Below the pieces are notes generated by a model that searched no databases, was not told the origin of the DNA, and saw only the letters and a list, made by a program, of their open reading frames with translations. Below, piece after piece: positions 1-64,000 of a stretch of DNA of 64,000 nucleotides (position 1 is the stretch's first letter; each line of letters starts with the position of its first letter). The stretch covers positions 97,518 through 161,517 of the forward strand of contig CAZAFA010000001.1 in the NCBI GenBank assembly GCA_964484655.1. Direction: 5' to 3'. A program made the position numbers and the translations under genes. The stretch is from an uncultured Candidatus Saccharibacteria bacterium (lineage in GTDB: Bacteria > Patescibacteriota > Minisyncoccia > UBA6257 > 2-01-FULL-56-20).

Positions 1-158
1 TCCCGGTCATGACCCACGGCCGCTCCCTCGAGGAGCTGATCGAGAACATGGAAAGGGCGATCGCGCTGTTCCTCAGCGAGGACGGCCTGGCGCCGGGGCC
101 GGGTGAGGAGGAGTCCGTGGTCGCGGTGCGGATCGCCCTTCCGGACTGCCCGGCGTAG
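1..158 (+). CDS. 3' end of a HicB-like (UPF0150) antitoxin-family protein; partial, 5' end outside window
   Basis: Frame 3 reads ...THGRSLEELIENMERAIALFLSED... to a TAG at 156-158. The G-x-[ST]-LEEAL-N motif matches HicB/DUF1902-type antitoxins. Third codon positions are GC-rich, as in other coding regions here. Confidence 0.35.
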   Translation, partial: PVMTHGRSLEELIENMERAIALFLSEDGLAPGPGEEESVVAVRIALPDCPA

Positions 159-199
159 GTATTGCGTAGTCGGGGGTTTTCCAGTACTGTGCCCCGGCA

Positions 200-595
200 A
201 TGCTTTCACTCAAGCTCCAGCGCATCGGACGCCGCCACCAGCCCGCTTACCGGGTCGTGGTAGCCGAGAGCCGCTCCAAGCTCATCGCGCCTCCGATCGA
301 GGACCTGGGCTCCTACAACCCGTTCACGAAGGCACTCAACGTCAAGGCTGATCGCGTCCAGTACTGGGTCGGCGTCGGCGCTCAGCCGACGGTGACGGTC
401 CACAACCTGCTCGCCAAGGGGGGCATCCTGGACGCGAAGCCGATCAAGCTCGCCATGCCGCCGAAGCCTCCGGTTGAGGAGCAGCCGGAAGAGACCCCCG
501 CCGCAGTAGCGGAGACGCCCGCGGCGGAGGAGCCTGCCGCCACGGAGGCGAGCGAGGAAGCGGCAGGCGATGCCGCCGAGGAGGCCGAAGCGTAA
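200..595 (+). CDS. rpsP: 30S ribosomal protein S16 with an acidic Ala/Glu/Pro-rich C-terminal extension
   Basis: N-terminal MLSLKLQRIGRRHQPAYRVVVAESRSK...GSYNP matches the S16 family, and the typical KH-protein gene follows. The C-terminal ~50 aa are low-complexity. Confidence 0.85.
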   Translation: MLSLKLQRIGRRHQPAYRVVVAESRSKLIAPPIEDLGSYNPFTKALNVKADRVQYWVGVGAQPTVTVHNLLAKGGILDAKPIKLAMPPKPPVEEQPEETPAAVAETPAAEEPAATEASEEAAGDAAEEAEA

Positions 596-642
596 GCTCC
601 GGCCTCTGCTATACTGCACGCGCATTCGCAACACCGACTGAT

Positions 643-930
643 ATGAGCAACCACGCCGATACCGCATTCCTGGAATACGTCGTCCAGTCGCTCGTCGATC
701 ATCCCGACGAGGTGAAGGTCGAGCGCAAGGTTGACGAACGCGGCGTCCTCCTGACCCTGCACGTGAATCCGCAGGACATGGGATACATCGTCGGCCGCGG
801 CGGCACGACCGCGAAGGCGATCCGGACGCTGCTGCGTATCGTCGGCATCCGCAACAACGCGCGCGTGAACCTCAAGGTGGAGGAGCCCGAGGGGAGCGGC
901 CGGCGCCGCTCGTTCGAGCCCAGCGAGTAG
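643..930 (+). CDS. KH-domain RNA-binding protein (UPF0109/YlqC-like)
   Basis: ~95 aa with IVGRGGTTAKAIRTLL (KH GXXG loop), in the conserved position after rpsP. Confidence 0.8.
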   Translation: MSNHADTAFLEYVVQSLVDHPDEVKVERKVDERGVLLTLHVNPQDMGYIVGRGGTTAKAIRTLLRIVGIRNNARVNLKVEEPEGSGRRRSFEPSE

Positions 931-960
931 GCAGGAGCGCCGCCGGAAGGCGGCGCTGCC

Positions 961-977
961 TTTATCGTCCCTTTATC
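961..977 (+). promoter_or_regulatory. Direct repeat TTTATC-N5-TTTATC, putative OmpR-family response-regulator box, 14 nt upstream of the HK start
   Basis: TTTATCgtcccTTTATC with 11-bp periodicity. The same box plus the following TCCG..TACGATG..CGCATG is repeated upstream of the response regulator at 13991-14031. Confidence 0.45.
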
Positions 978-990
978 TCCGGTTGATACG

Positions 991-2529
991 ATGATCCGCA
1001 TGGATCTCGTCGTCGGATTGGCAGTGAGCGCCTATGCCTTCGGCCTCGGCGTCTTCCTGCTCGCGCAGCGGGGCGGGGATGCGTTCCGCTTCGCCGGCGT
1101 GGCGTTCTCCTCGGGGGCGTACGTGCTCTCGCTGACGCTGCTGTTCTTCACCGAGCGCTTCGTCTTCAGTCATGCCGCGATCCTCTCGGGTGCCGCGACC
1201 TTGGCCGCGATCTTCCTCTTCTCGATCTCGTTCCGCCGCCAGCCGCGCCCCTGGGAGTACGCGCTCGCGCTGCCGCTCCTCGGTCTCGCCGCCGCCGACC
1301 TGTCGGGCGCTTTCGTCATCGGCATCCGGCACGGGCCGGACGGCATCGCGCCCGTGCACGGGCCGTACGCTCCGGCGCTCCTTCTCGTGACGCTCGGGTA
1401 CGCGCTCGCGAGCCTCGTGATGCTCTACCGGGCGCGCTATCGCTCACGCGGGCGCTGGCACCAGCAGGCGCGCTACGTATTCCTCGCGCTGCTGGTGCTC
1501 CTCGCGAGCATCCTCGCGTTCAACGTCGCCGCTCCGCTCCGCGGCATGGCCGACGCGAACATGATGACTGCGCTCAGTCTCCTCGCGTTCCTCGCCATAG
1601 TCACCTACGCGCTGACGCATCGCGGGCTCTTCTCGGCGCGGCTCCTGCTCACAGGCGCCACGGCCGCCGCGCTCGCCCCGGTCTGCGCGGCGCTCGGCAT
1701 CGGCGCAGGCTTCGCCTTCGTCGCGATCCTGCGGATCCCGCCGAGCGAGCCGGTGCTCCTGACCGTCGCAGCTCTGGGCGCCGCCGCCGGCATCGCCTTC
1801 GCCGAGACGATCAGGCCGAGGAGCGCGCTGTTCCTGCAGCGCGTGCTCGGCGACCGTCCGACGCATGGACAGGAAGCGGAGCGGCGGATGATCGCGGAGA
1901 TCGTGCACGACCTACAGACGCCGCTCGCGGTCCTGCGTACGGAGACCGAGGGAGCGGGGCTCGAGCCCTTGCCGCGCGCACGCGCGCTGCGCGCCGTCGA
2001 CGACTTGAGCGCGCGCATCCGCCGCCTCGCGGAATTCGCCCGCGCCGGCATGCCGGTCAGGCAGGCGGCGGAACCGGTCCGGCTGGACCGGATCGTCGCC
2101 GAGGTCGCCGAGTATGTCGGCGTGGTCGCAGCTGAGCGCGGCGTGCGTCTCGCGCTGGAGACCAATCAGGTCCGCGTACGCGGAAGGCGCGCGGACCTGG
2201 AGGCGCTCGTGACGAACCTGCTGAGCAACGCGCTCGAGCACGCGTCGCGCGGTACCGCGCCTCACGAGGTCTTCATCTCCTGCGGGAGCGAGCATGAGCA
2301 TGCGGTGCTTAAGGTAGGGGATACCGGTCCCGGGATGCCGGCAGCGGAGCGCGCACGCGCCTGCGAGCCGTTCTACCGGGCGCCGGGGACGCGAGGCAGC
2401 CCCGGCATGGGCCTCGGCCTCGCGATCGCGCGCCAGGTCGCCGTCGCGCACGGCGGCACGCTCGCTCTCGACGAGCGTCCCGGCGGCGGCCTGCTCGCGA
2501 CGGCGCGCCTGCCCGAGCTGGTACACTGA
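991..2529 (+). CDS. Sensor histidine kinase (multi-TM N-terminus, HisKA plus HATPase_c)
   Basis: Hydrophobic N-terminal half. The H-box EIVHDLQTPLAVL carries the phosphorylatable His and the G2 box is GMGLGLAIARQVAVAHGGTL. A second in-frame ATG at 1000 is an alternative start. Confidence 0.8.
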   Translation: MIRMDLVVGLAVSAYAFGLGVFLLAQRGGDAFRFAGVAFSSGAYVLSLTLLFFTERFVFSHAAILSGAATLAAIFLFSISFRRQPRPWEYALALPLLGLAAADLSGAFVIGIRHGPDGIAPVHGPYAPALLLVTLGYALASLVMLYRARYRSRGRWHQQARYVFLALLVLLASILAFNVAAPLRGMADANMMTALSLLAFLAIVTYALTHRGLFSARLLLTGATAAALAPVCAALGIGAGFAFVAILRIPPSEPVLLTVAALGAAAGIAFAETIRPRSALFLQRVLGDRPTHGQEAERRMIAEIVHDLQTPLAVLRTETEGAGLEPLPRARALRAVDDLSARIRRLAEFARAGMPVRQAAEPVRLDRIVAEVAEYVGVVAAERGVRLALETNQVRVRGRRADLEALVTNLLSNALEHASRGTAPHEVFISCGSEHEHAVLKVGDTGPGMPAAERARACEPFYRAPGTRGSPGMGLGLAIARQVAVAHGGTLALDERPGGGLLATARLPELVH

Positions 2530-2533
2530 GCCC

Positions 2534-3286
2534 ATGCCACGCACGTACGCCCTCCCTTCCACCGATCTCATGCTCAGCCATGCGCCGCAGCCGTACCGCA
2601 TCGCCGTCCGCGACCTCCCGCGCGAGGAGCGCCCGCGGGAGAGGCTCGTCGAGCGCGGCCCCCAGGAGCTGAGCATGGCCGAGCTGCTCGCCGTCGTCTT
2701 CGGCGTCGGCAGCAGGGGAGAGGAGGTCCTCGCGCTCAGCCACCGCATCCTGCGCGAGTACGGCGAGCGCGCCGTCACCGAGCAGCGCGACGCGCGCGTG
2801 CTCGCCGCGGCCGCGGATATCCCGCTCGGGAAGGCGGCGCAGCTGATCGCCTGCTTCGAGCTGGGGCGGAGGCTCTTCCGCGATCCCGCGCCGGGCGGGC
2901 AGCAGGTCATACTGCGCGGGATCGAGCAGGTGGTCGCGCACGTCGGTTCGATGCGCGGCCTCGCCAAGGAGCAGCTGCGCGGCCTCTACCTCAACGCGCA
3001 CTTCGGCGTCATCCACGAGGAGGTCCTCTCCGTCGGCACGCTCACCGGGAGCCTCGTGCATCCCCGCGAGGTCTTTCAGCCGGCGCTCGCGTACGGCGCT
3101 TCCGCGCTCATCCTCGTGCACAACCATCCCTCGGGCGTGGCGGAGCCGAGCGATGCCGATCTTGCCGTCACCGCCCAGATCGTCGCGGCCGGCCGCATCC
3201 TCGGCATCGCCGTGCTCGATCACGTGATCGTCACCAAGCACTCATTCACCAGCATCCCCGCATCCTACGATGAACCACAACCGTGA
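2534..3286 (+). CDS. radC: RadC-like JAB/MPN domain protein (UPF0758)
   Basis: C-terminal LILVHNHPSG...PS.AD JAMM motif at typical RadC length. Starts 5 nt after the HK stop. Confidence 0.8.
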   Translation: MPRTYALPSTDLMLSHAPQPYRIAVRDLPREERPRERLVERGPQELSMAELLAVVFGVGSRGEEVLALSHRILREYGERAVTEQRDARVLAAAADIPLGKAAQLIACFELGRRLFRDPAPGGQQVILRGIEQVVAHVGSMRGLAKEQLRGLYLNAHFGVIHEEVLSVGTLTGSLVHPREVFQPALAYGASALILVHNHPSGVAEPSDADLAVTAQIVAAGRILGIAVLDHVIVTKHSFTSIPASYDEPQP

Positions 3287-3560
3287 CTACCGCCTCTCGC
3301 CGGCGCTGCTCGTGACCGCCGACGGGTGGATCGCCCACTCGCTGCTCGTCCGTGACGAGCCGGTCTCTGCGCGCCGCCTCCGCGAGCATCTCGCCGCGGT
3401 ACATGCGCGCCTCGTCGACCGCCTCGGCGGCCTGGTCGAGCGTGAGACGGCGCCGCAGCGCCGCGAGGAGCGCGAGCTCCGCTTCATGCTCGACGAGCTC
3501 ATAGAGGCCCTCCACCGGCTCGCGGCGGAGCGCGATCCCGGATCCGACGTGGTATCCTGA
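3270..3560 (+). CDS. Hypothetical protein
   Basis: 96-aa ORF with strong third-position GC bias. It overlaps the radC end by 17 nt and has no recognisable domain. Confidence 0.35.
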   Translation: MNHNRDYRLSPALLVTADGWIAHSLLVRDEPVSARRLREHLAAVHARLVDRLGGLVERETAPQRREERELRFMLDELIEALHRLAAERDPGSDVVS

Positions 3561-3565
3561 TACCC

Positions 3566-4624
3566 ATGACAGCGCGCCGCGAAGCCCGCTTCCTCCTGTT
3601 CTCGCTGCTGGCGGTCGCCGCCCTCGTGGCGATGATCGTCCTGCCGTACGTGAACACGCTCACGCTCGCCGTGGTGCTCGGCATCGTGTTCTCGCCGCTC
3701 GCCGGACGCCTCCGGAAAGCCGTGCGGAGCGAAGCGCTCGCGGCTGGCCTGACGCTGCTGATCGCGCTCATCCTGGTCATCACGCCGCTCGCGTTCTTCG
3801 GCTACCAGGCGGGACAGGAGGCCTTCGGCCTCTACGAGCGGCTGACGCGCGACCACACGTTCGGGGAGCTGAGCACGGCCTCCCTGCCGCTGCAGCGCCT
3901 CACGGGCGCCCTTCCTGAGGGAATCCGCGGGCTCGTTCCCGAGACGCTCGACCTCGGTCCCATACTGCGATCGGCAGGCGCCTGGATCGTCGAGCGCGCC
4001 GGATCCCTGTTCGGGATCCTCACGAGCCTCGCCCTCGAGCTCTTCCTGCTGATCATCGGCACGTACTACGTCATCAAGGACGGGCGGCGCTTCGTGGACT
4101 ACCTGGTCGGCCTCGTGCCGCTCGAGGCTTCCTACGACCGCGTGCTCTTCGACAAGCTGCACGCGAGCGTGATCTCGGTCGTCCGCGGCGCGCTCGTCAT
4201 CGCCGTCATCCAGGGCGCGGCGGCGGGCCTCGGATTCTTCGTCTTCGGCGTCCCGAACGCGGCGCTCTGGGGAGCGGCGACGACCGTGGCCGCGCTCATC
4301 CCGATCGTGGGCACCTCGATCACGCTCGTGCCTGCCGTGGCCTACCTCGTGCTGACCGGCCAGCCCGTGCTCGCCGCATTCCTCGCGCTCTGGGGCGTCC
4401 TCATCGTGGGCCTCGTGGACAACTTCTTCCGCGGACAGGTCATGAAGCGGGGCATGGACATCCACCCGTTCTTCATCCTGCTCTCCGTGCTCGGCGGCCT
4501 CGAGTTCTTCGGGCCGATCGGCTTCATCTCCGGTCCGCTCCTGCTCTCGGTCCTCGTGGCGCTCCTCGACATCTACAAGAGCTTCAGGGGACGCCTTGAC
4601 GCGCCTGCTACACTGAACCCATGA
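3566..4624 (+). CDS. AI-2E family transporter (PerM/UPF0118-like permease)
   Basis: 352 aa, about 8 predicted TM helices, family-typical layout with a long loop containing ...YYVIKDGRRFVDYL... Confidence 0.7.
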   Translation: MTARREARFLLFSLLAVAALVAMIVLPYVNTLTLAVVLGIVFSPLAGRLRKAVRSEALAAGLTLLIALILVITPLAFFGYQAGQEAFGLYERLTRDHTFGELSTASLPLQRLTGALPEGIRGLVPETLDLGPILRSAGAWIVERAGSLFGILTSLALELFLLIIGTYYVIKDGRRFVDYLVGLVPLEASYDRVLFDKLHASVISVVRGALVIAVIQGAAAGLGFFVFGVPNAALWGAATTVAALIPIVGTSITLVPAVAYLVLTGQPVLAAFLALWGVLIVGLVDNFFRGQVMKRGMDIHPFFILLSVLGGLEFFGPIGFISGPLLLSVLVALLDIYKSFRGRLDAPATLNP

Positions 4625-4875
4625 AGCGCGTAACGATCTATACCACACACAACTGCCATTTCTGTCACCTGGCCAAGGAGTACTTCAAGCAGCACAACGT
4701 GCCCTACCAGGAGAAGGACGTGGAGACGGACGTCGCCGCGCAGCGCGAGATGATCGAGAAGACCGGCCAGTTCGGCGTGCCGGTCATCGAGCTCGCCGAG
4801 GAGGACGGGAGCAACCCGCAGTACGTGATCGGCTTCGAGCGCGAGCTCCTGGCTCGCGAGCTTTCCATCGCCTAG
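4621..4875 (+). CDS. Glutaredoxin-like/NrdH-like small redoxin
   Basis: 84 aa, N-terminal beta-strand then a CHFC (CxxC) active site, and GVP..IG later. The ATGA start overlaps the transporter stop by 4 nt. Confidence 0.7.
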   Translation: MKRVTIYTTHNCHFCHLAKEYFKQHNVPYQEKDVETDVAAQREMIEKTGQFGVPVIELAEEDGSNPQYVIGFERELLARELSIA

Positions 4876-4880
4876 GAGGC

Positions 4881-5222
4881 GTGGCGTTCCTGCCGCACGC
4901 CCGGAACCTGATCTGGACGGCGCACAGCCGTGACAAGATGCGCCAGTACCGTCTCGGTGAGGGGCGCATCCGGCGCATCCTCAACAGCCCGCACCGCGTC
5001 GAGGAGGGGATAGCGGAAGGCACCGTCGCGATGATGCAGCGGAGCGACGGCAAGAACCCGTACGAGCTCTGGGTGATGATCGTCGACGAGCAGAAGGGGC
5101 GGAAGGTGATCTCCGCCTGGCGCTACCCGGGCGTGACCGAGCCGCGGAACGAGCTGCCCGCAGCCGTGAAGCACGGCCTCCAGCGGGCTATCGAGGAGGC
5201 GCTTGGGGAAAACGGCGTTTGA
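4881..5222 (+). CDS. Hypothetical protein, possibly DUF4258-like
   Basis: 113 aa. The motif AHSRDKMRQYRLGEGRIRRIL resembles the H..R...R.I core of DUF4258 proteins. Assignment is weak. Confidence 0.4.
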   Translation: MAFLPHARNLIWTAHSRDKMRQYRLGEGRIRRILNSPHRVEEGIAEGTVAMMQRSDGKNPYELWVMIVDEQKGRKVISAWRYPGVTEPRNELPAAVKHGLQRAIEEALGENGV

Positions 5223-5246
5223 CACGCGTCAGGCCCGGCGTACCAT
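5219..5246 (+). promoter_or_regulatory. Sigma70-like promoter (TTGACA-16-TACCAT) overlapping the stop of the upstream gene
   Basis: TTGACA at 5219-5224, a 16-nt spacer, then TACCAT at 5241-5246. It would start a ~150-nt leader that ends at the terminator at 5374-5408. Confidence 0.35.
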
Positions 5247-5373
5247 TCCTGACATGGCGCAAGCCACCAATTCCCGCATCTGGTCCGTTACGTGCATGCA
5301 CGCAGTGTTTGCGCGTCTTTACGTATCCAGATAGCGGGAAGGTTTCGTCTACAGCATCCAACGTACCTGTACA

Positions 5374-5408
5374 CCTCCTCCCCGCATCGCGGGGAGGAGG
5401 TGTTTTTC
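5374..5408 (+). terminator. Rho-independent terminator or attenuator hairpin that sequesters the pepA SD
   Basis: 12-bp perfect stem CCTCCTCCCCGC/GCGGGGAGGAGG with a 3-nt loop, followed by TGTTTTTC. The GGAGG of the right arm is the only SD-like sequence before the pepA ATG at 5414. Confidence 0.6.
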
Positions 5409-5413
5409 ATCCC

Positions 5414-6865
5414 ATGACCATCACCCCCACCACAGAACCCGACGCTGACGCCGTGCCTGCCGTGATCCTCGCCGGCCCGGCGCCGGCGGGCGCGTTCGGC
5501 GCGGGCCGGCTCTCCAAGGCCGACGCCGCCTATCTCGCGACCGCGCTCGCCAGCGAGCACCGGCCCGACTTCGCGCGCCTGACGACGCTGCCGAGCGGCG
5601 CGCGCGCCATCGTGCTGCGCTCACGGAGCAAGCTGACGCACCGTGCGCTCATCCGCGCCGTGCGACGCGTCGTGCGCATCGCGCTCGAGGAGCGGATCCC
5701 GTCGATCGCGCTGCCGTTCGACGCCCTCGCCGCAGGGAGCGCCTACGCGCCGCCGCAGCTCGCCGAGGTCGTCGCGACGCAGGTCCTGCTGGCATCCTTC
5801 GACTACGTCGCGTACAAGGCGCCTCCCGCGGAGGGCTGGTTCGCGTTCGAGCGCGTCGCTCTGGTGACCCGGTTCCCGCGCAGGATCGCGCGAGCGGCCG
5901 AAGCCGGCGTGATCGTCGGCGAGGAGAGCAACGCGGCGCGGGCGCTCTCCAACACGCCGGGAGGGGACATGACGCCGGCGCTGCTCGCGGAGCACGCGAA
6001 GCGGCTCGCCCGCATCCCGGGCGTGCGCGTGAAGGTGCTGGACGCCGTTGCCATGGAGAAGCTCGGCATGGGCGGGGTGCTCGGCGTCGGGCGCGGATCG
6101 GCCGTGCCTCCGCGTTTCATCGTCGCGGAATACCGCGGCGGCGGCGATGCGGCGCCGACGGTCCTCGTCGGCAAGGGCGTCACCTTCGATACGGGCGGCA
6201 TCAACATCAAGGTGGCCGGCGCGAGCTACGAGATGCACCTCGACATGTCCGGCGGCGCCACGGTGCTGCACGCGCTTGCCGCGCTCGCGCGCATGAAGGC
6301 GAAGCGCAACGTCGTGGCGCTCGTGCCCGCGGTCGAGAACATGCCATCCGGCGAGAGCTACCGCCCCGGCGACCTCCTCAGGTCCCTCTCGGGCAAGACG
6401 ATCGAGGTGCTCAACACGGACGCCGAGGGACGGGTCATCCTCGCCGACGCGCTCACGTACGCGGAGCGGTACAAGCCGAGGGAGGTCGTCGACGTCGCGA
6501 CGCTGACCGGTGCCGCGGTCGTCTCGCTGGGCCTGCGCATGTCCGGGCTCTTCACCCCTGACGACGCCTTCGCGGACCGCCTCAGGGCGGCCGGCGACCT
6601 CGCGGGTGATCCCGTCTGGCGGCTTCCGCTCTGGGAGGAGCACGAGGGCGAAGTGAAGGGAACCTTCGGCGACGTCGCGAACATGGGCAAGCACAAGACG
6701 TACGGCGGCGCGATCGCGGGAGCGGCCTTCCTCTGGCAGTTCGCCAAGGCGTACCGCTGGGCGCATATCGACATCGCTCCACGCATGACCGCCATCGACG
6801 ACGAATGCCTCGGCAAGGGCTCGGTCGCGGCAGGGCTGCAGATGCTCGTCACGTACCTCCGCTAA
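5414..6865 (+). CDS. pepA: Leucyl aminopeptidase (M17 family)
   Basis: The C-terminal catalytic domain has VLVGKGVTFDTGG and the NTDAEGR signature. The ORF track extends to 5219, but that stretch contains the terminator hairpin, so the start is placed at the ATG at 5414. Confidence 0.85.
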   Translation: MTITPTTEPDADAVPAVILAGPAPAGAFGAGRLSKADAAYLATALASEHRPDFARLTTLPSGARAIVLRSRSKLTHRALIRAVRRVVRIALEERIPSIALPFDALAAGSAYAPPQLAEVVATQVLLASFDYVAYKAPPAEGWFAFERVALVTRFPRRIARAAEAGVIVGEESNAARALSNTPGGDMTPALLAEHAKRLARIPGVRVKVLDAVAMEKLGMGGVLGVGRGSAVPPRFIVAEYRGGGDAAPTVLVGKGVTFDTGGINIKVAGASYEMHLDMSGGATVLHALAALARMKAKRNVVALVPAVENMPSGESYRPGDLLRSLSGKTIEVLNTDAEGRVILADALTYAERYKPREVVDVATLTGAAVVSLGLRMSGLFTPDDAFADRLRAAGDLAGDPVWRLPLWEEHEGEVKGTFGDVANMGKHKTYGGAIAGAAFLWQFAKAYRWAHIDIAPRMTAIDDECLGKGSVAAGLQMLVTYLR

Positions 6866-6882
6866 TGCGGCGCGATGCATTT

Positions 6883-6910
6883 CCAGGGGAGCTCCCGCTG
6901 GCTCCCCTGG
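6883..6910 (+). terminator. GC-rich hairpin after pepA, no U-tract
   Basis: CCAGGGGAGC-tcccgctg-GCTCCCCTGG (10-bp stem) 18 nt after the pepA stop. Confidence 0.4.
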
Positions 6911-6992
6911 AAAGCTGACCCCTGCGAATGGACCCCGGTCGATTCAAGGGACGCAGCTTATACAAAGGAATAATGAGGAGAAGGAGAACGCC

Positions 6993-7199
6993 ATGAAGAA
7001 GAAGGAACTGCCAGGAGAGAAGCAGCGCCGCCGTGCCACGACGCGGCAGCATTCGGACGAGCACGCCGACCGCGGCGAGACCTACGAGGGCGCGACCGAG
7101 CGCGTGGACAGCATAGACGGCACCGGTGCCAGGAGCTCCGGCGGATCGAGCTTCGACGGGTCGGACAGCGGCTACGTCGGCGCGATGCTCGTCGGATGA
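6993..7199 (+). CDS. Small hydrophilic hypothetical protein (68 aa)
   Basis: Strong RBS AGGAGAAGGAGA 5 nt upstream of the ATG and coding-like third-position GC. Followed immediately by a terminator. Confidence 0.45.
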   Translation: MKKKELPGEKQRRRATTRQHSDEHADRGETYEGATERVDSIDGTGARSSGGSSFDGSDSGYVGAMLVG

Positions 7200-7203
7200 G
7201 AAG

Positions 7204-7230
7204 GAAGCAGCTACGGCTGCTTCTTCGTTG
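7204..7230 (+). terminator. Rho-independent terminator
   Basis: GAAGCAGC-tacg-GCTGCTTC followed by TTCTTCGTT, 5 nt after the stop. Confidence 0.55.
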
Positions 7231-7244
7231 TGCACACGAGCGGT

Positions 7245-7272
7245 TTGACTACGAGGGAAAGCGCGCGATAAT
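7245..7272 (+). promoter_or_regulatory. Orphan sigma70-like promoter TTGACT-16-GATAAT
   Basis: Near-consensus -35 and -10 with a 16-nt spacer and no obvious protein gene downstream before a terminator at ~7386. Confidence 0.45.
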
Positions 7273-7278
7273 GAGCGC

Positions 7279-7416
7279 ATCATGCGACGCATGCCCGCCT
7301 CCCGCTTCCAGGCCATCTGCTCGACGGCCATCTTCGCGACCCTTCGTCGCGGGCAGGGGACACGGTAGGAAGCGCGCTACTGAAACCCCCTGCCCGAACG
7401 GCAGGGGGTTTTCGTT
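7279..7416 (+). ncRNA. Candidate small RNA or small-ORF transcript (~135 nt) bounded by promoter and terminator
   Basis: Predicted TSS ~7279. The terminator is CCCCCTGCC-cgaac-GGCAGGGGG plus TTTTCGTT at 7386-7416. The only ORFs inside are 28-33 codons or read through the terminator. Confidence 0.3.
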
Positions 7417-7507
7417 CGCGGATTGGGATCGTGCCTCGCACTCCCCAGTCCGGGAAACCGGCTGGAGGACGCAGTTCTTTTATTTCAACTCGTAGGAGCA
7501 CGCACAT

Positions 7508-7723
7508 ATGACCGAAGCAACGAAGATTGGCGAGGAGCTATCGCCCATTACGAACGACCTGGACATCGATCCGTTCGGATCGACGTTCGACGCCCTGCAT
7601 GACTCGTCGGCAGGCAACCGGCGGTTCCGCCTCGGCGGAGCCCCGCCCAAGCGCGACCTGGACTCTCTCGCGGACGAGGAGCCACCAGAGAAGCGTTATA
7701 CCGGCAGCGATAGCTGGCGATGA
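7508..7723 (+). CDS. Small acidic hypothetical protein (71 aa)
   Basis: RBS TAGGAG 8 nt upstream, coding-like codon bias, terminator after the stop. Confidence 0.4.
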   Translation: MTEATKIGEELSPITNDLDIDPFGSTFDALHDSSAGNRRFRLGGAPPKRDLDSLADEEPPEKRYTGSDSWR

Positions 7724-7749
7724 GCGGATCCCCGCTCCCAATACAAATC

Positions 7750-7770
7750 AGGCACCTCAGTGCCTTTTTT
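7750..7770 (+). terminator. Rho-independent terminator
   Basis: AGGCAC-ctca-GTGCCT followed by TTTTTT. Confidence 0.6.
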
Positions 7771-7784
7771 GTTACGCGCGGTGC

Positions 7785-7793
7785 TGTTAGGAT
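7785..7793 (+). promoter_or_regulatory. Extended -10 (TGtTAGGAT) 9 nt upstream of the ychF ATG; leaderless-type promoter
   Basis: TG-n-TAGGAT at 7785-7793 and ATG at 7803. The same TGcTAGGAT sits 6 nt before the hpf ATG. Confidence 0.4.
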
Positions 7794-7802
7794 GGCCCGG
7801 CA

Positions 7803-8798
7803 ATGAAGCTATCTATCGGCATCGTCGGCCTCCCGAACGTGGGCAAGTCCACGCTCTTCAAGGCGCTCACCAAACAGGACATCGTCGTCGCGAACTACCC
7901 CTTCGCCACCATCGACCCGAACGTCGGCATCGTGAGCGTTCCCGACGAGCGCCTGGACGCGCTCGCGGCGATGAGCCAGTCCAGGAAGAAGGTTCCCGCC
8001 ATCGTCGAGTTCTACGACATCGCGGGCCTCGTGAAGGGCGCGTCCGCAGGCGAGGGTCTCGGGAACCAGTTCCTGACCCACATCCGCGAGACGGACGCGG
8101 TCGCTTTCGTGCTGCGCGTCTTCCAGGACGACGGCATCCACCACGTGGAGGGCACCGTGGACCCGGTACGCGATCTCGAGGTCATCGAGACCGAGCTCAT
8201 GCTCAAGGATCTCGAGACGGTCACGAAGCGTCACGCCTCGCTCGAGAAGGAGGCGAAGGCAGGCCTGCCCGGCGCGCGCGAGCAGCTCGCCGCCCTCGAG
8301 AAGGCCAAGGAGGCGCTCGAGGCGGGGCAGTGGCTGACGGAGTTCTCCGGCGAGGAGGCGGTGCGCGGACTGCAGCTGCTCTCCGCGAAGCCGCGCCTGT
8401 TCGTGATCAACGGCACCGAGGACGAGATCCCCGACGCGCTGCGCGACGCGGTCGCCGCGCGCGGCGGCGAGATGGTCGTCCTCGACCTCGCGGGCGAGCC
8501 CGACCTCGCGCCCCTGATCCGGAACGCGTACCGCATGCTCGGCCTCGCGAGCTTCTTCACCACCGGCGAGGACGAGACGCGCGCGTGGACGATCCGCGCG
8601 GGAGCGCTCGCGCCCGAGGCGGCCGGCGCGATCCATTCCGACTTCCAGGCGAAGTTCATCCGCGCCGAGGTCGTCTCCGCGAAGGACCTCCTCGAGCAGG
8701 GGAGCTGGAGCAAGGCGAAGGGCAAGGGCCTCGTCCGCCTCGAGGGCAAGGAGTACGCGGTCCAGGACGGGGACGTCCTCGTCGTCCGGCACGGGTAG
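7803..8798 (+). CDS. ychF: Redox-regulated ATPase YchF (Obg-family GTPase/ATPase with TGS domain)
   Basis: G1 motif GIVGLPNVGKSTLF, NxxE-type specificity region and a C-terminal TGS domain (...GKEYAVQDGDVLVVRHG). Confidence 0.85.
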   Translation: MKLSIGIVGLPNVGKSTLFKALTKQDIVVANYPFATIDPNVGIVSVPDERLDALAAMSQSRKKVPAIVEFYDIAGLVKGASAGEGLGNQFLTHIRETDAVAFVLRVFQDDGIHHVEGTVDPVRDLEVIETELMLKDLETVTKRHASLEKEAKAGLPGAREQLAALEKAKEALEAGQWLTEFSGEEAVRGLQLLSAKPRLFVINGTEDEIPDALRDAVAARGGEMVVLDLAGEPDLAPLIRNAYRMLGLASFFTTGEDETRAWTIRAGALAPEAAGAIHSDFQAKFIRAEVVSAKDLLEQGSWSKAKGKGLVRLEGKEYAVQDGDVLVVRHG

Positions 8799-8827
8799 TT
8801 GACTTTCCCGTCAAACTGCGCTATAGT
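8799..8827 (+). promoter_or_regulatory. Strong sigma70-like promoter TTGACT-17-TATAGT directly after the ychF stop
   Basis: Near-consensus boxes. The -35 context TTGACTTTCCC is also found at 33150. No protein gene follows. Confidence 0.5.
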
Positions 8828-8833
8828 CCCATC

Positions 8834-8921
8834 CGGATGAGTGAAAGTGCATGTTATTAATGTGTCACTAGCTCCTCTGCTTGGCACCACGGCCCCCGCA
8901 AGGGGGCCGTGGTGTTCCTTT
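8834..8921 (+). ncRNA. Candidate small RNA (~90 nt) ending in a 13-bp GC hairpin with a GCAA loop
   Basis: Predicted TSS ~8834. The terminator-like hairpin CACCACGGCCCCC-gcaa-GGGGGCCGTGGTG is followed by TTCCTTT. The only ORF inside is 7 codons. Confidence 0.3.
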
Positions 8922-8942
8922 ACCCTCCCTTGAAACCGGTTC

Positions 8943-9093
8943 TGATATACTCGTGGAAGGTCTTTCGCAGGAGCGTTGCGAGCGGGTGTGATGCGAGCAC
9001 TCATCTACCACAAGCAGACGGAGGTCCACCCGTCACACTCGCTCGGAACGCTGCTGAAGGAGAACGCGCCGTCATGATGACGGCGCGTTCTCC
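8943..9093 (+). ncRNA. Second candidate structured RNA downstream of an extended -10 (TGaTATACT)
   Basis: Extended -10 at 8943-8951. A 13-bp long-range helix (8979-8991 with 9033-9045, one G.U pair) is followed by a perfect 35-nt palindrome GGAGAACGCGCCGTCATGATGACGGCGCGTTCTCC at 9059-9093. No plausible ORF. Confidence 0.3.
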
Positions 9094-9228
9094 GTTCCGA
9101 TGCGCGATGCGCGCGCGTGTATGACGCGATCATGCGCATCGCATGATCATGAAAAAAAGTTTTCGCGCATGTCGCGATGCAGTTATCCACACGTTCGCGC
9201 GCATGCCGTTTACTACAATTAGATACAA

Positions 9229-9243
9229 GAACGTGCAACGTTC
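9229..9243 (+). promoter_or_regulatory. Operator-like palindrome GAACGT-gca-ACGTTC upstream of the histone-like gene
   Basis: Perfect 6-bp inverted repeat with a 3-bp spacer, 55 nt upstream of the ATG at 9298. The region also carries repeated GCGCATG motifs and a 9-bp-stem hairpin at 9128-9148. Confidence 0.3.
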
Positions 9244-9297
9244 TCGTCGGATGCAATCCATAGTCGACAACCGACGTCACACACCACACTTGCTTCC

Positions 9298-9483
9298 ATG
9301 GCCAAGAAAGCAGCACGCAAGTCCACGAAGAAGACCGTGAAGCGGGCTTCGAAGAAGACTGTGAAGAAGGCGGCGAAGAAGACCGTGAAGAAGGCGGCGA
9401 AGAAGACCACGAAGAAGGCTTCCCGCAAGACCGCTAAGAAGTCCACGAAGAAGGCTTCGAAGAAGACGGCCCGCCGTCGCTAA
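9298..9483 (+). CDS. Histone H1-like Lys/Ala-rich DNA-binding protein (tandem KKTVKKAAK repeats)
   Basis: 61-aa protein made of KK(T/A)VKKA(A/S)KK repeats, encoded by tandem ~30-nt nucleotide repeats. It resembles bacterial H1-like/HupB C-terminal tails. Confidence 0.6.
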   Translation: MAKKAARKSTKKTVKRASKKTVKKAAKKTVKKAAKKTTKKASRKTAKKSTKKASKKTARRR

Positions 9484-9503
9484 GTACGACATTACCCACT
9501 TAC

Positions 9504-9531
9504 GCAAAGCCCCCGATTCCGGGGGCTTTGC
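9504..9531 (+). terminator. GC-rich terminator hairpin
   Basis: GCAAAGCCCCCG-attc-CGGGGGCTTTGC, a 12-bp stem 20 nt after the stop. No U-tract. Confidence 0.5.
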
Positions 9532-9570
9532 GCGTCTGCGGCCGGCCGACCGACCTGCTAGGATAGGGGT

Positions 9571-9903
9571 ATGAAGACCTCAATCCACTACGAGAACGTC
9601 GATCGCTCGCCGGCCCTGGAGGACCTCATACAGGGGAAGATGGCATCCGTGGCGACCATCCTCGCGGCCTACGACGCGGACGACGCCGTAGCCTGCAACG
9701 TGACGGTTGAGCGCGCCACCGGCCACCACCACGGCGACGTGTACGCCGTCCGCGCGACCGTCGAGGTGAACGGTACGGTCCTGACCGCCCATGCGACCGG
9801 CGACGACCCGTACAAGCTCGCCGACGAGGTGCGCGACACGCTCCACGGCGCCGTCCAGCGCTTCAAGGAGCAGGACGTTGCGCGCCGCCACGCCGAGGGC
9901 TAA
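9571..9903 (+). CDS. hpf: Ribosome hibernation promoting factor / RaiA family (short form)
   Basis: 110 aa. N-terminal ...IHYENVDRSPALEDLIQGKM and C-terminal DDPYKLADEVRDTLHGAVQRFKE match the HPF/YfiA beta-alpha-beta fold family. TGcTAGGAT sits 6 nt upstream of the ATG. Confidence 0.65.
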   Translation: MKTSIHYENVDRSPALEDLIQGKMASVATILAAYDADDAVACNVTVERATGHHHGDVYAVRATVEVNGTVLTAHATGDDPYKLADEVRDTLHGAVQRFKEQDVARRHAEG

Positions 9904-9926
9904 GCTCACGCGGCACATCTCCTCAC

Positions 9927-12506
9927 GTGATACGGATCATCCGCAATATTTTCGACCGCAAGGCGCTCGCCGGCTACCGGAAGCGCCTGGTGCCGATCGC
10001 AGACCTCGAGCCCGAGCTCCAGGAGCTCGCCGACGCGGCGATCACCGAGCGCAGCCTCGCGCTCCGCGACAAGCTCCGGTCCGGGGCCCTGTCCGTCGAC
10101 GAGGCCATGCCGGAAGCGTTCGCGCTCGCCCGCGAGGCGGCCCGGCGCACGCTCGGGCAGCGCCCGTACGACGTCCAGCTCATCGGCGGCATCGTGCTCT
10201 ATGAAGGAGGGATCGCCGAGATGGGAACCGGAGAGGGAAAGACCCTCGCGGGCGTGGCCCCGGCCTACCTGCATGCCCTGACCGGGCGCGGCGTCCACAT
10301 GGTCACGGTCAACGAGTACCTGGCCCGCCGCGACGCCGTCTGGATGGGCCAGATCTACCGCCTGCTGGGCCTCTCGGTCGCGTGCCTCGTCCCCGAGGCG
10401 GCCTTCGTCTACGACGCGGACTTCAAGGGCGAGGAGAACGCCGAAGAGGACCGCGACGAGACGGGCGGCTTCAAGGTGCACCAGGAGTTCCTGCGCCCGG
10501 TCTCGCGCCGCGAGGCCTACCTCGCCGACGTGACCTACGGCACGAACCACGAGTTCGGCTTCGACCATCTCCGGGACAACCTCCAGTACCGCGCCGAGAT
10601 GCAGGTCCAGCGCCCGCACTACTTCGCGATCATCGACGAGGCTGACAGCATCCTCATCGACGAGGCGCGCACCCCGATGATCATCTCCGCGCCGGACCGG
10701 GAGAGCAGCGAGATGTATCGCACCTTCGCGAGCATCGCGCGCCGCCTGCAGCGCGACACGCACTACGAGGTCGACGAGAAGTACAAGGCGGTCACCATGA
10801 TGCCGGAGGGCATCGAGGAGGTGGAGCGCATCCTCGGCATCGCGAACCTCTACGCGCCGGAGAACGTCCGCCTCGTCCGCTACCTCGACGAGGCGCTCAA
10901 GGCGGAGTCCCTCTTCATCAAGGATCGCGAGTACGTCGTCCGCGAGGGCGAGATCCTCATCGTGGACGAGTTCACGGGCCGCATCCTCGCCGGGCGCCGC
11001 TACAGCGGGGGACTGCACCAGGCCATCGAGGCCAAGGAGGGCGTGAAGGTGAAGGAGGAGAGCCGCACGTACGCGAAGATCTCCGTCCAGAACTACTTCC
11101 GCCTCTACGAGCGGATCTCCGGCATGACCGGCACCGCCGAGACCTCCGCCGAGGAATTCCACAAGGTGTACGGCCTGCCCGTCGTCTCCGTGCCGCCGCA
11201 CCGCCCGGTGGTGCGCCAGGACCTGCCGGACCTCGTCTACAAGAGCCGCGAGATCAAGTACCGCGCCATCGCGGCGGACGTGAAGGAGCGGCACGAGAAG
11301 GGCCAGCCGGTCCTCATCGGCACGACCTCGATCGAGAAGAACGAGGAGCTCTCCGCGTATCTCGATCGCGCCGGCATCCCGCACAGCCTCCTCAACGCCA
11401 AGAACAACGAGAAGGAGGGTGCGACGATCGCGCAGGCCGGCCGCAAGGGCGCCGTCACCGTCGCCACGAACATGGCCGGCCGCGGCGTCGACATCATCCT
11501 GGGCGGCAACCCGTCCACGAAGGAGGAGGGGGACGAGGTCCGCGCGCTCGGCGGCCTGCATGTGATCGGCACGGAGCGGCACGACTCGCGCCGCGTGGAC
11601 AACCAGCTCCGCGGCCGCGCCGGACGCCAGGGCGACCCGGGATCCTCGCAGTTCTTCCTCTCCCTCGACGACGACCTCATGCGCATCTTCGGCGGGGACC
11701 GCATCAAGGGCCTCATGGAGCGGTTCAACCTCCCCGAGGACGAGCCGATCCAGATGGCCATGGTCACGCGCGCCATCGCGGAGGCCCAGTCGAAGGTCGA
11801 GGGGTACCACTTCGACAGCCGCAAGCGCGTCATGGAGTACGACGACGTGCTCAACAAGCAGCGCGCGGCCGTCTACGCGAAGCGCCAGCAGCTGGTCGAC
11901 TCGCGCACCGGCGAGGACGTCGCGCGCGAGGTCGGCGAGGCGGCCCGCGCCTTCCTCGACCGGGTCCTCGGCAAGGACGGCGTGGTGCCGGACGGCAGCG
12001 AGCCGCTTGCCGAGCTCCAGAAGCTCTTCGCCGAGGCGGGCATCACCGACGCGGAGCATCCATGGCCGGAAGGGCACGTCGACGTGGCGCACCTGCAGGA
12101 CCTCATCGACCACCGCAGCGCCCACGCCGCGACCGATCCGCAGACCCTCGGCCGCCTGCTCGGCATCCTCGACCAGCTCTGGATGACCCACCTCGAGGAT
12201 CTCGAGGACCTGGATCAGAACGTGCGCCTGCGCGGCTACGCCCAGCGCGACCCGCTCGTCGAGTTCCGGCGCGAGGCTTCCGAGTACTACGAGCGCATGT
12301 GGAGCAACTACGAGGAGTGGGTCTTCATGAACGCCATCCGCCTCGCGCAGCCCGGCGATCCCGCCGCTGCGTTCGAGCTCCCGCAGCAGAACGCGCCGAA
12401 GGCCGCCGAGCTCGACGACCCGAAGTTCCAGAACGTCGGCCGCAACGATCCCTGTCCGTGCGGCAGCGGCAAGAAGTTCAAGAAGTGCCATGGCGCAGGA
12501 CTCTAG
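9927..12506 (+). CDS. secA: Preprotein translocase ATPase SecA
   Basis: 859 aa with DEAD-like motor motifs, Walker A MGTGEGKTL, and a C-terminal zinc finger CPCGSGKKFKKCHG. GTG start. Confidence 0.95.
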   Translation: MIRIIRNIFDRKALAGYRKRLVPIADLEPELQELADAAITERSLALRDKLRSGALSVDEAMPEAFALAREAARRTLGQRPYDVQLIGGIVLYEGGIAEMGTGEGKTLAGVAPAYLHALTGRGVHMVTVNEYLARRDAVWMGQIYRLLGLSVACLVPEAAFVYDADFKGEENAEEDRDETGGFKVHQEFLRPVSRREAYLADVTYGTNHEFGFDHLRDNLQYRAEMQVQRPHYFAIIDEADSILIDEARTPMIISAPDRESSEMYRTFASIARRLQRDTHYEVDEKYKAVTMMPEGIEEVERILGIANLYAPENVRLVRYLDEALKAESLFIKDREYVVREGEILIVDEFTGRILAGRRYSGGLHQAIEAKEGVKVKEESRTYAKISVQNYFRLYERISGMTGTAETSAEEFHKVYGLPVVSVPPHRPVVRQDLPDLVYKSREIKYRAIAADVKERHEKGQPVLIGTTSIEKNEELSAYLDRAGIPHSLLNAKNNEKEGATIAQAGRKGAVTVATNMAGRGVDIILGGNPSTKEEGDEVRALGGLHVIGTERHDSRRVDNQLRGRAGRQGDPGSSQFFLSLDDDLMRIFGGDRIKGLMERFNLPEDEPIQMAMVTRAIAEAQSKVEGYHFDSRKRVMEYDDVLNKQRAAVYAKRQQLVDSRTGEDVAREVGEAARAFLDRVLGKDGVVPDGSEPLAELQKLFAEAGITDAEHPWPEGHVDVAHLQDLIDHRSAHAATDPQTLGRLLGILDQLWMTHLEDLEDLDQNVRLRGYAQRDPLVEFRREASEYYERMWSNYEEWVFMNAIRLAQPGDPAAAFELPQQNAPKAAELDDPKFQNVGRNDPCPCGSGKKFKKCHGAGL

Positions 12507-13002
12507 GCCGCTCCTGATCGCGACCATCGGCTGCCCGGGCTCAGGCAAGAGCTACCTCTCCGCCCTGCTCGCAGCCGACCTGCGCGCCGCGCACCTGCGC
12601 AGCGACGACTTCCGCTTCTGGCTCTTCGAGGAGCCGACGTTCTCGTCAGAGGAGCATGCAGCCGTGTTCGGGCTCATGGACAACATCGCCGAGAAGCTCC
12701 TCTCGACCGGCGTGTCCGTGGTCTACGACGCCAACTTCAACTTCAAGCGCCATCGCGACGCCGCCCGGCGCCTCGCGGAGCGGTACGGGGCGCAGTTCGT
12801 GCTCCTGTACGTCGACACGCCGCTCGAGGTAGCGATCGAGCGCGCGGCGAACCGTGCCACGCACCAGCTTACGCGCGAAACGGTGGAGCAGATGAGCGCG
12901 GAGATCGAGTCATTCCACGACGAGGGCGCGATCCACGTCGACGGAACCCTCTCGTACGAGGACCAGCGCGACGAGCTCCTCGCGCGCATCGACCGGGGTT
13001 AG
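12490..13002 (+). CDS. P-loop kinase-like ATPase (AAA_33/zeta-toxin-like fold)
   Basis: N-terminal Walker A GCPGSGKS, at 170 aa typical of small nucleotide/polynucleotide kinase-like proteins. Overlaps the secA end by 17 nt. Confidence 0.55.
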   Translation: MAQDSRPLLIATIGCPGSGKSYLSALLAADLRAAHLRSDDFRFWLFEEPTFSSEEHAAVFGLMDNIAEKLLSTGVSVVYDANFNFKRHRDAARRLAERYGAQFVLLYVDTPLEVAIERAANRATHQLTRETVEQMSAEIESFHDEGAIHVDGTLSYEDQRDELLARIDRG

Positions 13003-13003
13003 G

Positions 13004-13477
13004 ATGCCGGACATCCACGAGCGCATGGCCGAGATCGCCGAGGGGATCTTCGGCACCGAGGCCGATCCGGACCAGATCCCGATCACCGACGAGTCCCGGG
13101 CCAAGCTCGATACGCTCACGCCGCACTGGTTCCGCCACCGCCTCGACGAGAGCGGGGAGCCGATCGCCTGGGTCGTGGTGGTGCCGACGGACCGCGACCT
13201 CGCGGAAGCCTTCCTGCGGGGCGAGATCCCCGAGCGCGCGCTCCTCGACCGCGCGGAGCCGCGGGAGCGCTATGACGCGCTCTACCTGTGCGCGGCGATC
13301 ACCGTTCCCGGTCACCGGCGCAAGGGACTCGCCACGACGCTCTTCCAGGAGGCGTTGGAGGCTATCCCGCATACGGAGGACTGCCTCCTCTTCACCTGGC
13401 TCTACAGCGAGGACGGCCGGACCGCGTTCGCGTCCGCCGAGCGCAAGCTCGGGCGGCCCATCCGCGCCCGTACCTGA
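13004..13477 (+). CDS. GNAT-family acetyltransferase-like protein
   Basis: Motif-A-like segment AAITVPGHRRKGLATTLFQEAL (R-x-x-G-x-A acetyl-CoA loop) at ~157 aa. Confidence 0.45.
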   Translation: MPDIHERMAEIAEGIFGTEADPDQIPITDESRAKLDTLTPHWFRHRLDESGEPIAWVVVVPTDRDLAEAFLRGEIPERALLDRAEPRERYDALYLCAAITVPGHRRKGLATTLFQEALEAIPHTEDCLLFTWLYSEDGRTAFASAERKLGRPIRART

Positions 13478-13480
13478 CCC

Positions 13481-13990
13481 ATGCGCGTCTTCGTCGCCCT
13501 CGCCCTCCCGCCCGAGCTCGTCGCGGCAGTCTTGCGCTACCAGGAGCTCCTCAAGGATGTCCCCGGCGTGCGTCTCCTCGACGCAGAGGGCCTGCACGCG
13601 ACGGTCATACCGCCGTGGGACGAGCGCGATCCCGATGCGGTGCTGCGCGACTTCGCCGCGATCGACAGCGGTCCGCTGACGCTCCGATTCGACCAGGCGT
13701 CCGTCCGTACCGACCCCGGCAAGCCGGGCCTCGGCGGCCTCCTCTGGCTGGGCGCGACCGCGACGCCCGAGACGCGCAGCCTCTGGCTGCAGGCCTGGCG
13801 TGCGCTCATGAGCCAGGACCCGCCGCGCCCGCCGCTGCCGCACGCGACGGTGGCGCGCTTCCCGCACGACGCGGCGCTGCCGGAGCTGACGCCGCTCGAG
13901 CCGCTGACCGTCGCGCTCGACCGGCTGTGCCTGTACGAGAGTCAGGGCGACCTCCGCTACCGCGTCGTCGGCGAGCGGCGCCTCGGCTAG
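13481..13990 (+). CDS. thpR: RNA 2',3'-cyclic phosphodiesterase (2H phosphoesterase, LigT/ThpR)
   Basis: Two H-x-T-x motifs (LHATVIP and PHATVARF) at LigT-typical spacing. Confidence 0.7.
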   Translation: MRVFVALALPPELVAAVLRYQELLKDVPGVRLLDAEGLHATVIPPWDERDPDAVLRDFAAIDSGPLTLRFDQASVRTDPGKPGLGGLLWLGATATPETRSLWLQAWRALMSQDPPRPPLPHATVARFPHDAALPELTPLEPLTVALDRLCLYESQGDLRYRVVGERRLG

Positions 13991-14007
13991 TTTATGGAGC
14001 CTTTATC
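13991..14007 (+). promoter_or_regulatory. Direct repeat TTTATG-N5-TTTATC, second copy of the putative response-regulator box
   Basis: Same half-sites and 11-bp periodicity as 961-977. The following 25 nt also closely match the HK upstream sequence. Confidence 0.45.
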
Positions 14008-14028
14008 TCCGAGGAGTACGATGTGCGC

Positions 14029-14700
14029 ATGCGCATCCTTCTGGTAGAGGACGAGCCGAGCATCGCGGCGTACCTTGCCAAGCGCCTCGAGGAACAGAGC
14101 TTCGTCGTCGACCGCGCTGAGGACGGCGCAGAGGGCTCCTTCCTCGGGCGCACGAACGAGTACGATCTCGTCATCCTCGACAACCTGCTCCCCAAGAAGC
14201 TCGGCATAGACGTGGTGCGCGACCTGCGCAGCCGCGGCAAGACGATGCCGATCCTCATGCTGTCGGTCCGGGGCGACGTCGAGACGAAGGTCGAGCTCCT
14301 CAACGCAGGCGCCGACGATTACCTCGCCAAGCCCTTCTCCTTCGACGAGCTGCTGGCGCGCATCGGCGCGCTGCTCAGGCGGCCGCCGCACGTGACCAAG
14401 CCCGTGCTCAAGGTCGCCGACCTCATGCTCAACGAGGCGACGCACGAGGTCCGCCGCGGCGGGAAGGAGATAAGCCTGACGCGCAAGGAGTTCTCGCTGC
14501 TGCGCTACCTGATGCGCAACGCCTCGGTCGTGCTCTCGCGCGGCCTGCTGCTCGAGCACGTCTGGAATATCGACATGGACCCGTTCTCGAACACGGTGGA
14601 AGCGCACATCGCGAGCCTGCGCCGCAAGGTGGACGCGCCGTTCGGCAAGAAGCTCATCAAGACGGTCCTCGGCAGGGGATACAAGATATCCGCGCGTTGA
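14029..14700 (+). CDS. OmpR/PhoB-family response regulator (REC plus winged-helix)
   Basis: MRILLVEDEP...DLVILD...K, then a C-terminal trans_reg_C with RRGGKEISLTRKEFSLLRYL and GRGYKI. An alternative GTG start at 14023 has better spacing to the GAGGAG at 14011-14016. Confidence 0.85.
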   Translation: MRILLVEDEPSIAAYLAKRLEEQSFVVDRAEDGAEGSFLGRTNEYDLVILDNLLPKKLGIDVVRDLRSRGKTMPILMLSVRGDVETKVELLNAGADDYLAKPFSFDELLARIGALLRRPPHVTKPVLKVADLMLNEATHEVRRGGKEISLTRKEFSLLRYLMRNASVVLSRGLLLEHVWNIDMDPFSNTVEAHIASLRRKVDAPFGKKLIKTVLGRGYKISAR

Positions 14701-15224
14701 AGTCCCTACCACAGCTACTAGCACCGCGAGAACGGACGTTCTGCTCGATCGACTTCGGCAACGTCAATCGCTGGTTCGTCCGCGACGGACTTGAGATTGA
14801 CTTAGCCGGTCTCGCCGCCTGCGCTTCATCGCTCGCTGCTCGCACGAATTTCTATTACGGGCATGATGCGCAGAAGCCGGGATCGCTGGCATTCCTTAGC
14901 CAGACGCGCTTGCATTTCGGACGTTCTCGCGTCATCACGAAGCCGATCCAGAAGATAGCCACTGCCTCCGGCCAGCCGATTCTCAAGGCGAACTTCGATG
15001 TCGAGATAGCTGTCGATGCGATGAGGCTCATGGAGCATTATGATGCTTTCGTACTCTTATCCGGCGATGCCGATTTCGCCTACCTGCTCAAGAGGCTGCG
15101 CGAGGCAGGAAAGAAGACGATTCTGATCAGGAAGGGATACATCGCGTATGCCTTGCGTGATGCCGCAGATCTCGTCCTTGATGCTGCTGACTTCGCAGAA
15201 TCCATAACTAGACCGCCCCGCTGA
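14697..15224 (+). CDS. NYN-domain protein (LabA-like predicted RNase)
   Basis: DVEIAVDAMRL...DAFVLLSGDADFAYLLKRLREAGKKT matches the NYN/PIN-like acidic core. Confidence 0.7.
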   Translation: MKSLPQLLAPRERTFCSIDFGNVNRWFVRDGLEIDLAGLAACASSLAARTNFYYGHDAQKPGSLAFLSQTRLHFGRSRVITKPIQKIATASGQPILKANFDVEIAVDAMRLMEHYDAFVLLSGDADFAYLLKRLREAGKKTILIRKGYIAYALRDAADLVLDAADFAESITRPPR

Positions 15225-15237
15225 TGCGGGGCGGTCT
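15210..15237. terminator. Bidirectional GC hairpin between the convergent NYN gene and recR
   Basis: AGACCGCCCCGC-tgat-GCGGGGCGGTCT, a 12-bp stem. The NYN stop codon lies in the loop. Confidence 0.5.
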
Positions 15238-15314
15238 GGAGAGCAGGTCCGCTATCGCGGACGCCTCGTTTTCACGAGCATCCTCATCATAGCGTCATCC
15301 GAGCCGCTTTTCAA

Positions 15315-15911
15315 CTAGTGCCGGTTGTCGAGCGAGTAGCCGAGCGTGTCCTCGTCGGCGAACTCGATCTCGCCGCCGCGCGGCAGGCCTCTCCCGAGCT
15401 GAGTCACCTTGCGCGCCGAAGGCGCGAGCGATCGCGATACCGCTTCCGCGAGCACCGTGCCCGCGGGGGACGCGGGAAGGCCGAGGATCAGCTCGTCGAG
15501 GCCGCCTGACGCGGCTACGCGCGCCGCGAGCGCGCCGAGGCGCTCCTGCTGGGCAGGGGAGAGCGCGCCGCCGCGCGGGAGCGTCCCCACGATGAAGTAG
15601 CGCCCAGCGTACCGGCCGGTTTTCTCCATAGAGAGGAGGTCCGTCTCCTTTTCGACCGCCATGAGGATCCTCGGCGAGCGCTGCGGGTCGCTGCAGATCT
15701 CGCAGCGCTCGCTCTCGCCCTCGTGCGGGAAGCCGCAGTCCGCGCAACGGGTGACGCGCGGGAGCGCGCCGAGGGCCTGGACGAGGCGCTCCTGCTCGGC
15801 GGCCGGCATGCCGGAGACGTGCACCGCGAGGCGGATCGCCTGGCGCGGGCCGATGGACGGCAGCTTCGCGAGGGCCTCCGCCAGGTGACGGAGCGTGGGC
15901 GGCAGGCGCAT
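15315..15911 (-). CDS. recR: Recombination protein RecR
   Basis: N-terminal HhH (LPSIGPRQAIRLA), C4 zinc finger (C..C...C..C) and Toprim domain. Confidence 0.85.
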   Translation of the reverse strand: MRLPPTLRHLAEALAKLPSIGPRQAIRLAVHVSGMPAAEQERLVQALGALPRVTRCADCGFPHEGESERCEICSDPQRSPRILMAVEKETDLLSMEKTGRYAGRYFIVGTLPRGGALSPAQQERLGALAARVAASGGLDELILGLPASPAGTVLAEAVSRSLAPSARKVTQLGRGLPRGGEIEFADEDTLGYSLDNRH

Positions 15912-17314
15912 CAGAAGTCGTCGTACGAGTGCTCGCGGTCGATGTCGCGGAAGCTCGCCGGCTCGGGAGCCCAGCCGAGCTCGATCGTCCTCGTCGGGCC
16001 GTTGCGGTGCTTGGCTATGACGATGTTCGCCTTGTTCTTCACGTCGTCGGGGATCTCGTGGTCCTGCTTGCCCTGGATCTTGAGGTCGCGGTCCTTGCGA
16101 TAGATGAACATGACCACGTCGGCGTCCTGCTCGATGGAGCCCGACTCGCGGAGGTCGTGCAGCTGCGGGGTGCGGTTGTCGCGCTGGTCCACGCCGCGGC
16201 TCAGCTGGGAGAGGGCGAGCACGGGGATCTGGAGCTCGCGCGCGATGAGCTTGAGGCCGCGGCTGATCTCGGTGACCTGCTGGACCATGTTGTCGCGCGA
16301 GTTGCGCGGCGCGATGAGCTGGAGGTAGTCGACGACGAGGAGGCCGAGGCCGTGCTGCATCTGGAGGCGGCGGGCCATGGCGCGCATCTGGAGGATGGTC
16401 GGGGCCGGGGTGTCGTCGATGTAGATCGGCGCGTTGGCGAGCTTGGCGAGGCCTTCCTTGACCATGCCGAGCTCGTACTCGTCGCGGATGTTGCCGGTGC
16501 GCAGCTGCCAGAGGCTCGCGTCGCCGGCGGCGGCGACGAGGCGGTCCACGACCTCCTCGCGGCTCATCTCGAGCGAGAAGACGCCGACGGGCGTGCCGGC
16601 CAGCGCGGCGTGGCGGGCGATGTCGAGCGCGAGCGAGGTCTTACCCATGGACGGGCGGGCGCCGAGGATCACGAGGTTGCTCCGCTGGAGCCCGGAGAGC
16701 GCGCGGTTGAGCTCCTTGAAGCCGGTGGTGACGCCGCGGAGCTCGCCCTTGTGCTCGCGGAGGTACTCGATGCGCTCGAAGGCGTCGGCGAGCTCGCCCG
16801 AGATCGGCACGAAGTTCTGGGTGACCGAGTGCTGCGCGATGCCCATGATGCGCTTCTCGACCTCGCCGAGGAGCTCCTCGACGTCCTCGGCGCCGTCGCC
16901 GAGCGCCGCTTCCGCGATCTGCGCGGACGCGTTGAGGAGCTCGCGGAGCACCTTCTTCTGGCGGACAACCTCGGCGTAGTGCGCGACGTGGCTGGCGGTG
17001 GCGACGTAGTTGGTGAGCTCGGCCAGGTACGTGGCGCCGCCCACGGCCTCGAGTTCGGCGCGGTCCTTGAGGGCGGACGTGACGGAGACGACGTCGATCG
17101 GCTGGCTCTTCTCGAGCAGCTGCACGATGGCCGCGTAGATAGTCGCGTGTGCCGGGATGTAGAAGTCGTCCGCGGCGATGACGTCGCTGACCTTGTAGAT
17201 CGCCTGCGGGTCGATCAGCAGGGCCCCGAGAGTCGCGCGTTCGGCGTCCAGGCTGTGCGGGACGATGCGGGCGTCAACGATGGAGTCGGTGTGCTTGGTA
17301 GGGCGGGTCGCCAT
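15911..17314 (-). CDS. dnaB: Replicative DNA helicase DnaB (no intein)
   Basis: 467 aa with Walker A GARPSMGKTSLAL, an N-terminal DnaG-binding domain and RecA-like H2-H4 motifs. Confidence 0.9.
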   Translation of the reverse strand: MATRPTKHTDSIVDARIVPHSLDAERATLGALLIDPQAIYKVSDVIAADDFYIPAHATIYAAIVQLLEKSQPIDVVSVTSALKDRAELEAVGGATYLAELTNYVATASHVAHYAEVVRQKKVLRELLNASAQIAEAALGDGAEDVEELLGEVEKRIMGIAQHSVTQNFVPISGELADAFERIEYLREHKGELRGVTTGFKELNRALSGLQRSNLVILGARPSMGKTSLALDIARHAALAGTPVGVFSLEMSREEVVDRLVAAAGDASLWQLRTGNIRDEYELGMVKEGLAKLANAPIYIDDTPAPTILQMRAMARRLQMQHGLGLLVVDYLQLIAPRNSRDNMVQQVTEISRGLKLIARELQIPVLALSQLSRGVDQRDNRTPQLHDLRESGSIEQDADVVMFIYRKDRDLKIQGKQDHEIPDDVKNKANIVIAKHRNGPTRTIELGWAPEPASFRDIDREHSYDDF

Positions 17315-18684
17315 CAGCGGGGCAGGATGCGCGGACCCGTCGGCGAGTCCTCTACGGCGTATCCTAGCCCTTCGATCCGCGCGCGGAAAGCGTCGGCCTG
17401 CATAAACTGTTTACTAGTCCGCGCCATCTCGCGTTTGCTGGCCAATTCGCGCACCTCGTCTGGAATATCCGGCATCTCGTCAAGGATGCGGAGCGCGTCG
17501 TCCATGGCGGCGAGGGTCGCGCGGCGCGCGCCCACCGGCAGCTTCGCCGCCTCGTGCATGAGCGCGAGCGCGCGCGGCGAGCCGAGGTCGTCGGCGAGGG
17601 CGGCCCAGAACCGGTCCATGAGCTCCTCGTCGCGCGTGCCCGCATCCGCGTCGGACCAGTACGCCTCCAGGAGCGAGCGCCGTCCCGCCTTCGCCGCGGC
17701 GAGCGCGTCCCAGGTGAAGTTGAAGCGCGTGCGGTAATGGCTGCCGAGCACGAGGTAGCGGAAGTCGGCGGGGGAGAAGCCGCGCTCGACGAGGTCCTTG
17801 AGGAGGAAGACGTTGCCGAGGCTCTTGCTGATTTTCTCGCCCTCGGTGAGGAGGTGTTCGCAGTGCAGCCACGCCTTAGAGAAGGGAGCGCCATACGCGC
17901 CCTCGCTCTGCGCGATCTCGTTGGTGTGGTGGGGGAAGAGGTGGTCGATGCCGCCGGTGTGGATGTCGATCGGATGCCCGAGGAACCGGTGCGCGAGCGC
18001 GGAGCACTCGAGGTGCCAGCCGGGGAAGCCAACGCCCCAGGGCGAGTCCCAGACCTGGATCGCCTTCGCGTACCGCCCGACGGCCTTGAGCCAGACGGCG
18101 AAGTCCGCCGGATTGCGCTTGCTCGTCTCCGTGACCACCTCCTCGCGCGCGCCGACCATCCGACTCGCCTGATCCTGGCCAGTGAGCGCGCCGTATCCCG
18201 GGAAGGTCGTCACGTCGAAATACACGCCCTCGGGCGTGTCGTACGCGTGCCCCTTGTCGATGAGCAGCCGCACGAGCGCGATCTGGTCGTCCACGAACCT
18301 GCTCGCGCGCGGCATCTGGTCCGGGCGCGCGATGCGGAGCGCGTCCCAGTCGGCGAGGAAGGCGTCCGTGTACTTCGCGATGATCTCCTCGACGTCGACC
18401 TTCTCGCGCTCCACGGCGACCTCCATCTTGTCCTGGCCCTCGTCGCCGTCGTCGGTGAGGTGGCCGACGTCGGTGATGTTCATCACGTGCTCGACGCCGT
18501 ACCCGAGGCCGCGGAGCGTGCGGACGAGGAGGTCGTCGAAGAGAAACTTCCGGAAGTTCCCGATGTGCTGGAAGTTGTAGACCGTGGGGCCGCAGGCGTA
18601 GAGGCGGAGCGGGCCGTCCTCGCGCGGCTCGACTACGACCTCCTTCCGGCCGAGGCTGTCCCGGACCCGCAGCTTCAGTTCCAT
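17314..18684 (-). CDS. cysS: Cysteinyl-tRNA synthetase
   Basis: HIGH motif (HIGN), KISKS (KMSKS) and CGPTVY, a zinc-binding Cys characteristic of CysRS. Confidence 0.9.
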   Translation of the reverse strand: MELKLRVRDSLGRKEVVVEPREDGPLRLYACGPTVYNFQHIGNFRKFLFDDLLVRTLRGLGYGVEHVMNITDVGHLTDDGDEGQDKMEVAVEREKVDVEEIIAKYTDAFLADWDALRIARPDQMPRASRFVDDQIALVRLLIDKGHAYDTPEGVYFDVTTFPGYGALTGQDQASRMVGAREEVVTETSKRNPADFAVWLKAVGRYAKAIQVWDSPWGVGFPGWHLECSALAHRFLGHPIDIHTGGIDHLFPHHTNEIAQSEGAYGAPFSKAWLHCEHLLTEGEKISKSLGNVFLLKDLVERGFSPADFRYLVLGSHYRTRFNFTWDALAAAKAGRRSLLEAYWSDADAGTRDEELMDRFWAALADDLGSPRALALMHEAAKLPVGARRATLAAMDDALRILDEMPDIPDEVRELASKREMARTSKQFMQADAFRARIEGLGYAVEDSPTGPRILPR

Positions 18685-18723
18685 GCCCCCGATGCAGCTC
18701 TGCGACGCATGGGCGCCATTGTA

Positions 18724-19194
18724 TCAGAGGTGCCCGCCGTGCCGATGGTGCCCGTGCCACTGCCGGTGCACGAGCCAGAGGGAGATCAGCTGGAGGACGA
18801 CCATGGAACCGATGATGGTCCGGTGCAGGTTCAGGAGGACGTTCCCGAAGTACGTGCCGCGGACGAGCTCCATGGCCGCCTCCGGCAGGAGTGGTAGGAC
18901 GAAGGCGGCGCAGATGAGGCCCGTGATGAGGAAGGGGACGACCTGCACGAGCAGGCGGCGGCGGGAGACGGTGCGCCGCAGGAGGTACCCGGTGACGAGC
19001 ATCGGCACGAAGATGATCGCGAGGTGCCCGGGACCGTGCACGTGGAGCAGCGCGTCGAGGTCGTTCCCGAAATAGCGGGCGAGGAGCTCGCCGGCCATGA
19101 GGCTGAAGAAGACGTGCGAGACGCTGACGCGCCAGGCGAGGCCGATCGCGAGCGGGACGAGCAGGACCGACCAGAGGATGACGTCCCCGAGCAT
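18724..19194 (-). CDS. Hypothetical membrane protein with a His-rich C-terminus
   Basis: 156 aa, 4-5 TM segments, tail HRQWHGHHRHGGH. A metal-related function is only a guess. Confidence 0.45.
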   Translation of the reverse strand: MLGDVILWSVLLVPLAIGLAWRVSVSHVFFSLMAGELLARYFGNDLDALLHVHGPGHLAIIFVPMLVTGYLLRRTVSRRRLLVQVVPFLITGLICAAFVLPLLPEAAMELVRGTYFGNVLLNLHRTIIGSMVVLQLISLWLVHRQWHGHHRHGGHL

Positions 19195-19242
19195 GCCAGA
19201 AGTATACGCGTAACGAAGAAGGAGCCCTAAGGCTCCTCTTTC

Positions 19243-19539
19243 TCATTCCAACCAGTGCCCGGCAGGCACCGCGTTAATCTCCGCAGCCTGGGCTGCCGCT
19301 TTGGGCTTCAGCAGCCGGATGCCGGTCTTCTCCTTGATGTCAGACCAGAGATAGACAATCGGCATCACAGGGCCGGTTCCCAGCACGAAGATCGTCGCGA
19401 AAACGAATAATCCGAAATCTCTCTGATAGAGCATGTAGAAGAGGCTTTCATGCCTCGAGTTCGCATCCATCAGAAACCAGATGTCGCGCGCGAGAAAGAT
19501 CGCCCACGACGCTTTCCATATAAACCAGACTAGTTCCAC
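19243..19539 (-). CDS. Small membrane protein, PLD-nuclease N-terminal (PLDc_N)-like
   Basis: 98 aa with two TM helices and LGTGPVMPIVYLWSDI, resembling the PLDc_N/cardiolipin-synthase N-terminal family. GC content is lower than the surroundings. Confidence 0.4.
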   Translation of the reverse strand: MELVWFIWKASWAIFLARDIWFLMDANSRHESLFYMLYQRDFGLFVFATIFVLGTGPVMPIVYLWSDIKEKTGIRLLKPKAAAQAAEINAVPAGHWLE

Positions 19540-19621
19540 AGAATTATTTCTCCCTATTACGTATTATTTGCCGTAGCTGATACAACTTATAATACATTAT
19601 CGGCTACCAGTCAATCATAGA

Positions 19622-19648
19622 TTAGCAATCTTGACCGGGGACTGCTAA
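19622..19648 (+). promoter_or_regulatory. CIRCE-like operator (HrcA binding site) upstream of hrcA
   Basis: TTAGCAaTC-N9-GAcTGCTAA versus consensus TTAGCACTC-N9-GAGTGCTAA (2 mismatches), 22 nt upstream of the hrcA ATG in an AT-rich divergent intergenic region. Confidence 0.65.
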
Positions 19649-19669
19649 CCGCGCACAATTACCTCCGCC

Positions 19670-20356
19670 ATGCGGAACCGCGCCGCTGAAATCCTGGAAG
19701 CAACCGTCCGCGAGTTCATCCTCACGGGCCTGCCGGTGAGCTCGTCGCATCTCTACGAGCGCTACGATTTCGGGATCAAGCCGGCGAGCATCCGCATCGA
19801 GCTAACGGACCTTACCGACGAGGGATTCCTCGAGCAGCCGCACCACGCGGCGGGACACGTGCCCAGCGACCGCGGGTACGAGTACTACGCGCTCCGCGCG
19901 CTCGAGGACCCGGCGCCGTCCCGGGGCTTCCGCGGGATGGCCGACGCCGTCCGCGCGAGCGCCTACGACGACCTCGCCGACCTCCTCGCGGAGCAGGTGG
20001 GCGCGGTCGGGGTCGTCGCCGACCTCGACCGGGGCTACGCGGTGACCCGCGGCCTCCCGGCGCTCGTCGAGCGCCTCGACTGGGAGAGCCGCGAGGAGCT
20101 CGCGGGCATCCTCCGCGACATCGAGGGCATCGACGAGCGCATCGCGCGGTTCGGCGCCAAGATCGGCACCGACCCGCGGCCGTACATCGGCTCCCGGAGC
20201 CCGTTCGGCGGCCACGGGGCGCTCGCCGCGATCGCGGCGCGCTACTCGCTGCACGGGCGGCCGGTCGCCATCATCGCGGTCGGGCCCAAACGAATGGACT
20301 ACGACCGGGCCGCGACCCTCTTCGCCGCGCTCCAGGACCTTTCCGAAGCTGACTAA
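19670..20356 (+). CDS. hrcA: Heat-inducible transcription repressor HrcA (short, 228 aa)
   Basis: N-terminal wHTH and the HrcA signature EQPHHAAGHVPSDRGYEYY, followed by grpE-dnaK-dnaJ. Shorter than the usual ~340 aa. Confidence 0.75.
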   Translation: MRNRAAEILEATVREFILTGLPVSSSHLYERYDFGIKPASIRIELTDLTDEGFLEQPHHAAGHVPSDRGYEYYALRALEDPAPSRGFRGMADAVRASAYDDLADLLAEQVGAVGVVADLDRGYAVTRGLPALVERLDWESREELAGILRDIEGIDERIARFGAKIGTDPRPYIGSRSPFGGHGALAAIAARYSLHGRPVAIIAVGPKRMDYDRAATLFAALQDLSEAD

Positions 20357-20372
20357 CCACTATTCACACACC

Positions 20373-20891
20373 ATGGACGAGAACACGATCAACCCCGACA
20401 GCGAGCTCCCGGTCGCGCCCGGCGCGCAGGAGCTCGAGGACATCCGCACCGACCTCGAGCGCGAGCGCGACGAGTACAAGGACGGCTGGATGCGCGCGAA
20501 GGCGGACCTCATCAACCACAAGAAGCAGGAAGCGGAGCGCGTGAGCGCTGCGATCGCCACCGGGCTGCAGTCCGTCGTCAGCGACGTCCTCCTCGTCCTC
20601 GACAGCTTCGACGTGGCCATCGCCGCCATCCAGGACGAGACGGCGGCGCAGGGCCTCCGCATGATCCGCTCTCAGCTCCTCGACGTGCTCAAGCGGTACG
20701 GCGTCGCGCAGGTCCCGGCCGCCGAGCTCGTCGGCAAGGAGTTCGACCCCGCCGTCGCCGAGGCCATCGGCACGCAGCCGAGCGACCAGCCCGAGGGGAC
20801 CGTCGTGACGGTCGTCCAGGAGGGCTACCGCATGGGGGACAAGGTCCTCCGCGCCGCCCGCGTCCTCGTCGCCGCACCCGCCCAGTCGTAA
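20373..20891 (+). CDS. grpE: Nucleotide exchange factor GrpE
   Basis: Coiled-coil N-terminus and a C-terminal beta-sheet domain with GYRMGDKVLRAARV. Confidence 0.9.
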   Translation: MDENTINPDSELPVAPGAQELEDIRTDLERERDEYKDGWMRAKADLINHKKQEAERVSAAIATGLQSVVSDVLLVLDSFDVAIAAIQDETAAQGLRMIRSQLLDVLKRYGVAQVPAAELVGKEFDPAVAEAIGTQPSDQPEGTVVTVVQEGYRMGDKVLRAARVLVAAPAQS

Positions 20892-20906
20892 CCACCACCC
20901 ATCACC

Positions 20907-22799
20907 ATGCCTAAGATCATCGGAATCGACCTCGGTACCACCAACTCCGCCGTCGCCGTCACGGAGGGCGGCGAGCCGCGCATCCTCGAGAATCACGAGG
21001 GCAACCGCACCACGCCGTCCATCGTCGCCGTCAACAAGGCGGGAGAGCGCCTCGTCGGCCTCCTCGCCAAGCGCCAGGCGATCACGAACCCGGCGAACAC
21101 CATCTACTCGGTGAAGCGCCTCATCGGCCGCTCCTTCGACGACCCCGAGGTGCAGCGGGACATCACGCTGCTCCCGTACGAGGTGCGGAAGGCCAGCAGC
21201 GGCGGCGTCGAGGTGAAGCTCGGCGACGCGTGGCACACCCCCGAGGCGATCTCCTCGTTCGTCCTCGCAAAACTCAAGGCGGACGCGGAAGCCAAGCTCG
21301 GCGACACGGTCACCGAGGCGGTCATCACGGTGCCGGCCTACTTCGACGACGCGCAGCGCCAGGCGACCAAGAACGCGGGCGAGATCGCGGGCCTGAAGGT
21401 GCGCCGCATCATCAACGAGCCGACCGCGGCCGCGCTCGCGTACGGGCTAAACAAGAACAAGCACGAGAAGGTGGTGGTGTACGACTTCGGCGGCGGCACG
21501 TTCGACGTGTCGGTGCTCGAGATCGGCGACGACACGGTCGAGGTGGTCGCGACCGGCGGCGACACGCACCTGGGCGGCGACGACTTCGACAACGCGCTTC
21601 AGAACCATCTCCTCGCCGAGTACAAGAAGCAGGAGGGCATCGACCTCGCCAAGGACCCGCTCGCGCTCCAGCGCATCAAGGAGGCGGCAGAGCGCGCCAA
21701 GCACGAGCTCTCGACCGCGACCGAGACGGAGATCAACATCCCGTACATCACCAGCGACGCGAACGGGCCGAAGCACTTCCTCCTCAAGCTGACCCGCGCC
21801 ACGCTCGAGGAGCTCACGCGCGAGCTCGTGGAGCGGTCCGTGGCGATCACCAAGGAGGTGGTCACCGCGCCCGCGCCGAAGGGCGCCGGCTTCCAGATCG
21901 CGGACATCGCGGAGGTCATCCTCGTCGGCGGCCAGACGCGCATGCCGGCCATCCAGGAGGCGGTGAAGGGCCTCTTCGGCAAGGAGCCGCATCGCGGCAT
22001 CAACCCGGACGAGGTGGTCGCCTCGGGCGCCGCGGTCCAGGCGGGCATCCTCCAGGGCGACGTGAAGGACATCCTCCTGCTCGACGTCACCCCGCTGACG
22101 CTCTCCATCGAGACGCTCGGCGGCGTCGCGACCCCGATGATCGAGAAGAACACCACGGTCCCGACCAACAAGACCCAAACCTTCTCGACGGCCGCGGACA
22201 ACCAGCCGAGCGTCGAGGTGCACATCCTCCAGGGCGAGCGGCCGATGGCTTCCGACAACAAGACGCTCGCGCGCTTCATCCTGGACGGCATCCCGCCGGC
22301 CCCGCGCGGCGTGCCGCAGATCGAGGTCAGCTTCGACATCGACGCCAACGGCATCCTGAACGTCTCCGCCAAGGACAAGGCCTCCGGCAAGAGCCAGTCC
22401 GTCCGCATCGAGGCGAGCACGGCGCTCTCCAAGGAGGAGATCGAAAAGCTCCGGAACGACGCGGCCGCGCACGCCGAGGAGGACCGCAAGCGCAAGGAGC
22501 TCGTCGAGACGCGGAACAACGCCGAGAGCCTCGCGTACACCGCGGAGAAGGCTCTCGCCGACGCCGGCGACAAGGTCCCCGCGGACCTCAAGGCCGGGGT
22601 GGAGGAGAAGGTGAAGGCGGTGCGCGACGCGCTCGCCGGCGAGGACGCGGACGCTATCAAGTCGGCGTCCGACGCGCTAAGCTCTGAGATGCAGAAGATC
22701 GGCGAGCAGCTCTACAAGCAGCCCGAGACGCCGCACGACAGCAGTGCTGATACTCAACCCCGAGAACCTGGAGAAGACGCAGGCCCCGCTGCGTCCTGA
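20907..22799 (+). CDS. dnaK: Chaperone DnaK (Hsp70)
   Basis: [29 protein letters not shown] and a C-terminal lid. 630 aa. Confidence 0.95.
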
Positions 22800-23763
22800 G
22801 GCGACGCGGCCCGCGCGGTACGCCTCGGTGCTCCGCGTATCCCTCGCGATCATCACGACCGCGGCGGCGTTCCTGTCGGGCTACGCGGTGACGCAGTACT
22901 TCGCGCTCGCCTGGCCGCTCTGGTACGCCGCGGCGGCGATCGGCGGGTTCGTCTACCTGGCCGCGCTCGTCGCGATCACGGTCGACGGGTTGCGCTGGCA
23001 CATCCCGCTCGCGGTCATCTGGGGCGCCTGCTTCGCGCTCGGCCTCCCGTGGCGCGACGGCGCCGAGGCGTTCGCGATGGCGGGCATCGTCGCGGCCGGG
23101 TCCGTCCTGGCGTACATGACGTACGCCTCGGGGGCGAGCTCCTTCGCGACGCTCCATACCTTCACCGTGTCCCGCCGCTATGCGTCGGCGCTCGCGAGCG
23201 GCATCGTGCTCGCGCTCATCGTCCTCTACGGCGCCGCGCTCAGTCGCGGAAACCCGATCCTTCCCGAGAATGCGTTCGCCGGCGTCGCCGACCACGCGGC
23301 GCGCCTCGTGCCGACGTTCCTCCCTACGGTCCCGCAGAACGGCTCGTCGACTTTGTCGGTCAACGACCTCGCGCGCGCTTCCGTCACGGCGCAGCTCAAG
23401 GACGACCCGCGCTTCAAGGCGCTCGACCCTGCCGAGCAGCAGGAGGTGCTCGAGAACGCCGTGGAGCAGGCCGCGAAGTCCTTCACCAAGCAGCTCGGCG
23501 CGGCGAGCTCCTCGCCGGACGCGTCGGTCGGGTCGGTCACGCAGACGGCGCTCGCGAGCATGCTCAACCGCTTCCGCGACCAGTTCGGCTGGTACTTCAT
23601 CGCCGCCTGGCTCCTCGGCGCCTTCTTCGTCGCGCGTTCGGCCGCGTTCGTGATCACGCTCGCTATCGCCGGCGTCGTCTGGCTCACCGTCCTCGCGGCG
23701 CTCTCGCTGGGCATCCTCCGCGTCGATACGATCCCGGCGTACCGCGAGCGCCTCATACTCTGA
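22744..23763 (+). CDS. Hypothetical polytopic membrane protein between dnaK and dnaJ
   Basis: The 339-aa ORF overlaps the dnaK 3' end by 55 nt. An in-frame GTG at 22828 would remove the overlap. About 8 TM helices, no recognisable domain. Confidence 0.5.
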
Positions 23764-23770
23764 CCCCGTC

Positions 23771-24826
23771 ATGGCGAAGGACTACTACCAGATCCTGGGC
23801 GTTTCGCGCGACGCTTCCCCGGAGGAGATCAAGAAGGCGTACCGCAAGGCCGCGCACCAGCACCACCCTGACAAGCAGGGCGGCGACGAGGCGCGCTTCA
23901 AGGAGGTCAACGAGGCGTACCAGGTGCTCGGGAACGCCGAGAAGCGCGCCCGCTACGACCGTACCGGCTCCGCGGATGGCTTCCCGGGCGGCGGAGCTGG
24001 ATTCGGCGGCTTCGGCGCGGAGGGCTTCGAGGTGAACTTCGAGGACCTCGGGGACCTGTTCTCGAGCGTCTTCTCCGGCGGCTTCGGCGGGGGATCGCCG
24101 CGCCGCCGCGATCGCGGCGACGATCTTCACGTGGAGCTCCGCATCTCGCTCGAGGAAGCCTTCTCCGGCGGCGACCACGGCTTCCGCGTCCCGGCGCAGG
24201 TGAAGTGCGATACGTGCGCGGGCTCGGGCGCCGCGGAGGGCAGCAAGCTGGTCACCTGCGCGACCTGCCACGGCAAGGGGCAGGTGGTGCAGACGCGCCG
24301 CGTGCTCTTCGGGCAGTTTCAGCAGGCGATCCCGTGTCCGGACTGCGAGGGAAGCGGGCAGAAGCCGGAGAAGCCGTGCCCGGCATGCCACGGAGCAGGA
24401 CGCGTGAAGGGGACGCGTGACGTGAAGGTCCACATCGACCCGGGCGTGCAGGACGGGCAGGTCATTGCTGTTCCCGACATGGGCGACGCGGGCCAGCGCG
24501 GCCTGCCGGCCGGATCGCTGGGCGTCCTGGTGCGTATCGCGCGGCACAAGACCTTCGTCCGCGAGGGCGACGAGCTCCTCGCCGACGTGCCGGTCTCGCC
24601 GCTCGAGCTCCTCGCGCACGAGCCGATCCAGGTGCCCGTCATCGACGGCGGCACGGAGCCGGTCTCGATCCCGGCGGGCACGGACCTGTCCCAGCTGTTC
24701 CGCGTGAAGGGGAAGGGGATGCCGCGTTTCCGCGGCAGGGGACGCGGGGACCTGCTCGTGCGGTTCCACGTCATCACGACCAAGAGGCCTGGGAAGCGGG
24801 AGGTAGAGAAGCTGTTCGAGTCCTAG
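23771..24826 (+). CDS. dnaJ: Co-chaperone DnaJ
   Basis: J domain with HPD, a G/F-rich region and four CxxCxGxG zinc-finger repeats. Confidence 0.9.
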
Positions 24827-24890
24827 TCTGCCAAGTTCCTCGCGGAAGTAGGCAAGGAAATCAGCACGAAGTTGTGGGCTGTAGTGATAC

Positions 24891-24917
24891 ATAAAGACCG
24901 TGCATTACGGCACGGTC
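24891..24917 (-). terminator. Rho-independent terminator (minus-strand orientation) at the left edge of the low-GC block
   Basis: GACCGTGC-attacg-GCACGGTC followed on the minus strand by TTTAT. It sits just downstream of the minus-strand ORF ending at 24944. Confidence 0.5.
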
Positions 24918-24943
24918 ATCATCGGGATTACGTACCCCGGTCT

Positions 24944-25324
24944 TTACCCGGAAGTTTCCGATAAAGGCTTGGAGGGGAGATAGGCAGGGTTAATCTGGAC
25001 GAAGCCCGTCTTCCCGGTACCAATCATCAAAAAATCTGTGATAGCTCCCTTGGTTTGTTTCATAACCTTGCTTTGAACATCTTCAGCGGCACGAACGTAT
25101 GTGCGTGCACTAGCCTCAGAATGATCGTCAGCTGCATCGTCAGAAAGCTCTGAATAATAAAAGCGTTCGTCAGGATTGCGTAGCATCCGCTCTATGAGAT
25201 AAAAGCCCTCGGTTTTTGCTTGCCGCAAGTTAAGACTGATCGGGAATGAGCCTATATGTAGGGTGCCTGTATCTGAATCTAGGCTGAGCACGCGCTCGTC
25301 CTTATCTTCGGGTTTAGTAAGCCA
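24944..25324 (-). pseudogene. C-terminal part of a frameshifted hypothetical gene; continues the reading frame of 25314..25820
   Basis: This frame is protein-like only downstream of ~25325 (...VWLTKPEDKDERVLSLDSDTGTLHIGSF...MLRNPDERFYYSELSDD...). Upstream it is Cys/Ser/Arg-rich junk. The in-phase partner ORF stops at 25314, so a 1-nt frameshift near 25315-25330 would fuse them into a ~300-aa protein. Low GC. Confidence 0.35.
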
Positions 25325-25820
25325 GACCCTGCACGCCTCGATTACGAGGGGGGTGCGTGAAACGCAGCCAATTCTTGTAGCGATCCTTGCGGAGCAAGAA
25401 GTGGTTATCAGGCATCGGCTTATCGTCAATTGCAAATTCAGTGAGGAGCATCGCAAAGCGCGTCCCAGTTTCAGGCCTACTGCCATCCTCAATTTTCCTG
25501 AGCAAAGTTTCGACTGCACCGTATACCTGCCATAGCTCGTCATAGACAGGCCAGAAGTGAAGCTCGTGAAGGGTAGTGAGCATAGCTTCGCGGTCTAGAT
25601 CCGGGGCAGTCAGAACCTTTTTCTTAATCTCTTGCCACTTCGCAAACTCTTCGTACAGAAAATGGCCTTCGAGTCCGTGGGTGTTAGCCACGGTTTTTAC
25701 ATAGCCGTGAATCTCCCTGAAGAGTTGCAAATCCGGCTCCATAGTCATCATGAGTTGGTAGCGGCGTTCGAGGTCGGCAATAACCTGATCTGCCGTAGGG
25801 GGAGTCTCTGATTGGGCCAT
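25314..25820 (-). CDS. Hypothetical protein (N-terminal part of the putative frameshifted gene), low-GC block
   Basis: ORF with a protein-like C-terminus (...HFLLRKDRYKNWLRFTHPPRNRGVQGLAY). The start is set at MAQSETPP (25820). Upstream in-frame ATGs up to 25970 would overlap the divergent gene. No known domain. Confidence 0.4.
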   Translation of the reverse strand: MAQSETPPTADQVIADLERRYQLMMTMEPDLQLFREIHGYVKTVANTHGLEGHFLYEEFAKWQEIKKKVLTAPDLDREAMLTTLHELHFWPVYDELWQVYGAVETLLRKIEDGSRPETGTRFAMLLTEFAIDDKPMPDNHFLLRKDRYKNWLRFTHPPRNRGVQGLAY

Positions 25821-25929
25821 AAATCTGGTGGCTTTCAAGGTGCCTATTACTGCACTAAACTGCAAGCTATAGCAGTGGCTATCCAGAAGCCCTTCCATTA
25901 GGCTTTTGGCAAAATCCCATAGAACACCC

Positions 25930-26889
25930 ATGCGCCTAGGAGAAATCAAAAAGATACTAGACAGAGTCACTGATGGCTCGGTTATTGCCGTAGCGCATGA
26001 ACCCCTTTATGGAGATCAAGCTCAGCGTGTTGGCAACTACGGGGATGTAATCGCCGCTCTCGAGGTGCTATCTGAGCAGGACTGGAGCGAGCTCGATAAG
26101 GCAACCCTGAATAGCCTGCTGGAAAAACATCCTTCTACAGAATCCGCCATTCTCACCCAGGAAGAGTTTAGTCAGCTAAATGCGCTGGTGAGTGCAGTAA
26201 ATCAAAAGCTGCCCGTTTTCTATTCCATACTTAAAAATATGGTTGACTCTCAGGAAGAGCAGACCATTAACATTAAGCTACCAGCGGGTATTGATTCGAT
26301 TGCTAAGCTAACGAAATTCAATAACAACATCGAGAATGTACTGAAGCGTTTCAATGTTGACGGTCAGTTTGATTTTAAACAGTTCGATAAAGGATCCGAT
26401 TGGTATGTCATCGTTGCTACCAGTTATCTTTCTTACAGGTTCTTACTTGCGGGCCTGGCAACGGCGCAGAAATACCTAGAAATGAGAAAGGCCAGTTTCG
26501 AATCAAAAACTGCTGAACTAGAATACCGGGCTGCAGTTGATAAACCTGAAGTCGAACCAAAGGAAGTAAAAGCCTTCGTGGAACGCAAGCTTAAACTTTT
26601 CGTGGAGAACGAAGTCCAAGAAGCAATACAGCAACTTGGTACAGGATCAAATACTGAAGGTGAGCTTCGCGTGAAGTTGATACAGGCAACCACAGCTCTT
26701 ATTAAGGAGCTTGATGATGGAGCGGAATTCCACCTATCACTTAATCCTCCAGCTTATGCAGAGGAAAATGGTGGTCAGCTGAGGATTGACTACTCGAAAA
26801 TGCGGCCCCTTATCGAAAAGAAGGAAGAGGACAGCAAGCAACTGAACGCTCCCGCAGAGGCAGATTCCGTGGAAGATCAAACCGAATAA
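25930..26889 (+). CDS. Hypothetical protein (320 aa, acidic, coiled-coil-rich, one hydrophobic segment), low-GC block
   Basis: ATG at 25930; the track's 25906 is a TTG. No recognisable family. One central hydrophobic segment WYVIVATSYLSYRFLLAGLATA. AT-rich codon usage unlike the host genes. Confidence 0.5.
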   Translation: MRLGEIKKILDRVTDGSVIAVAHEPLYGDQAQRVGNYGDVIAALEVLSEQDWSELDKATLNSLLEKHPSTESAILTQEEFSQLNALVSAVNQKLPVFYSILKNMVDSQEEQTINIKLPAGIDSIAKLTKFNNNIENVLKRFNVDGQFDFKQFDKGSDWYVIVATSYLSYRFLLAGLATAQKYLEMRKASFESKTAELEYRAAVDKPEVEPKEVKAFVERKLKLFVENEVQEAIQQLGTGSNTEGELRVKLIQATTALIKELDDGAEFHLSLNPPAYAEENGGQLRIDYSKMRPLIEKKEEDSKQLNAPAEADSVEDQTE

Positions 26890-26903
26890 GGGTTGTTAAA
26901 TTA

Positions 26904-27371
26904 ATGGAAATCATTTTTCTCAAAGATCGGGATTGGCGGGTAAATGATGGTCGCCTTAGTCTGATTAGAGAATTTAAGCCCTTTCTAGGAAGTAAGGTAG
27001 AAAATGGGATGGCTATCACGGTAGATTCTTCTATTCCTTATGCCTCGGTAGAATTTGTAAGTCATAACCTTCCTAACCAGGCAACGGGTTTTATCACTCA
27101 CAAAGAGGACTTTATAAATCTATGGAAGGTTTTTAATGACAGGGGGATAGCCTCGAATGAAGAAGTAATTTTTTACTGGTCTACAAAGCATTACAAATCA
27201 AAAATAGTAGGGTTTCTTTCAAAAATGCTTCCCAAAATGGCTATTTACGTAGTGCCAAGCGGCACATATCAAACTGTCAGTGATATGGATTTACCGAAAG
27301 TAGATACTGCAAATGTCATGTATTACGCACTAGCGGCGAAGGATGCTTGGATCCCGGAAATAATGACTTAA
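26904..27371 (+). CDS. Hypothetical protein (155 aa), low-GC block
   Basis: Follows the previous gene after 14 nt. No recognisable domain. Low GC. Confidence 0.45.
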   Translation: MEIIFLKDRDWRVNDGRLSLIREFKPFLGSKVENGMAITVDSSIPYASVEFVSHNLPNQATGFITHKEDFINLWKVFNDRGIASNEEVIFYWSTKHYKSKIVGFLSKMLPKMAIYVVPSGTYQTVSDMDLPKVDTANVMYYALAAKDAWIPEIMT

Positions 27372-27390
27372 ATTCGGCCATAACAATATT

Positions 27391-27418
27391 ATCGTTCGAA
27401 CATCGTCCACGGCCCCCA
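27391..27418 (+). repeat. 28-bp direct repeat, copy 1
   Basis: ATCGTTCGAACATCGTCCACGGCCCCCA, identical at 27/28 positions to 27632-27659. Contains the palindrome GTTCGAAC. Confidence 0.6.
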
Positions 27419-27631
27419 ATTAGTATGATTTAGATATGAAGAGACACTGGCTTGAGCATATTGAAGGATCATTCTCGCTATCGCCCTACCTGCGGGTTTG
27501 ATAGCCTTATTACTTGATCCGTCAGCGACAAATGGCCTCCTATTTCTTATCCTCGCAGTAGCGTGGAAGCACGCAAATGGCGCCCTATAAAGGCGCGGCT
27601 ATTTGGTATCGGTTAAATTTTCAGACACAAA

Positions 27632-27659
27632 ATCGTTCGAACATCGTCCACGACCCCCA
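27632..27659 (+). repeat. 28-bp direct repeat, copy 2
   Basis: ATCGTTCGAACATCGTCCACGACCCCCA, 241 bp downstream of copy 1 in a noncoding stretch. Confidence 0.6.
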
Positions 27660-27672
27660 GTGGATATTTGAA

Positions 27673-27700
27673 AAGGCACCTGTTAAGTAACAAGTGCCTT
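27673..27700 (-). terminator. Rho-independent terminator for the minus-strand small membrane protein gene
   Basis: The stem AAGGCAC...GTGCCTT has an internal TGTTA/TAACA extension. On the minus strand it is followed by TTTTCAAATAT. Confidence 0.5.
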
Positions 27701-27724
27701 CACCTCATCAAGAGTCTGGTCAAT

Positions 27725-27955
27725 CTAATTTTCGTCGAGATAACCGCGCAGCTTCTCTACGGTTAAAGAATCGCCTCGGATAAATTCCCTCAAGCTGATT
27801 CCACAAAATCCAATAGTTAAGCTCGAGATGCCGATGATTCCAAAAAAGATGACACTGACCCAAACGCCGCCGTGAATGGTCTGCGGGTGCGTGGACATCT
27901 CATACCAACCCATAACTGTTGCAATAGCGATTAACACTAGCCCTAATAGTTTCAT
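27725..27955 (-). CDS. Small two-TM membrane protein (76 aa), low-GC block
   Basis: Start chosen at MKLLGLVLIAIATVMGW... because GGAGGT lies 8 nt upstream. The track ORF extends to 28114 but has no RBS there. Confidence 0.5.
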   Translation of the reverse strand: MKLLGLVLIAIATVMGWYEMSTHPQTIHGGVWVSVIFFGIIGISSLTIGFCGISLREFIRGDSLTVEKLRGYLDEN

Positions 27956-28072
27956 TGTGAATACCTCCGCTGAACATACTAAGTATATTGACGAATTATT
28001 CAATAGTACGCATAAGGGTTCCGATAACGTCCCACTGCGCCAGCAGCCATTTTTTAGCGATACAATTCGGTC

Positions 28073-28657
28073 ATGAAGAGCCTCAAGGACTTTGATCCGA
28101 ACGAGGTGGCACATCTCGATCTAGAGATGTGGAAGGCATACTACAGCCATAGGTTCGTCCGCCTGTTTTTCTTACTTGTTAGACTCCTGCGTAAGCAATT
28201 CGGGCTGGGCCTGTTTACTGCCATCCGTGCCGCATCTTTCGCCGCCGCGGCAGCAACCGATTTCCGTCGTAACAAAGGGAAGGAAGACAAGCAGCGTGTG
28301 TATGAGAAAGTTCTACGCTTCACGCAAATTGTTTCTGCTAACGCGCCAGAAGAGTTCAATGCAGAACAAGCTGCTACAACCGAAGTTGAGTGGTGGTTTG
28401 TCGATCGTTACCCCGAGAACTTCCTAGAAGGGGAACGTGAGAGAGGGCTAGCACGTGCAATGAGTGCTATCTACGGAGTAAACCCGGAGGCCTTAGCGGA
28501 TTATGCCAAGTATCGTGCTCAGGCCATGGTGCTCCAGGATGAAGCTGAAGAGACAGGCAAGGAGGCAGATTGGGAGAGGATGGGGATCCTGCTCAGGGAT
28601 TCCTATCGGGCATTATTCACCGCTCTTCACGAGGAGGATCGTTCGAAGTTCGTCTAG
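28073..28657 (+). CDS. Hypothetical protein (194 aa), intermediate GC
   Basis: No recognisable domain. An N-terminal amphipathic/hydrophobic segment and a C-terminal acidic region. The gene is followed by a T-tract. Confidence 0.45.
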   Translation: MKSLKDFDPNEVAHLDLEMWKAYYSHRFVRLFFLLVRLLRKQFGLGLFTAIRAASFAAAAATDFRRNKGKEDKQRVYEKVLRFTQIVSANAPEEFNAEQAATTEVEWWFVDRYPENFLEGERERGLARAMSAIYGVNPEALADYAKYRAQAMVLQDEAEETGKEADWERMGILLRDSYRALFTALHEEDRSKFV

Positions 28658-28710
28658 CTTGGCCAGCGCGGCGAGCGTTCAGGCTTTTTTCTTGATGCTA
28701 TTCTAGAGAC

Positions 28711-29091
28711 ATGACCACCATCTTCCTCGCCCAGCTCTGGGGGCCGATCTTACTCGCTGTCGCGCTCGGGATCTTCTTCAGCGCCTCGTACTACCGCCGC
28801 ATCTACCGCGAGCTCGAGAAGGACTCGCTCGCCGTCCTTCTCTTCGGCATGACCGCCACCGCGGCCGGCATCGCGCACGTCCTGTTCCATAACTCCTGGG
28901 CTTCTACGCCGGAGATTGTCGTATCCCTCCTCGGCTGGGGACTCCTCCTCAAGGGCATGCTCTTCATCATCGCACCCGGGTTCGTGGACCGCGCCGGGGA
29001 CCGATGGGCGAAGCTCAAGCTAATCCCGTTCGCAGGAGCTCTCACGCTACTGGTCGGCTTGTATCTGACCTGGTTCGCGTACCTCGCGTAG
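28711..29091 (+). CDS. Hypothetical membrane protein (126 aa, 4 TM), host-like high GC
   Basis: Four predicted TM helices. Codon usage returns to the high-GC pattern of the flanking chromosome. Confidence 0.5.
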   Translation: MTTIFLAQLWGPILLAVALGIFFSASYYRRIYRELEKDSLAVLLFGMTATAAGIAHVLFHNSWASTPEIVVSLLGWGLLLKGMLFIIAPGFVDRAGDRWAKLKLIPFAGALTLLVGLYLTWFAYLA

Positions 29092-29155
29092 AGAAGCAGT
29101 CGGCAGAGGTATCTGGTCACAATGGCAACGCACCCGTACGGGTGCGTTGTGCTAG

Positions 29156-29569
29156 CTAGTCAGACTCGAGCGGCTCCCAGTAGATCGACTCCACGACCTC
29201 TGCGGGAGCGTCGGGAGGCCACCACTCCTTGCGTATCCGTGCGACGACCGCGTCGCGGTCGGTCTCGGTGCCGAAGAGCAGGGCGAACGCCCGCTGGCGG
29301 TCGCGCGTGACCCAGGGATTCCTGCTGCGGGTTATCCATGCCTCGACCGAGTTCTCCTCCAGGAAGGCGGCGACCTCGTGCGGCGTGTGCTCGCCGCTGA
29401 GCTTGTGCCAGGCGCGATGCTCGCGTTGCGGCTTGTACAGCAGGTTGCCTCCCTCCATGTCTGGATTATGGAAGTAGCCGGCCTCGAGGAGGCGCGACTG
29501 GGGCAGGGGATGATGCGCGGTGATGCGCATGAGGTCCCGCTCCTGGCGCCTCTTCTTCTTGCGTCTCAT
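29156..29569 (-). CDS. HNH endonuclease-domain protein (137 aa)
   Basis: Starts at MRRKKKRRQERDL with GAGGT 6 nt upstream. It carries HH-x14-N-x8-N-x8-H-x3-H (HHPLPQ...FHNPD...GGNLL...HRAWH), a typical HNH core. The track ORF is longer but its extension is Arg-rich junk. Confidence 0.6.
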   Translation of the reverse strand: MRRKKKRRQERDLMRITAHHPLPQSRLLEAGYFHNPDMEGGNLLYKPQREHRAWHKLSGEHTPHEVAAFLEENSVEAWITRSRNPWVTRDRQRAFALLFGTETDRDAVVARIRKEWWPPDAPAEVVESIYWEPLESD

Positions 29570-29745
29570 TGCGCGACCTCGTTCCCGATGCCGAGCAGCC
29601 GCTTCGCGGACATCCAGAACCCGCCGGCTATGGCGTGGACGACGAACGCGATCAGCCAGAACGGCAGGACGACGTGCGACGTCCAAGGAGTCTCCGTCTC
29701 GCTCGCGAGCGCTCTCTCCATGCAGGTGTTACATAAGATGCTCAT
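29566..29745 (-). CDS. Small hypothetical protein (59 aa) with CxxC and a hydrophobic helix, translationally coupled to the HNH gene
   Basis: ATG at 29745 with AAGAGGAGG 6 nt upstream. Its TGA overlaps the HNH ATG (ATGA). At 59 aa it is below the ORF-track cutoff. A TTGACA-17-TAAAAC promoter lies on the minus strand at 29791-29819. Confidence 0.4.
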   Translation of the reverse strand: MSILCNTCMERALASETETPWTSHVVLPFWLIAFVVHAIAGGFWMSAKRLLGIGNEVAQ

Positions 29746-29831
29746 ACAGCACCTCCTCTTGATAGTATTTTGGAATCGTTGCCGAGCGCAGTTTTATCTA
29801 TTATCCTCCTAATTGTCAATATCCGGTGCCT

Positions 29832-30260
29832 ATGACCATCTTCGAGCGCGCCAAGAAGTTCGGCCTCCCGGCGGGCGAGTACGCGGTCTTCGGCAGCGCG
29901 CTGCTCGGCGCCTGGGGGATCCGCCCCGCGAAGGATCTCGACCTGATCGTCAAGCCCGATCTCTTCGCGCGGCTGCGCGCTGACGGGTGGCGGGAGTGGG
30001 TGACGCAGATGGGGCACCCGATCCTCACGCGCGACGACGCGGACGCGACGACGTACCAGGAGCCCGATCCGCGCATCGGCTACAACCCGGACCGCGCGCG
30101 GCTCATCAAGGAGGCGGTCCTGATCGAGGGCGTGCCGTTCGTGCGCGTCGAGGAGGTGATCGCGTGCAAGCGCGACTACGACCGTCCGAAGGACCGCGAC
30201 GACATCGCCGCGATCGCGCGCTATCTCGCGGAGCGGGGAGGGGATGCGATCTACGGCTAG
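29832..30260 (+). CDS. Minimal nucleotidyltransferase (MNT)-like protein
   Basis: YAVFGSALLGAWGIRPAKDLDLIV matches the GS-x9-13-DhD nucleotidyltransferase core. 143 aa; an alternative GTG start is at 29826. Confidence 0.5.
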   Translation: MTIFERAKKFGLPAGEYAVFGSALLGAWGIRPAKDLDLIVKPDLFARLRADGWREWVTQMGHPILTRDDADATTYQEPDPRIGYNPDRARLIKEAVLIEGVPFVRVEEVIACKRDYDRPKDRDDIAAIARYLAERGGDAIYG

Positions 30261-30261
30261 C

Positions 30262-30843
30262 ATGCGGGCTGCCTCCTTCCTCCGCCGCAACGCCTGGGTC
30301 ATAACCGGCACCGCCGCTGCCCTGGTCGCGCTCGCGGTCCTCGAGCTGCACGGCGGCCGCCTGCCGTGGGGCCCGGACGGGCGGTTCGGCTGGTGGGACG
30401 GGAACATCCACGGCAGCGAGAACTCGCAGCGCGTCGCCGACGCGTACTCGTTCACGCACGTCCTGCACGGCATCCTCATCTACGCGGGACTCTGGCTCTT
30501 CGCGCGCCGGGTCCCGGCCCGGTACCGCTTCCTCGCCGCGGTGCTCATCGAGGCGGGATGGGAGCTCCTCGAGAACTCGCCGTTCGTCATCGAGCGGTAC
30601 CGGGCGGGAACGGTCTCGCAGGGCTACGTGGGCGACAGCGTCCTCAACTCCGTCTCCGACGTGCTCATGATGGCGCTCGGCTTCCTCGTGGCGCACGCCT
30701 CGCCCGCGCGGCTGACCGTCGCGCTCGCTATCGCGATGGAGGTCGGACTGCTGCTCTGGGTGGGGGACAACCTCACGATCAACGTCGTCATGCTCGTCCA
30801 TCCGATCCCCGCGATCCGGGAGTGGCAGGCGGCCCATTTCTGA
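30262..30843 (+). CDS. DUF2585/UPF0314-family membrane protein
   Basis: SENSQRVADAYSFTHVLHGILIYAGLW and ...ENSPFVIERYR... resemble the conserved core of UPF0314 proteins. 4-5 TM helices. An alternative ATG lies at 30244. Confidence 0.5.
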   Translation: MRAASFLRRNAWVITGTAAALVALAVLELHGGRLPWGPDGRFGWWDGNIHGSENSQRVADAYSFTHVLHGILIYAGLWLFARRVPARYRFLAAVLIEAGWELLENSPFVIERYRAGTVSQGYVGDSVLNSVSDVLMMALGFLVAHASPARLTVALAIAMEVGLLLWVGDNLTINVVMLVHPIPAIREWQAAHF

Positions 30844-30917
30844 GACGGACGCGGGCGCGCATCACGCCGCAACCTTGCCACCGCGTCCACTGGTCGGTAT
30901 GCTTTGCCGCGACCTGA

Positions 30918-30990
30918 GCCCCTATAGCTCAGTTGGTAGAGCAGCTCCCTTTTAAGGAGACGGTCCTAGGTTCGAGCCCTAGTGGGGGCA
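30918..30990 (+). tRNA. tRNA-Lys (anticodon UUU), CCA not encoded
   Basis: Cloverleaf: acceptor GCCCCTA/TGGGGGC, D-arm GCTC-AGTTGGTA-GAGC, anticodon loop CTTTTAA (TTT), T-arm CTAGG-TTCGAGC-CCTAG, discriminator A. 73 nt. Confidence 0.9.
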
Positions 30991-31000
30991 CTCATTTTTC

Positions 31001-32257
31001 ATGGCGAAGCATCCCAAATTCTTCCTCACCCTGATCGTCCTGGTCTCGGTCGCGGCCGGCTTCTTCGCCTACCCGGGCTCGCCGCTGGCGAAGTACCGGC
31101 CGTGGCGCCTCGGCCTCGACCTTGTGGGCGGCTCGCACCTGACCTACGAGGTCGACCTGTCGACCGTGCAGGGAGGGGACCGCCAGCTCGTCCTCGACGG
31201 CCTGCGCGACGTCATCGAGAAGCGCGTGAACCTCTTCGGCGTCGCCGAGCCGCAGGTGTACGTCGCGAGCACCGGCGACAAGAGCAACCTCGTCGTCGAG
31301 CTCGCGGGCATCCGCGACGTCAGCGAGGCCATCAGGCTCATCGGCGAGACGCCGACCCTCGACTTCCGCGAGCTCTCGTCCTCGACGCCGAGCGTCGCCA
31401 TCGGCACGAGCACCGACGAGTTCGTCCCGACGGAGCTCACGGGCCGCTTCATCACCGGCGCGCAGCAGGTCTTCGACCCGCAGACGCGCGCGCCGATGGT
31501 CTCGATCGCGTTCAACAGCGAGGGCGCGAAGCTCTTCGGCGAGATCACCGGCCGCAACGTCGGCAAGCCGGTCGCGATCTACCTCGACGGCGCGCCGATC
31601 TCCATGCCGCGCGTGAACGAGCGCATCGACGCCGGCAACGCCGTGATAACCGGCCTCTCCGTCGACGAGGGCCGTCTCCTCGCGCAGCGCTTCAACGCGG
31701 GCGCGCTCCCGGCGCCGATCACGCTCATCGAGCAGAAGACCGTCGACGCGACGCTAGGCGCGCGCTCGCTGACCAAGGCGGCGGAAGCCGGCGCGATCGG
31801 CACGCTCCTGGTCATGATCTTCATGATCCTGTTCTACCGCGTGCGCGGCTTCTACGCCGCCCTGGCGCTCCTGATCTACGTCGTCCTCACCCTCGCGCTC
31901 TTCAAGCTCGTCCCGGTGACGCTCACGCTCGCGGGCCTTGCCGGCTTCATCCTGACCATCGGCATGGCCGTGGACGCGAACATCCTCATCTTCGAGCGCA
32001 TCAAGGAGGAGGAGCGCGCGGGTCGCTCACGCCTGGACGCGATCCGCGAGGGCTTCCATCGCGCGTGGCCGTCCATCCGCGACTCCAACATGAGCACGAT
32101 CATCACGGCCATCATCCTCTACTACTTTACGAGCGGCTTCGTGCGCGGCTTCGCCCTCACGCTCCTCCTCGGCGTCCTCGTGAGCATGTTCTCGGCGATC
32201 ACCACGACGCGCCTCTTCCTTCTGGCCTTCACCCGTAACAAGACTGCACGCGCATGA
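31001..32257 (+). CDS. secD: Protein translocase subunit SecD
   Basis: LGLDLVGGSHLTYEV..., a periplasmic domain and a C-terminal 6-TM domain. Confidence 0.9.
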   Translation: MAKHPKFFLTLIVLVSVAAGFFAYPGSPLAKYRPWRLGLDLVGGSHLTYEVDLSTVQGGDRQLVLDGLRDVIEKRVNLFGVAEPQVYVASTGDKSNLVVELAGIRDVSEAIRLIGETPTLDFRELSSSTPSVAIGTSTDEFVPTELTGRFITGAQQVFDPQTRAPMVSIAFNSEGAKLFGEITGRNVGKPVAIYLDGAPISMPRVNERIDAGNAVITGLSVDEGRLLAQRFNAGALPAPITLIEQKTVDATLGARSLTKAAEAGAIGTLLVMIFMILFYRVRGFYAALALLIYVVLTLALFKLVPVTLTLAGLAGFILTIGMAVDANILIFERIKEEERAGRSRLDAIREGFHRAWPSIRDSNMSTIITAIILYYFTSGFVRGFALTLLLGVLVSMFSAITTTRLFLLAFTRNKTARA

Positions 32258-33147
32258 GCATCACTCGCTTCAAGAACTGGTACCTCGCGATAGCCGTCGT
32301 GCTCGCGGCTGCGTCCATCGCCGCGATCGCGACCTACGGCTTCCGCCTCGGCATCGACTTCACCGGCGGCGCGCTCTGGGAGATCCAGGCGCCGAACCTG
32401 AGCTCGGAGCAGGTGAGCGCCACGCTCTCCGAGGCGGCGGGAGGCGCGGTGCACGTCTCGCGCGACGCGACCACCGGCCATTACCTCGTCCGTCTCGGCG
32501 AGTCGGACCAGGAGACGTACCAGCGCGTGCGCGCGGCGGTCCAGGAGGCCGATCCCGATTTCGCGGAATCGAGCTTCTCGTCCATCGGCCCCTCGGTGTC
32601 GACCAAGCTCCGGACCGGCGCGTTCCTCGCGATCGGCCTCGTGATCGCCTTCATCTCGCTCTACATCGTCTTCAGCTTCCGCGGCGCCGCGGGCCCGGTG
32701 AAGAGCTGGGCGTACGGCGTGTCGACCCTTATCTCGCTCTTCCACGACGTCGCCATTCCGGCCGCCGTCATCGCGCTGCTGGGCCACTACAGCCAGGTGG
32801 AGGTGGACACCAACTTCATCGTGGCGCTCCTGGTGGTCATGGGCTTCTCGGTGCACGACACCATCGTCGTCTTCGACCGCGTCCGCGAGAACGTCGGCCG
32901 CATGCGCGCCAGCTTCGGCGAGGTGGTGGACGCGTCCGTCCGCCAGACCCTCGCACGTTCGCTCGCGACCTCTTTCACGCTGGCGCTGGTCCTCGTGGCG
33001 CTCCTGTTCGGCGGCCCGCCGAGCCTCTACTACTTCGTCCTGATCCTCCTCATCGGCGTCATCGCCGGAGCCTACTCGTCGATATTCGTGGCCTCTCCTA
33101 TCCTGCTGCTCCTGAGCGGGGGACGGCGGGCCAGGAAGCGCACCTAG
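32254..33147 (+). CDS. secF: Protein translocase subunit SecF
   Basis: GIDFTGG..., a 6-TM SecF core with a 4-nt overlap with secD. Confidence 0.9.
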   Translation: MSITRFKNWYLAIAVVLAAASIAAIATYGFRLGIDFTGGALWEIQAPNLSSEQVSATLSEAAGGAVHVSRDATTGHYLVRLGESDQETYQRVRAAVQEADPDFAESSFSSIGPSVSTKLRTGAFLAIGLVIAFISLYIVFSFRGAAGPVKSWAYGVSTLISLFHDVAIPAAVIALLGHYSQVEVDTNFIVALLVVMGFSVHDTIVVFDRVRENVGRMRASFGEVVDASVRQTLARSLATSFTLALVLVALLFGGPPSLYYFVLILLIGVIAGAYSSIFVASPILLLLSGGRRARKRT

Positions 33148-33149
33148 GC

Positions 33150-33180
33150 TTGACTTTCCCACCAAAATCGCCGATATTAT
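33150..33180 (+). promoter_or_regulatory. Sigma70-like promoter TTGACTTTCCC...GATATTAT
   Basis: The -35 TTGACT lies within the context TTGACTTTCCC, as at 8799. The -10 candidates are GATATT (17-nt spacer) or TATTAT (19-nt spacer). The ATG of the next gene is at 33198. Confidence 0.4.
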
Positions 33181-33197
33181 CCAACATAAGTAAACAG

Positions 33198-34229
33198 ATG
33201 TCCATCACGAAGCTAATCGAGAACGCCTGGGCACACCTGCAGCCTCGCCAGCGCGACATCCTCGCCGGCCGCTTCGGCGTCGGGGAGTACGACGAGCAGC
33301 AGACCCTCGCCGCGCTTGGCGAGCGGTACGGCATCACCCGCGAGCGGGTCCGCCAGATCGAGGCCGCCGCGCTCGCCGGGCTCCGCGAGGCGCTCTCCGA
33401 TTCCGCGGACGCGAAGGCGCTCCAGGACAAGGTGAAGAAGATCGTGAAGGAGCATGCCGGCGTGGCTTCCGTCGAGCAGGTGCTCGCCGGGCTCAAGAGC
33501 GAGGTGAAGGACCTCTCGGCCAACGCGCTCCAGCTCGTCATCCGTGCGATGAACAACCTGCACTACCACGACGGCGACGACCGCTTCGTGGCCGCGTACG
33601 CGCAGGACGCCGCGGCCTTTAAGTCCATGGCCGAGCACGTCGCGGGCTGGATCAAGACGCTCGAGCAGAAGAAGGAGCACGTGCTCGCGAGCAACGCGTA
33701 CAAGGCGCTGCAGACGGCGTACGCCAAGGATCGCCAGATCACCGTCCGCGCGCTCGAGCAGTACGCGGGCCTCTCGAAGAAGCTCGTGACCAACGCCTTC
33801 GGGCAGACCGGCCTCGTCCACTGGACCGAGGTGAACCCGCGCACCGTCCGCGACCAGATCTACCTGATCCTGCGCAAGCACCAGGCGCCGCTCCATTTCG
33901 AGGAGATCGCGACGGCTATCAACAAGAGCGGCATCGCCGCGCGCCCCGCGCTCTCCGCGACCGTGCACAACGAGCTCATCAAGGACGAGCGCTTCGTGCT
34001 CGTCGGACGCGGCAAGTACGCGCTCGCCGAGGCCGGCTACACGCCGGGCACCGCGCGCGAGGTCGTGCACCGCATCCTCAAGGAGCAGGGCCCGCTCGAC
34101 GCGAACGAGGTCATCGAGGCCGTCCAGAAGGAGCGCCTCTTCAAGCCCAACACCATCCTGGTCAACCTGCAGAACCGGCAGCACTTCAGCCGCAACCCGG
34201 ACGGGACGTACCAGGTACGCGAGGCGTAG
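33198..34229 (+). CDS. DNA-binding protein: N-terminal sigma-70 region-4-like HTH plus two C-terminal HARE-HTH-like winged-helix domains
   Basis: RQRDILAGRFGV...TLAALGERYGITRERVRQIEAAAL is a classical sigma region 4.2 HTH. Later EIATAINKSG...RFVLVGRGKYALAE and EVIEAVQKERLF...PDGTYQVRE fit the HARE-HTH pattern. Confidence 0.55.
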   Translation: MSITKLIENAWAHLQPRQRDILAGRFGVGEYDEQQTLAALGERYGITRERVRQIEAAALAGLREALSDSADAKALQDKVKKIVKEHAGVASVEQVLAGLKSEVKDLSANALQLVIRAMNNLHYHDGDDRFVAAYAQDAAAFKSMAEHVAGWIKTLEQKKEHVLASNAYKALQTAYAKDRQITVRALEQYAGLSKKLVTNAFGQTGLVHWTEVNPRTVRDQIYLILRKHQAPLHFEEIATAINKSGIAARPALSATVHNELIKDERFVLVGRGKYALAEAGYTPGTAREVVHRILKEQGPLDANEVIEAVQKERLFKPNTILVNLQNRQHFSRNPDGTYQVREA

Positions 34230-34250
34230 CGTAGAATAGGGAGTGATCCC

Positions 34251-35459
34251 ATGACGCTCGCTGACATCTTCTTCGGTAGCGGGCTCGCCGCCCTGCTCTG
34301 GCTCCTCGTCGCGGCGCTCCCGCTGCTCCTGATCCGCCCGATGCTCTCGGCGCTCACGTTCTGGCGCCAGCAGCTCTACATCAGCAAGAGCATGGAGTCG
34401 ACGGTGCTCGAGCTCCGCATCCCGCCGGACCTGCACCGCAGCCCGCGCGCCATGGAGCAGGTGCTCGTCGCGCTGCACGGGCTCCGCAACGCCCCGAAGA
34501 CCTGGCGCCAGTACCACGTCGACGGCGTGGTCACGCGCTGGTTCTCGTTCGAGATCGTCAGCCAGGGCGGCCAGCTCCGCTTCTTCATGCGCGTCCCGAG
34601 CGCGCTCAAGAACCTCGTCGAGTCGGCGCTGTTCTCGTACTACCCCGAGGTCGAGGTGATCGCGGTGCCGGACTACGTCGCGACGCTGCCGCACACGGTC
34701 TTCGACCTCGAGGCGCAGAAGCTCGATCTCTGGGGCACCGAGATCGCCGCCGCGAAGCCGGCCGTCATCCCGTTCAAGACGTACCAGGCGTTCTCGTCCG
34801 GCGAGAAGGACGGCATCGACCCGCTCTCGTCCATGGTCGAGGTGCTCGGCAAACTCAAGAAGGAGGAATTCGCCGCCATGCAGATCGTCGCGGCGCCCGC
34901 GGACCGGTCCTGGAGCAAGGACGGGGCCGCGATCATCGCGAAGATCAAGGAGACCGGCGCGCTCACGCCGGGCGAGACCACGAACGTGAAGGAGATCGAG
35001 GACAACGTCGGCAAGCCGGCATTCGACGCTCTCGTGCGCGCGGTCTATATCGCTCCCGCCGAGGGCTTCTCGTCCGGCTTCGCCGCGGCGGGCATCACCA
35101 ACGCGCTCAACCAGCTCAGCAGCCCGAAGCACAACGCCTTCGCGCCCGTGCTCGGCACCGGCGGCAAGGGCGCGCAGGCCGTGCGCAGCAGCAAGGCGCG
35201 CATGCTCTGGGCGTTCCGCACGCGCGCTATCCCGCAGAAGGAGTTCTGGGGCAAGTTCCTGACCTCGCTCCCGGGATACCGCAACAACAAGGAGCGCTGG
35301 GCGCCGCTCTCGGTGGAGACGCTTGCGACCATGTTCCACCCCCTCCCGTCGAGCGTCCTCACCGCGCCGCACCTCGAGCGCCTCGCCAGCCGCCGCGTCT
35401 CCGCTCCGGCCGGCCTGCCGATCTACGGCGACGAGGAGGCCATCAAAAAGTTCCTCTAG
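34251..35459 (+). CDS. Hypothetical membrane-anchored protein (402 aa)
   Basis: N-terminal TM hairpin, then a large soluble domain with no recognisable family. Tightly linked to the flanking genes. Confidence 0.5.
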   Translation: MTLADIFFGSGLAALLWLLVAALPLLLIRPMLSALTFWRQQLYISKSMESTVLELRIPPDLHRSPRAMEQVLVALHGLRNAPKTWRQYHVDGVVTRWFSFEIVSQGGQLRFFMRVPSALKNLVESALFSYYPEVEVIAVPDYVATLPHTVFDLEAQKLDLWGTEIAAAKPAVIPFKTYQAFSSGEKDGIDPLSSMVEVLGKLKKEEFAAMQIVAAPADRSWSKDGAAIIAKIKETGALTPGETTNVKEIEDNVGKPAFDALVRAVYIAPAEGFSSGFAAAGITNALNQLSSPKHNAFAPVLGTGGKGAQAVRSSKARMLWAFRTRAIPQKEFWGKFLTSLPGYRNNKERWAPLSVETLATMFHPLPSSVLTAPHLERLASRRVSAPAGLPIYGDEEAIKKFL

Positions 35460-35462
35460 CCC

Positions 35463-35951
35463 ATGTTCGAAACCATCCTCGGCTACCTGGCCCTCGTCCT
35501 GCTCTTCCTGCTCCTGCTGGATGCGGTCATCGTGGCCCTGTTTGTCTGGTTCTCGCGCGAGGCGGCCGCGGTGAAGCCGGACATCCTGGGCGCGCCGAGC
35601 ACGGCGGCCCAGGAGGCCGCGCAGAGCTCCCGCGCCGAGGCCGTGCGGAAGGCGTGGGGCGAGATCGAGGCGTCCGCGACCGCCGGAACGGACGGGAAGC
35701 GCCTCGCGGTCATCAACGCCGACCGGCTCGTCGACCGCCTCCTCAAGGATGCGGGCTACGAGGGCGAGGGCGCGCTCGAGCGCATGAAGGCGCTCCCGCG
35801 CGAGAAGGTGGCGACCGCCGCGGACCTCATGGCCGCGCACCGCTTCCGCAACCGCCTCGTGCACGAGGTCGGCTTCCAGCCGGACGACCGCGCGCTCGAC
35901 GGCGCGCTCGCGCAGTTCCGCGCGTTCCTGACCGAAGTCGGGTATCTTTAG
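35463..35951 (+). CDS. Hypothetical membrane-anchored protein (162 aa)
   Basis: Single N-terminal TM, then a soluble domain. Starts 4 nt after the previous stop. Confidence 0.5.
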   Translation: MFETILGYLALVLLFLLLLDAVIVALFVWFSREAAAVKPDILGAPSTAAQEAAQSSRAEAVRKAWGEIEASATAGTDGKRLAVINADRLVDRLLKDAGYEGEGALERMKALPREKVATAADLMAAHRFRNRLVHEVGFQPDDRALDGALAQFRAFLTEVGYL

Positions 35952-35954
35952 CGC

Positions 35955-37055
35955 ATGGCTGAGAAGAAGCCAGCTCGCCTCGAGCTGCACATGGTCAAGT
36001 ACACGCCGCCGCCTGCGGACCTGCCGGTGTACGGCTCGGTGCCGGCCGGCAAGCTCACCGTGATGGGGCGCAGCACGTACGTCGCGCCCATGACCGACGA
36101 GCAGGGCTACGTCTTCGGCATCCTCGAGGAGGACCGCGCGTCGGGAGTGCACGTGATCGGGCGCGCCGGCTCGGGGAGGACGAAGCTCCTCGAGGCCATG
36201 GCGCGGCAGGACCTGGCTGCGCGACGGCCGATCGCCGTGATCGACGCGAGCGGGGACCTGATCGCGAGCCTTCTGGGCGGCATGGGCGAGGAGGCGCGCA
36301 AGGCGGCGGTCGTGATAGGGGAAGGGTATCCGGGAGGCATCGATCTGCTCCCGCAGCCGGGGCAGGAGTTCCTCTTCGCGGACACGCTCGCCGAGGCCGC
36401 GGCGGAGTTCGCCGGCACCGGCTTCGACCCGAAGCTCAGGCGCGTCATCGCCGCCGAGCTCGCGGCGCGTCCGGCCTCGATGCTCGAGCTCGCCGAGCGC
36501 CTCAAGGGCAACGAGGACGCGGCCGCGGTCTCGGACATGCTCGAGGAGATCCTCGCGTACCCGACCGGCAAGGAGATCCTCGGCGGCGGGCATCCGCCGA
36601 CGGGCACGATCTTCGCGCTCCTGCAGCCGGCAGAGCTCGGCTTCTCCCGCGCCCGCGCGCTCGCGCACCTGGTCTCGGACGCGGTCATCCGCGCGCACGC
36701 GGAGGAGCGCCTCCTGCCGCTCTACGTGGACGGGCTCGAGATCCTCTCGGGACGCGGCGGCCTGCAGCTGCTGCGCGACATGCATACGCACCGGATCGCG
36801 CCGGTACTCGCGCACCGCATCTACGCCGACATCTCGCCGGCGGTGCTCTCGACGATCTCGGGCACCATCGGGACCGAGGTGGCGTTCCGGCTCTCGGGCG
36901 AGGATGCCAGCCGCGCGCGCAACGAGTTCTCGCAGACGTTCGACGTCCGCGACTTCCTCGTGATGGGCTCGCGCCAGTGCTACGTGCGCCTCCAGATCAG
37001 GGGCGAGCTCCGCGAGCCGTTCTCGGCGGAGACGCTGCCCCTCGTGCGGCAGTGA
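35955..37055 (+). CDS. Degenerate paralog of the DUF87/HerA/VirB4-type ATPase at 38516; predicted catalytically inactive
   Basis: Block-wise alignable to the 38516-40210 protein (VHVIGRAGSGRTKLLEAM..IAVIDASGDL versus MYIIGKSGTGKSTLIGNM..VAVVDPHGEL, and the C-terminal ...FRLSGEDASRARNEF... versus ...FRVGADDAAFLEREF...). Walker A is GSGRT (Lys to Arg) and Walker B is YVDGLE instead of YVDEFQ (Glu lost). Confidence 0.6.
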   Translation: MAEKKPARLELHMVKYTPPPADLPVYGSVPAGKLTVMGRSTYVAPMTDEQGYVFGILEEDRASGVHVIGRAGSGRTKLLEAMARQDLAARRPIAVIDASGDLIASLLGGMGEEARKAAVVIGEGYPGGIDLLPQPGQEFLFADTLAEAAAEFAGTGFDPKLRRVIAAELAARPASMLELAERLKGNEDAAAVSDMLEEILAYPTGKEILGGGHPPTGTIFALLQPAELGFSRARALAHLVSDAVIRAHAEERLLPLYVDGLEILSGRGGLQLLRDMHTHRIAPVLAHRIYADISPAVLSTISGTIGTEVAFRLSGEDASRARNEFSQTFDVRDFLVMGSRQCYVRLQIRGELREPFSAETLPLVRQ

Positions 37056-37768
37056 AGGCCGCCGAGGACTTCCCGCGGCGCATCAACAAGCATCTCGCGA
37101 TGCTCGGCGTCGACACGCGGCGCGGCGCGGACGACCTGATCAAGGCCGGGAAGGTGACGATCAACGGGGCCGTCGCCAAGGCGGGGGACTGGGTGCATGA
37201 AGGCGACCGCGTCGAGGTCGCGGGCGCCGGGCCGAAGCGGTACGCCTACTTCGCGTACCACAAGCCGGTCGGGGTGGTCACGCACTCGCCCCAGGAAGGG
37301 GAGACCGGCATCAAGGAGCGGACGGCGTTCTCCGGCATGCCGAAGGACGTCTTCCCGCTCGGGCGCCTCGACAAGGCGTCCTCCGGCCTAATCCTCCTCA
37401 CCAACGACGGCCGCGTCACCGACCGCCTCCTGAACCCGAAGTTCGCGCACGACAAGGAATATATCGTCACGACGAAGGAGCGCATCGGGCCGAGCTTCCA
37501 GCGCATCCTGACCAAGGGCGTCGACATCGGCGGGTACGTGACGCTGCCGAGCGTGGTGAAGCTGCGCGGCGACCACGAGTTCTCGATCCAGCTCCGGGAG
37601 GGGAAGAAGCACCAGATCCGGCGCATGGTCGTCGCACTCCGCAACGACGTGGTCACGCTCAAGCGGATACGGGTCATGAACGTCCGTCTCGGGACGCTCA
37701 AGCCCGGACAGGCGCGGCCGATCGAGGGCGAGGAGCTCGAGACGTTCCTGAAGGGGCTCGGCCTGTAG
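37052..37768 (+). CDS. rsuA: 16S/23S rRNA pseudouridine synthase, RsuA/RluB family
   Basis: S4 domain (RINKHLAMLGV..SRR-like), catalytic GRLDKASSGLILLTNDG and C-terminal KKHQIRRM. The GTG start overlaps the upstream stop (GTGA). Confidence 0.8.
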   Translation: MKAAEDFPRRINKHLAMLGVDTRRGADDLIKAGKVTINGAVAKAGDWVHEGDRVEVAGAGPKRYAYFAYHKPVGVVTHSPQEGETGIKERTAFSGMPKDVFPLGRLDKASSGLILLTNDGRVTDRLLNPKFAHDKEYIVTTKERIGPSFQRILTKGVDIGGYVTLPSVVKLRGDHEFSIQLREGKKHQIRRMVVALRNDVVTLKRIRVMNVRLGTLKPGQARPIEGEELETFLKGLGL

Positions 37769-37769
37769 G

Positions 37770-37797
37770 TTGCAAAATATATAAAAAGTGCTATAAT
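37770..37797 (+). promoter_or_regulatory. Consensus-like promoter TTGCAA-16-TGcTATAAT
   Basis: Perfect -10 TATAAT with an extended TG and a good -35. It is followed by a GCAGGC-ttcg-GCCTGC hairpin at 37810-37825 in the 5' UTR and AAGGAGA before the ATG at 37859. Confidence 0.6.
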
Positions 37798-37858
37798 ACT
37801 GGACGGTTAGCAGGCTTCGGCCTGCCGATACATCTGATACATAAGGAGACTGAATTTT

Positions 37859-38428
37859 ATGTTCGAAGGCGTCATCGCCAATCACAACGGAACCGGCTTC
37901 TCGAAGCTGGACAGGGATCTCTTGACCTTCCTGCGCGAGCGGGAAGCCAACAAGAAAGGATGGCACTCGTATAGCCATAGCGTGGGCAACCTCAGCTACG
38001 GGATCCGGGCGAAGTCCGTCGGAAACGACCTGATCGTGACCGTCAACGGCTTCTGCGTGCACAACACGCGGGAGAAGCGCCGCGTCGGGATTGCACTTCT
38101 CGAGGACAGCGCGCTCACGCTCGCGATCGGTCATGACATCGCGCTGATCGTCCCCACGGAGGATCTCGAGATGACCTGGGCGGTCAGGAAGCTCTTCCCG
38201 AACTTCCGCGCCGACCTCGCGCCGCATCTCGGTCGCGTGTTCGAGCTTGTCGAGTCTTACCTCAGAGGCGACGCCTCCAAGACGCTCAAGGCTCGTCTCG
38301 ACCCGGTCGCCGGGTTTCTCGGTCGCGACGTGAAGCACTGCATCAAACGGCTCGAGGAGCTCGTGCCCGAAAGAAAGGCGGAGCGAATCAACAACAGCAT
38401 GGCGACGCAGCTTGCTGCACTCGCCTGA
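37859..38428 (+). CDS. Hypothetical protein (189 aa)
   Basis: Strong promoter and RBS. No recognisable domain. Sits between the two ATPase paralogs. A terminator-like hairpin at 38442-38464. Confidence 0.5.
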   Translation: MFEGVIANHNGTGFSKLDRDLLTFLREREANKKGWHSYSHSVGNLSYGIRAKSVGNDLIVTVNGFCVHNTREKRRVGIALLEDSALTLAIGHDIALIVPTEDLEMTWAVRKLFPNFRADLAPHLGRVFELVESYLRGDASKTLKARLDPVAGFLGRDVKHCIKRLEELVPERKAERINNSMATQLAALA

Positions 38429-38498
38429 TCCACTCAAAGGAGGCCCCGTTCGCGGGGTCTTTTCGCATCCCGGGCGCACGGATAATTCATCCGGCCCC

Positions 38499-38507
38499 TG
38501 ATATACT
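38499..38507 (+). promoter_or_regulatory. Extended -10 TGaTATACT 8 nt upstream of the ATG (leaderless-type); conserved context CCGG..CTGATATACT.GCCTCGTATG
   Basis: Identical TGATATACT at 8943. The TATACT-[g/t]GCCTCGT-ATG arrangement is also found at 46957-46973. Confidence 0.4.
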
Positions 38508-38515
38508 GGCCTCGT

Positions 38516-40210
38516 ATGGCAGAGGACCAGGAGGACGTAACCTTCATCGGACGCACGGACTTCCGCGGCGCGGAGCGGCTCTTCGGCGTGAAGCGGAAGG
38601 ACCGCCGCCAGCACATGTACATCATCGGCAAGTCCGGCACGGGAAAGTCGACGCTCATCGGCAACATGCTCGTCCAGGACGTCGCCAACGGGGAGGGCGT
38701 CGCGGTCGTGGACCCGCACGGCGAGCTCGTCGAGGGCATCATGCGGAAGATCCCGCAGAGCCGCGCCGCGGACGTCGTGTACTTCAACCCGGCCGATCTC
38801 GAGTACTCCATCGGCTTCAACGTCCTCGAGCTGACCGACCCGGACGACCCCAAGGAGAAGAACCTGGTGGCCTCGGGCCTCATGAGCATCTTCGCGAAGA
38901 TCTGGGAGGGCGCCTGGTCCTCGCGCATGGAGCACATCCTGCTCAACACCATCCTCGCGCTCCTCGACAACCCGGGCTCGACGCTCCTCGGCATCCCGCG
39001 CATGTACGCGGACGCCGCGTACCGCCAGGCGATCCTCAACAACGTCACGGACCCGTCCGTGCTCTCGTTCTGGCTCAACGAGTACGCGACCTGGGACGAC
39101 CGCTACCGCAAGGAGGCGATCGCGCCAATCCAGAACAAGGTCGGCCGCTTCCTCTCCACGCCGCTGGTGCGCAACATCGTCGGTCAGAGCAAGAGCACCA
39201 TCGACCTGTACAAGCTCATGAACGAGGGGAAGATCTTCCTCGTGAACCTCTCCAAGGGCATGATCGGCGAGGACAACTCCGCGCTCCTCGGCGCGATGCT
39301 CATCACCAAGATCCAGCTCTCGGCCATGCGCCGCGTGGAGATCAAGGACGAGGACGAGCGCGTCGACTTCTACCTCTACGTCGACGAGTTCCAGAACTTC
39401 GCCACGGACTCCTTCGCGACCATCCTCTCCGAGGCGCGCAAGTACCGACTCAACCTCGTCGTGGCCCACCAGTACATCGGCCAGCTCGTCACGGACGCCT
39501 CGTCGCGCGTCCGCGACGCGATCTTCGGCAACGTCGGCACCATGCTCAGCTTCCGCGTCGGCGCCGACGATGCCGCCTTCCTGGAGCGGGAGTTCTCGCC
39601 GGAATTCACGGTGCACGATCTCATAAACCTCCCGAACCGCCGCATCTTCATCAAGCTCATGGTCGACGGCGTCTCCTCCCGCCCGTTCTCTGCCGCCACG
39701 CTCCCGCCGTTCAAGGCGACGGAGATCAGCATCCCTGAGGACGAGGTCGTCGCCAGCTCCCGGAAACGCTACGCGCGGCCGCGCTACCAGGTGGAGACGG
39801 AGATCAACCAGAGCTCCGGACTCGGCGGCGCCCAGCAGATGCGCGACCGCGCCGCGGCGCCGGGCGAGCGGCGCACCCCGCGCGTGCGCGCCCAGCAGGC
39901 GGATCCGGGGGACCTCGCCGCGCTCGGCTTCGACATCGCGCAGGCGACCCGGCCCCGCCCCCCGCGTCCCGCGCCCCGCCAGCATGCGTCGGCACCGCAC
40001 CCGCCGGCCCCGCGTCCGCGCGCTCCGGGCCAGGCGCCCGAGCGGCGTCCCGCGCCCCGCGCTTCAGAACCCGCGCGCGGGACCGGCGGGATCTCGCTCG
40101 CCGAACTCGGCCGGGCGCCCGGCAAGGAGGCGCCTGCCAAGCCCCAGGTCGACGTCAACGCCATGAAGGATGCCATCGCCAAAGCGCTCGAGAGCAGGAA
40201 AGAGGACTAG
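38516..40210 (+). CDS. DUF87/AAA_10-type P-loop ATPase (HerA/FtsK/VirB4/TraG superfamily) with a Pro/Arg/Ala-rich low-complexity C-terminal tail
   Basis: Walker A IIGKSGTGKSTLI, VAVVDPHGEL, Walker B FYLYVDEFQNF and arginine-finger-like NLVVAHQ...; no TM segment. The last ~130 aa are a low-complexity tail that overlaps the trmD start. Confidence 0.7.
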   Translation: MAEDQEDVTFIGRTDFRGAERLFGVKRKDRRQHMYIIGKSGTGKSTLIGNMLVQDVANGEGVAVVDPHGELVEGIMRKIPQSRAADVVYFNPADLEYSIGFNVLELTDPDDPKEKNLVASGLMSIFAKIWEGAWSSRMEHILLNTILALLDNPGSTLLGIPRMYADAAYRQAILNNVTDPSVLSFWLNEYATWDDRYRKEAIAPIQNKVGRFLSTPLVRNIVGQSKSTIDLYKLMNEGKIFLVNLSKGMIGEDNSALLGAMLITKIQLSAMRRVEIKDEDERVDFYLYVDEFQNFATDSFATILSEARKYRLNLVVAHQYIGQLVTDASSRVRDAIFGNVGTMLSFRVGADDAAFLEREFSPEFTVHDLINLPNRRIFIKLMVDGVSSRPFSAATLPPFKATEISIPEDEVVASSRKRYARPRYQVETEINQSSGLGGAQQMRDRAAAPGERRTPRVRAQQADPGDLAALGFDIAQATRPRPPRPAPRQHASAPHPPAPRPRAPGQAPERRPAPRASEPARGTGGISLAELGRAPGKEAPAKPQVDVNAMKDAIAKALESRKED

Positions 40211-40874
40211 GCCGCGCATCCGCTTCACGATCCTGACGGCGACTCCCGAGGTCGTCGCGCCGTACGCGGCGGGATCGGTGCTCGGCCGCGCGCAGAAAGC
40301 CGGCATCATAGCCGTGGAAACGGTGCCGCTGCGCGACTTCGCCGACCCGCCGCACTACCACATCGACGACCGCCCGTTCGGCGGGGGACCGGGCATGGTC
40401 CTCAAGGTGGAGCCGATCGCCCGCGCGGTGAAGGCCGCGATCCCGCGCAAGAGCGCCGGCGCACGCGTCATCCTGTTCTCGACGCGCGGGCGCGTCTTCG
40501 ACCAGAAGGAGGCGGAGCGACTGTCGAAGTACCGGCATCTCGTCTTCGTGTGCGGCCGCTACGAGGGCGTCGACGAGCGCGTGGCCGAGCATCTCGCCGA
40601 CGAGGAGCTGAGCCTCGGCGACTTCGTGCTCACCGGGGGCGAGCTGCCCGCGCTGACGGTCATCGACGCGGTCTCGCGCCTCGTGCCCGGCGTTCTGGGC
40701 AAGACCGAGTCCCTGGAGGGGATCAAGGGCAGCTTCCCGACCTACACCCGTCCCGCGTCCTACGCGCCGGGCAGGGGCAAGGTCACCTGGGACGTCCCTG
40801 ACGTGCTCGCCTCGGGCAATCACGCGGAGATAGAGCGGTGGCGACGTTCCGCCGGCTCTCAGGGGACGCGGTAG
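40170..40874 (+). CDS. trmD: tRNA (guanine37-N1)-methyltransferase TrmD
   Basis: SPOUT knot motifs GRYEGVDERV and SLGDFVLTGGELPALTVIDAVSRLVPGVLG. The only in-frame start codon is the ATG at 40170, 41 nt inside the preceding gene. Confidence 0.85.
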   Translation: MPSPKRSRAGKRTRPRIRFTILTATPEVVAPYAAGSVLGRAQKAGIIAVETVPLRDFADPPHYHIDDRPFGGGPGMVLKVEPIARAVKAAIPRKSAGARVILFSTRGRVFDQKEAERLSKYRHLVFVCGRYEGVDERVAEHLADEELSLGDFVLTGGELPALTVIDAVSRLVPGVLGKTESLEGIKGSFPTYTRPASYAPGRGKVTWDVPDVLASGNHAEIERWRRSAGSQGTR

Positions 40875-41956
40875 CGCTCGGCGCGGCAGGCCTGGTCGTC
40901 GGTACCGCGCTCGCCGCGCTGGGCGCTCCGTCCCTGCCCGTCCTCGCGTCCGCCGCGGGCTGTTCGTTGCTGCGCGTCAGAGGCAGGGGAGTCCTCTGCG
41001 CCAGCCTGCTCGCCGGCGCGCTCCTCGCGGGAGCGCGCGGCGTGGGGATGCGTGCCGAGATCCTCGATCCGCTCGACGGGACGCGGGACCGCCTGCTCCG
41101 CCCGCTCGTCGCCGCGATCCCGGGCGAAGCGGGCGCGCTCGCTGCTGGCCTGACGCTCGGGGAGAGCCGGTACTTCAGCCGCGCCTTCCGGGACGCGATG
41201 CGCGCGAGCGCGACCACGCACCTGGTAGCGCTCTCCGGCTTCAACGTGATGCTCGTCCTCGGCTTCGCGCGACGCCTGTTCCGGCTCTGGTTCGCGCTGC
41301 GGGAGGAGGCGCTCCTCGGCGTCCTGTTCCTCGCCGCGTTCGTCGCACTCGCAGGATTGCAGCCGTCCCTGCTGCGCGCGGCGATCATGGGGACCGCGCT
41401 TCTCGTTGCTCAGCTGGCTGGAAGACGCGTCGCGCCTGCACGCCTACTGCTGCTCGCCGCGGCGCTGATCCTGCTCTACGACCCGCGCCTTGCGACCCAT
41501 CTCGGATTTATCCTGTCGTTTATCAGCAGCTGGGCCCTGATGGCTATCTTCGGGGACGTGGAACGCTTCCTCGCAACCGGCATGCGCCTCGGCGCGACGA
41601 TCCGCAGAGTCCTGGTGCCGACGCTCGTCGCGCAGCTCGGCGTCGCGCCGGCGCTCCTGGCGACCGTCGGCTCGGTCTCGCTGATCGGCCTCGCCGTGAA
41701 CCCGGTCGCGATCGCGATGACCCCGTTCCTGACCGCGCTCTCGGGCGCGACGCTCCTCCTCGCGCACGCGGCGCCCCCGCTCGCCGCGCTCCTGGGACCC
41801 CTCGCGGGACTCGCAGGACTGCCCGCGATCGCCGCGATCACGCTCGCGGCGCGGCTGCCGCTCGAGGTCGCGGTAGCGGTCCCTGCGTGGGCGGCCTGCG
41901 TCCTCTACGCCGGCAGCGTCCTCTGGTCGCTGAAGCGGAAGCCGGAGCTATGGTGA
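40838..41956 (+). CDS. comEC: ComEC/Rec2 competence-channel core (membrane domain only)
   Basis: About 10 TM helices with the ComEC signature THLVALSGFNV. The N-terminal OB/DUF4131 region is short or absent. Confidence 0.75.
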   Translation: MATFRRLSGDAVALGAAGLVVGTALAALGAPSLPVLASAAGCSLLRVRGRGVLCASLLAGALLAGARGVGMRAEILDPLDGTRDRLLRPLVAAIPGEAGALAAGLTLGESRYFSRAFRDAMRASATTHLVALSGFNVMLVLGFARRLFRLWFALREEALLGVLFLAAFVALAGLQPSLLRAAIMGTALLVAQLAGRRVAPARLLLLAAALILLYDPRLATHLGFILSFISSWALMAIFGDVERFLATGMRLGATIRRVLVPTLVAQLGVAPALLATVGSVSLIGLAVNPVAIAMTPFLTALSGATLLLAHAAPPLAALLGPLAGLAGLPAIAAITLAARLPLEVAVAVPAWAACVLYAGSVLWSLKRKPELW

Positions 41957-42756
41957 GATGGTTCCTCGTCGCGGCGTTCGCGCTCGGCGGCGGCGCTGCG
42001 CTGCTTGCGACGCGTCCGGCAGCGGCCGCGCCGCGCCTGACCGTGCTCGACGTCGGCCAGGGGGACAGCGTCGTCATCGACGCCGGCCTCGCAGTCATGG
42101 TGGACACGGGAAATCCGGGATCGCAGGCGCTCGCAAAGGCGCGCGCCCGGGGTCATGCTGTCCGCGCGCTCCTGATCTCGCACCTCCACGACGACCACGC
42201 GGGGGACGCGTCCGCGGTGATCGCCTCCGGCATCACGGCGGCTTTCTGGAACGGCCGGACCGGCGGGGCGCTGCACGAGAAGCTGCACGCGGCAGCGGCG
42301 GATGCTGGCGTGCCGCTCGTCGCGGTCGTGCCCGGGGACCGCATCCGCGCCGGCGGCGCGACGCTCCGGGTGATCGGACCGGACCGCGGCTATCTCACCA
42401 GCGGCGACCCGAACGACACCTCGCTCTCGATCCGCGCCGAGCTGCCCGGCTTCGCCGCCATCCTCACCGGCGACGCTAATCTCGAGGGCGAGGAGGCGCT
42501 GCCTCCGGCGCTGCTCCGCGCCGACGTCCTCAAGGTCGGCCACCACGGCTCCAGGACGAGCTCCGGCGAGGTCTTCCTCGCTCGGGTCTCGCCGCGGATC
42601 GCGCTCGTCTCGAGCGGGGCAGGGAACCGGTACGGCCATCCCGCGCCTGAGGCGCTCGCGCGCCTCCGCGCCGCCGGCGCCGCGGTCTACCGGACCGATC
42701 AGGCGGGCACGATGACCGTGACGTTCGAAGGCGCCGGACTGCGGGTGCTCCGCTAG
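41950..42756 (+). CDS. ComEC C-terminal metallo-beta-lactamase domain encoded as a separate, translationally coupled ORF
   Basis: LTVLDVGQGDS...HLHDDHAG...VGHHGS...GHP, an MBL fold. Its ATG overlaps the upstream stop (ATGGTGA). Confidence 0.75.
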   Translation: MVRWFLVAAFALGGGAALLATRPAAAAPRLTVLDVGQGDSVVIDAGLAVMVDTGNPGSQALAKARARGHAVRALLISHLHDDHAGDASAVIASGITAAFWNGRTGGALHEKLHAAAADAGVPLVAVVPGDRIRAGGATLRVIGPDRGYLTSGDPNDTSLSIRAELPGFAAILTGDANLEGEEALPPALLRADVLKVGHHGSRTSSGEVFLARVSPRIALVSSGAGNRYGHPAPEALARLRAAGAAVYRTDQAGTMTVTFEGAGLRVLR

Positions 42757-42770
42757 GGTATACTCCTTCC

Positions 42771-43892
42771 GTGCAGGGCATCCGCCGCATCTTCAGACGG
42801 GCCCACGCGGCCGACACGATGCTGTCGGCCCTCCTTGCGCTGCTGGTGGTCGGCGGGCTGGTCATCCTCTCGTCGGCGGCGAGCAACCTCGGGGAGGTGA
42901 AGTACGGCGACTCGTACTACTTCATCAAGCACCAGATCCTCTACGGCCTGTCGATCGGCATCATCGGCTACCTGGTCGCCAGCCGCCTGGACTACCGCGT
43001 CCTCAAGAAGGCGGCCTTCCCGCTGCTTATCCTCTCCATCGCGCTGCTCGCGGCGGTCTTCACGCCTCTCGGCGTCTCCTCGGCGCTCGGCTCGGCCACG
43101 CGCTGGGTCGGCTTCGGGCCGTTCGTCTTCCAGCCGGGCGAGCTGCTGAAGCTGACCTACATCCTGTACCTGGCCGCCTGGCTCTCGGGCGCCAAGCGCC
43201 AGCGCACCGAGGACATCAAGACCGGCCTCGTGCCGTTCCTGATCGTCTCGGGCGTCATCGCCGCGCTGCTCCTCGCCCAGCCGGCGACCTCCATCGTCGT
43301 CATCCTCATCGGCTCGGGCGTCCTCCTGTACCTGTTCAGCGGCGCGCCGTGGCGGTACGTCATCGCGTCCGGCCTCGCGGCCGCGGTCCTGCTGGGCGGG
43401 ATCATCATGTCCAGCGAGTACCGGCGCGAGCGCGTCATGACGTTCATCAACCCGGACGCGGATACCCAGAACACCGGCTTCCACGTGAACCAGTCCCTGA
43501 TCGCCATCGGCTCCGGCGGCTTCACCGGCGTCGGCTACGGGAAGTCCACGACCAAGATCACGTACCTGCCCACGCCCGCCGACGACTCCATCTTCGCGGT
43601 GGCGGCGGAGGAGTTCGGCTTCATCGGCAGCAGCCTCCTCGTCTCGCTCTTCGCGCTGCTGGTGATACGCATGTACATGCTCGCCTGGCGCACCAAGGAG
43701 CAGTTCGGGCAGCTGCTGCTGGTCGGGTTCGGGACCGTGATCCTGTTCCAGTCGATGGTGAACATGGCGGCGATATCAGGCCTCATGCCGCTCACGGGCG
43801 TGCCGCTGCCGTTCATCAGCTACGGCGGCACCGCGCTTGCTATATTCATGACCATGGTCGGCATAGCCAGCAACGTGAGCGCGAACAACTGA
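42771..43892 (+). CDS. ftsW: SEDS-family peptidoglycan glycosyltransferase (FtsW/RodA)
   Basis: 10-TM SEDS fold with the conserved GxxxxDDSIFA and PLPFISYGG motifs. Adjacent to murG. Confidence 0.85.
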   Translation: MQGIRRIFRRAHAADTMLSALLALLVVGGLVILSSAASNLGEVKYGDSYYFIKHQILYGLSIGIIGYLVASRLDYRVLKKAAFPLLILSIALLAAVFTPLGVSSALGSATRWVGFGPFVFQPGELLKLTYILYLAAWLSGAKRQRTEDIKTGLVPFLIVSGVIAALLLAQPATSIVVILIGSGVLLYLFSGAPWRYVIASGLAAAVLLGGIIMSSEYRRERVMTFINPDADTQNTGFHVNQSLIAIGSGGFTGVGYGKSTTKITYLPTPADDSIFAVAAEEFGFIGSSLLVSLFALLVIRMYMLAWRTKEQFGQLLLVGFGTVILFQSMVNMAAISGLMPLTGVPLPFISYGGTALAIFMTMVGIASNVSANN

Positions 43893-43893
43893 C

Positions 43894-45015
43894 ATGGCGC
43901 GGCGCATACTCTTCACGGGCGGCGGGAGCGGGGGACACGTGTACCCGCTGCTCGCGGTCGCCGAGGCGCTCCACGACCTCGACATCTCCGAGAGCGTCGA
44001 GCTGTACTACCTCGGCCCGCACGACGCGTACGGGCACCTGTTCGAGCAGCTCGACACGAAGGTGTACGGCATCGCCGGCGCGAAGCTTCGGCGGTACGCC
44101 TCGCTGGACAACCTGCTCGACGTGCCGAAGTTCTGCATCTCGATTCTGCAGGCGTTCTGGCGCGTCTTCCTGATCATGCCCGACGTGGTGTTCTCCAAGG
44201 GCGGCCCGGGAGCGCTCCCGGTGGTCTTCGCCGCCTGGTTCTACCGCGTGCCGGTGCTCATCCACGAGTCAGACGTCGTTCCCGGCCTCACGAACCGCAT
44301 CTCCGCGCGCTTCGCGCGCCGCGTCGCGGTGAGCTTCCAGGAGGCGATGGCCTCGTTCCCGCCGCAGAAGGTCGCGTGGACGGGACACCCTGAGCGCCGC
44401 TCGATCCGCGAGGCAGGACTCACGCGCGAGGCGGCCAAGGCGCGTCTCGGCTTCATGACGGACGAGCCGCTCGTCGTTTTCGTCGGCGGGTCGCAGGGCT
44501 CGCAGCGCCTCAACGTGGCAGCCCTCGAGAGCCTGCAGCTGCTGGCGCCGCTCACGGCGGTGCTGCATCAGGCCGGCCCGGGCAACGAGGAGGAGGCGGC
44601 CAAGCTCGCCGAGGCCGGGATGCTCGGCATCGAGGGTACGGTCGCGGCGCGCCATCCGTGGCGCGTCGTGCCGTACCTCCTCGATATCGGCGTCGCGCTG
44701 ACCGCCGCGGACCTCGTTGTCTCGCGCGCCGGCAGCGGCAGCATCTTCGAGATCGCCTCGTTCGGACGCGCCGCGATCCTGGTCCCGCTCGAGGAGTCGG
44801 CCAACGACCACCAGCGCATGAACGCCATCGCCTTCATGCAGGCTGGCGCGGCCGCGGTCATCGAGGAAGGGAACCTCGTTCCCGGCATCCTCGCGCGCAC
44901 CGCGGGCGCCATCCTCGGCGATCCCGCCCGGCGTCAGCAGATGGAGATCGCCAGCCGCGAGTTCTCCAAGATGGACGGGGCGACGATCATCGCCTCGGAG
45001 CTGCTGCGGCTCTAG
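43894..45015 (+). CDS. murG: Undecaprenyldiphospho-muramoylpentapeptide beta-N-acetylglucosaminyltransferase MurG
   Basis: N-terminal GGGSGGHVYPLLAVAEAL and a C-terminal GT-B donor-binding domain (AGAAAV...). Confidence 0.9.
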   Translation: MARRILFTGGGSGGHVYPLLAVAEALHDLDISESVELYYLGPHDAYGHLFEQLDTKVYGIAGAKLRRYASLDNLLDVPKFCISILQAFWRVFLIMPDVVFSKGGPGALPVVFAAWFYRVPVLIHESDVVPGLTNRISARFARRVAVSFQEAMASFPPQKVAWTGHPERRSIREAGLTREAAKARLGFMTDEPLVVFVGGSQGSQRLNVAALESLQLLAPLTAVLHQAGPGNEEEAAKLAEAGMLGIEGTVAARHPWRVVPYLLDIGVALTAADLVVSRAGSGSIFEIASFGRAAILVPLEESANDHQRMNAIAFMQAGAAAVIEEGNLVPGILARTAGAILGDPARRQQMEIASREFSKMDGATIIASELLRL

Positions 45016-45094
45016 TTGTCAATCGGCGCGGAATGCGTATAAAGAGTGCAGCGCTGCGCCTGCAGCGACTTACCATCGGAAAAGGAGATCGCAT

Positions 45095-45403
45095 ATGCAG
45101 AGCATCATGCACGAGCCGGCCGCGTCGCGGCCGAGCAACTACACCCTGATCATCACCCTGGCGTTCCTGCTCGTCGCCACGACCGTGGCGGCGCTGCTGC
45201 TGACGACCAGCCTGTTCTGGCTCGCCGGCGTCGCCGGAGGAATCCTCGGGTGGCTGTTCTTCGTCCTCCTGGGACGGGAAGCGGACGAGACGACCGCGAG
45301 CGGCTTGGAGGTCATGGCATTCAGGACCTTCGTGAGCCTCGTGCTTATCGCCACGGGACCGGTTCTCTGCCTGTTCGTGGCCGCCGTCGGCTGGCTGCGC
45401 TGA
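45095..45403 (+). CDS. Small hypothetical membrane protein (102 aa, 3 TM)
   Basis: RBS AAGGAGA 7 nt upstream. The gene is followed by a classic terminator at 45423-45449 (AGCCGAGGC-acgc-GCCTCGGCT plus TTTCC). Confidence 0.45.
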   Translation: MQSIMHEPAASRPSNYTLIITLAFLLVATTVAALLLTTSLFWLAGVAGGILGWLFFVLLGREADETTASGLEVMAFRTFVSLVLIATGPVLCLFVAAVGWLR

Positions 45404-45473
45404 CCAAGGATAAGTAAAGGGAAGCCGAGGCACGCGCCTCGGCTTTTCCGTCTCCGGTGCTACTATGTCTCGC

Positions 45474-46925
45474 ATGACCGACCGGCCGATCCGCGTCCGC
45501 ATGGCCCCGTCCCCGACGGGCCACCTGCACGTCGGCACGGCTAAGGCGGCGCTCTTCAACTGGATGTTCGCGCGCCGGTACGGGGGCACGTTCGTACTGC
45601 GCCTCGAGGACACGGACGCGGAGCGCTCCCGCGACGAGTTCGCGCGCGAGCTCGTGACGGGCCTCTCCTGGCTCGGGATCGACTACGACGAGGGCCCGTA
45701 CCTGGCTCCGGACGGCGCCTGGGCGGAGAAGGGCGCGTACGGCCCGTACAAGCAGAGCGAGCGCTCTCTTCTCTACCGCGAGAAGCTCCAGCAGCTCCTC
45801 GACGCGGGCTCCGCGTACTGGTGCTACTGCACGAAGGAGGAGCTCGAGGTCGAGCGCCGCCGGCAGCAGGAGGCAGGGGAGCCGCTCCGCTACGCGGGCA
45901 CCTGCCGCGACCTCGCCACGCCGCCGGCAGGTAGGGATCCGCAGGTCATACGTCTGCGCGTGCCCGCGAAGCCGGTCGCGTTCACGGACCTCGTGCGCGG
46001 GCAGATCGTCACCGACGCGTCGCTCCTCGGCGACCTCGCTATCGCGCGCTCGCTCGACTCCGCGCTGTACAACTTCGCGGTCGTCGTCGACGACATCGCC
46101 ATGGAGATCACGCACGTCGTCCGCGGCGAGGACCACATCTCAAACACGCCCAAGCAGCTCCTCCTGTTCGAGGCCTTCGGCGCGGTGCCGCCGGCGTACG
46201 CGCATTTCCCGCTGAACCTCGACGCGGACCGGCGGAAGCTGAGCAAGCGCACGTCCGAGACCTCGCTCCTGGCGTATCGCGACGCCGGGTACCTGCCCGC
46301 CGCCTTGACCAACTTCCTCGCGCTCTCGGGCTGGCATCCGGCAGGGGACGAGGAGGTCTTCACGCTCCCTGAGCTGGCGCAGGCCTTCTCGACCGAGCGC
46401 ATGCAGCGCTCCGGCGCGGTCTTCGACGAGGCGAAGCTGCGCTGGCTCAACCGCGAGCATATGAAGCGCCTGCCCGCCGAGACGCTCGCCAAGCGCCTGC
46501 GCCCGTTCCTCGCGGACGGCGACGCGGTGCCGGCCGACGTCCTCGAGCGCTACGTCGATGCCGAGCGGGGGAGGGCGGACACGCTCGCGGAGCTCGCCGC
46601 TGCAGCCGCATGGCTCGGCCCGTACGCGCCGCCGAGCGCCGAAGCGCTCATACCTGCGGACAGCTCGCGCGCGGAGAGCCACGACCACCTGCGCGAGACC
46701 GCCACCGCCCTGGAGCATCTCGCGAGCGAGACGGAATGGCTCGAGCAGATGCAAGCGTTCCTCGAGGCACGCGCCGAGCGCCACGGCAAGCGTGCCGTCT
46801 TCCACCCGGTGCGCGTCGCGCTCTCGGCGATGGAACGCTCCCCGGATCCGGTCACGCTCATGCGCGTGCTTGGTCAGGACGAGAGCCGCGCGCGACTGCA
46901 GAAAGCGGCGGAAATACTGGCCTGA
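45474..46925 (+). CDS. gltX: Glutamyl-tRNA synthetase
   Basis: HVGTA (HIGH), KLSKR (KMSKS) and a class I catalytic core. Start set to the ATG at 45474 because an extended -10 TGcTACTAT at 45458-45466 would make it leaderless. The track start at 45465 is the alternative. Confidence 0.85.
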   Translation: MTDRPIRVRMAPSPTGHLHVGTAKAALFNWMFARRYGGTFVLRLEDTDAERSRDEFARELVTGLSWLGIDYDEGPYLAPDGAWAEKGAYGPYKQSERSLLYREKLQQLLDAGSAYWCYCTKEELEVERRRQQEAGEPLRYAGTCRDLATPPAGRDPQVIRLRVPAKPVAFTDLVRGQIVTDASLLGDLAIARSLDSALYNFAVVVDDIAMEITHVVRGEDHISNTPKQLLLFEAFGAVPPAYAHFPLNLDADRRKLSKRTSETSLLAYRDAGYLPAALTNFLALSGWHPAGDEEVFTLPELAQAFSTERMQRSGAVFDEAKLRWLNREHMKRLPAETLAKRLRPFLADGDAVPADVLERYVDAERGRADTLAELAAAAAWLGPYAPPSAEALIPADSSRAESHDHLRETATALEHLASETEWLEQMQAFLEARAERHGKRAVFHPVRVALSAMERSPDPVTLMRVLGQDESRARLQKAAEILA

Positions 46926-46970
46926 TCGCGGATTGGAGCCGTCCGCGATGCTGCGTTATACTTGCCTCGT

Positions 46971-48242
46971 ATGTCGTTGAGCAGCGCGAGGCGCCTGATT
47001 ACGGTCCTCGCTACAACCTCGGTCCTGATCGCCGCCATCGCCCTGCCGGGCTCCTGGACGGCTCCGTCGGCGATCGCCGACGAGGAAGCGGCGCTGCGCG
47101 CGCAGATCGAGGCGAACAACGCGAAGCTCAAGGCCGTGCAGGCCCAGCTCGACGCGGCGAAGTCGCGCCTGAACTCCACGACCGGCCAGCGGAAGAGCCT
47201 ACAGAGCGAGGTGAGCCGCCTCGAGGGGCAGATCAACCAGCTCAAGCTGAGCATCCAGGAGGACCAGCTCATGAGCCAGCGCCTCGGCTACGAGATCCAG
47301 GTGCTCAACAGCGACGTCAACTCCCTGAAGTCCAAGATGAAGGACAAGCAGGCGACCATCGCCGCCTTGCTGGTGGAGACGCAGAAGCAGGAAGGGCTCT
47401 CGCCGCTCATCACCCTGCTGGCGGCCGACAGCCTGAGCGAGACGATTAGGGACGCGAGCGCGAGCAAGGCGCTCCAGGACCGCATGCGCACCGACCTCGC
47501 GAGCCTGCGCGACATCCAGGAGAACGTCCTCAGCAAGATCGACCTGACCGACGCCAAGAAGACCGAGGCCGAGCGCCGCCGGATCGCCGCGCTCGCGAAG
47601 CAGGAAATCATCGCGGATCAGCAGGCGGACCGCGCCAAGGTGCTCGCGGTCACGAAGAACCAGGAGAGCGCCTACCAGAAGCAGGTCAACGACCTCCTCG
47701 CAGAGCAGAAGCGCATCGCAGCCGAGACCGAGGCGATCGACGCCGCGCTGCGCGCGAAGATCAACAAATCAACGCTTCCGACGAGCGGCCCGGGCGTCAT
47801 CGGCAAGCCGGTCGCGGGTCCGATCACCCAGGGATACGGCGCTACCGCGTTCGCGAAGACCGGCTACGCGGGCAAGTGGCACAACGGCATCGACATCGGC
47901 GCCGCCATCGGCACGCCGATCTACGCGGCCGCCGACGGCACGGTCTCGGGCGTGCACAACCAGGATGCCTTCTGTCCGCGCGGCGCCTACGGCCGCTTCA
48001 CGACCATCACGCATGACAACGGCCTCGTCTCGCTCTACGCGCACCAGTCCAAGCAGGCGGTCTCGGTCGGTCAGCGCGTGAAGCGCGGCGATCTCATCGG
48101 CTACGTCGGCGCAACCGGGTACGCGACGGGCCCGCACCTGCACTTCACGATCTACTCGAAGGACACGTTCCGCATCGGCGCGACGCGCGTTTGCGGACCC
48201 GGTCCCCAAGGCGGCGATCTCAACCCGCTCAACTACCTCTAG
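46971..48242 (+). CDS. M23-family peptidase with an N-terminal coiled-coil (EnvC/NlpD-like)
   Basis: Signal/TM N-terminus, ~250-aa coiled-coil and a C-terminal LytM domain (HNGIDIGAAIGTPIYAAADGTV...YVGATGYATGPHLHF). A -10 TATACT at 46957-46962 sits 8 nt upstream of the ATG. Confidence 0.8.
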   Translation: MSLSSARRLITVLATTSVLIAAIALPGSWTAPSAIADEEAALRAQIEANNAKLKAVQAQLDAAKSRLNSTTGQRKSLQSEVSRLEGQINQLKLSIQEDQLMSQRLGYEIQVLNSDVNSLKSKMKDKQATIAALLVETQKQEGLSPLITLLAADSLSETIRDASASKALQDRMRTDLASLRDIQENVLSKIDLTDAKKTEAERRRIAALAKQEIIADQQADRAKVLAVTKNQESAYQKQVNDLLAEQKRIAAETEAIDAALRAKINKSTLPTSGPGVIGKPVAGPITQGYGATAFAKTGYAGKWHNGIDIGAAIGTPIYAAADGTVSGVHNQDAFCPRGAYGRFTTITHDNGLVSLYAHQSKQAVSVGQRVKRGDLIGYVGATGYATGPHLHFTIYSKDTFRIGATRVCGPGPQGGDLNPLNYL

Positions 48243-48248
48243 AGTCCC

Positions 48249-48452
48249 ATGGCCGACCCTACGCGCGTCCTCGAGCTCATAGCCCAGGCTCGAGCCTTCC
48301 TCGAGACGTACGGACAGGTAATCCTCGAGGGGATATACCGCGCCCTCGCGTTCCTCGGCGACCTCATGTCCCAGCTTCCGGGCTGGACGAGCCAGGTGGG
48401 AGCCTTCCTCGCGAGCCTCATCGCGATCGTGCGCGGCTTCCTGAACCTCTAA
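48249..48452 (+). CDS. Small hypothetical amphipathic protein (67 aa)
   Basis: Begins 6 nt after the peptidase stop with coding-like codon bias. No domain. Confidence 0.3.
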   Translation: MADPTRVLELIAQARAFLETYGQVILEGIYRALAFLGDLMSQLPGWTSQVGAFLASLIAIVRGFLNL

Positions 48453-48490
48453 CTGCTGGCGCAAAGGTGGATAGGGTGTATAGTTCTGCT

Positions 48491-49672
48491 ATGCAGCCGC
48501 TAGCCGCACGTTTGCGCCCGAAGAGCCTCGACGAGTACGTCGGGCAGGAGCACCTCGTAGGGGAGGGGAAGCCGCTGCGCGTGGCCATGGAGCAGAAGAC
48601 GCTCTTCTCGTTCCTGCTCTGGGGCCCGCCGGGCACGGGAAAGACGACCCTGGCCCGCCTCTACGCGGATGCCGTCGGCGCGCAGTTCGTGGAGATGTCC
48701 GCGGTCTCGGCCGGCAAGGACGACATCCGCAAGGTCGTGGAACGCTCCGGCAAGCAGCTCCGGCCGACGCTGCTGTTCATCGACGAGATCCACCGGTTCA
48801 ACAAGGCGCAGCAGGACTTCCTCCTGCCGTACGTCGAGAGCGGCGTCCTGACGCTCGTCGGAGCCACGACCGAGAACCCGAGCTTCGAGGTCATCCCGGC
48901 GCTCCTGAGCCGCACGCGCGTCTTCGTGCTCAACGCGCTGGAGCCGCAGGAGCTTGACGTCATCATCGACCGGACTGGCTTCGCCGTGGACGATCACGCG
49001 CGCGAGTGGCTGGCGAACGTAGCCAACGGCGACGCGCGGCAGATGCTGGGCGTCCTCGAGGCCGCGGACGCTCTTTACGGCTCGATCACGCTCGAGTCCC
49101 TTGAGAACGCGCTCCAGAACCGCTTCGTCCGCTACGACAAGAAGGGCGACGAGCATTACAACACGATAAGCGCGTTCATCAAGTCGATGCGCGCGAGCCA
49201 GCCCGACGCGGCGCTGTACTACCTCGCGCGGATGATCGAGGCAGGGGAGGATCCGAAGTTCATCGCCCGCCGCATGGTCATCTTCGCTTCCGAGGATATC
49301 GGCATGGCCCAGCCGACCGCCCTCGTGGTCGCCAACGGGGTCTTCCGCGCCTGCGAGACCATCGGCCTGCCCGAATGCGGCATCAACCTCGCGCACGGCG
49401 TCGTCCACCTGTCCCAGGCTCCCAAGAGCAAGCATGCGTACTGGGCCTATCAGGAGGCGCTCGCGGACGTCCGCAAGACCGGGAACCTGCCGATACCCAA
49501 GAAGATCCTCAATGCGCCGACGAAGCTCATGAAGAACCTGGGCTACGGGTCCGGCTATGAGCGCTATACCAGCGACGAGCTGCTGCCGGACAAGCTCAAG
49601 GGCACGAGATACTTCCGCGCAGACCAGGATTCGGCGGATTCGCAGCATCCTTTCGGTACGAAGGCTGGATAG
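48491..49672 (+). CDS. rarA: Replication-associated recombination protein A (RarA/MgsA AAA+ ATPase)
   Basis: Walker A GPPGTGKTTLA, Walker B LFIDEIHRFNK, sensor motifs and a C-terminal MgsA domain. A -10 TATAGT lies 6 nt upstream of the ATG. Confidence 0.85.
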   Translation: MQPLAARLRPKSLDEYVGQEHLVGEGKPLRVAMEQKTLFSFLLWGPPGTGKTTLARLYADAVGAQFVEMSAVSAGKDDIRKVVERSGKQLRPTLLFIDEIHRFNKAQQDFLLPYVESGVLTLVGATTENPSFEVIPALLSRTRVFVLNALEPQELDVIIDRTGFAVDDHAREWLANVANGDARQMLGVLEAADALYGSITLESLENALQNRFVRYDKKGDEHYNTISAFIKSMRASQPDAALYYLARMIEAGEDPKFIARRMVIFASEDIGMAQPTALVVANGVFRACETIGLPECGINLAHGVVHLSQAPKSKHAYWAYQEALADVRKTGNLPIPKKILNAPTKLMKNLGYGSGYERYTSDELLPDKLKGTRYFRADQDSADSQHPFGTKAG

Positions 49673-49729
49673 GCCTCATTTCACTTTATTAGTACATAAA
49701 AGGGATATTCTGCGACGTATACCCAAGAA

Positions 49730-49760
49730 AGCGAGCCAGCGTTGCGCTGGCTCGCTCTTC
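49730..49760. terminator. Bidirectional terminator between convergent genes
   Basis: AGCGAGCCAGC-gttgc-GCTGGCTCGCT, an 11-bp stem flanked by T-rich sequence on both strands. Confidence 0.6.
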
Positions 49761-50207
49761 CTATCCGATCAGGTCGGGCCACTCCTCTTCCTCCGCTGCT
49801 TCGACGATCTCATCGAATGACGAGGCGTCAACCTCGATGATGTTCCACGTCTCGCGGATCAGGGCGTCAACGGCGTCGATGACCGCTTGCGGGCTTTCCG
49901 GCTCGTTCGGGTTGATGATCATGTAGTTCTCATGGACGGCGACCCCGTGCAGGCCGACGATGCATGCCATCTTCCGCACGAAATCCCGCAGGCGCGGGTC
50001 GAGGTCGTCCATGCTCCCCTGGAGCGGGACCATCATGCCCGGAGCGCGCTCCTCAGCCTCCAGGAAGCTCTCGCCTCCGGGGATGCTCGAGGTGACGTAC
50101 TTCACGAACAGGCAGTAGCATCGCGCGATCTCCTTCTCGCTCGTGAACACGAACGTCTCCGTGCCGCGGGACGGCAGCCATGTCGGCGGTTCTATGTCAG
50201 GAACCAT
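49761..50207 (-). CDS. Hypothetical acidic protein (148 aa)
   Basis: GGGAGGA lies 9 nt upstream of the ATG at 50207. No recognisable domain. Confidence 0.45.
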   Translation of the reverse strand: MVPDIEPPTWLPSRGTETFVFTSEKEIARCYCLFVKYVTSSIPGGESFLEAEERAPGMMVPLQGSMDDLDPRLRDFVRKMACIVGLHGVAVHENYMIINPNEPESPQAVIDAVDALIRETWNIIEVDASSFDEIVEAAEEEEWPDLIG

Positions 50208-50327
50208 ATCTTCTTCGTCCTCCCTATTTCAAAGATTCCCTGGAATCCTAGTCCCCTGTCCGGACATAGCGCAACGTACGCGAACGCGGCCCTCCGTGAA
50301 GAGGGTCGCGTTCCTTTGATTAGCCGC

Positions 50328-50867
50328 TTAGAGGGCTACAGCCAACTCCACCGGGCGCTCTTCCGCAGGGGGGAAGCCGACGCCCTTCTTGAGAACCGTG
50401 TACCCCCAGTGCCGCCAGTTGGCAGGCTTCTCCTGGATCATGCGCTTCGCGATCTGCTTCTGGAGGCCGCAGTCGTAGAGGTGCTTCTCCCAGGAGACGA
50501 CCTCGTCCGAGTCGAGAAGACCGTAACGGGTCGAGTATGCCTTGAAGGTAGCCATCTGGAACTGGAGGCATCCGTATGAGTAGCGTCCATTCACGTCGAG
50601 AACCTTGATGTTCGCGCGATTGTTGGACTCTGCGATCGCGAGCTTCTCCAGCCAGACATCGAGGTTGGTCATGACCGTCCCCGTGGCCGTGGTGGTGGCT
50701 GCGGTACTCGTAGAGCTTGTTGCGACGGAAGCCGTCGAACTCGCACTCTTCGGAGCTGTGCCGTATGTGGCTGTCGCGGTTATTGCGTTCAGATTGCTGA
50801 TGTGTAGACCACATACCAGCGCTCCTACTGCCATGCTCACGACAACGTTTTTGAGGTTAATACCCAT
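50328..50867 (-). CDS. Secreted transglycosylase-like (Rpf-like) domain protein with a Ser/Thr-rich linker
   Basis: Signal peptide, Thr/Ser/Ala-rich linker, then ...ESNNRANIKVLDVNGRYSYGCLQFQMATFKAY... resembling the resuscitation-promoting-factor lysozyme-like core. Followed by a 13-bp hairpin at 50282-50313. Confidence 0.45.
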   Translation of the reverse strand: MGINLKNVVVSMAVGALVCGLHISNLNAITATATYGTAPKSASSTASVATSSTSTAATTTATGTVMTNLDVWLEKLAIAESNNRANIKVLDVNGRYSYGCLQFQMATFKAYSTRYGLLDSDEVVSWEKHLYDCGLQKQIAKRMIQEKPANWRHWGYTVLKKGVGFPPAEERPVELAVAL

Positions 50868-51140
50868 TCAGCGGCAAAGTCGGCAGTATCGCGGTCTGTC
50901 GTTCGCTCCGACTTGCCTGAGGCTGCGACTCTTTCGCTGTAGCGCAATCTCAGACAAACCCCTCCTGGGTGCTATTGATCCTTTAGAGATGAAAACAGCT
51001 GCTCGCGCAGTCGTCTGGCGACGAGTATACCTGCTCGAGGGGCCAGAAGTCAACCCGCAAGGGCGGAAAGGCCTCAAAAAGGGCCCGGATTTGCTATCTT
51101 TTTGGGAGTTTTCCCCATATACTGGGAGGCACCTTTCCGC

Positions 51141-51908
51141 ATGGGAAAAAGCTTCTCCCCTACCCCGGCCCGCTTCCGCGAGGAGAACGGCTACGAGATC
51201 GACGGCACGTGGTATCCGCGCGTGACGTCGATCGTCGGCATCAAGTCGAAGCCTGCCCTGTACCACTTCTACGCGGGGCAGCCGAGCTATCACGCGGCGC
51301 AGGCGGTCACCGAGCGCTCCGCGGTCGAGGGCACGCGCATCCACGAGGCGGCCCAGGCGATCCTCCTCGGGCAGGACCCGGTCGTCGAGCCCGACATCGC
51401 GCCGGCCATCATGGCGTTCCGCTCCTTCATCGCGCGCCAGCCGATCGAGACGGTCGCCGAGCACATCGAGCGGCGCATCTGGCACCCCGGGGACCGCTTC
51501 GCGGGCACCATCGACATCCTCGGCACGATGAAGGGCAAGCTCGGCGTGATCGACATCAAGACGAGCCAGGACATCTACCGCGACTACAACCTGCAGACCG
51601 CGGCGTACATGGCGGCGCTCACGCCCGACTACCCCGAGCTGCAGACGCGCTGGATCCTCCGTCTGGACCAGGTCCAGTTCTGTCTCGAGTGCAACGCCTC
51701 GCGCCGGACGAAGGGCGGCCGCGAGAAGGTGAAGCGCGACTACGAGTCGAGGAAGCCCTCCTGCTCCCTCCACGCGTGGGGCCCGGTTACCGGCATCGCC
51801 CAGATCCGCGAGTTCCCCGAATGGGAGCAGGACTACGCGGCCTTCCTGGCTGCCAAGCGGCTCTGGGAGTGGGAGCACCAGGAACTCCTCGACGCGATCG
51901 GCTACTAG
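51141..51908 (+). CDS. PD-(D/E)xK superfamily nuclease (Cas4/RecB-like) with a C-terminal Cys cluster
   Basis: D..AGTIDIL...GKLGVIDIKTS (D...D-x-K) and YNLQTAAY (QxxxY), then CLEC...C..H. TATACT lies at 51118-51123 and GGGAGG before the ATG at 51141. Confidence 0.55.
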   Translation: MGKSFSPTPARFREENGYEIDGTWYPRVTSIVGIKSKPALYHFYAGQPSYHAAQAVTERSAVEGTRIHEAAQAILLGQDPVVEPDIAPAIMAFRSFIARQPIETVAEHIERRIWHPGDRFAGTIDILGTMKGKLGVIDIKTSQDIYRDYNLQTAAYMAALTPDYPELQTRWILRLDQVQFCLECNASRRTKGGREKVKRDYESRKPSCSLHAWGPVTGIAQIREFPEWEQDYAAFLAAKRLWEWEHQELLDAIGY

Positions 51909-52051
51909 CGCTCCCCGCACGGCTCGAGCACCAGCTCGGGAACGGCCTTGGTCCCTGCGGCGTACCCGAGCGAGGCCGCGCAGAAGGCCGCGGCCGCGAA
52001 CAGGACGGCCAGGTAGCGGACGCTGAGCGCGAACCGCGGTTTCGTTGACAT
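51905..52051 (-). CDS. Possible small secreted/membrane protein (48 aa)
   Basis: MSTKPRFALSVRYLAVLFAAAAFCAASLGYAAG... is signal-peptide-like. It overlaps the nuclease stop convergently (CTAG). Below the ORF-track cutoff and weakly supported. Confidence 0.25.
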   Translation of the reverse strand: MSTKPRFALSVRYLAVLFAAAAFCAASLGYAAGTKAVPELVLEPCGER

Positions 52052-52123
52052 ATCCGCACCCTACCCTAGAATAGCCAGGCACTATCGAGTCCCGGATGAA
52101 CACGGGCTTAACCACCGAAAGCA

Positions 52124-52402
52124 ATGGCACATACAGCCTCAGGCAGCAGTACCAAGAACGGCCGCGATTCACGGCCGAAGAGCCTTGGCGTCAAGCTCCA
52201 CGACGGTCAGCCGGCGGCGCCGGGCATGATCCTCGTCCGCCAGCGCGGCATGCGCTACCTCCCCGGCGAGGGCGTGCGCCGCGCTTCCGACGACACGCTC
52301 TACGCGGTCGCCGACGGCGTCGTGCGCTACGGCACGGTCACGAAGAACCGGTTCGACGGCAGCCGCCGCACGGCTACGGTTGTGGCCGTACGCGCGCAGT
52401 AA
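52124..52402 (+). CDS. rpmA: 50S ribosomal protein L27
   Basis: [24 protein letters not shown]...VRQRG matches the L27 consensus. Confidence 0.85.
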
Positions 52403-52820
52403 GCGTCGCGCGGATATCGGGTTTCCAGGAGGCCACCACGCGGTGGTCTCCTGCGTTCTTGAGCGGCTGCTTCGGCTCGAGTATCGCGTCGGGCGACATG
52501 CCGAACTCGTCGGCGATCGCGCGGACGATCTCGTCCGCCTTAACGGAGCCGAACACGGTGCCGGTCTTGTCGGTGCGCAGGAAGAAGTCGATCGCCTTCC
52601 CCTCCGCTGATTCCGCGACCGCGCGCGCGCGGGCGATGCGCTCCTGCTCCTTGGTCCTGCGCTGCGCCTCCCCTGCCTGATGCGCGGAAAGGGTCCCGCC
52701 GGTCGCCGGCGAGGCGAGCTTCCGCGCTATGAGGAAGTTGCGGCCGTATCCTTCGGCTACCTCCTTTATCTCTCCGCGCCTCCCCACTCCCCTGACGTCC
52801 GTCAGGAGCAGCACCTTCAT
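52374..52820 (-). CDS. rplI: 50S ribosomal protein L9
   Basis: [31 protein letters not shown]... at 148 aa. The track merges it into a long artefactual ORF. Its 3' end overlaps rpmA convergently by 29 nt. Confidence 0.85.
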
Positions 52821-52822
52821 GG

Positions 52823-54040
52823 CTATCGTCCCGAGCGCTGGCGGGCGATCTCGAGCGCCTTCTGGAGCTGCGGGTCGCCCTTCGCGTCCGTCGCCTGCGT
52901 GCTCGAGGCCTTGACCTCGAAGTCCGGCTTGAGGCCGACCTTGTTGATCTTGTTCCCGTTCGGGGTCAGCCATTCGGCGATCGTGAGCTTTATGCTCGCG
53001 CCCTGGCCGCCCGGGATGTCGCGGACCTCCTGGACGGTGCCCTTCCCGAAGCTGTTCTCGCCGACCAGCGGCGCGCGACGGAGGTCGCGGAGCGCGCCGG
53101 CGAGGATCTCCGAGGCCGACGCGGATCCCTCGTTGATGAGCACCACGACCGGCATGTCGACGAGGGTCGCGGGGCCTTTCGCGACGAACGGGCGCATCGT
53201 GCCGTCCTTCTCGAGCTCCTTCACGACCACGCTGTCGCGCGGCACGAACCAGCCGGCGATGTCGACGGACACCTCGAGGAAGCCGCCCGGGTTGTTGCGC
53301 ACGTCGAGGACCACCGCGGAGGTGTTCTTCGGGAGGCCGCGCATCGCCTCGCGGAACTTGGCGCCCGCGTCGGCGGTGAACTGGTAGATGGACACGTGCG
53401 CGACGGTGCCCTCCATCTTCACCTCGATGCTCGGGATCTCGATGCGCTCGCGCTTGATGGCTACCTCGCGCGGCTTGGCGCTTCCCGACATGATCAGCAG
53501 CGTGACCGTGGTGCCCTCGTTGCCGCGGATGAGGCTGACCGCGCGGTCGATGGAGATGCCCTCCGTGGTCGAGCTGTTGATGGCGAGGATGTAATCCCCC
53601 GCCTTCAGCCCGGCGCGCTCGGCCGGCGTGCCCTTGAGCGGCGCGATGACGGCGAGGTTGCCGTCCTTCATGCCGAGCTCGACGCCCACGCCGCCGAAGC
53701 TGCCCTGGACCTCCTGGCTGAAGCGCTGGTTCTCCTCCGGGCTGAAGAAGACCGTGTACGGGTCGCCGAGGCTGTCCACGAGGCCGCGGATGGCGCCGTA
53801 GATGCGCTGCTGCGAGGAATCGTCGTCGGCCTTGTACGCCGAGGCGTCCAGGAGGCGCCACGCCTTCCAGAACAGGCCGAAGTCGCCCGCGTCGATGTCG
53901 CTCGGGACGGTCGCGTTGGCGACGCTCGCCGCGCTCGCGTCCGGGTTCCGGGCCCCTGCCGCGTAGCCGCCCGCGAACGCGAACCCTCCCACGAGGACGA
54001 TCCCGGCGACGATGAGTGCTGCGAGTTTCTTGCGGCGCAT
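52823..54040 (-). CDS. ctpA: Carboxyl-terminal processing protease (S41, Ctp/Prc) with a PDZ domain
   Basis: Signal anchor, a PDZ domain (GLKAGDYILAIN) and the S41 catalytic region (...NEGSASASEILAGAL... with the Ser/Lys dyad). Confidence 0.85.
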   Translation of the reverse strand: MRRKKLAALIVAGIVLVGGFAFAGGYAAGARNPDASAASVANATVPSDIDAGDFGLFWKAWRLLDASAYKADDDSSQQRIYGAIRGLVDSLGDPYTVFFSPEENQRFSQEVQGSFGGVGVELGMKDGNLAVIAPLKGTPAERAGLKAGDYILAINSSTTEGISIDRAVSLIRGNEGTTVTLLIMSGSAKPREVAIKRERIEIPSIEVKMEGTVAHVSIYQFTADAGAKFREAMRGLPKNTSAVVLDVRNNPGGFLEVSVDIAGWFVPRDSVVVKELEKDGTMRPFVAKGPATLVDMPVVVLINEGSASASEILAGALRDLRRAPLVGENSFGKGTVQEVRDIPGGQGASIKLTIAEWLTPNGNKINKVGLKPDFEVKASSTQATDAKGDPQLQKALEIARQRSGR

Positions 54041-54080
54041 ACGCCGTGGAGCCTAGCAGAACCGGGCTCCCTCCGCTAGG

Positions 54081-54389
54081 ATGCGAGGAGTGCTTGACCG
54101 CGATCGCTACCTCAGTGAGCTCGCCGCGCGGCGGAGCCGGAGCCGCGTCAGGACCCGCCACCAGCTCATCGGCCTCCTGATCGCCGAGATCCTGCATGAC
54201 CGGGCGCACAAGTCCCTGTACATGCGCATGGCCAAGGACGGCGACCCCGACCTCCTCATGAGCCTCGCCAAGGACGTCGCCTCCCGGGCCGAGGTCGAGC
54301 ATCCCGGCGCCTACTTCATGGCCGTGGCGCACGAGCGCGGCCTCATCCCCTTCACCCATCCCGATGCACCGGATACTCCAGCTCGCTGA
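54081..54389 (+). CDS. Hypothetical protein (102 aa)
   Basis: Protein-like composition. Divergent from ctpA and overlaps the def start by 26 nt. Uncertain. Confidence 0.3.
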   Translation: MRGVLDRDRYLSELAARRSRSRVRTRHQLIGLLIAEILHDRAHKSLYMRMAKDGDPDLLMSLAKDVASRAEVEHPGAYFMAVAHERGLIPFTHPDAPDTPAR

Positions 54390-54861
54390 AGCCGCAGACG
54401 CGTCCGTCCTGCGGACTCCCGCCGTGCCGTACGACTTCTCCGCGCATGCGCCGTCCGAGACGCGCGCGCTCGTCGACGAGATGAAGAAGGTGATGCACGC
54501 GGCGCAGGGCATCGGCCTGTCGGCCAACCAGATCGGCCTCCCGTGGAACGTGTTCGTCGGCCAGCTCAGCAGCGCGCAGGGCAAGCCGAAGTTCTACGCG
54601 GTCTTCAACCCGAAGATCACGTGGAAAAGCTCGGAGACGTACGCCATGGAGGAGGGCTGCCTCTCGATCCCCCGGACGTACGGCATGGTGGAGCGCCCGG
54701 AGAAGATCGTCCTCGAGGGACAGGACAAGCACGGCCGGCCGATCCGGCTGAAGGTCTGGGGCCTGCTCGCGCGCATGTTCCAGCACGAGGTCGATCACCT
54801 CAGCGGCAAGGTGTTCCTGGACCGTGCCACGGCCGTGCAGCGCTACGGCGACGACCGATGA
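54364..54861 (+). CDS. def: Peptide deformylase
   Basis: GIGLSANQIG, EGCLS and HEVDHL, the three PDF motifs. Confidence 0.9.
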   Translation: MHRILQLAEAADASVLRTPAVPYDFSAHAPSETRALVDEMKKVMHAAQGIGLSANQIGLPWNVFVGQLSSAQGKPKFYAVFNPKITWKSSETYAMEEGCLSIPRTYGMVERPEKIVLEGQDKHGRPIRLKVWGLLARMFQHEVDHLSGKVFLDRATAVQRYGDDR

Positions 54862-55706
54862 GGTACGTCCTCTTCGCAACCTCCCGCTTCGGCGCCCTGA
54901 CGCTCGAGGCGCTCGACGCCGCGGGCTTCCCGCCCGCTGCCGTCGTCTCGACGCCGGACCGTCCGGCGGGGAGAAAACAGGAGCTCTCCCCCACCCCGGC
55001 GAAGGTCGCTGCCCAGCGGCTCGGCATCCCCGTGCTCGACCCGGAGCGGCTCGCCGACATCCACGAGGAGCTCCGCGCCCTCGGCGCCGACGTGTTCGTC
55101 GTGGCCTCGTTCGGGCGCATCCTCAAGCCGGAACTCGTGGCGATCCCGCCGAAGGGCGTGGTGGGCATCCATCCGTCCCTCCTGCCGCTCTACCGCGGTC
55201 CCGCGCCGATCCAGCAGGCCGTCCTCGACGGCGTCGCCGAGACGGGCGTGACTCTCTTCCTCGTGGACGACGATTCGGTCGATCACGGCCCGGTGATCGC
55301 GCACGAGCGGACCGACGTGCCTGATGGCGAGACCCTGCTCGAGCTCGAAGCCCGTCTCGCGCAGCTCGGCGCCTCGATGGCTGCAGAGTATCTTCCCCGC
55401 TACGTCGCAGGCGCGATCGTGCCGCATGCGCAGGACCACGAGCGCGCGACCTTCACGCGGAAGTTCTCGAGCGCGGACGGCTTCGTACCCCTGGAGGACC
55501 TGCGGGCCGCATGTGGCGGCGACGGGGAGCAGGCGCGCGCGATCCGTCGCAGGATAAACGCGTTCACGCCCGAGCCGGGCGCCTGGACCGAGCGCGACGG
55601 CGCGCGGATCAAGCTGCTGGCCGCGGACATCCGCGACGGGAAGGTCCGCATCACCCGCTACCAGAAGGCGGGCAAGCTGCCGCAGGACGGGGTCCTGGAA
55701 ATCTAG
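54858..55706 (+). CDS. fmt: Methionyl-tRNA formyltransferase
   Basis: Formyl_trans_N with SFGRILKPE...HPSLLPLYRG and a C-terminal domain. ATGA overlap with def. Confidence 0.9.
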   Translation: MRYVLFATSRFGALTLEALDAAGFPPAAVVSTPDRPAGRKQELSPTPAKVAAQRLGIPVLDPERLADIHEELRALGADVFVVASFGRILKPELVAIPPKGVVGIHPSLLPLYRGPAPIQQAVLDGVAETGVTLFLVDDDSVDHGPVIAHERTDVPDGETLLELEARLAQLGASMAAEYLPRYVAGAIVPHAQDHERATFTRKFSSADGFVPLEDLRAACGGDGEQARAIRRRINAFTPEPGAWTERDGARIKLLAADIRDGKVRITRYQKAGKLPQDGVLEI

Positions 55707-55713
55707 ATGCGAC

Positions 55714-55737
55714 AACGCCCCGGTGATGCCGGGGCGT
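55714..55737. terminator. Bidirectional GC hairpin between fmt and the convergent minus-strand gene
   Basis: ACGCCCCGG-tgat-GCCGGGGCGT. Confidence 0.5.
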
Positions 55738-55753
55738 CTTGATGTCGTTCGTG

Positions 55754-56218
55754 CTAATGCACGCTTGCGGGTGGCGAGACAGGCTTCGCCGCGCCGACTA
55801 CGAAATACCGTGACGGAAGCTCTTCTATCGGGACGCGCTTCACGCAATACTCGACCTTCGAGAAGGTCAGCGTGAGCAGGACCGCTTCGGTCTCCGTGAT
55901 GGGCATCACGAGATGGATCGGCTTGTCGCCGGGAATCCCGGTCTCAGCCAGGAACCATCGCGCGAGTTCCTGCCGCAGCGGCAGTCCCTCGTGAAACGAC
56001 TCGCCTATGGCGTGCCGCATCTCTGAGATGGTAACCGGCGGCTTCTCGCCGAAGACGTCCGTGGACGGGTAGATCCCTATCCGTTTGAAGAGTTCGGGAA
56101 GCGGCGGCGGTGTTGCCGGTCGGTTCTCGTTGCGCGAAGAGAGATTCTCAAGCACGCGTTCCTGAGTTCTTTCATAGTCGGCTGCCAGGCTGACGCCTGA
56201 ACCCGAGTTGTCTGTCAT
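55754..56218 (-). CDS. Hypothetical protein (154 aa)
   Basis: Start set at the ATG (MTDNSG...) with GGAGG 8 nt upstream. The track's upstream GTG adds 5 aa. No recognisable domain. Confidence 0.45.
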   Translation of the reverse strand: MTDNSGSGVSLAADYERTQERVLENLSSRNENRPATPPPLPELFKRIGIYPSTDVFGEKPPVTISEMRHAIGESFHEGLPLRQELARWFLAETGIPGDKPIHLVMPITETEAVLLTLTFSKVEYCVKRVPIEELPSRYFVVGAAKPVSPPASVH

Positions 56219-56282
56219 AATTATATCCTCCACAAGGGGTTTTAAAATCCGCTGGGTAAGCGGGGCTGGTGCCGTTCTCTAT

Positions 56283-59200
56283 TTAGCCTCGCGGGAACTT
56301 CCCAGTCAAGATGTCGTCCTCGAACCGCGCGATGCCGTCGGCGTTTTTCGGGTACGCGGAGATGTCCGGGAACGTGAGCGAGGTCACGAGCCCGTGCACT
56401 TCCTGCGCGAGTCGCGCGACCCGGTCCACCTCGTCCTGACGAAGATCGTCGAGCACGAGGTCGCGGATCGCGCCCTCGCCGTCCGGCACGACGAACGTGA
56501 GCTTGGCCTCCTTCACCGGCTTGCCGGCGAAGCGCGGCGACTGCTGCGCGAGGATCGCATAGAACAGGAGCTGGCGGCGGTTGGCGATGCGGGTGAGCTC
56601 CTTCCCCTTGTCGTCCCAGTCCCCCGCCGTGCCGGTCTTGTAGTCGATGATGACGAGGCCGTCCTCGTCCTCGCGGATCACGTCGGCCTTGCCGGTGAGG
56701 CGAGCCTGCCCGAGCGCGATGCGGTCGCGCGCGAAGCTGACCTCGACGTGCGTCGCGTTCCGCAGCTCGTCCGCCCTCTGCTCGACGAACGCAGCGATCG
56801 CGGCGGTGCCGAGGGCGAGGTGCTCGTCGAGCTCCTTGCCGAAGAACTTCTGCGCCTCGAGATGATCGCGCACGAGTGTCTCCGTCTCATTCCGATCGGG
56901 CAGAGGCTTATCCTGCTGGACGCGGACCGCGAGCCGCTCCAGGACGGCGTGCATGGCGTTCCCGAATCGCATGTGCGCGGTCTGGTGCTGCGGGAACCGG
57001 AGGAGGTGCTGCTCGAAGAAGAGCTCCGGCCCGCAGTGCGCGATGTCGAGGAAGTCGTTGAGCTGGGTCGGGCCGAGCTGAAAGTCAGCGACGAGCCCGC
57101 GGAGCGCCTCGCGCTCCCCCGCGCTCACCGGCTGCGCCTGCTCCTGCCAGGCCAGTCGCTCGCGTGCCTTCGCGGGCGGCGGGAGGCGCTGCGGCAGCTC
57201 GCCGAGGAGCGGCAGCGGCTCGCCCTGCTGCTTCCCCTCGCCGGGAGAGGTCGCGAGGTACAGCTCGCGCTTGGCGCGGGTCACGGCCACGTAAAGGTTC
57301 CGCAGCTGGTCGTCGAAGGAGTCGCCGGGCGGCGCGATCGGCAGGTTCTCGGGGAAGGCGATCTTCTCGCCGCGCCCGCGCCCGTGCCAGACGTCCGTGG
57401 CGCTGTGGAGGAGGACCACGACCTCGAACTCGCGGCCCTTCGCCTTGTGCGCGGTCAGGAGCTGTACCGCGGCAGCGGCTCCGGGTATGCGGGTCGGGAC
57501 CGGCTCGCGGTGCTCGCGGCGCAGGTCGGCGAAGCGCACGAAGTCGGCGAGCAGCGACTCGCTCCCCCGCCGGGAGCCGGCGAACGTCGCGAGGACGCCC
57601 CGCAGGGCGCCGACGAAGGCGAGGAGGCGCTCCGGGTATTCCGCGCGCTCCTCGGGCGTGACGTAGTGCGCGCGGAAGGGGCTCACGCGCCCGTCGGGCG
57701 TCGGACAGGTGCCCATCAGCTCGTCGAGAAGCTGGCTCGCCGAAACGTCCTTCGCGCGGAGGCCGACCTCGATGAGCAGGTCGCCCGCGTCGCGGATCGC
57801 CTGCTCCTCGCTCTCGCGCATGAGGTCTATCCAAGGACGCTTCTGCGCGTACGCCTCGCGTGAGAGCTTCCAGAGCGCGAGACGCGGGATACTCCAGAAA
57901 TCGAACGCTAGGACGCGCGGCAGGAGCGGGTCGGCCTTCCCGGGATCCTCGGCGAGCGCGACCGCGGCGCGCGCGGTCTCGATGAGCTCGACGACGTGCC
58001 GGTCCGCGAGGGCGTCGCGCTGGCGCTCGTAGCTCACCGGGATGCCGGCTTCGGCGAGGTGCGGCGCGAGCGCGTCGAGGTCCCGGTTGCGCCTCCCGAT
58101 GACGGCTATCTCCCCGGCGGGCACGCCCGCTGCAAGCCGCTCCTGCACGACCGCCACGACGGCGTCGCGCTCGTGCTCGCGCGTCGTCGCCGGAATCGCG
58201 ACGATGGCGGGATCGGCCACGGTTCCTCCCTGCGTGAGCGTCTTCGAGAGGCCGGGCATCCGCCCTTCGAGGCGCTCCTTTGCCGCGGCGATGTGGCTGC
58301 GCGCGAGGTCGAGGATGCGCTGGTGCGAGCGGTAGTTGACCGTCATGGTCACGACCGTCGCTTTCGGGTACCGCTCCAGGAAGCCGAGTATGTGGCTGAT
58401 CTCGGCGCCGTGGAAGCGGTATATGGCCTGGTCGTCGTCGCCGACCACCATGAGGTTCGGATTCCCTTCCGCCACGGGGCTGTCCGCGACGAGCGCGAGG
58501 AGCTCGGCCTGCGCGCCGTTGGTGTCCTGGTACTCGTCGACGAGGATGTACTGGTACTCCTCCTGGAGCTCGGCGCGCAGGTCCGGCTCGGTCCGCAGCG
58601 CGCTGACGAGGTCTACGATCAGGTCGTCGAAGTCGCGGAGCCCCCGCTCGGCGAGGAGCTGCTGGTACGTGCGGTACACCTGCGCGAGCGAGCGCAGCTT
58701 CGGCAGCTGCAGGCGCGACTTCAGGCCCGCTCCCTTCGGCTGGAGGGTCGCGCGCTTCCATGCCGAGACCGGCTCGGTGCTGTCCCCCGACTCGGCGTCG
58801 ATGATCGCGCCCTCGAGCGAGCGAGCGAGCGCGGTCGCGAGGTCCGGGTACGCCTTGAGCGGGAACGCGTCGCGCGGGAGATTGCGGATCGCGTCGGCCG
58901 CCTCCGCGTACGCGCGGAAGGCCTTCTTCGAGACCTTCTCCTGCATGAGCGGCGCGAGCGCCTCCTCGATGCGCGGCAGCAGCGCCTCGTTGTGATCGAG
59001 GATGCGGTAAAGCGTGTCGGAGTCGATGCCCGCCTTCTTCAGGTCGGTGATGCGCTGCACCGCGGCGCGGAGGTACACGAGCCCCTCGCTCGGGTGTTCA
59101 ACGCGGAGCGGATCGCGCAGCGGGAGCGCGCGGATCGCCTCGGCGACGAGCTCGAGCTGCTCGACCGCCTCCGCGGGATCGAGGCTCGCGCCGCCGCTGA

Positions 59201-59516
59201 AGTACGCCGGGTACTGCTCCGCGACCTGCTGCGCGAACGCGTGGAACGTGCCGATCTGCACGCGGTACGCGTCGGTGCCGATGAGCCCCGCGAGCCGGGC
59301 GCGCATGTTGCTCGCCGCGGCGTCGGTGAAGGTCAGGCAGAGGATGCTCGTCGGGCCGGCGTCGGTCTCCTGCAGGATGCGGGCGACGCGGAGGGCGAGG
59401 ATCTCGGTCTTCCCGCTTCCAGGCCCGGCGACGACGAGGACCGCGCCCTCGATCGTGTCGACCGCGCGCTTCTGCTCGGCGTTGAGTTGCCGGTACCGCT
59501 CCGGGAAGGAGTCCAT
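56283..59516 (-). CDS. UvrD/PcrA-family SF1 helicase fused to a C-terminal PD-(D/E)xK (RecB/AddA-type) nuclease domain
   Basis: N-terminal AGPGSGKTEILALRVA (Walker A), and helicase motifs II to VI. The C-terminus has GKADVI...GLVIIDYKTG...QLLFYAIL, a RecB-family nuclease core. 1077 aa. Confidence 0.8.
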   Translation of the reverse strand: MDSFPERYRQLNAEQKRAVDTIEGAVLVVAGPGSGKTEILALRVARILQETDAGPTSILCLTFTDAAASNMRARLAGLIGTDAYRVQIGTFHAFAQQVAEQYPAYFSGGASLDPAEAVEQLELVAEAIRALPLRDPLRVEHPSEGLVYLRAAVQRITDLKKAGIDSDTLYRILDHNEALLPRIEEALAPLMQEKVSKKAFRAYAEAADAIRNLPRDAFPLKAYPDLATALARSLEGAIIDAESGDSTEPVSAWKRATLQPKGAGLKSRLQLPKLRSLAQVYRTYQQLLAERGLRDFDDLIVDLVSALRTEPDLRAELQEEYQYILVDEYQDTNGAQAELLALVADSPVAEGNPNLMVVGDDDQAIYRFHGAEISHILGFLERYPKATVVTMTVNYRSHQRILDLARSHIAAAKERLEGRMPGLSKTLTQGGTVADPAIVAIPATTREHERDAVVAVVQERLAAGVPAGEIAVIGRRNRDLDALAPHLAEAGIPVSYERQRDALADRHVVELIETARAAVALAEDPGKADPLLPRVLAFDFWSIPRLALWKLSREAYAQKRPWIDLMRESEEQAIRDAGDLLIEVGLRAKDVSASQLLDELMGTCPTPDGRVSPFRAHYVTPEERAEYPERLLAFVGALRGVLATFAGSRRGSESLLADFVRFADLRREHREPVPTRIPGAAAAVQLLTAHKAKGREFEVVVLLHSATDVWHGRGRGEKIAFPENLPIAPPGDSFDDQLRNLYVAVTRAKRELYLATSPGEGKQQGEPLPLLGELPQRLPPPAKARERLAWQEQAQPVSAGEREALRGLVADFQLGPTQLNDFLDIAHCGPELFFEQHLLRFPQHQTAHMRFGNAMHAVLERLAVRVQQDKPLPDRNETETLVRDHLEAQKFFGKELDEHLALGTAAIAAFVEQRADELRNATHVEVSFARDRIALGQARLTGKADVIREDEDGLVIIDYKTGTAGDWDDKGKELTRIANRRQLLFYAILAQQSPRFAGKPVKEAKLTFVVPDGEGAIRDLVLDDLRQDEVDRVARLAQEVHGLVTSLTFPDISAYPKNADGIARFEDDILTGKFPRG

Positions 59517-59541
59517 GGCCCGATTCTACCCTACCGGAGCA

Positions 59542-60570
59542 CTAGCCGATGAGCGCGCGAGCCAGGGTCACGTATTCCGTGATCCAGGCGAGGCCCGTGA
59601 TCACGACCAGGACGCCGATGCCGTTGAGGATCAGACGCGGATGGCGGATATGCGCCTTCACGAACACCTTGAGCAGGACCGCGAGCGCGACAAGCGTCGC
59701 CAGGAGCGCATAGAAGAACTGGAGCGAACGCTTTGTGGGGAGCGGGACTGATGTCTGCTCCGGCGCCTGGGCCTGAGCAACCGCGATCGGCAGCGGCGTC
59801 ATGGCGAGCGGTTCGGTGGACGAGACGGCTGCAGGCGCGGTCGTGCTCGCGGCGGGCGCGGCTACGGTCGCCTGCGGAAGCACCTTCGGCTTCACCGCTG
59901 CGGCGACCTTCTGTGGTACAGTGGCGTGCTTCGGCGCGGGCGGCTGGACCGTCGGGGTCTCAAGTTCGGCAGCCTTCGCGACCGGCGCGAACGTCGCCGG
60001 GGTCCCGAACATCTGGACGACGTAGACGGCCTCCCGCCCCTTGTACGTGCCGACGGCGGTGGCGATGCCGATCTCGGTGTACTTCGGGCTGAGGATGTTC
60101 GCGCGGTGCGCGGGCGAGGCCATCCAGGCCGAGGTGACGTCCGAGGAGTCGACGAAGTTGACCGCGAGGTTCTCCCCCGCCACCCGGTAGACGTAGCCTG
60201 CCGAGCGGATCCAGTCCCAGGGCTGCGATCCGTCCGGGCTCTGGTGCGCGAAGTATCCCTTCGCGGCCATGTCGCTGGCCTTCGCCTGCGCGGCGCGCAC
60301 GAGGATCGGGTTCACCGTCAGGCCGCCGAGCCCCTGCTCTACACGCTGGGCGTTCGACTGCGAGACGAGGACCGACGTCGAGATGTCGCCCATCAGGGAG
60401 CGGCCGCCAACCTGCCAGTACTGGCCGAGGAAGAGCACCTGGCCGATCACCGCTATGGCGATGAGGCCGAACGCCATCTCGGTGCGCAGGAAGTACGGCC
60501 GGTGATCGTTCTCCGGGTGCGGGACGAAGTACCGCTTGAACGTCCGCGTCATGCCTAAATAATAGGACAA
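59542..60570 (-). CDS. Membrane-anchored CAP/SCP-domain protein (cysteine-rich secretory protein family) with a Pro/Ala-rich linker and a C-terminal TM
   Basis: KGYFAHQSPDG...GENLAVNF...AWMASPAHRANIL matches the CAP motifs. Begins with TTG at 60570; an alternative in-frame ATG is at 60552. Confidence 0.65.
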   Translation of the reverse strand: MSYYLGMTRTFKRYFVPHPENDHRPYFLRTEMAFGLIAIAVIGQVLFLGQYWQVGGRSLMGDISTSVLVSQSNAQRVEQGLGGLTVNPILVRAAQAKASDMAAKGYFAHQSPDGSQPWDWIRSAGYVYRVAGENLAVNFVDSSDVTSAWMASPAHRANILSPKYTEIGIATAVGTYKGREAVYVVQMFGTPATFAPVAKAAELETPTVQPPAPKHATVPQKVAAAVKPKVLPQATVAAPAASTTAPAAVSSTEPLAMTPLPIAVAQAQAPEQTSVPLPTKRSLQFFYALLATLVALAVLLKVFVKAHIRHPRLILNGIGVLVVITGLAWITEYVTLARALIG

Positions 60571-60580
60571 ATCGTGAAAA

Positions 60581-60609
60581 GAGCAATGCCCCGAGACGGG
60601 GCATTGCTC
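60581..60609 (-). terminator. Rho-independent terminator for the minus-strand surface-protein gene
   Basis: GAGCAATGCCCCG-agac-GGGGCATTGCTC followed on the minus strand by TTTTCACG. Confidence 0.55.
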
Positions 60610-60622
60610 GGAACCGGTCTCC

Positions 60623-62074
60623 CTAGGGGAGCTGCGGGACCTGGTTGAGGTCGGCGCACGCCAGGTTGTTGATCTTCGCCTGCGTGGTCTTGTAGACGAC
60701 GCCGCTCGGGGTCGCGGAAGCCATCAGGCCGAGGCGTACCCAGGGCATGAGGATGTCCTCCGCGTACTTCTGCTGGAACGCCATGACCGCGGTCCGTGTC
60801 AGGCCCCCGAAGACGCCAGTGACCGGCAGACCCGTTCCTTCGCGCTCGTTGAGGAAGCCCTGGAGCGCGAGCACTTGGTCGCGCGGGTTCTGCGCGCCCA
60901 TGCGCAGGTAGCTGGTGATTAGCGCGCTGCAGGCGGTAGTCGCGCCAAGGACTTCGCCCTCGGTGGAAGTGCCAAGAACCTGGCCAGGAACGGAGCTTCC
61001 CGACCTGCCGTTGCGTGCAGGATTCTCTGGTTGCGTGCTGGTCGTCGTGGTCGTGGTCTCGTCATCCCCGCCCTCCTCGTCATCGCCCTGCTGGGCGGTG
61101 TAGGTAAGCGTGCAGGAGAGCTCCTGACCGTCCGTCTCCGCCGTTCCGGAACAGGTCGCGCCGAGGTCGTAGCCCTCGACGGTGCTGCCGGTGACGAGGT
61201 AGGCGCCAAGCGGCAGATTATTGATTACGGTGCCACTCACGCTTCCCGGGAAACTTGAGCCGAAGTCTGAGCCAGTGACCGTTACGAGAGCGTCAGAAGA
61301 CGTTCCCGTTCCACCGACGAACTGGACGTAGACGGTGAGTCGCGCGTAGTCCGGATCAGGATCACCTTCCTCGTCATCTCCGCCTTCAGCGTCCTGGGTC
61401 AGGACGATCGTGCAGCTGGCGTTCGCGCCTACGGCAAGCGTGCCTGAGCAGTCGTTGCTGGTGACGGTGTATCCCGCAGGACCCGAGGTCTTGGCGATGC
61501 TGTAGCTGCCTGCCGTCAGTACGATCGCGGTCCCGCTCGCGTTACCCGCGAACGAGGATGGCGACGAGCTCGCGTTAGTAACTGCAAACTGGAAGTCGCT
61601 CGCTGCTGCGGGTGTGCCCGTCGTATTCACGACGGAAACTGTCGCGAGTAGGTTCGCCTCGGTCGGCTCCGGCTCAGACGAGCCGATGCAGACCTGAAGT
61701 GTGGTGCTGGCCTTCACCGAGTTCGCGTTACTGCTCGGATGCAGCTTGATCGTGACCGTGTACGTGCCCGAGGACGCGTACGTATGCGTGCCGGAATAGG
61801 TGTAGGGCTTGCTGTTGCCGGTGCCATTGAACGACCCGATGTTGCCGCTGGTTGTCCCGTCGCCCCAGTTGATGGTGACTGCATTGTTATTGCCGTTGAC
61901 GGTTCCCGCGCCGGCGATCGTGACCGCGTTCTCGAGGGTTGTCGGGCAGGAGTAGCTCGCGATCCCGTTCACCGTGCCGATCGCGATCGTCTCGGCCGCG
62001 GACGCGTACCGCGGAGCCATGACGAACGCGAGGGTAAGGGCGAGACCCGCGCTGATGATCTTGTGTGTCTTCAT
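60623..62074 (-). CDS. Secreted surface protein with two repeated beta-rich domains, acidic DDEEG linkers and a C-terminal peptidoglycan-binding domain (PG_binding_1)
   Basis: Signal peptide (MKTHKIISAGLALTLAFVMAPRYASA). Two ~110-aa repeats each end in C..T...DAEGGDDEEG. The C-terminal LQGFLNEREGTGLPVTGVFGGLTRTAVMAFQQKYA matches PF01471-like PG-binding helices. Confidence 0.65.
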   Translation of the reverse strand: MKTHKIISAGLALTLAFVMAPRYASAAETIAIGTVNGIASYSCPTTLENAVTIAGAGTVNGNNNAVTINWGDGTTSGNIGSFNGTGNSKPYTYSGTHTYASSGTYTVTIKLHPSSNANSVKASTTLQVCIGSSEPEPTEANLLATVSVVNTTGTPAAASDFQFAVTNASSSPSSFAGNASGTAIVLTAGSYSIAKTSGPAGYTVTSNDCSGTLAVGANASCTIVLTQDAEGGDDEEGDPDPDYARLTVYVQFVGGTGTSSDALVTVTGSDFGSSFPGSVSGTVINNLPLGAYLVTGSTVEGYDLGATCSGTAETDGQELSCTLTYTAQQGDDEEGGDDETTTTTTSTQPENPARNGRSGSSVPGQVLGTSTEGEVLGATTACSALITSYLRMGAQNPRDQVLALQGFLNEREGTGLPVTGVFGGLTRTAVMAFQQKYAEDILMPWVRLGLMASATPSGVVYKTTQAKINNLACADLNQVPQLP

Positions 62075-62203
62075 ACCTATGGTGGAAATGGTTGTACCGG
62101 GCTCCCGTGAGCCTGCAGATAAAACCTAACCATCCCCGCCATTACGGGTCAATGAAGCCTGTGCCTTACCGGTGTGTTGTCGGATTGCACCGCAGGAACA
62201 GTC

Positions 62204-63841
62204 CTATTTCATATGGCTCTGCGCGAAGGCCCAGTCCCCGCGGACCTTCTTGCCGGGATTGAATATCCCCTGCGGGTCCCAGATGTCCTTGGTTCGCTCG
62301 AAGAGCGCCATCATCTCGGGACCGAACTGGCGCTCCACGAACCGGGTCCGGATCAGGCCGTCGTTGTGCTCGCCGGACGTCGATCCGCCGAAGGCGAGCG
62401 TGAGCTCGACCGCCTCTTCCTGCAGCTTGTACATCGCCTCGCGCGCTTCGGGGTCGTGCAGGTTCATGAGCGGGATGATGTGGAAGTTCCCGTCGCCGAC
62501 GTGTCCCGCGATCGTGTACGTCATCTTGCTCGCGTACCGCTCCATCAGCTTCTCGAGCTGCGGCATGAACTCGGAGAGGTCCTCGACGCGTACGACGAGG
62601 TCGTCGATGAAGGGCGCCGTCTGGCGGTCGCGGACGTGCTCGCGCAGGAGCGAGAAGCTCTCGCGCCTGATCGCCCAGTACTTGTTCGCCTCGCCGCCGC
62701 TGCCCGCGGCGCGATAGCGGAATCCCTGCGCGCGCAGCATGGCCTGCAGCGCGTCGGAACGCTTCCTCAGGTCGCTCTCAGAGTAGTCGGCGAGCTCCAC
62801 GAGCACCGTCAGGCGCGGCAGGCCGTGCAGAAGCACCGAGAAGGCCTCCGGCACGAAGCGCGCGGCGAGGCCGAAGAGGCCCGTACCGAGGTGACGCGCG
62901 AGTACCGGGATGAAGCGGATCGCGAGCCCGAGCGTATGGTTGTCGAAGGACTCGAGGCTCTCCGGCTCGAACGCCAACAGGTCGTGCACGAAATGCGCGA
63001 TATGGCGCTCGTCGTCGAGGAAGACGACGGTCAGCGCGGTGTACGGCTTCGGCCGCTCGAGGCGGAGCTTCGCGTCGGTGACGAGGCAGAGCGTGCCCTG
63101 CGAGCCGACCACGACCTGGGTGAGGTCGAAGGTCTCCGTCTCGGGATCGTAGACGTCCCAGAGGTCGTACCCGGATGAGTTCTTGGTGACCCGGGGCCTT
63201 CCCTCGCGGATGGCGCGCTGGTTCTCCATGACGAGCGCGTGCATGTCGCGGTACAGCTCCCCTTCCCGGTTCTGCTGCGCGAGCTTCTCGGCGAGCTCCT
63301 TCTTGCCGAGCTTTCGCAGCTCGACGGCCGAGCCGTCGTCGAGGACCACGTCGAGGCGCTCTACGTACCGGTTCGTCTTCCCGTAGGCGAGGTTCTTCTC
63401 GCCCCCGGCGTTGTTCGCGATCATGCCGCCGAGCGCGCATATGTTCTTCGACGCCGGATAGCTGGGATAGAACCAGCCGCTGCCGGCGAGCCGCTTCTCG
63501 AGGTCGCGGTAGAAGGCGCCGGGCTGGACATGCACGTCCTTCCCGCCCTTGTACGCGATGTGGTTGAGCTTGGCGCAGTCCACCTGGATCGACGCCGTGA
63601 GGGATCCCCCGCTCATGCAGGTGCCACCTGCGCGCGCGGTCAGCGAGACGGGCACGCCCTTCCGCCGCACGTTCGCCACCGCCTTCACGGCCGCGGCGAG
63701 GTCCGCGGCGTCCTCCGGCACGAAGACGGCGCGAGGCGTCACCTTGAAGAGCGAGGCGTCCGTGCTGTGCGACTCGAGCGTTCCCTTGTCCTCGAGCACC
63801 TTGCCGCGCACCGCGGCCCTGAGGAAGGCGAGATCTACCAT
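62204..63841 (-). CDS. FAD-linked oxidase (GlcD / D-lactate dehydrogenase-like, FAD_binding_4 plus FAD-oxidase_C)
   Basis: Start at MVDLAFLRAAV... (ATG at 63841). The FAD-binding PCMH domain has ...RAGGTCMSGGS..., and the C-terminal domain has HVGDGNFH. Confidence 0.75.
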   Translation of the reverse strand: MVDLAFLRAAVRGKVLEDKGTLESHSTDASLFKVTPRAVFVPEDAADLAAAVKAVANVRRKGVPVSLTARAGGTCMSGGSLTASIQVDCAKLNHIAYKGGKDVHVQPGAFYRDLEKRLAGSGWFYPSYPASKNICALGGMIANNAGGEKNLAYGKTNRYVERLDVVLDDGSAVELRKLGKKELAEKLAQQNREGELYRDMHALVMENQRAIREGRPRVTKNSSGYDLWDVYDPETETFDLTQVVVGSQGTLCLVTDAKLRLERPKPYTALTVVFLDDERHIAHFVHDLLAFEPESLESFDNHTLGLAIRFIPVLARHLGTGLFGLAARFVPEAFSVLLHGLPRLTVLVELADYSESDLRKRSDALQAMLRAQGFRYRAAGSGGEANKYWAIRRESFSLLREHVRDRQTAPFIDDLVVRVEDLSEFMPQLEKLMERYASKMTYTIAGHVGDGNFHIIPLMNLHDPEAREAMYKLQEEAVELTLAFGGSTSGEHNDGLIRTRFVERQFGPEMMALFERTKDIWDPQGIFNPGKKVRGDWAFAQSHMK

Positions 63842-64000
63842 GCGAAGCAGGCGGTGAGGCGCTCCAGGTTCGCCTGGTCGGGGCCCATGTTCTCGAGCCC
63901 GGGCACCTCGAGCATCCACGCCGCGTGCGCGAGCCTGCCGCACTGCGCGAGCGCCTGGAAGCCGGCAAGGCCGATGTGCCCGTCCCCGATGTTCTCGTGC
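63835..64000 (-). CDS. nfo: Endonuclease IV (Nfo) C-terminal fragment; 5' end outside window
   Basis: ...HENIGDGHIGLAGFQALAQ...VPGLENM... matches the Nfo C-terminal metal-binding region. Its stop overlaps the downstream ATG (ATGGTAG). Confidence 0.55.
   Translation of the reverse strand, partial: HENIGDGHIGLAGFQALAQCGRLAHAAWMLEVPGLENMGPDQANLERLTACFAW

Follow-up and report, generated by a model that had tools for sequence, protein, structure and literature searches.

VirD4-like type IV coupling protein (T4CP) homologues are found in most Patescibacteria (CPR), a group of ultra-small bacteria: 5,713 were counted in 2,918 of 3,035 genomes, compared with VirB4 in 2,417 genomes (80%) (Quinonero-Coronel et al. 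2025, PMC12102498). The T4CP genes are often distant from virB4, only 148 of the 5,713 homologues lying near it, and the authors raised the possibility of exaptation (PMC12102498). We found no description in the literature of the partners of these orphan T4CPs. Two precedents from other systems are relevant here. On pSK41, TrsD, a stand-alone protein remotely homologous to the N-terminus of VirB4 (PMC12102498), is encoded directly 5′ of the T4SS ATPase TrsE, a precedent for the DUF8128 and ATPase arrangement described below. In Agrobacterium, the HEPN protein VBP brings substrate to VirD4 (PMC3953389).

In the window, the whole 64,000-nucleotide stretch analysed here, which derives from a high-GC Paceibacteria genome, the gene order was SecD, SecF, a protein with a sigma-70 region 4 and two HARE-HTH-type winged helices (HTH protein), a 402-aa DUF8128 protein, a 162-aa membrane protein, a degenerate ATPase (ATPase1) and an intact ATPase (ATPase2) (Table 1). 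This block is best read as a chromosomal module that Paceibacteria-type Patescibacteria inherit vertically, put together from components of type IV secretion ATPases and detached from any conjugation locus. Its core comprises the HTH protein, bitopic DUF8128 and then one or two anchorless VirD4/TrwB-type ATPases; in a Liptonbacteria-related subclade the motor gene is duplicated and a membrane-anchored protein with a predicted HEPN fold is also present. A sequence-only reading of this DNA had described a pair of paralogous ATPases, one active and one inactivated, together with two membrane proteins and a DNA-binding protein, and this anatomy was borne out by Pfam, BLASTP and hydropathy analyses. 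The tight row of four plus-strand genes was likewise confirmed, with gaps of 21, 3 and 3 nt, and the HTH gene starts 2 nt after secF. The same reading did not recognise a described system, but the ATPases themselves had already been counted in the 2025 survey (PMC12102498).

Table 1. Positions of module genes and neighbouring features in the window
Feature	Position	Strand	Basis or remark
secD	31001-32257	+	conserved upstream context; membership in module not claimed
secF	32254-33147	+	conserved upstream context; membership in module not claimed
Sigma-r4 + HARE-HTH protein	33150-34229	+	Pfam Sigma70_r4, HARE-HTH
DUF8128 (PF26449) protein, 402 aa	34251-35459	+	PF26449 matches precomputed for relatives
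Bitopic protein with predicted HEPN fold, 162 aa	35463-35951	+	AF2 model and Foldseek
ATPase1, 366 aa, degenerate shortened T4CP-like paralogue	35955-37055	+	BLASTP against ATPase2
RluF/RsuA-like pseudouridine synthase gene	37052-37768	+	S4 and PseudoU_synth_2; Pfam, NCBIfam matches
Strain-specific cassette	37769-38470	+	promoter-like site, Shine-Dalgarno aaggaga, orphan ORF, hairpin and T-run
Promoter-like site TTGCAA-16-TG-TATAAT	37770-37797	+	promoter scan
Orphan 189-aa ORF	37859-38428	+	inside strain-specific cassette
Hairpin followed by T-run	~38437-38465	+	3′ end of strain-specific cassette
ATPase2, 564 aa, intact VirD4/TrwB-type (T4CP-like)	38516-40210	+	Pfam
trmD	40170-40874	+	downstream context; Pfam
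ComEC Competence-domain ORF	40838-41956	+	downstream context; Pfam
Metallo-beta-lactamase ORF, separate from ComEC ORF	41887-42756	+	downstream context; Pfam

ATPase2 scored above the Pfam cut-offs for TrwB_AAD_bind (43.5 bits), T4SS-DNA_transf (39.5), DUF87 (33.6) and TraG-D_C (27.8), and did not reach the NCBIfam equivalog cut-offs for TraD and CD1115. TrwB was its sole PDB sequence match, and its BLASTP E-value was 2e-6 against TrwB versus 8e-3 against TrwK. Placement of the ATPases in the FtsK/HerA superfamily stood, whereas the more specific DUF87/HerA/VirB4-type label gave way to a VirD4/TrwB-type (T4CP) assignment, distinct from VirB4 and from HerA proper (Pfam). The family was thus that of type IV coupling proteins (Pfam, NCBIfam) and not an unrelated housekeeping one. 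BLASTP aligned about 310 residues of the two ATPases at 24% identity (E=1e-21), confirming the homology proposed between them. Hydropathy analysis showed no hydrophobic or transmembrane segment in either, in contrast to the membrane-bound T4CP family. ATPase2 retains both catalytic motifs (Walker A, G38-KSGTG-K44-S; Walker B, YVDEFQ with D290 and E291) and has the long tail noted from the sequence, 164 residues (401-564) rich in Ala, Pro and Arg. This tail carries conserved DLAALGFD and terminal VDVNAMKDAIAKAL motifs, and in several orthologues it contains a zf_Tbcl_2 zinc finger. A conserved TGaTATACT lies just 5′ of the ATPase2 ATG (38499-38507).

The catalytic losses reported for ATPase1 were also confirmed. 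Arg replaces the Walker A Lys in GRAGSGRT (G69-RAGSG-R75-T; codon 36177-36179), and Gly replaces the Walker B Glu in YVDGLE (YVD259-G260; codon 36732-36734). The Walker B DG is common to the window and four related loci (L087, L088, L004 and L007), whereas the Walker A substitution is private to the window genome, the other four keeping GRAG(S/M)GKT. Alignment with orthologues showed that the window-clade protein also lost about 50 residues of a helical insert and the C-terminal tail; compared with its intact orthologues, ATPase1 is short by about 120 residues, and its branch in the tree is long. Liptonbacteria-like orthologues are intact (GKSGVGKS, YVDEFH, about 485 aa). An active and degenerate pair is not a hallmark of the system, as most relatives have both Walker sets intact (GKSGVGKS/YVDEFH and GKTGTGKS/YVDEFQ), and many genomes have a single ATPase beside DUF8128. 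Five genomes with DUF8128 proteins 66-93% identical carry an unbroken ATPase1 ORF, and its length is conserved among them. Its dN/dS (0.14 versus L087, 0.25 versus L088) is similar to that of neighbouring genes, as is its GC3 (0.94). Because it is under purifying selection, ATPase1 is not the recent pseudogene that had been considered as an alternative.

Each of the 402-aa and 162-aa proteins has a single N-terminal hydrophobic segment, in agreement with the membrane anchors assigned to them earlier, and in both the helix is followed by positive charges. In DUF8128, hydropathy and flanking charges predict one transmembrane helix at about residues 6-28 with an N-out/C-in orientation. The family comprises 4,018 clusters (50% identity) at E<=1e-3. 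The C-terminal tail contains the motif A385-PAGLPIYG-393; most of 86 homologues show the general form [KR]K.G.PP.GLP[IV], and a stricter automated pattern found it in 14. A copy-like PPPxxLPxYG motif akin to this tail is present at the N-terminus of ATPase1 (K15-YTPPPADLPVYG-27). In a Foldseek search of the PDB with the AF2 model (pLDDT 85, pTM 0.81), each of the best 13 matches was TrwK/VirB4 from plasmid R388 (E=5e-6 to 1.4e-4, prob 1.0), the sole confident match, with no other P-loop ATPases among the matches. TM-scores were modest (TMq 0.34-0.43), for an alignment with an unspecified portion of TrwK. When DUF8128 profiles were compared by hhalign with TrwK, TrsD, TrsE and a profile of the VirB4 N-terminus, no significant similarity emerged. 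The cytoplasmic alpha/beta domain of DUF8128 is thus predicted to resemble VirB4, from structural comparison with effectively one PDB protein.

The DNA-binding domains assigned to the first protein were recovered by Pfam: Sigma70_r4 at residues 28-80 (E=7e-14) and HARE-HTH at 231-294 (E=2e-11), with a helical linker joining the sigma-r4 HTH to the tandem winged helices. The second winged helix scored weakly in Pfam (302-341) and was drawn at about 300-357. In RNA polymerase delta, HARE-HTH serves as the DNA-binding domain. The protein has no sigma region 2 and, by hydropathy, no hydrophobic segment; NCBIfam sigma and delta models scored far under cut-off, with a weak match to TIGR04567 (26 bits). 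Relatives use the start codon corresponding to ATG at 33198 (343 aa). The HTH protein may be a general factor associated with RNA polymerase.

The 162-aa protein has a transmembrane helix at residues 2-35 followed by a cytoplasmic helical bundle. The top Foldseek matches of its AF2 model (pLDDT 86) were HEPN toxins or domains (7ae6, 2q00, 2hsb, 8xdj, 5yep and 7bxo), with weak scores (E=0.06-0.6, prob up to 0.99), and it matched no Pfam HEPN family. The motif H126-R-F-R129-N130-R-L-V-H134-E (DNA 35847-35864) contains R129, N130 and H134, which all 20 close homologues share; among 29 broader orthologues the full RNxxxH is kept in 23 and the histidine is lost in 6. On this modelling, the protein is a membrane-anchored member of the HEPN fold. 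Its gene adjoins DUF8128 in 25 of 76 loci, every one in the Liptonbacteria-like subclade.

Two genes between the ATPases lie outside the module. The pseudouridine synthase gene, identified by Pfam and NCBIfam matches and passed over in the sequence-only reading, begins with a GTG that overlaps the ATPase1 stop by 4 nt (GTGA, 37052-37055). It occupies the same place in L087 and L088 and is absent in L004; in L007, the spacer contains no gene matching any window protein, and phmmer found no match in the remaining loci. The 189-aa gene, together with its promoter and terminator, is an unrelated strain-specific insertion of about 700 bp. The promoter described for it was recovered as a promoter-like site by the scan, which found five such sites in the region versus 0.4 expected from shuffled sequences. 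In the alignment with L087, whose DUF8128 is 93% identical, the cassette is a clean indel of about 690 bp. None of the other loci compared contains a homologue of the ORF, which has no Pfam or PADLOC match, forms a singleton cluster and has a GC3 of 0.83 versus about 0.94 in its neighbours. Co-occurrence elsewhere, suggested as a check for six genes, held for five of them, which recur in related genomes; the 189-aa gene, absent from L087 and all other loci, is not part of the set.

Conservation was surveyed in 84 related loci from many candidate phyla, the denominators varying by count. In 71 of 79 loci the HTH gene is the immediate 5′ neighbour of DUF8128, also where the locus is distant (DUF8128 26-31% identical). 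An ATPase follows DUF8128 within 1.2 kb in 55 of 63 loci, and at least one lies within 10 kb in 36 of 39; adjacency (overlap or gap <=100 nt) holds down to 27-30% DUF8128 identity. Two distant loci, L001 and L005, have the HTH-DUF8128 pair and no ATPase within 10 kb, so this pair may have a role of its own. SecD/SecF homologues lie <=2.5 kb 5′ of DUF8128 in 50 of the 61 loci with enough upstream sequence, making SecDF roughly as syntenic as the ATPase; gene order alone is therefore weak evidence. Every module gene is under purifying selection (dN/dS 0.16-0.22 for the HTH gene, 0.10-0.15 for ATPase2). Genes flanking the block are housekeeping genes, its GC3 agrees with the genome, and no integrase, relaxase or repeats were found around it. 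The scan of about 45 larger window ORFs revealed no VirB4, relaxase, integrase or other T4SS component, and Pfam annotation of the genes at seven related loci showed no T4SS component beyond the ATPases.

The ATPases could be true coupling proteins of the Patescibacteria T4SS, which in Paceibacteria is usually near dnaA. DUF8128 would then stand in for the transmembrane domain that they lack, the VirB4 machine would receive DNA or effector proteins from the module in trans, and the HTH and HEPN-fold proteins would recruit substrates as adaptors like TraM or VBP. The T4CP family membership, the frequent distance of T4CP genes from virB4, the example of VBP and the prevalence of VirB4 are all consistent with this, and a VirB4-like DUF8128 fold, as modelled, could dock to the inner-membrane complex. 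We nevertheless consider this unlikely: genomes with T4CP homologues, which number about two per genome, exceed those with VirB4 by about 500, hardly any relaxases are present (109 in 3,035 genomes), neither the window nor the related loci supplied a further T4SS component, and in S. epibionticum the T4SS is essential whereas the T4CP homologue was reported to be non-essential (PMC12102498). A link to ComEC-dependent DNA uptake is speculative. ComFA is the ATPase that in Firmicutes pulls incoming single-stranded DNA through ComEC, and the module might be a ComFA-like cytoplasmic motor or processing unit whose HEPN-fold and HTH proteins handle the nucleic acid. T4CPs such as TrwB act as single-stranded-DNA-dependent translocases. 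The order ATPase2-trmD-comEC, with the metallo-beta-lactamase gene following, recurs in the window and ten loci (L004, L007, L011, L015, L020, L024, L030, L063, L087 and L088), ATPase2 orthologues adjoin trmD in both Liptonbacteria-like and window-lineage two-ATPase loci, and comEC lies a few kb 3′ in several single-ATPase loci as well. The conserved com genes of CPR bacteria are ComEC, DprA and ComFC, without ComFA (Wang et al. 2023). However, trmD always intervenes, comEC is not adjacent in many loci, co-directional housekeeping arrays are frequent in these genomes and ComFA is missing from many competent bacteria, leaving this reading improbable.

It is also improbable, in our estimate, that the block is a syntenic array without joint function, in which the HTH protein is a delta-type RNA polymerase factor, DUF8128 an unrelated membrane protein and the ATPases work by themselves, perhaps in segregating chromosomes or repairing DNA as other FtsK/HerA relatives do. 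SecDF, trmD, ftsW and murG show a similar degree of synteny with the block, and the loci with a bare HTH-DUF8128 pair, together with the delta-type domain and the weak TIGR04567 match, agree with such an array. The adjacency of DUF8128 and ATPase at low identity, the anchorless state of the ATPases, the DUF8128 tail motif recurring in ATPase1 and the modelled resemblance of DUF8128 to VirB4, a T4SS ATPase related to the T4CP family, argue against it; in addition, at least one Saccharibacterium is reported to have an annotated FtsK. An anti-phage or conflict system, with a membrane HEPN RNase effector under HerA/FtsK-like ATPases and a DNA sensor, would account for the putative HEPN fold with its RNxxxH motif. 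HARE-HTH domains are reported from restriction and BREX contexts, and PADLOC weakly matched the ATPases to mad8, HerA and DndH and the HTH protein to MzaA. These matches were limited to generic P-loop and sigma-r4 segments, though, and the fixed core-genome position in many candidate phyla, the host-like GC3 and dN/dS, the restriction of the HEPN gene to about a third of loci and the lack of mobile-element hallmarks nearby make such a system very improbable. Decay, either of ATPase1 into a pseudogene or of an integrated conjugative element into this block, is largely refuted and retains only the slightest probability. The loss of both catalytic residues, the shortening and the long branch point that way, but the ORF and its length are conserved, selection and GC3 are like those of the neighbouring genes, ATPase1 is tightly coupled to its neighbours on both sides, and integrase, relaxase and repeats were not found.

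The best overall explanation, to which we give about an even chance, is a membrane-tethered, T4CP-derived module separate from conjugation. Gene order and motifs, among them the widely conserved PPxGLP(I/V) tail of DUF8128, suggest that DUF8128 would tether a hexameric motor to the membrane and that mixed ATPase rings may form, with ATPase2 as the putative motor and ATPase1 as a non-hydrolysing structural or regulatory subunit. DUF8128 and the ATPase would mirror, in two polypeptides, the VirB3/VirB4 or pSK41 TrsD-TrsE layout. The translocation-type membrane machine suggested by the sequence-only reading fits the VirB4-like DUF8128 model, whereas its proposed link to ComEC comes down to gene order with trmD in between. 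The module is probably independent of relaxase-type conjugation. The cargo is most likely nucleic acid, which would be handled on the cytoplasmic side of the membrane; hints of this are the descent from T4CPs, the HTH and HEPN-fold partners and the tails, which are rich in Arg or carry a zinc finger. The ATPases are present in almost every Patescibacteria genome, and nucleic-acid handling at the membrane is the function that we favour for the module.

The window has a G+C content of ~68% and carries housekeeping genes for SecA, DnaK, DnaJ, DnaB, CysS, GltX, MgsA, an AddA-like helicase-nuclease, FtsW and MurG, with ftsW and murG downstream of the metallo-beta-lactamase ORF listed in the table. 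The sequence-only reading had described four genes in tight succession (33150-37055), and this succession was confirmed, with intergenic gaps of 21, 3 and 3 nt. All genes that it described were present, but the gene of a RluF/RsuA-like pseudouridine synthase between the two ATPase genes had been overlooked. The two proteins proposed to be membrane-anchored, the DUF8128 protein and the 162-aa protein, each contain one N-terminal hydrophobic segment, and neither ATPase contains such a segment (maximum 19-residue Kyte-Doolittle mean, 1.17 and 1.38). Long antisense ORFs, for example 33213-36815 on the minus strand, were dismissed as the usual high-G+C artefact; the GC3 of the real genes is 0.83-0.97.

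Features of the cluster and its flanks in window coordinates
Feature	Position	Strand
tRNA-Lys	30918-30991	+
secD	31001-32257	+
secF	32254-33147	+
sigma-r4/HARE-HTH protein	33150-34229	+
DUF8128 protein, 402 aa	34251-35459	+
162-aa protein	35463-35951	+
ATPase1, degenerate	35955-37055	+
RluF/RsuA-like pseudouridine synthase	37052-37768	+
promoter-like site	37770-37797	+
189-aa ORF	37859-38428	+
ATPase2, intact	38516-40210	+
trmD	40170-40874	+
ComEC Competence-domain ORF	40838-41956	+
metallo-beta-lactamase ORF	41887-42756	+

The first 41 nt of trmD (40170-40210) are shared with the 3′ end of ATPase2, and a trmD-comEC pair follows ATPase2 in many relatives. ComEC is encoded in the window by two overlapping ORFs, one for the Competence domain and one for the metallo-beta-lactamase domain. 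Because the two-ORF form also occurs in three related loci (L004, L087 and L088), it is probably a real split gene rather than a sequencing frameshift. A low-GC island (24850-28800; 41-50% G+C vs ~68%) lies between dnaJ (23771-24826) and DUF2585/tRNA-Lys/secD, and five of its ORFs gave no Pfam match (24944-25543, minus; 25906-26889; 26904-27371; 27725-28114, minus; 28073-28657). In the related locus L006, dnaJ is followed by secD after ~600 nt, so that the island looks horizontally acquired.

Homologues of the cluster proteins were found in assemblies of Paceibacterota, Parcubacteria and other Patescibacteria (CPR). A DUF8128 profile scan over one genome per species gave 80 loci, further loci were added through exact protein look-ups, and the labels of the loci include Lipton-, Wolfe-, Yanofsky-, Sung-, Ryan-, Harrison- and Azambacteria among others. 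The window proteins were searched against all ORFs of these loci, and only loci with enough flanking sequence entered each count. The gene of the sigma-r4/HARE-HTH protein (HTH gene) was located directly upstream of DUF8128 in 71 of 79 loci, and SecDF just upstream of the HTH gene in 50 of 61. A gene for an ATPase resembling type IV coupling proteins (T4CPs) started at most 1.2 kb downstream of DUF8128 in 55 of 63 loci. Within 10 kb of DUF8128, at least one ATPase was present in 36 of 39 loci and two in 10 of 39. The gene of the 162-aa protein, which has a predicted HEPN bundle (see below), adjoined DUF8128 less often (25/76 loci). The cluster is real and more than chance, and it forms a conserved module, so far uncharacterised, of a phylum that is poorly understood.

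The loci fell into four arrangements. In type A, which was found in distant groups, SecDF, HTH and DUF8128 are followed by a single ATPase of the ATPase2 type. Type B, which is Liptonbacteria-like, has the order SecDF, HTH, DUF8128, HEPN, ATPase1, a variable spacer, ATPase2, trmD and comEC; its ATPase1 is ~485 aa long with intact GKSGVGKS and YVDEFH motifs, and its ATPase2 is ~615-660 aa long. Two loci of this type (L011 and L020) have the HEPN gene but ATPase2 as their only ATPase. Type C, comprising the window, L087, L088, L004 and L007, has the order of type B but an ATPase1 shortened to 355-371 aa. In a fourth, very distant type (L001 and L005), only the HTH-DUF8128 pair was found, next to dnaB and mltG, and no ATPase lies within 10 kb of DUF8128.

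The nucleotide-binding motifs read from the sequence, GRAGSGRT and YVDGLE in ATPase1 and GKSGTGKS and YVDEFQ in ATPase2, were correct, and pairwise alignment bore out the paralogy of the two proteins (BLASTP E = 1e-21, 24% identity). The proposed family was right at the level of the FtsK/HerA-superfamily NTPase domain, but the ATPases are of the coupling-protein type rather than VirB4. ATPase2 contains an intact Walker A (G38-KSGTGKS-45) and Walker B (YVD290-E291), both of which are altered in the window ATPase1 (GRAGSGRT, YVDG). ATPase2 scored above the Pfam cut-offs for TrwB_AAD_bind (43.5 vs 20.5 bits), T4SS-DNA_transf (39.5 vs 20.1) and TraG-D_C (27.8 vs 22), and below those of the NCBIfam equivalogs TraD (51 vs 366 bits) and CD1115 (49 vs 250). 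No T4CP model matched the window ATPase1 above threshold. TrwB, the coupling ATPase of plasmid R388, was the only PDB sequence match of ATPase2, and the BLASTP match to TrwB was better than that to TrwK, the VirB4 of the same plasmid. PF01580 (FtsK_SpoIIIE) matched none of the window proteins, and one orthologue reached 17.6 bits against a cut-off of 24. A replacement of FtsK by these ATPases was unsupported: no FtsK model matched, and FtsK is named for a Saccharibacterium in paper titles.

The module ATPases share with T4CPs (VirD4, TrwB, TraD, TraG) the FtsK/HerA-superfamily domain with Walker A/B, the helical insert and TraG-D_C, and ATPase2 resembles TraD in its long C-terminal tail ending in a conserved motif. 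Unlike T4CPs, they have no N-terminal transmembrane domain: the Walker A of ATPase2 is located already at residue 38, and the N-terminal anchor of T4CPs is absent. In addition, genes for a relaxase or for mating-pair formation were not found in the neighbourhood. The ~45 ORFs scanned in the window gave no match to VirB4, a relaxase or any other T4SS Pfam domain, and in seven related loci the gene annotation lists no T4SS components either. Also in contrast to T4CPs, the ATPase genes are chromosomal, vertically inherited and fixed in position, and they are often duplicated, with one copy inactivated in the window lineage. The FtsK/HerA superfamily also includes FtsK/SpoIIIE and the type VII secretion protein EccC, both ring translocases associated with the membrane, but the module ATPases lack a Pfam FtsK_SpoIIIE match and a gamma domain. 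EccC combines active and degenerate ATPase domains, an analogy that the sequence-only reading had drawn; in the module, however, the degenerate state is a lineage-specific derivative and not a family trait.

The tail of ATPase2 (residues 401-564) is Ala/Pro/Arg-rich with a conserved DLAALGFD and a terminal VDVxxLKxAIxxAL, the latter kept throughout the ATPase2 orthologues. In several of these orthologues (for example those of L030, 13900-15756, and L033, 11405-13726), the C-terminal tail, which is disordered, contains an inserted treble-clef zinc finger (zf_Tbcl_2, CxxCGK...RPVYCxxC; E = 1e-12 to 3e-9) that the window ATPase2 lacks. Basic tails and zinc fingers would favour a nucleic-acid ligand, although they prove nothing.

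The sequence-only reading had compared the pairing of an active with a degenerate ATPase to secretion and translocation machines. The pairing proved to be confined to one lineage, with ATPase1 intact in type B loci, and it arose late, as a specialisation of an older state with two active paralogues. An ATPase alignment and neighbour-joining tree gave three groups: a clade of ATPase2 with the single ATPases of type A loci attached to it, a clade of intact ATPase1, and a long branch of five degenerate ATPase1. The degenerate clade was placed outside both paralogue clades, a position that we read as long-branch attraction. Synteny, an N-terminal motif and phmmer scores indicate that the degenerate group belongs with ATPase1: the degenerate gene lies directly after the HEPN gene; its products keep the ATPase1-specific KY(A/T)PPPxxLPxYG; and the window ATPase1 scored 123-151 bits against full-length intact ATPase1 orthologues and 57-84 bits against ATPase2-type proteins. 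In Walker B, the glutamate of Asp-Glu is replaced by glycine in all five degenerate proteins, which also lack ~50 residues of the helical insert as well as the C-terminal tail. The Walker A lysine is kept in four of the five (GRAGSGKT or GRAGMGKT) and is replaced by arginine in the window only. The Nei-Gojobori dN/dS of ATPase1 was 0.14 vs L087 and 0.25 vs L088, inside the 0.10-0.40 interval found for the neighbouring genes, which suggests a maintained, non-hydrolysing derivative rather than a pseudogene. The pseudogene reading was rejected on dN/dS, GC3 and ORF conservation.

The DUF8128 assignment (PF26449) of the 402-aa protein was made through homologues at 26-71% identity that have precomputed matches and align with it end to end; the local Pfam copy gave no PF26449 match, even for homologues with a precomputed one. 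A profile search of 1.84 billion cluster representatives placed 4,018 clusters in the family at E ≤ 1e-3. Among these 4,018 matches, the 150 best were all stand-alone proteins of 395-547 aa with no fusion to an ATPase, and rare fusions are possible among the weaker ones. Invariant residues include E69, E101, Y131, P191, E197, H363, P386 and L389.

The AlphaFold model of the DUF8128 protein (pLDDT 85, pTM 0.81) begins with a long helix, which leads into an alpha/beta domain. When this model was compared with the PDB by Foldseek, the 13 best matches were all TrwK/VirB4 chains (E = 5e-6 to 1.4e-4, probability 1.0, TM-score 0.34-0.43), and the ESX-3 structures were matched with low probability only. 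No TrwB, FtsK, HerA or other P-loop protein was among the PDB matches, which suggests that the predicted fold resembles the VirB4-specific N-terminal half; the Foldseek output did not include the residue ranges of the TrwK alignment. At the sequence level, DUF8128 did not match the VirB4 N-terminal family PF03135 (CagE_TrbE_VirB) in Pfam at E ≤ 10, and a PDB profile search was negative for a VirB4/TrsD link. The hhalign probabilities were 0.3% for TrwK, 0.1% for TrsD and 0.2% for TrsE, and a 194-sequence DUF8128 profile gave 0.7% against a 30-sequence VirB4 N-terminal profile. Thus, there is no detectable sequence homology of DUF8128 to TrwK, TrsD, TrsE or the VirB4 N-terminal profile. As all sequence-level tests were negative, the relationship to VirB4 rests on the predicted fold, and its origin in one Foldseek result from a predicted model is the main technical weakness of the analysis.

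The DUF8128 model resembles TrwK/VirB4 chains, and the order of DUF8128 and ATPase mimics that of TrsD and TrsE in pGO1/pSK41. In pSK41, a stand-alone TrsD is encoded directly upstream of the VirB4-type ATPase TrsE. The N-terminal membrane helix and predicted VirB4-like domain of DUF8128 also recall VirB3-VirB4 fusions, in which an N-terminal membrane helix precedes the VirB4 domain. However, the partner ATPase of DUF8128 is of the VirD4 type, not of the VirB4 type as in TrsE, and the remaining T4SS is not encoded here. According to PMC12102498, TrsD is remotely homologous to the N-terminus of VirB4 and is widespread next to VirB4 in Patescibacteria.

By eye, most of 86 DUF8128 homologues end in (K/R)K-x-G-x-PP-x-GLP(I/V), but an automated pattern, which was stricter, matched only 14 of them. 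In a 40-sequence alignment, P386 and L389 were invariant. In type A loci, DUF8128 stops directly after this motif. A similar PPPxxLPxYG is present at the N-terminus of every ATPase1, and the shared motif may be a docking peptide, provided in trans by DUF8128 and in cis by ATPase1.

The AF2 model of the 162-aa protein (pLDDT 86) consists of a transmembrane helix and a helical bundle. Its best Foldseek matches were HepT toxins and HEPN-domain proteins, with probabilities up to 0.99 and E-values of only 0.06-0.6, and no Pfam HEPN family matched at E ≤ 10. Both a predicted HEPN bundle and an Rx4-6H motif are present. The segment AHRxRNxLVH, which contains the HEPN signature Rx4H (R129-N-R-L-V-H134), was invariant in 20/20 close homologues; in the wider clade, the full RNxxxH was found in 23 of 29 orthologues and the histidine was replaced in six. 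Positive charges after the helix indicate that the HEPN domain is cytoplasmic. In two loci with a single ATPase (L056, 1994-2602; L062, 2115-2654), a HEPN paralogue lies ~8 kb upstream of DUF8128 rather than adjacent to it, and its motif, RNR(C/I)AQ, has lost the histidine. The HEPN family may thus extend beyond the subclade in which its gene adjoins DUF8128. The helical bundle with Rx4H is shared with HepT/MNT toxins and with the VirD2-binding protein VBP of Agrobacterium, a HEPN protein that recruits substrate and works with the VirD4 coupling protein (PMC3953389). Unlike these, the 162-aa protein is membrane-anchored and has no partner nucleotidyltransferase domain or MNT antitoxin. It also differs from HEPN proteins in the missing Pfam match and in the loss of the histidine in some orthologues.

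The domains assigned to the HTH protein, Sigma70_r4 and HARE-HTH, were both detected, together with a second, weaker winged helix. Sigma70_r4 (residues 28-80) is its sole sigma region. Region 2 is absent, and the protein thus lacks the combination of regions 2 and 4 that marks sigma-70 family factors. NCBIfam sigma models aligned only by their C-terminal 60-70 positions, far below cut-off, and the RNA polymerase delta model TIGR04567 gave 26.4 bits against a cut-off of 42. RNA polymerase delta (RpoE) has an N-terminal HARE-HTH and an acidic C-terminal tail, whereas the HTH protein has tandem C-terminal HARE-HTH domains.

Among the loci, the spacer that separates ATPase1 from ATPase2 varies in content. 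In the window it holds the Rlu gene and an orphan cassette; in L088 (6300-9551) an ECF sigma factor, a FAD oxidoreductase, a Rlu gene and a 144-aa ORF; and in L004 (12826-13275) an AHSA1-like gene on the opposite strand. The GTG start of the window synthase gene overlaps the ATPase1 stop codon (GTGA, 37052-37055), with the same order and 4-nt overlap in the closest relative, L087, which suggests that translation of a housekeeping gene is coupled to that of the module. The promoter proposed downstream of it (TTGCAA-16-TG-TATAAT) is real and is the best sigma-70-like promoter of the region. It belongs to the cassette (37769-38470), which comprises its own promoter, the Shine-Dalgarno aaggaga, the 189-aa ORF and a hairpin followed by a T-run. 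The ORF has a GC3 of 0.83, below that of its neighbours, gave no homologue, domain match or PADLOC match, and is missing from every other locus. In L087, whose DUF8128 is 93% identical, the cassette is absent as a clean indel of ~690 bp, leaving only 48 nt between synthase and ATPase2. The 189-aa gene, counted as a system member in the sequence-only reading, is therefore a separate cassette, and both it and the RluF-like gene were rejected as members because they are absent or variable in relatives. Upstream of ATPase2, an extended -10-like TGaTATACT (38499-38507; TGgTATACT in L087) ends 8 nt before the ATG without a Shine-Dalgarno sequence. The active ATPase may therefore have a promoter of its own and a leaderless mRNA.

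In a survey of 3,035 Patescibacteria genomes, VirB4 was found in 2,417 and VirD4-like T4CP homologues in 2,918 (5,713 proteins, about two per genome); 148 of the 5,713 T4CPs were near virB4, relaxases numbered 109 in total, and the authors wrote that T4CP exaptation "cannot be ruled out" (PMC12102498). The module ATPases are almost certainly the same proteins as these orphan T4CPs. In the survey we found no description of DUF8128, the sigma-r4/HARE-HTH protein and the HEPN protein as partners, nor of two paralogue classes and a degenerate lineage. In the essential T4SS locus of S. epibionticum, no recognisable coupling protein was found (Wang et al. 2023). Literature searches on DUF8128, on HARE-HTH with sigma, and on CPR with coupling protein and HEPN returned no description of this neighbourhood. 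Thus, the ATPase component has already been counted, and for its partners and architecture no description was found in these sources.

Our observations concern gene content, protein families, paralogy, conserved order, selective constraint, lineage-specific inactivation and a cassette insertion; the main uncertainty of the module is its function. DUF8128 could be the membrane tether of an anchor-less coupling-type motor, and the pair would be an analogue, in two pieces, of VirB3/VirB4 or TrsD/TrsE. The cargo would be nucleic acid, and ATPase1 in the window lineage would be a regulatory or structural subunit. Among other explanations, we give most weight to a coupling protein acting in trans for a dnaA-proximal T4SS. 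The greater number and spread of T4CP homologues compared with VirB4 in the survey argue, indirectly, for a role not restricted to T4SS. Next, and equal to each other, come a ComEC-linked uptake motor and the mere synteny of unrelated housekeeping genes. ComEC, DprA and ComFC are the conserved com genes (Wang et al. 2023), and trmD and comEC follow ATPase2 in type B loci.

A defence system carries less weight. The HEPN bundle resembles HepT toxins, and PADLOC returned partial P-loop matches (mad8, E = 1e-10; HerA; DndH) and the sigma-r4 segment of MzaA; it gave no full-length defence match and nothing for the DUF8128, HEPN or 189-aa proteins, and the defence reading was rejected because the matches are generic only. 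The decay of a mobile element has the least weight of all: a coupling-type ATPase with lost catalytic residues might be a remnant of one, and ATPase1 evolves under constraint at a fixed chromosomal position. We consider it improbable, though worth stating, that DUF8128 and the anchor-less T4CP-like ATPase constitute a phylum-wide membrane nucleic-acid translocase independent of T4SS, with roles for the HTH protein, the HEPN protein and the dead paralogue. In this view, Patescibacteria would have kept, or evolved anew, what amounts to a VirB4-like machine in two pieces that serves a core need of their epibiotic life; this need could be the uptake of DNA or RNA through ComEC, or the transport of nucleic acid or protein across the membrane to or from the host. 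Substrate selection would fall to the sigma-r4/HARE-HTH protein and substrate processing to the membrane HEPN protein, and the dead paralogue would have evolved into a regulatory subunit of a mixed ring.

Patescibacteria genomes are tiny, and the genes retained in them are usually important. The analysis provides a defined partner set for orphan T4CP-like ATPases, an evolutionary series from one ATPase through two active paralogues to one active and one inactivated, and a testable architecture in which a membrane tether with a predicted VirB4-like fold would bear a docking tail motif. VirD4-like ATPases occur in ~96% of the Patescibacteria genomes surveyed, more than have a T4SS (PMC12102498). 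Should the tethering proposal prove wrong, the cluster would retain its use as a marker block in the annotation of DUF8128 and orphan T4CPs. If the proposal is true, VirB4 and VirD4, two ATPase families of T4SS, would be joined in a new split arrangement, and the module proteins would be candidates for nucleic-acid handling at the CPR membrane.
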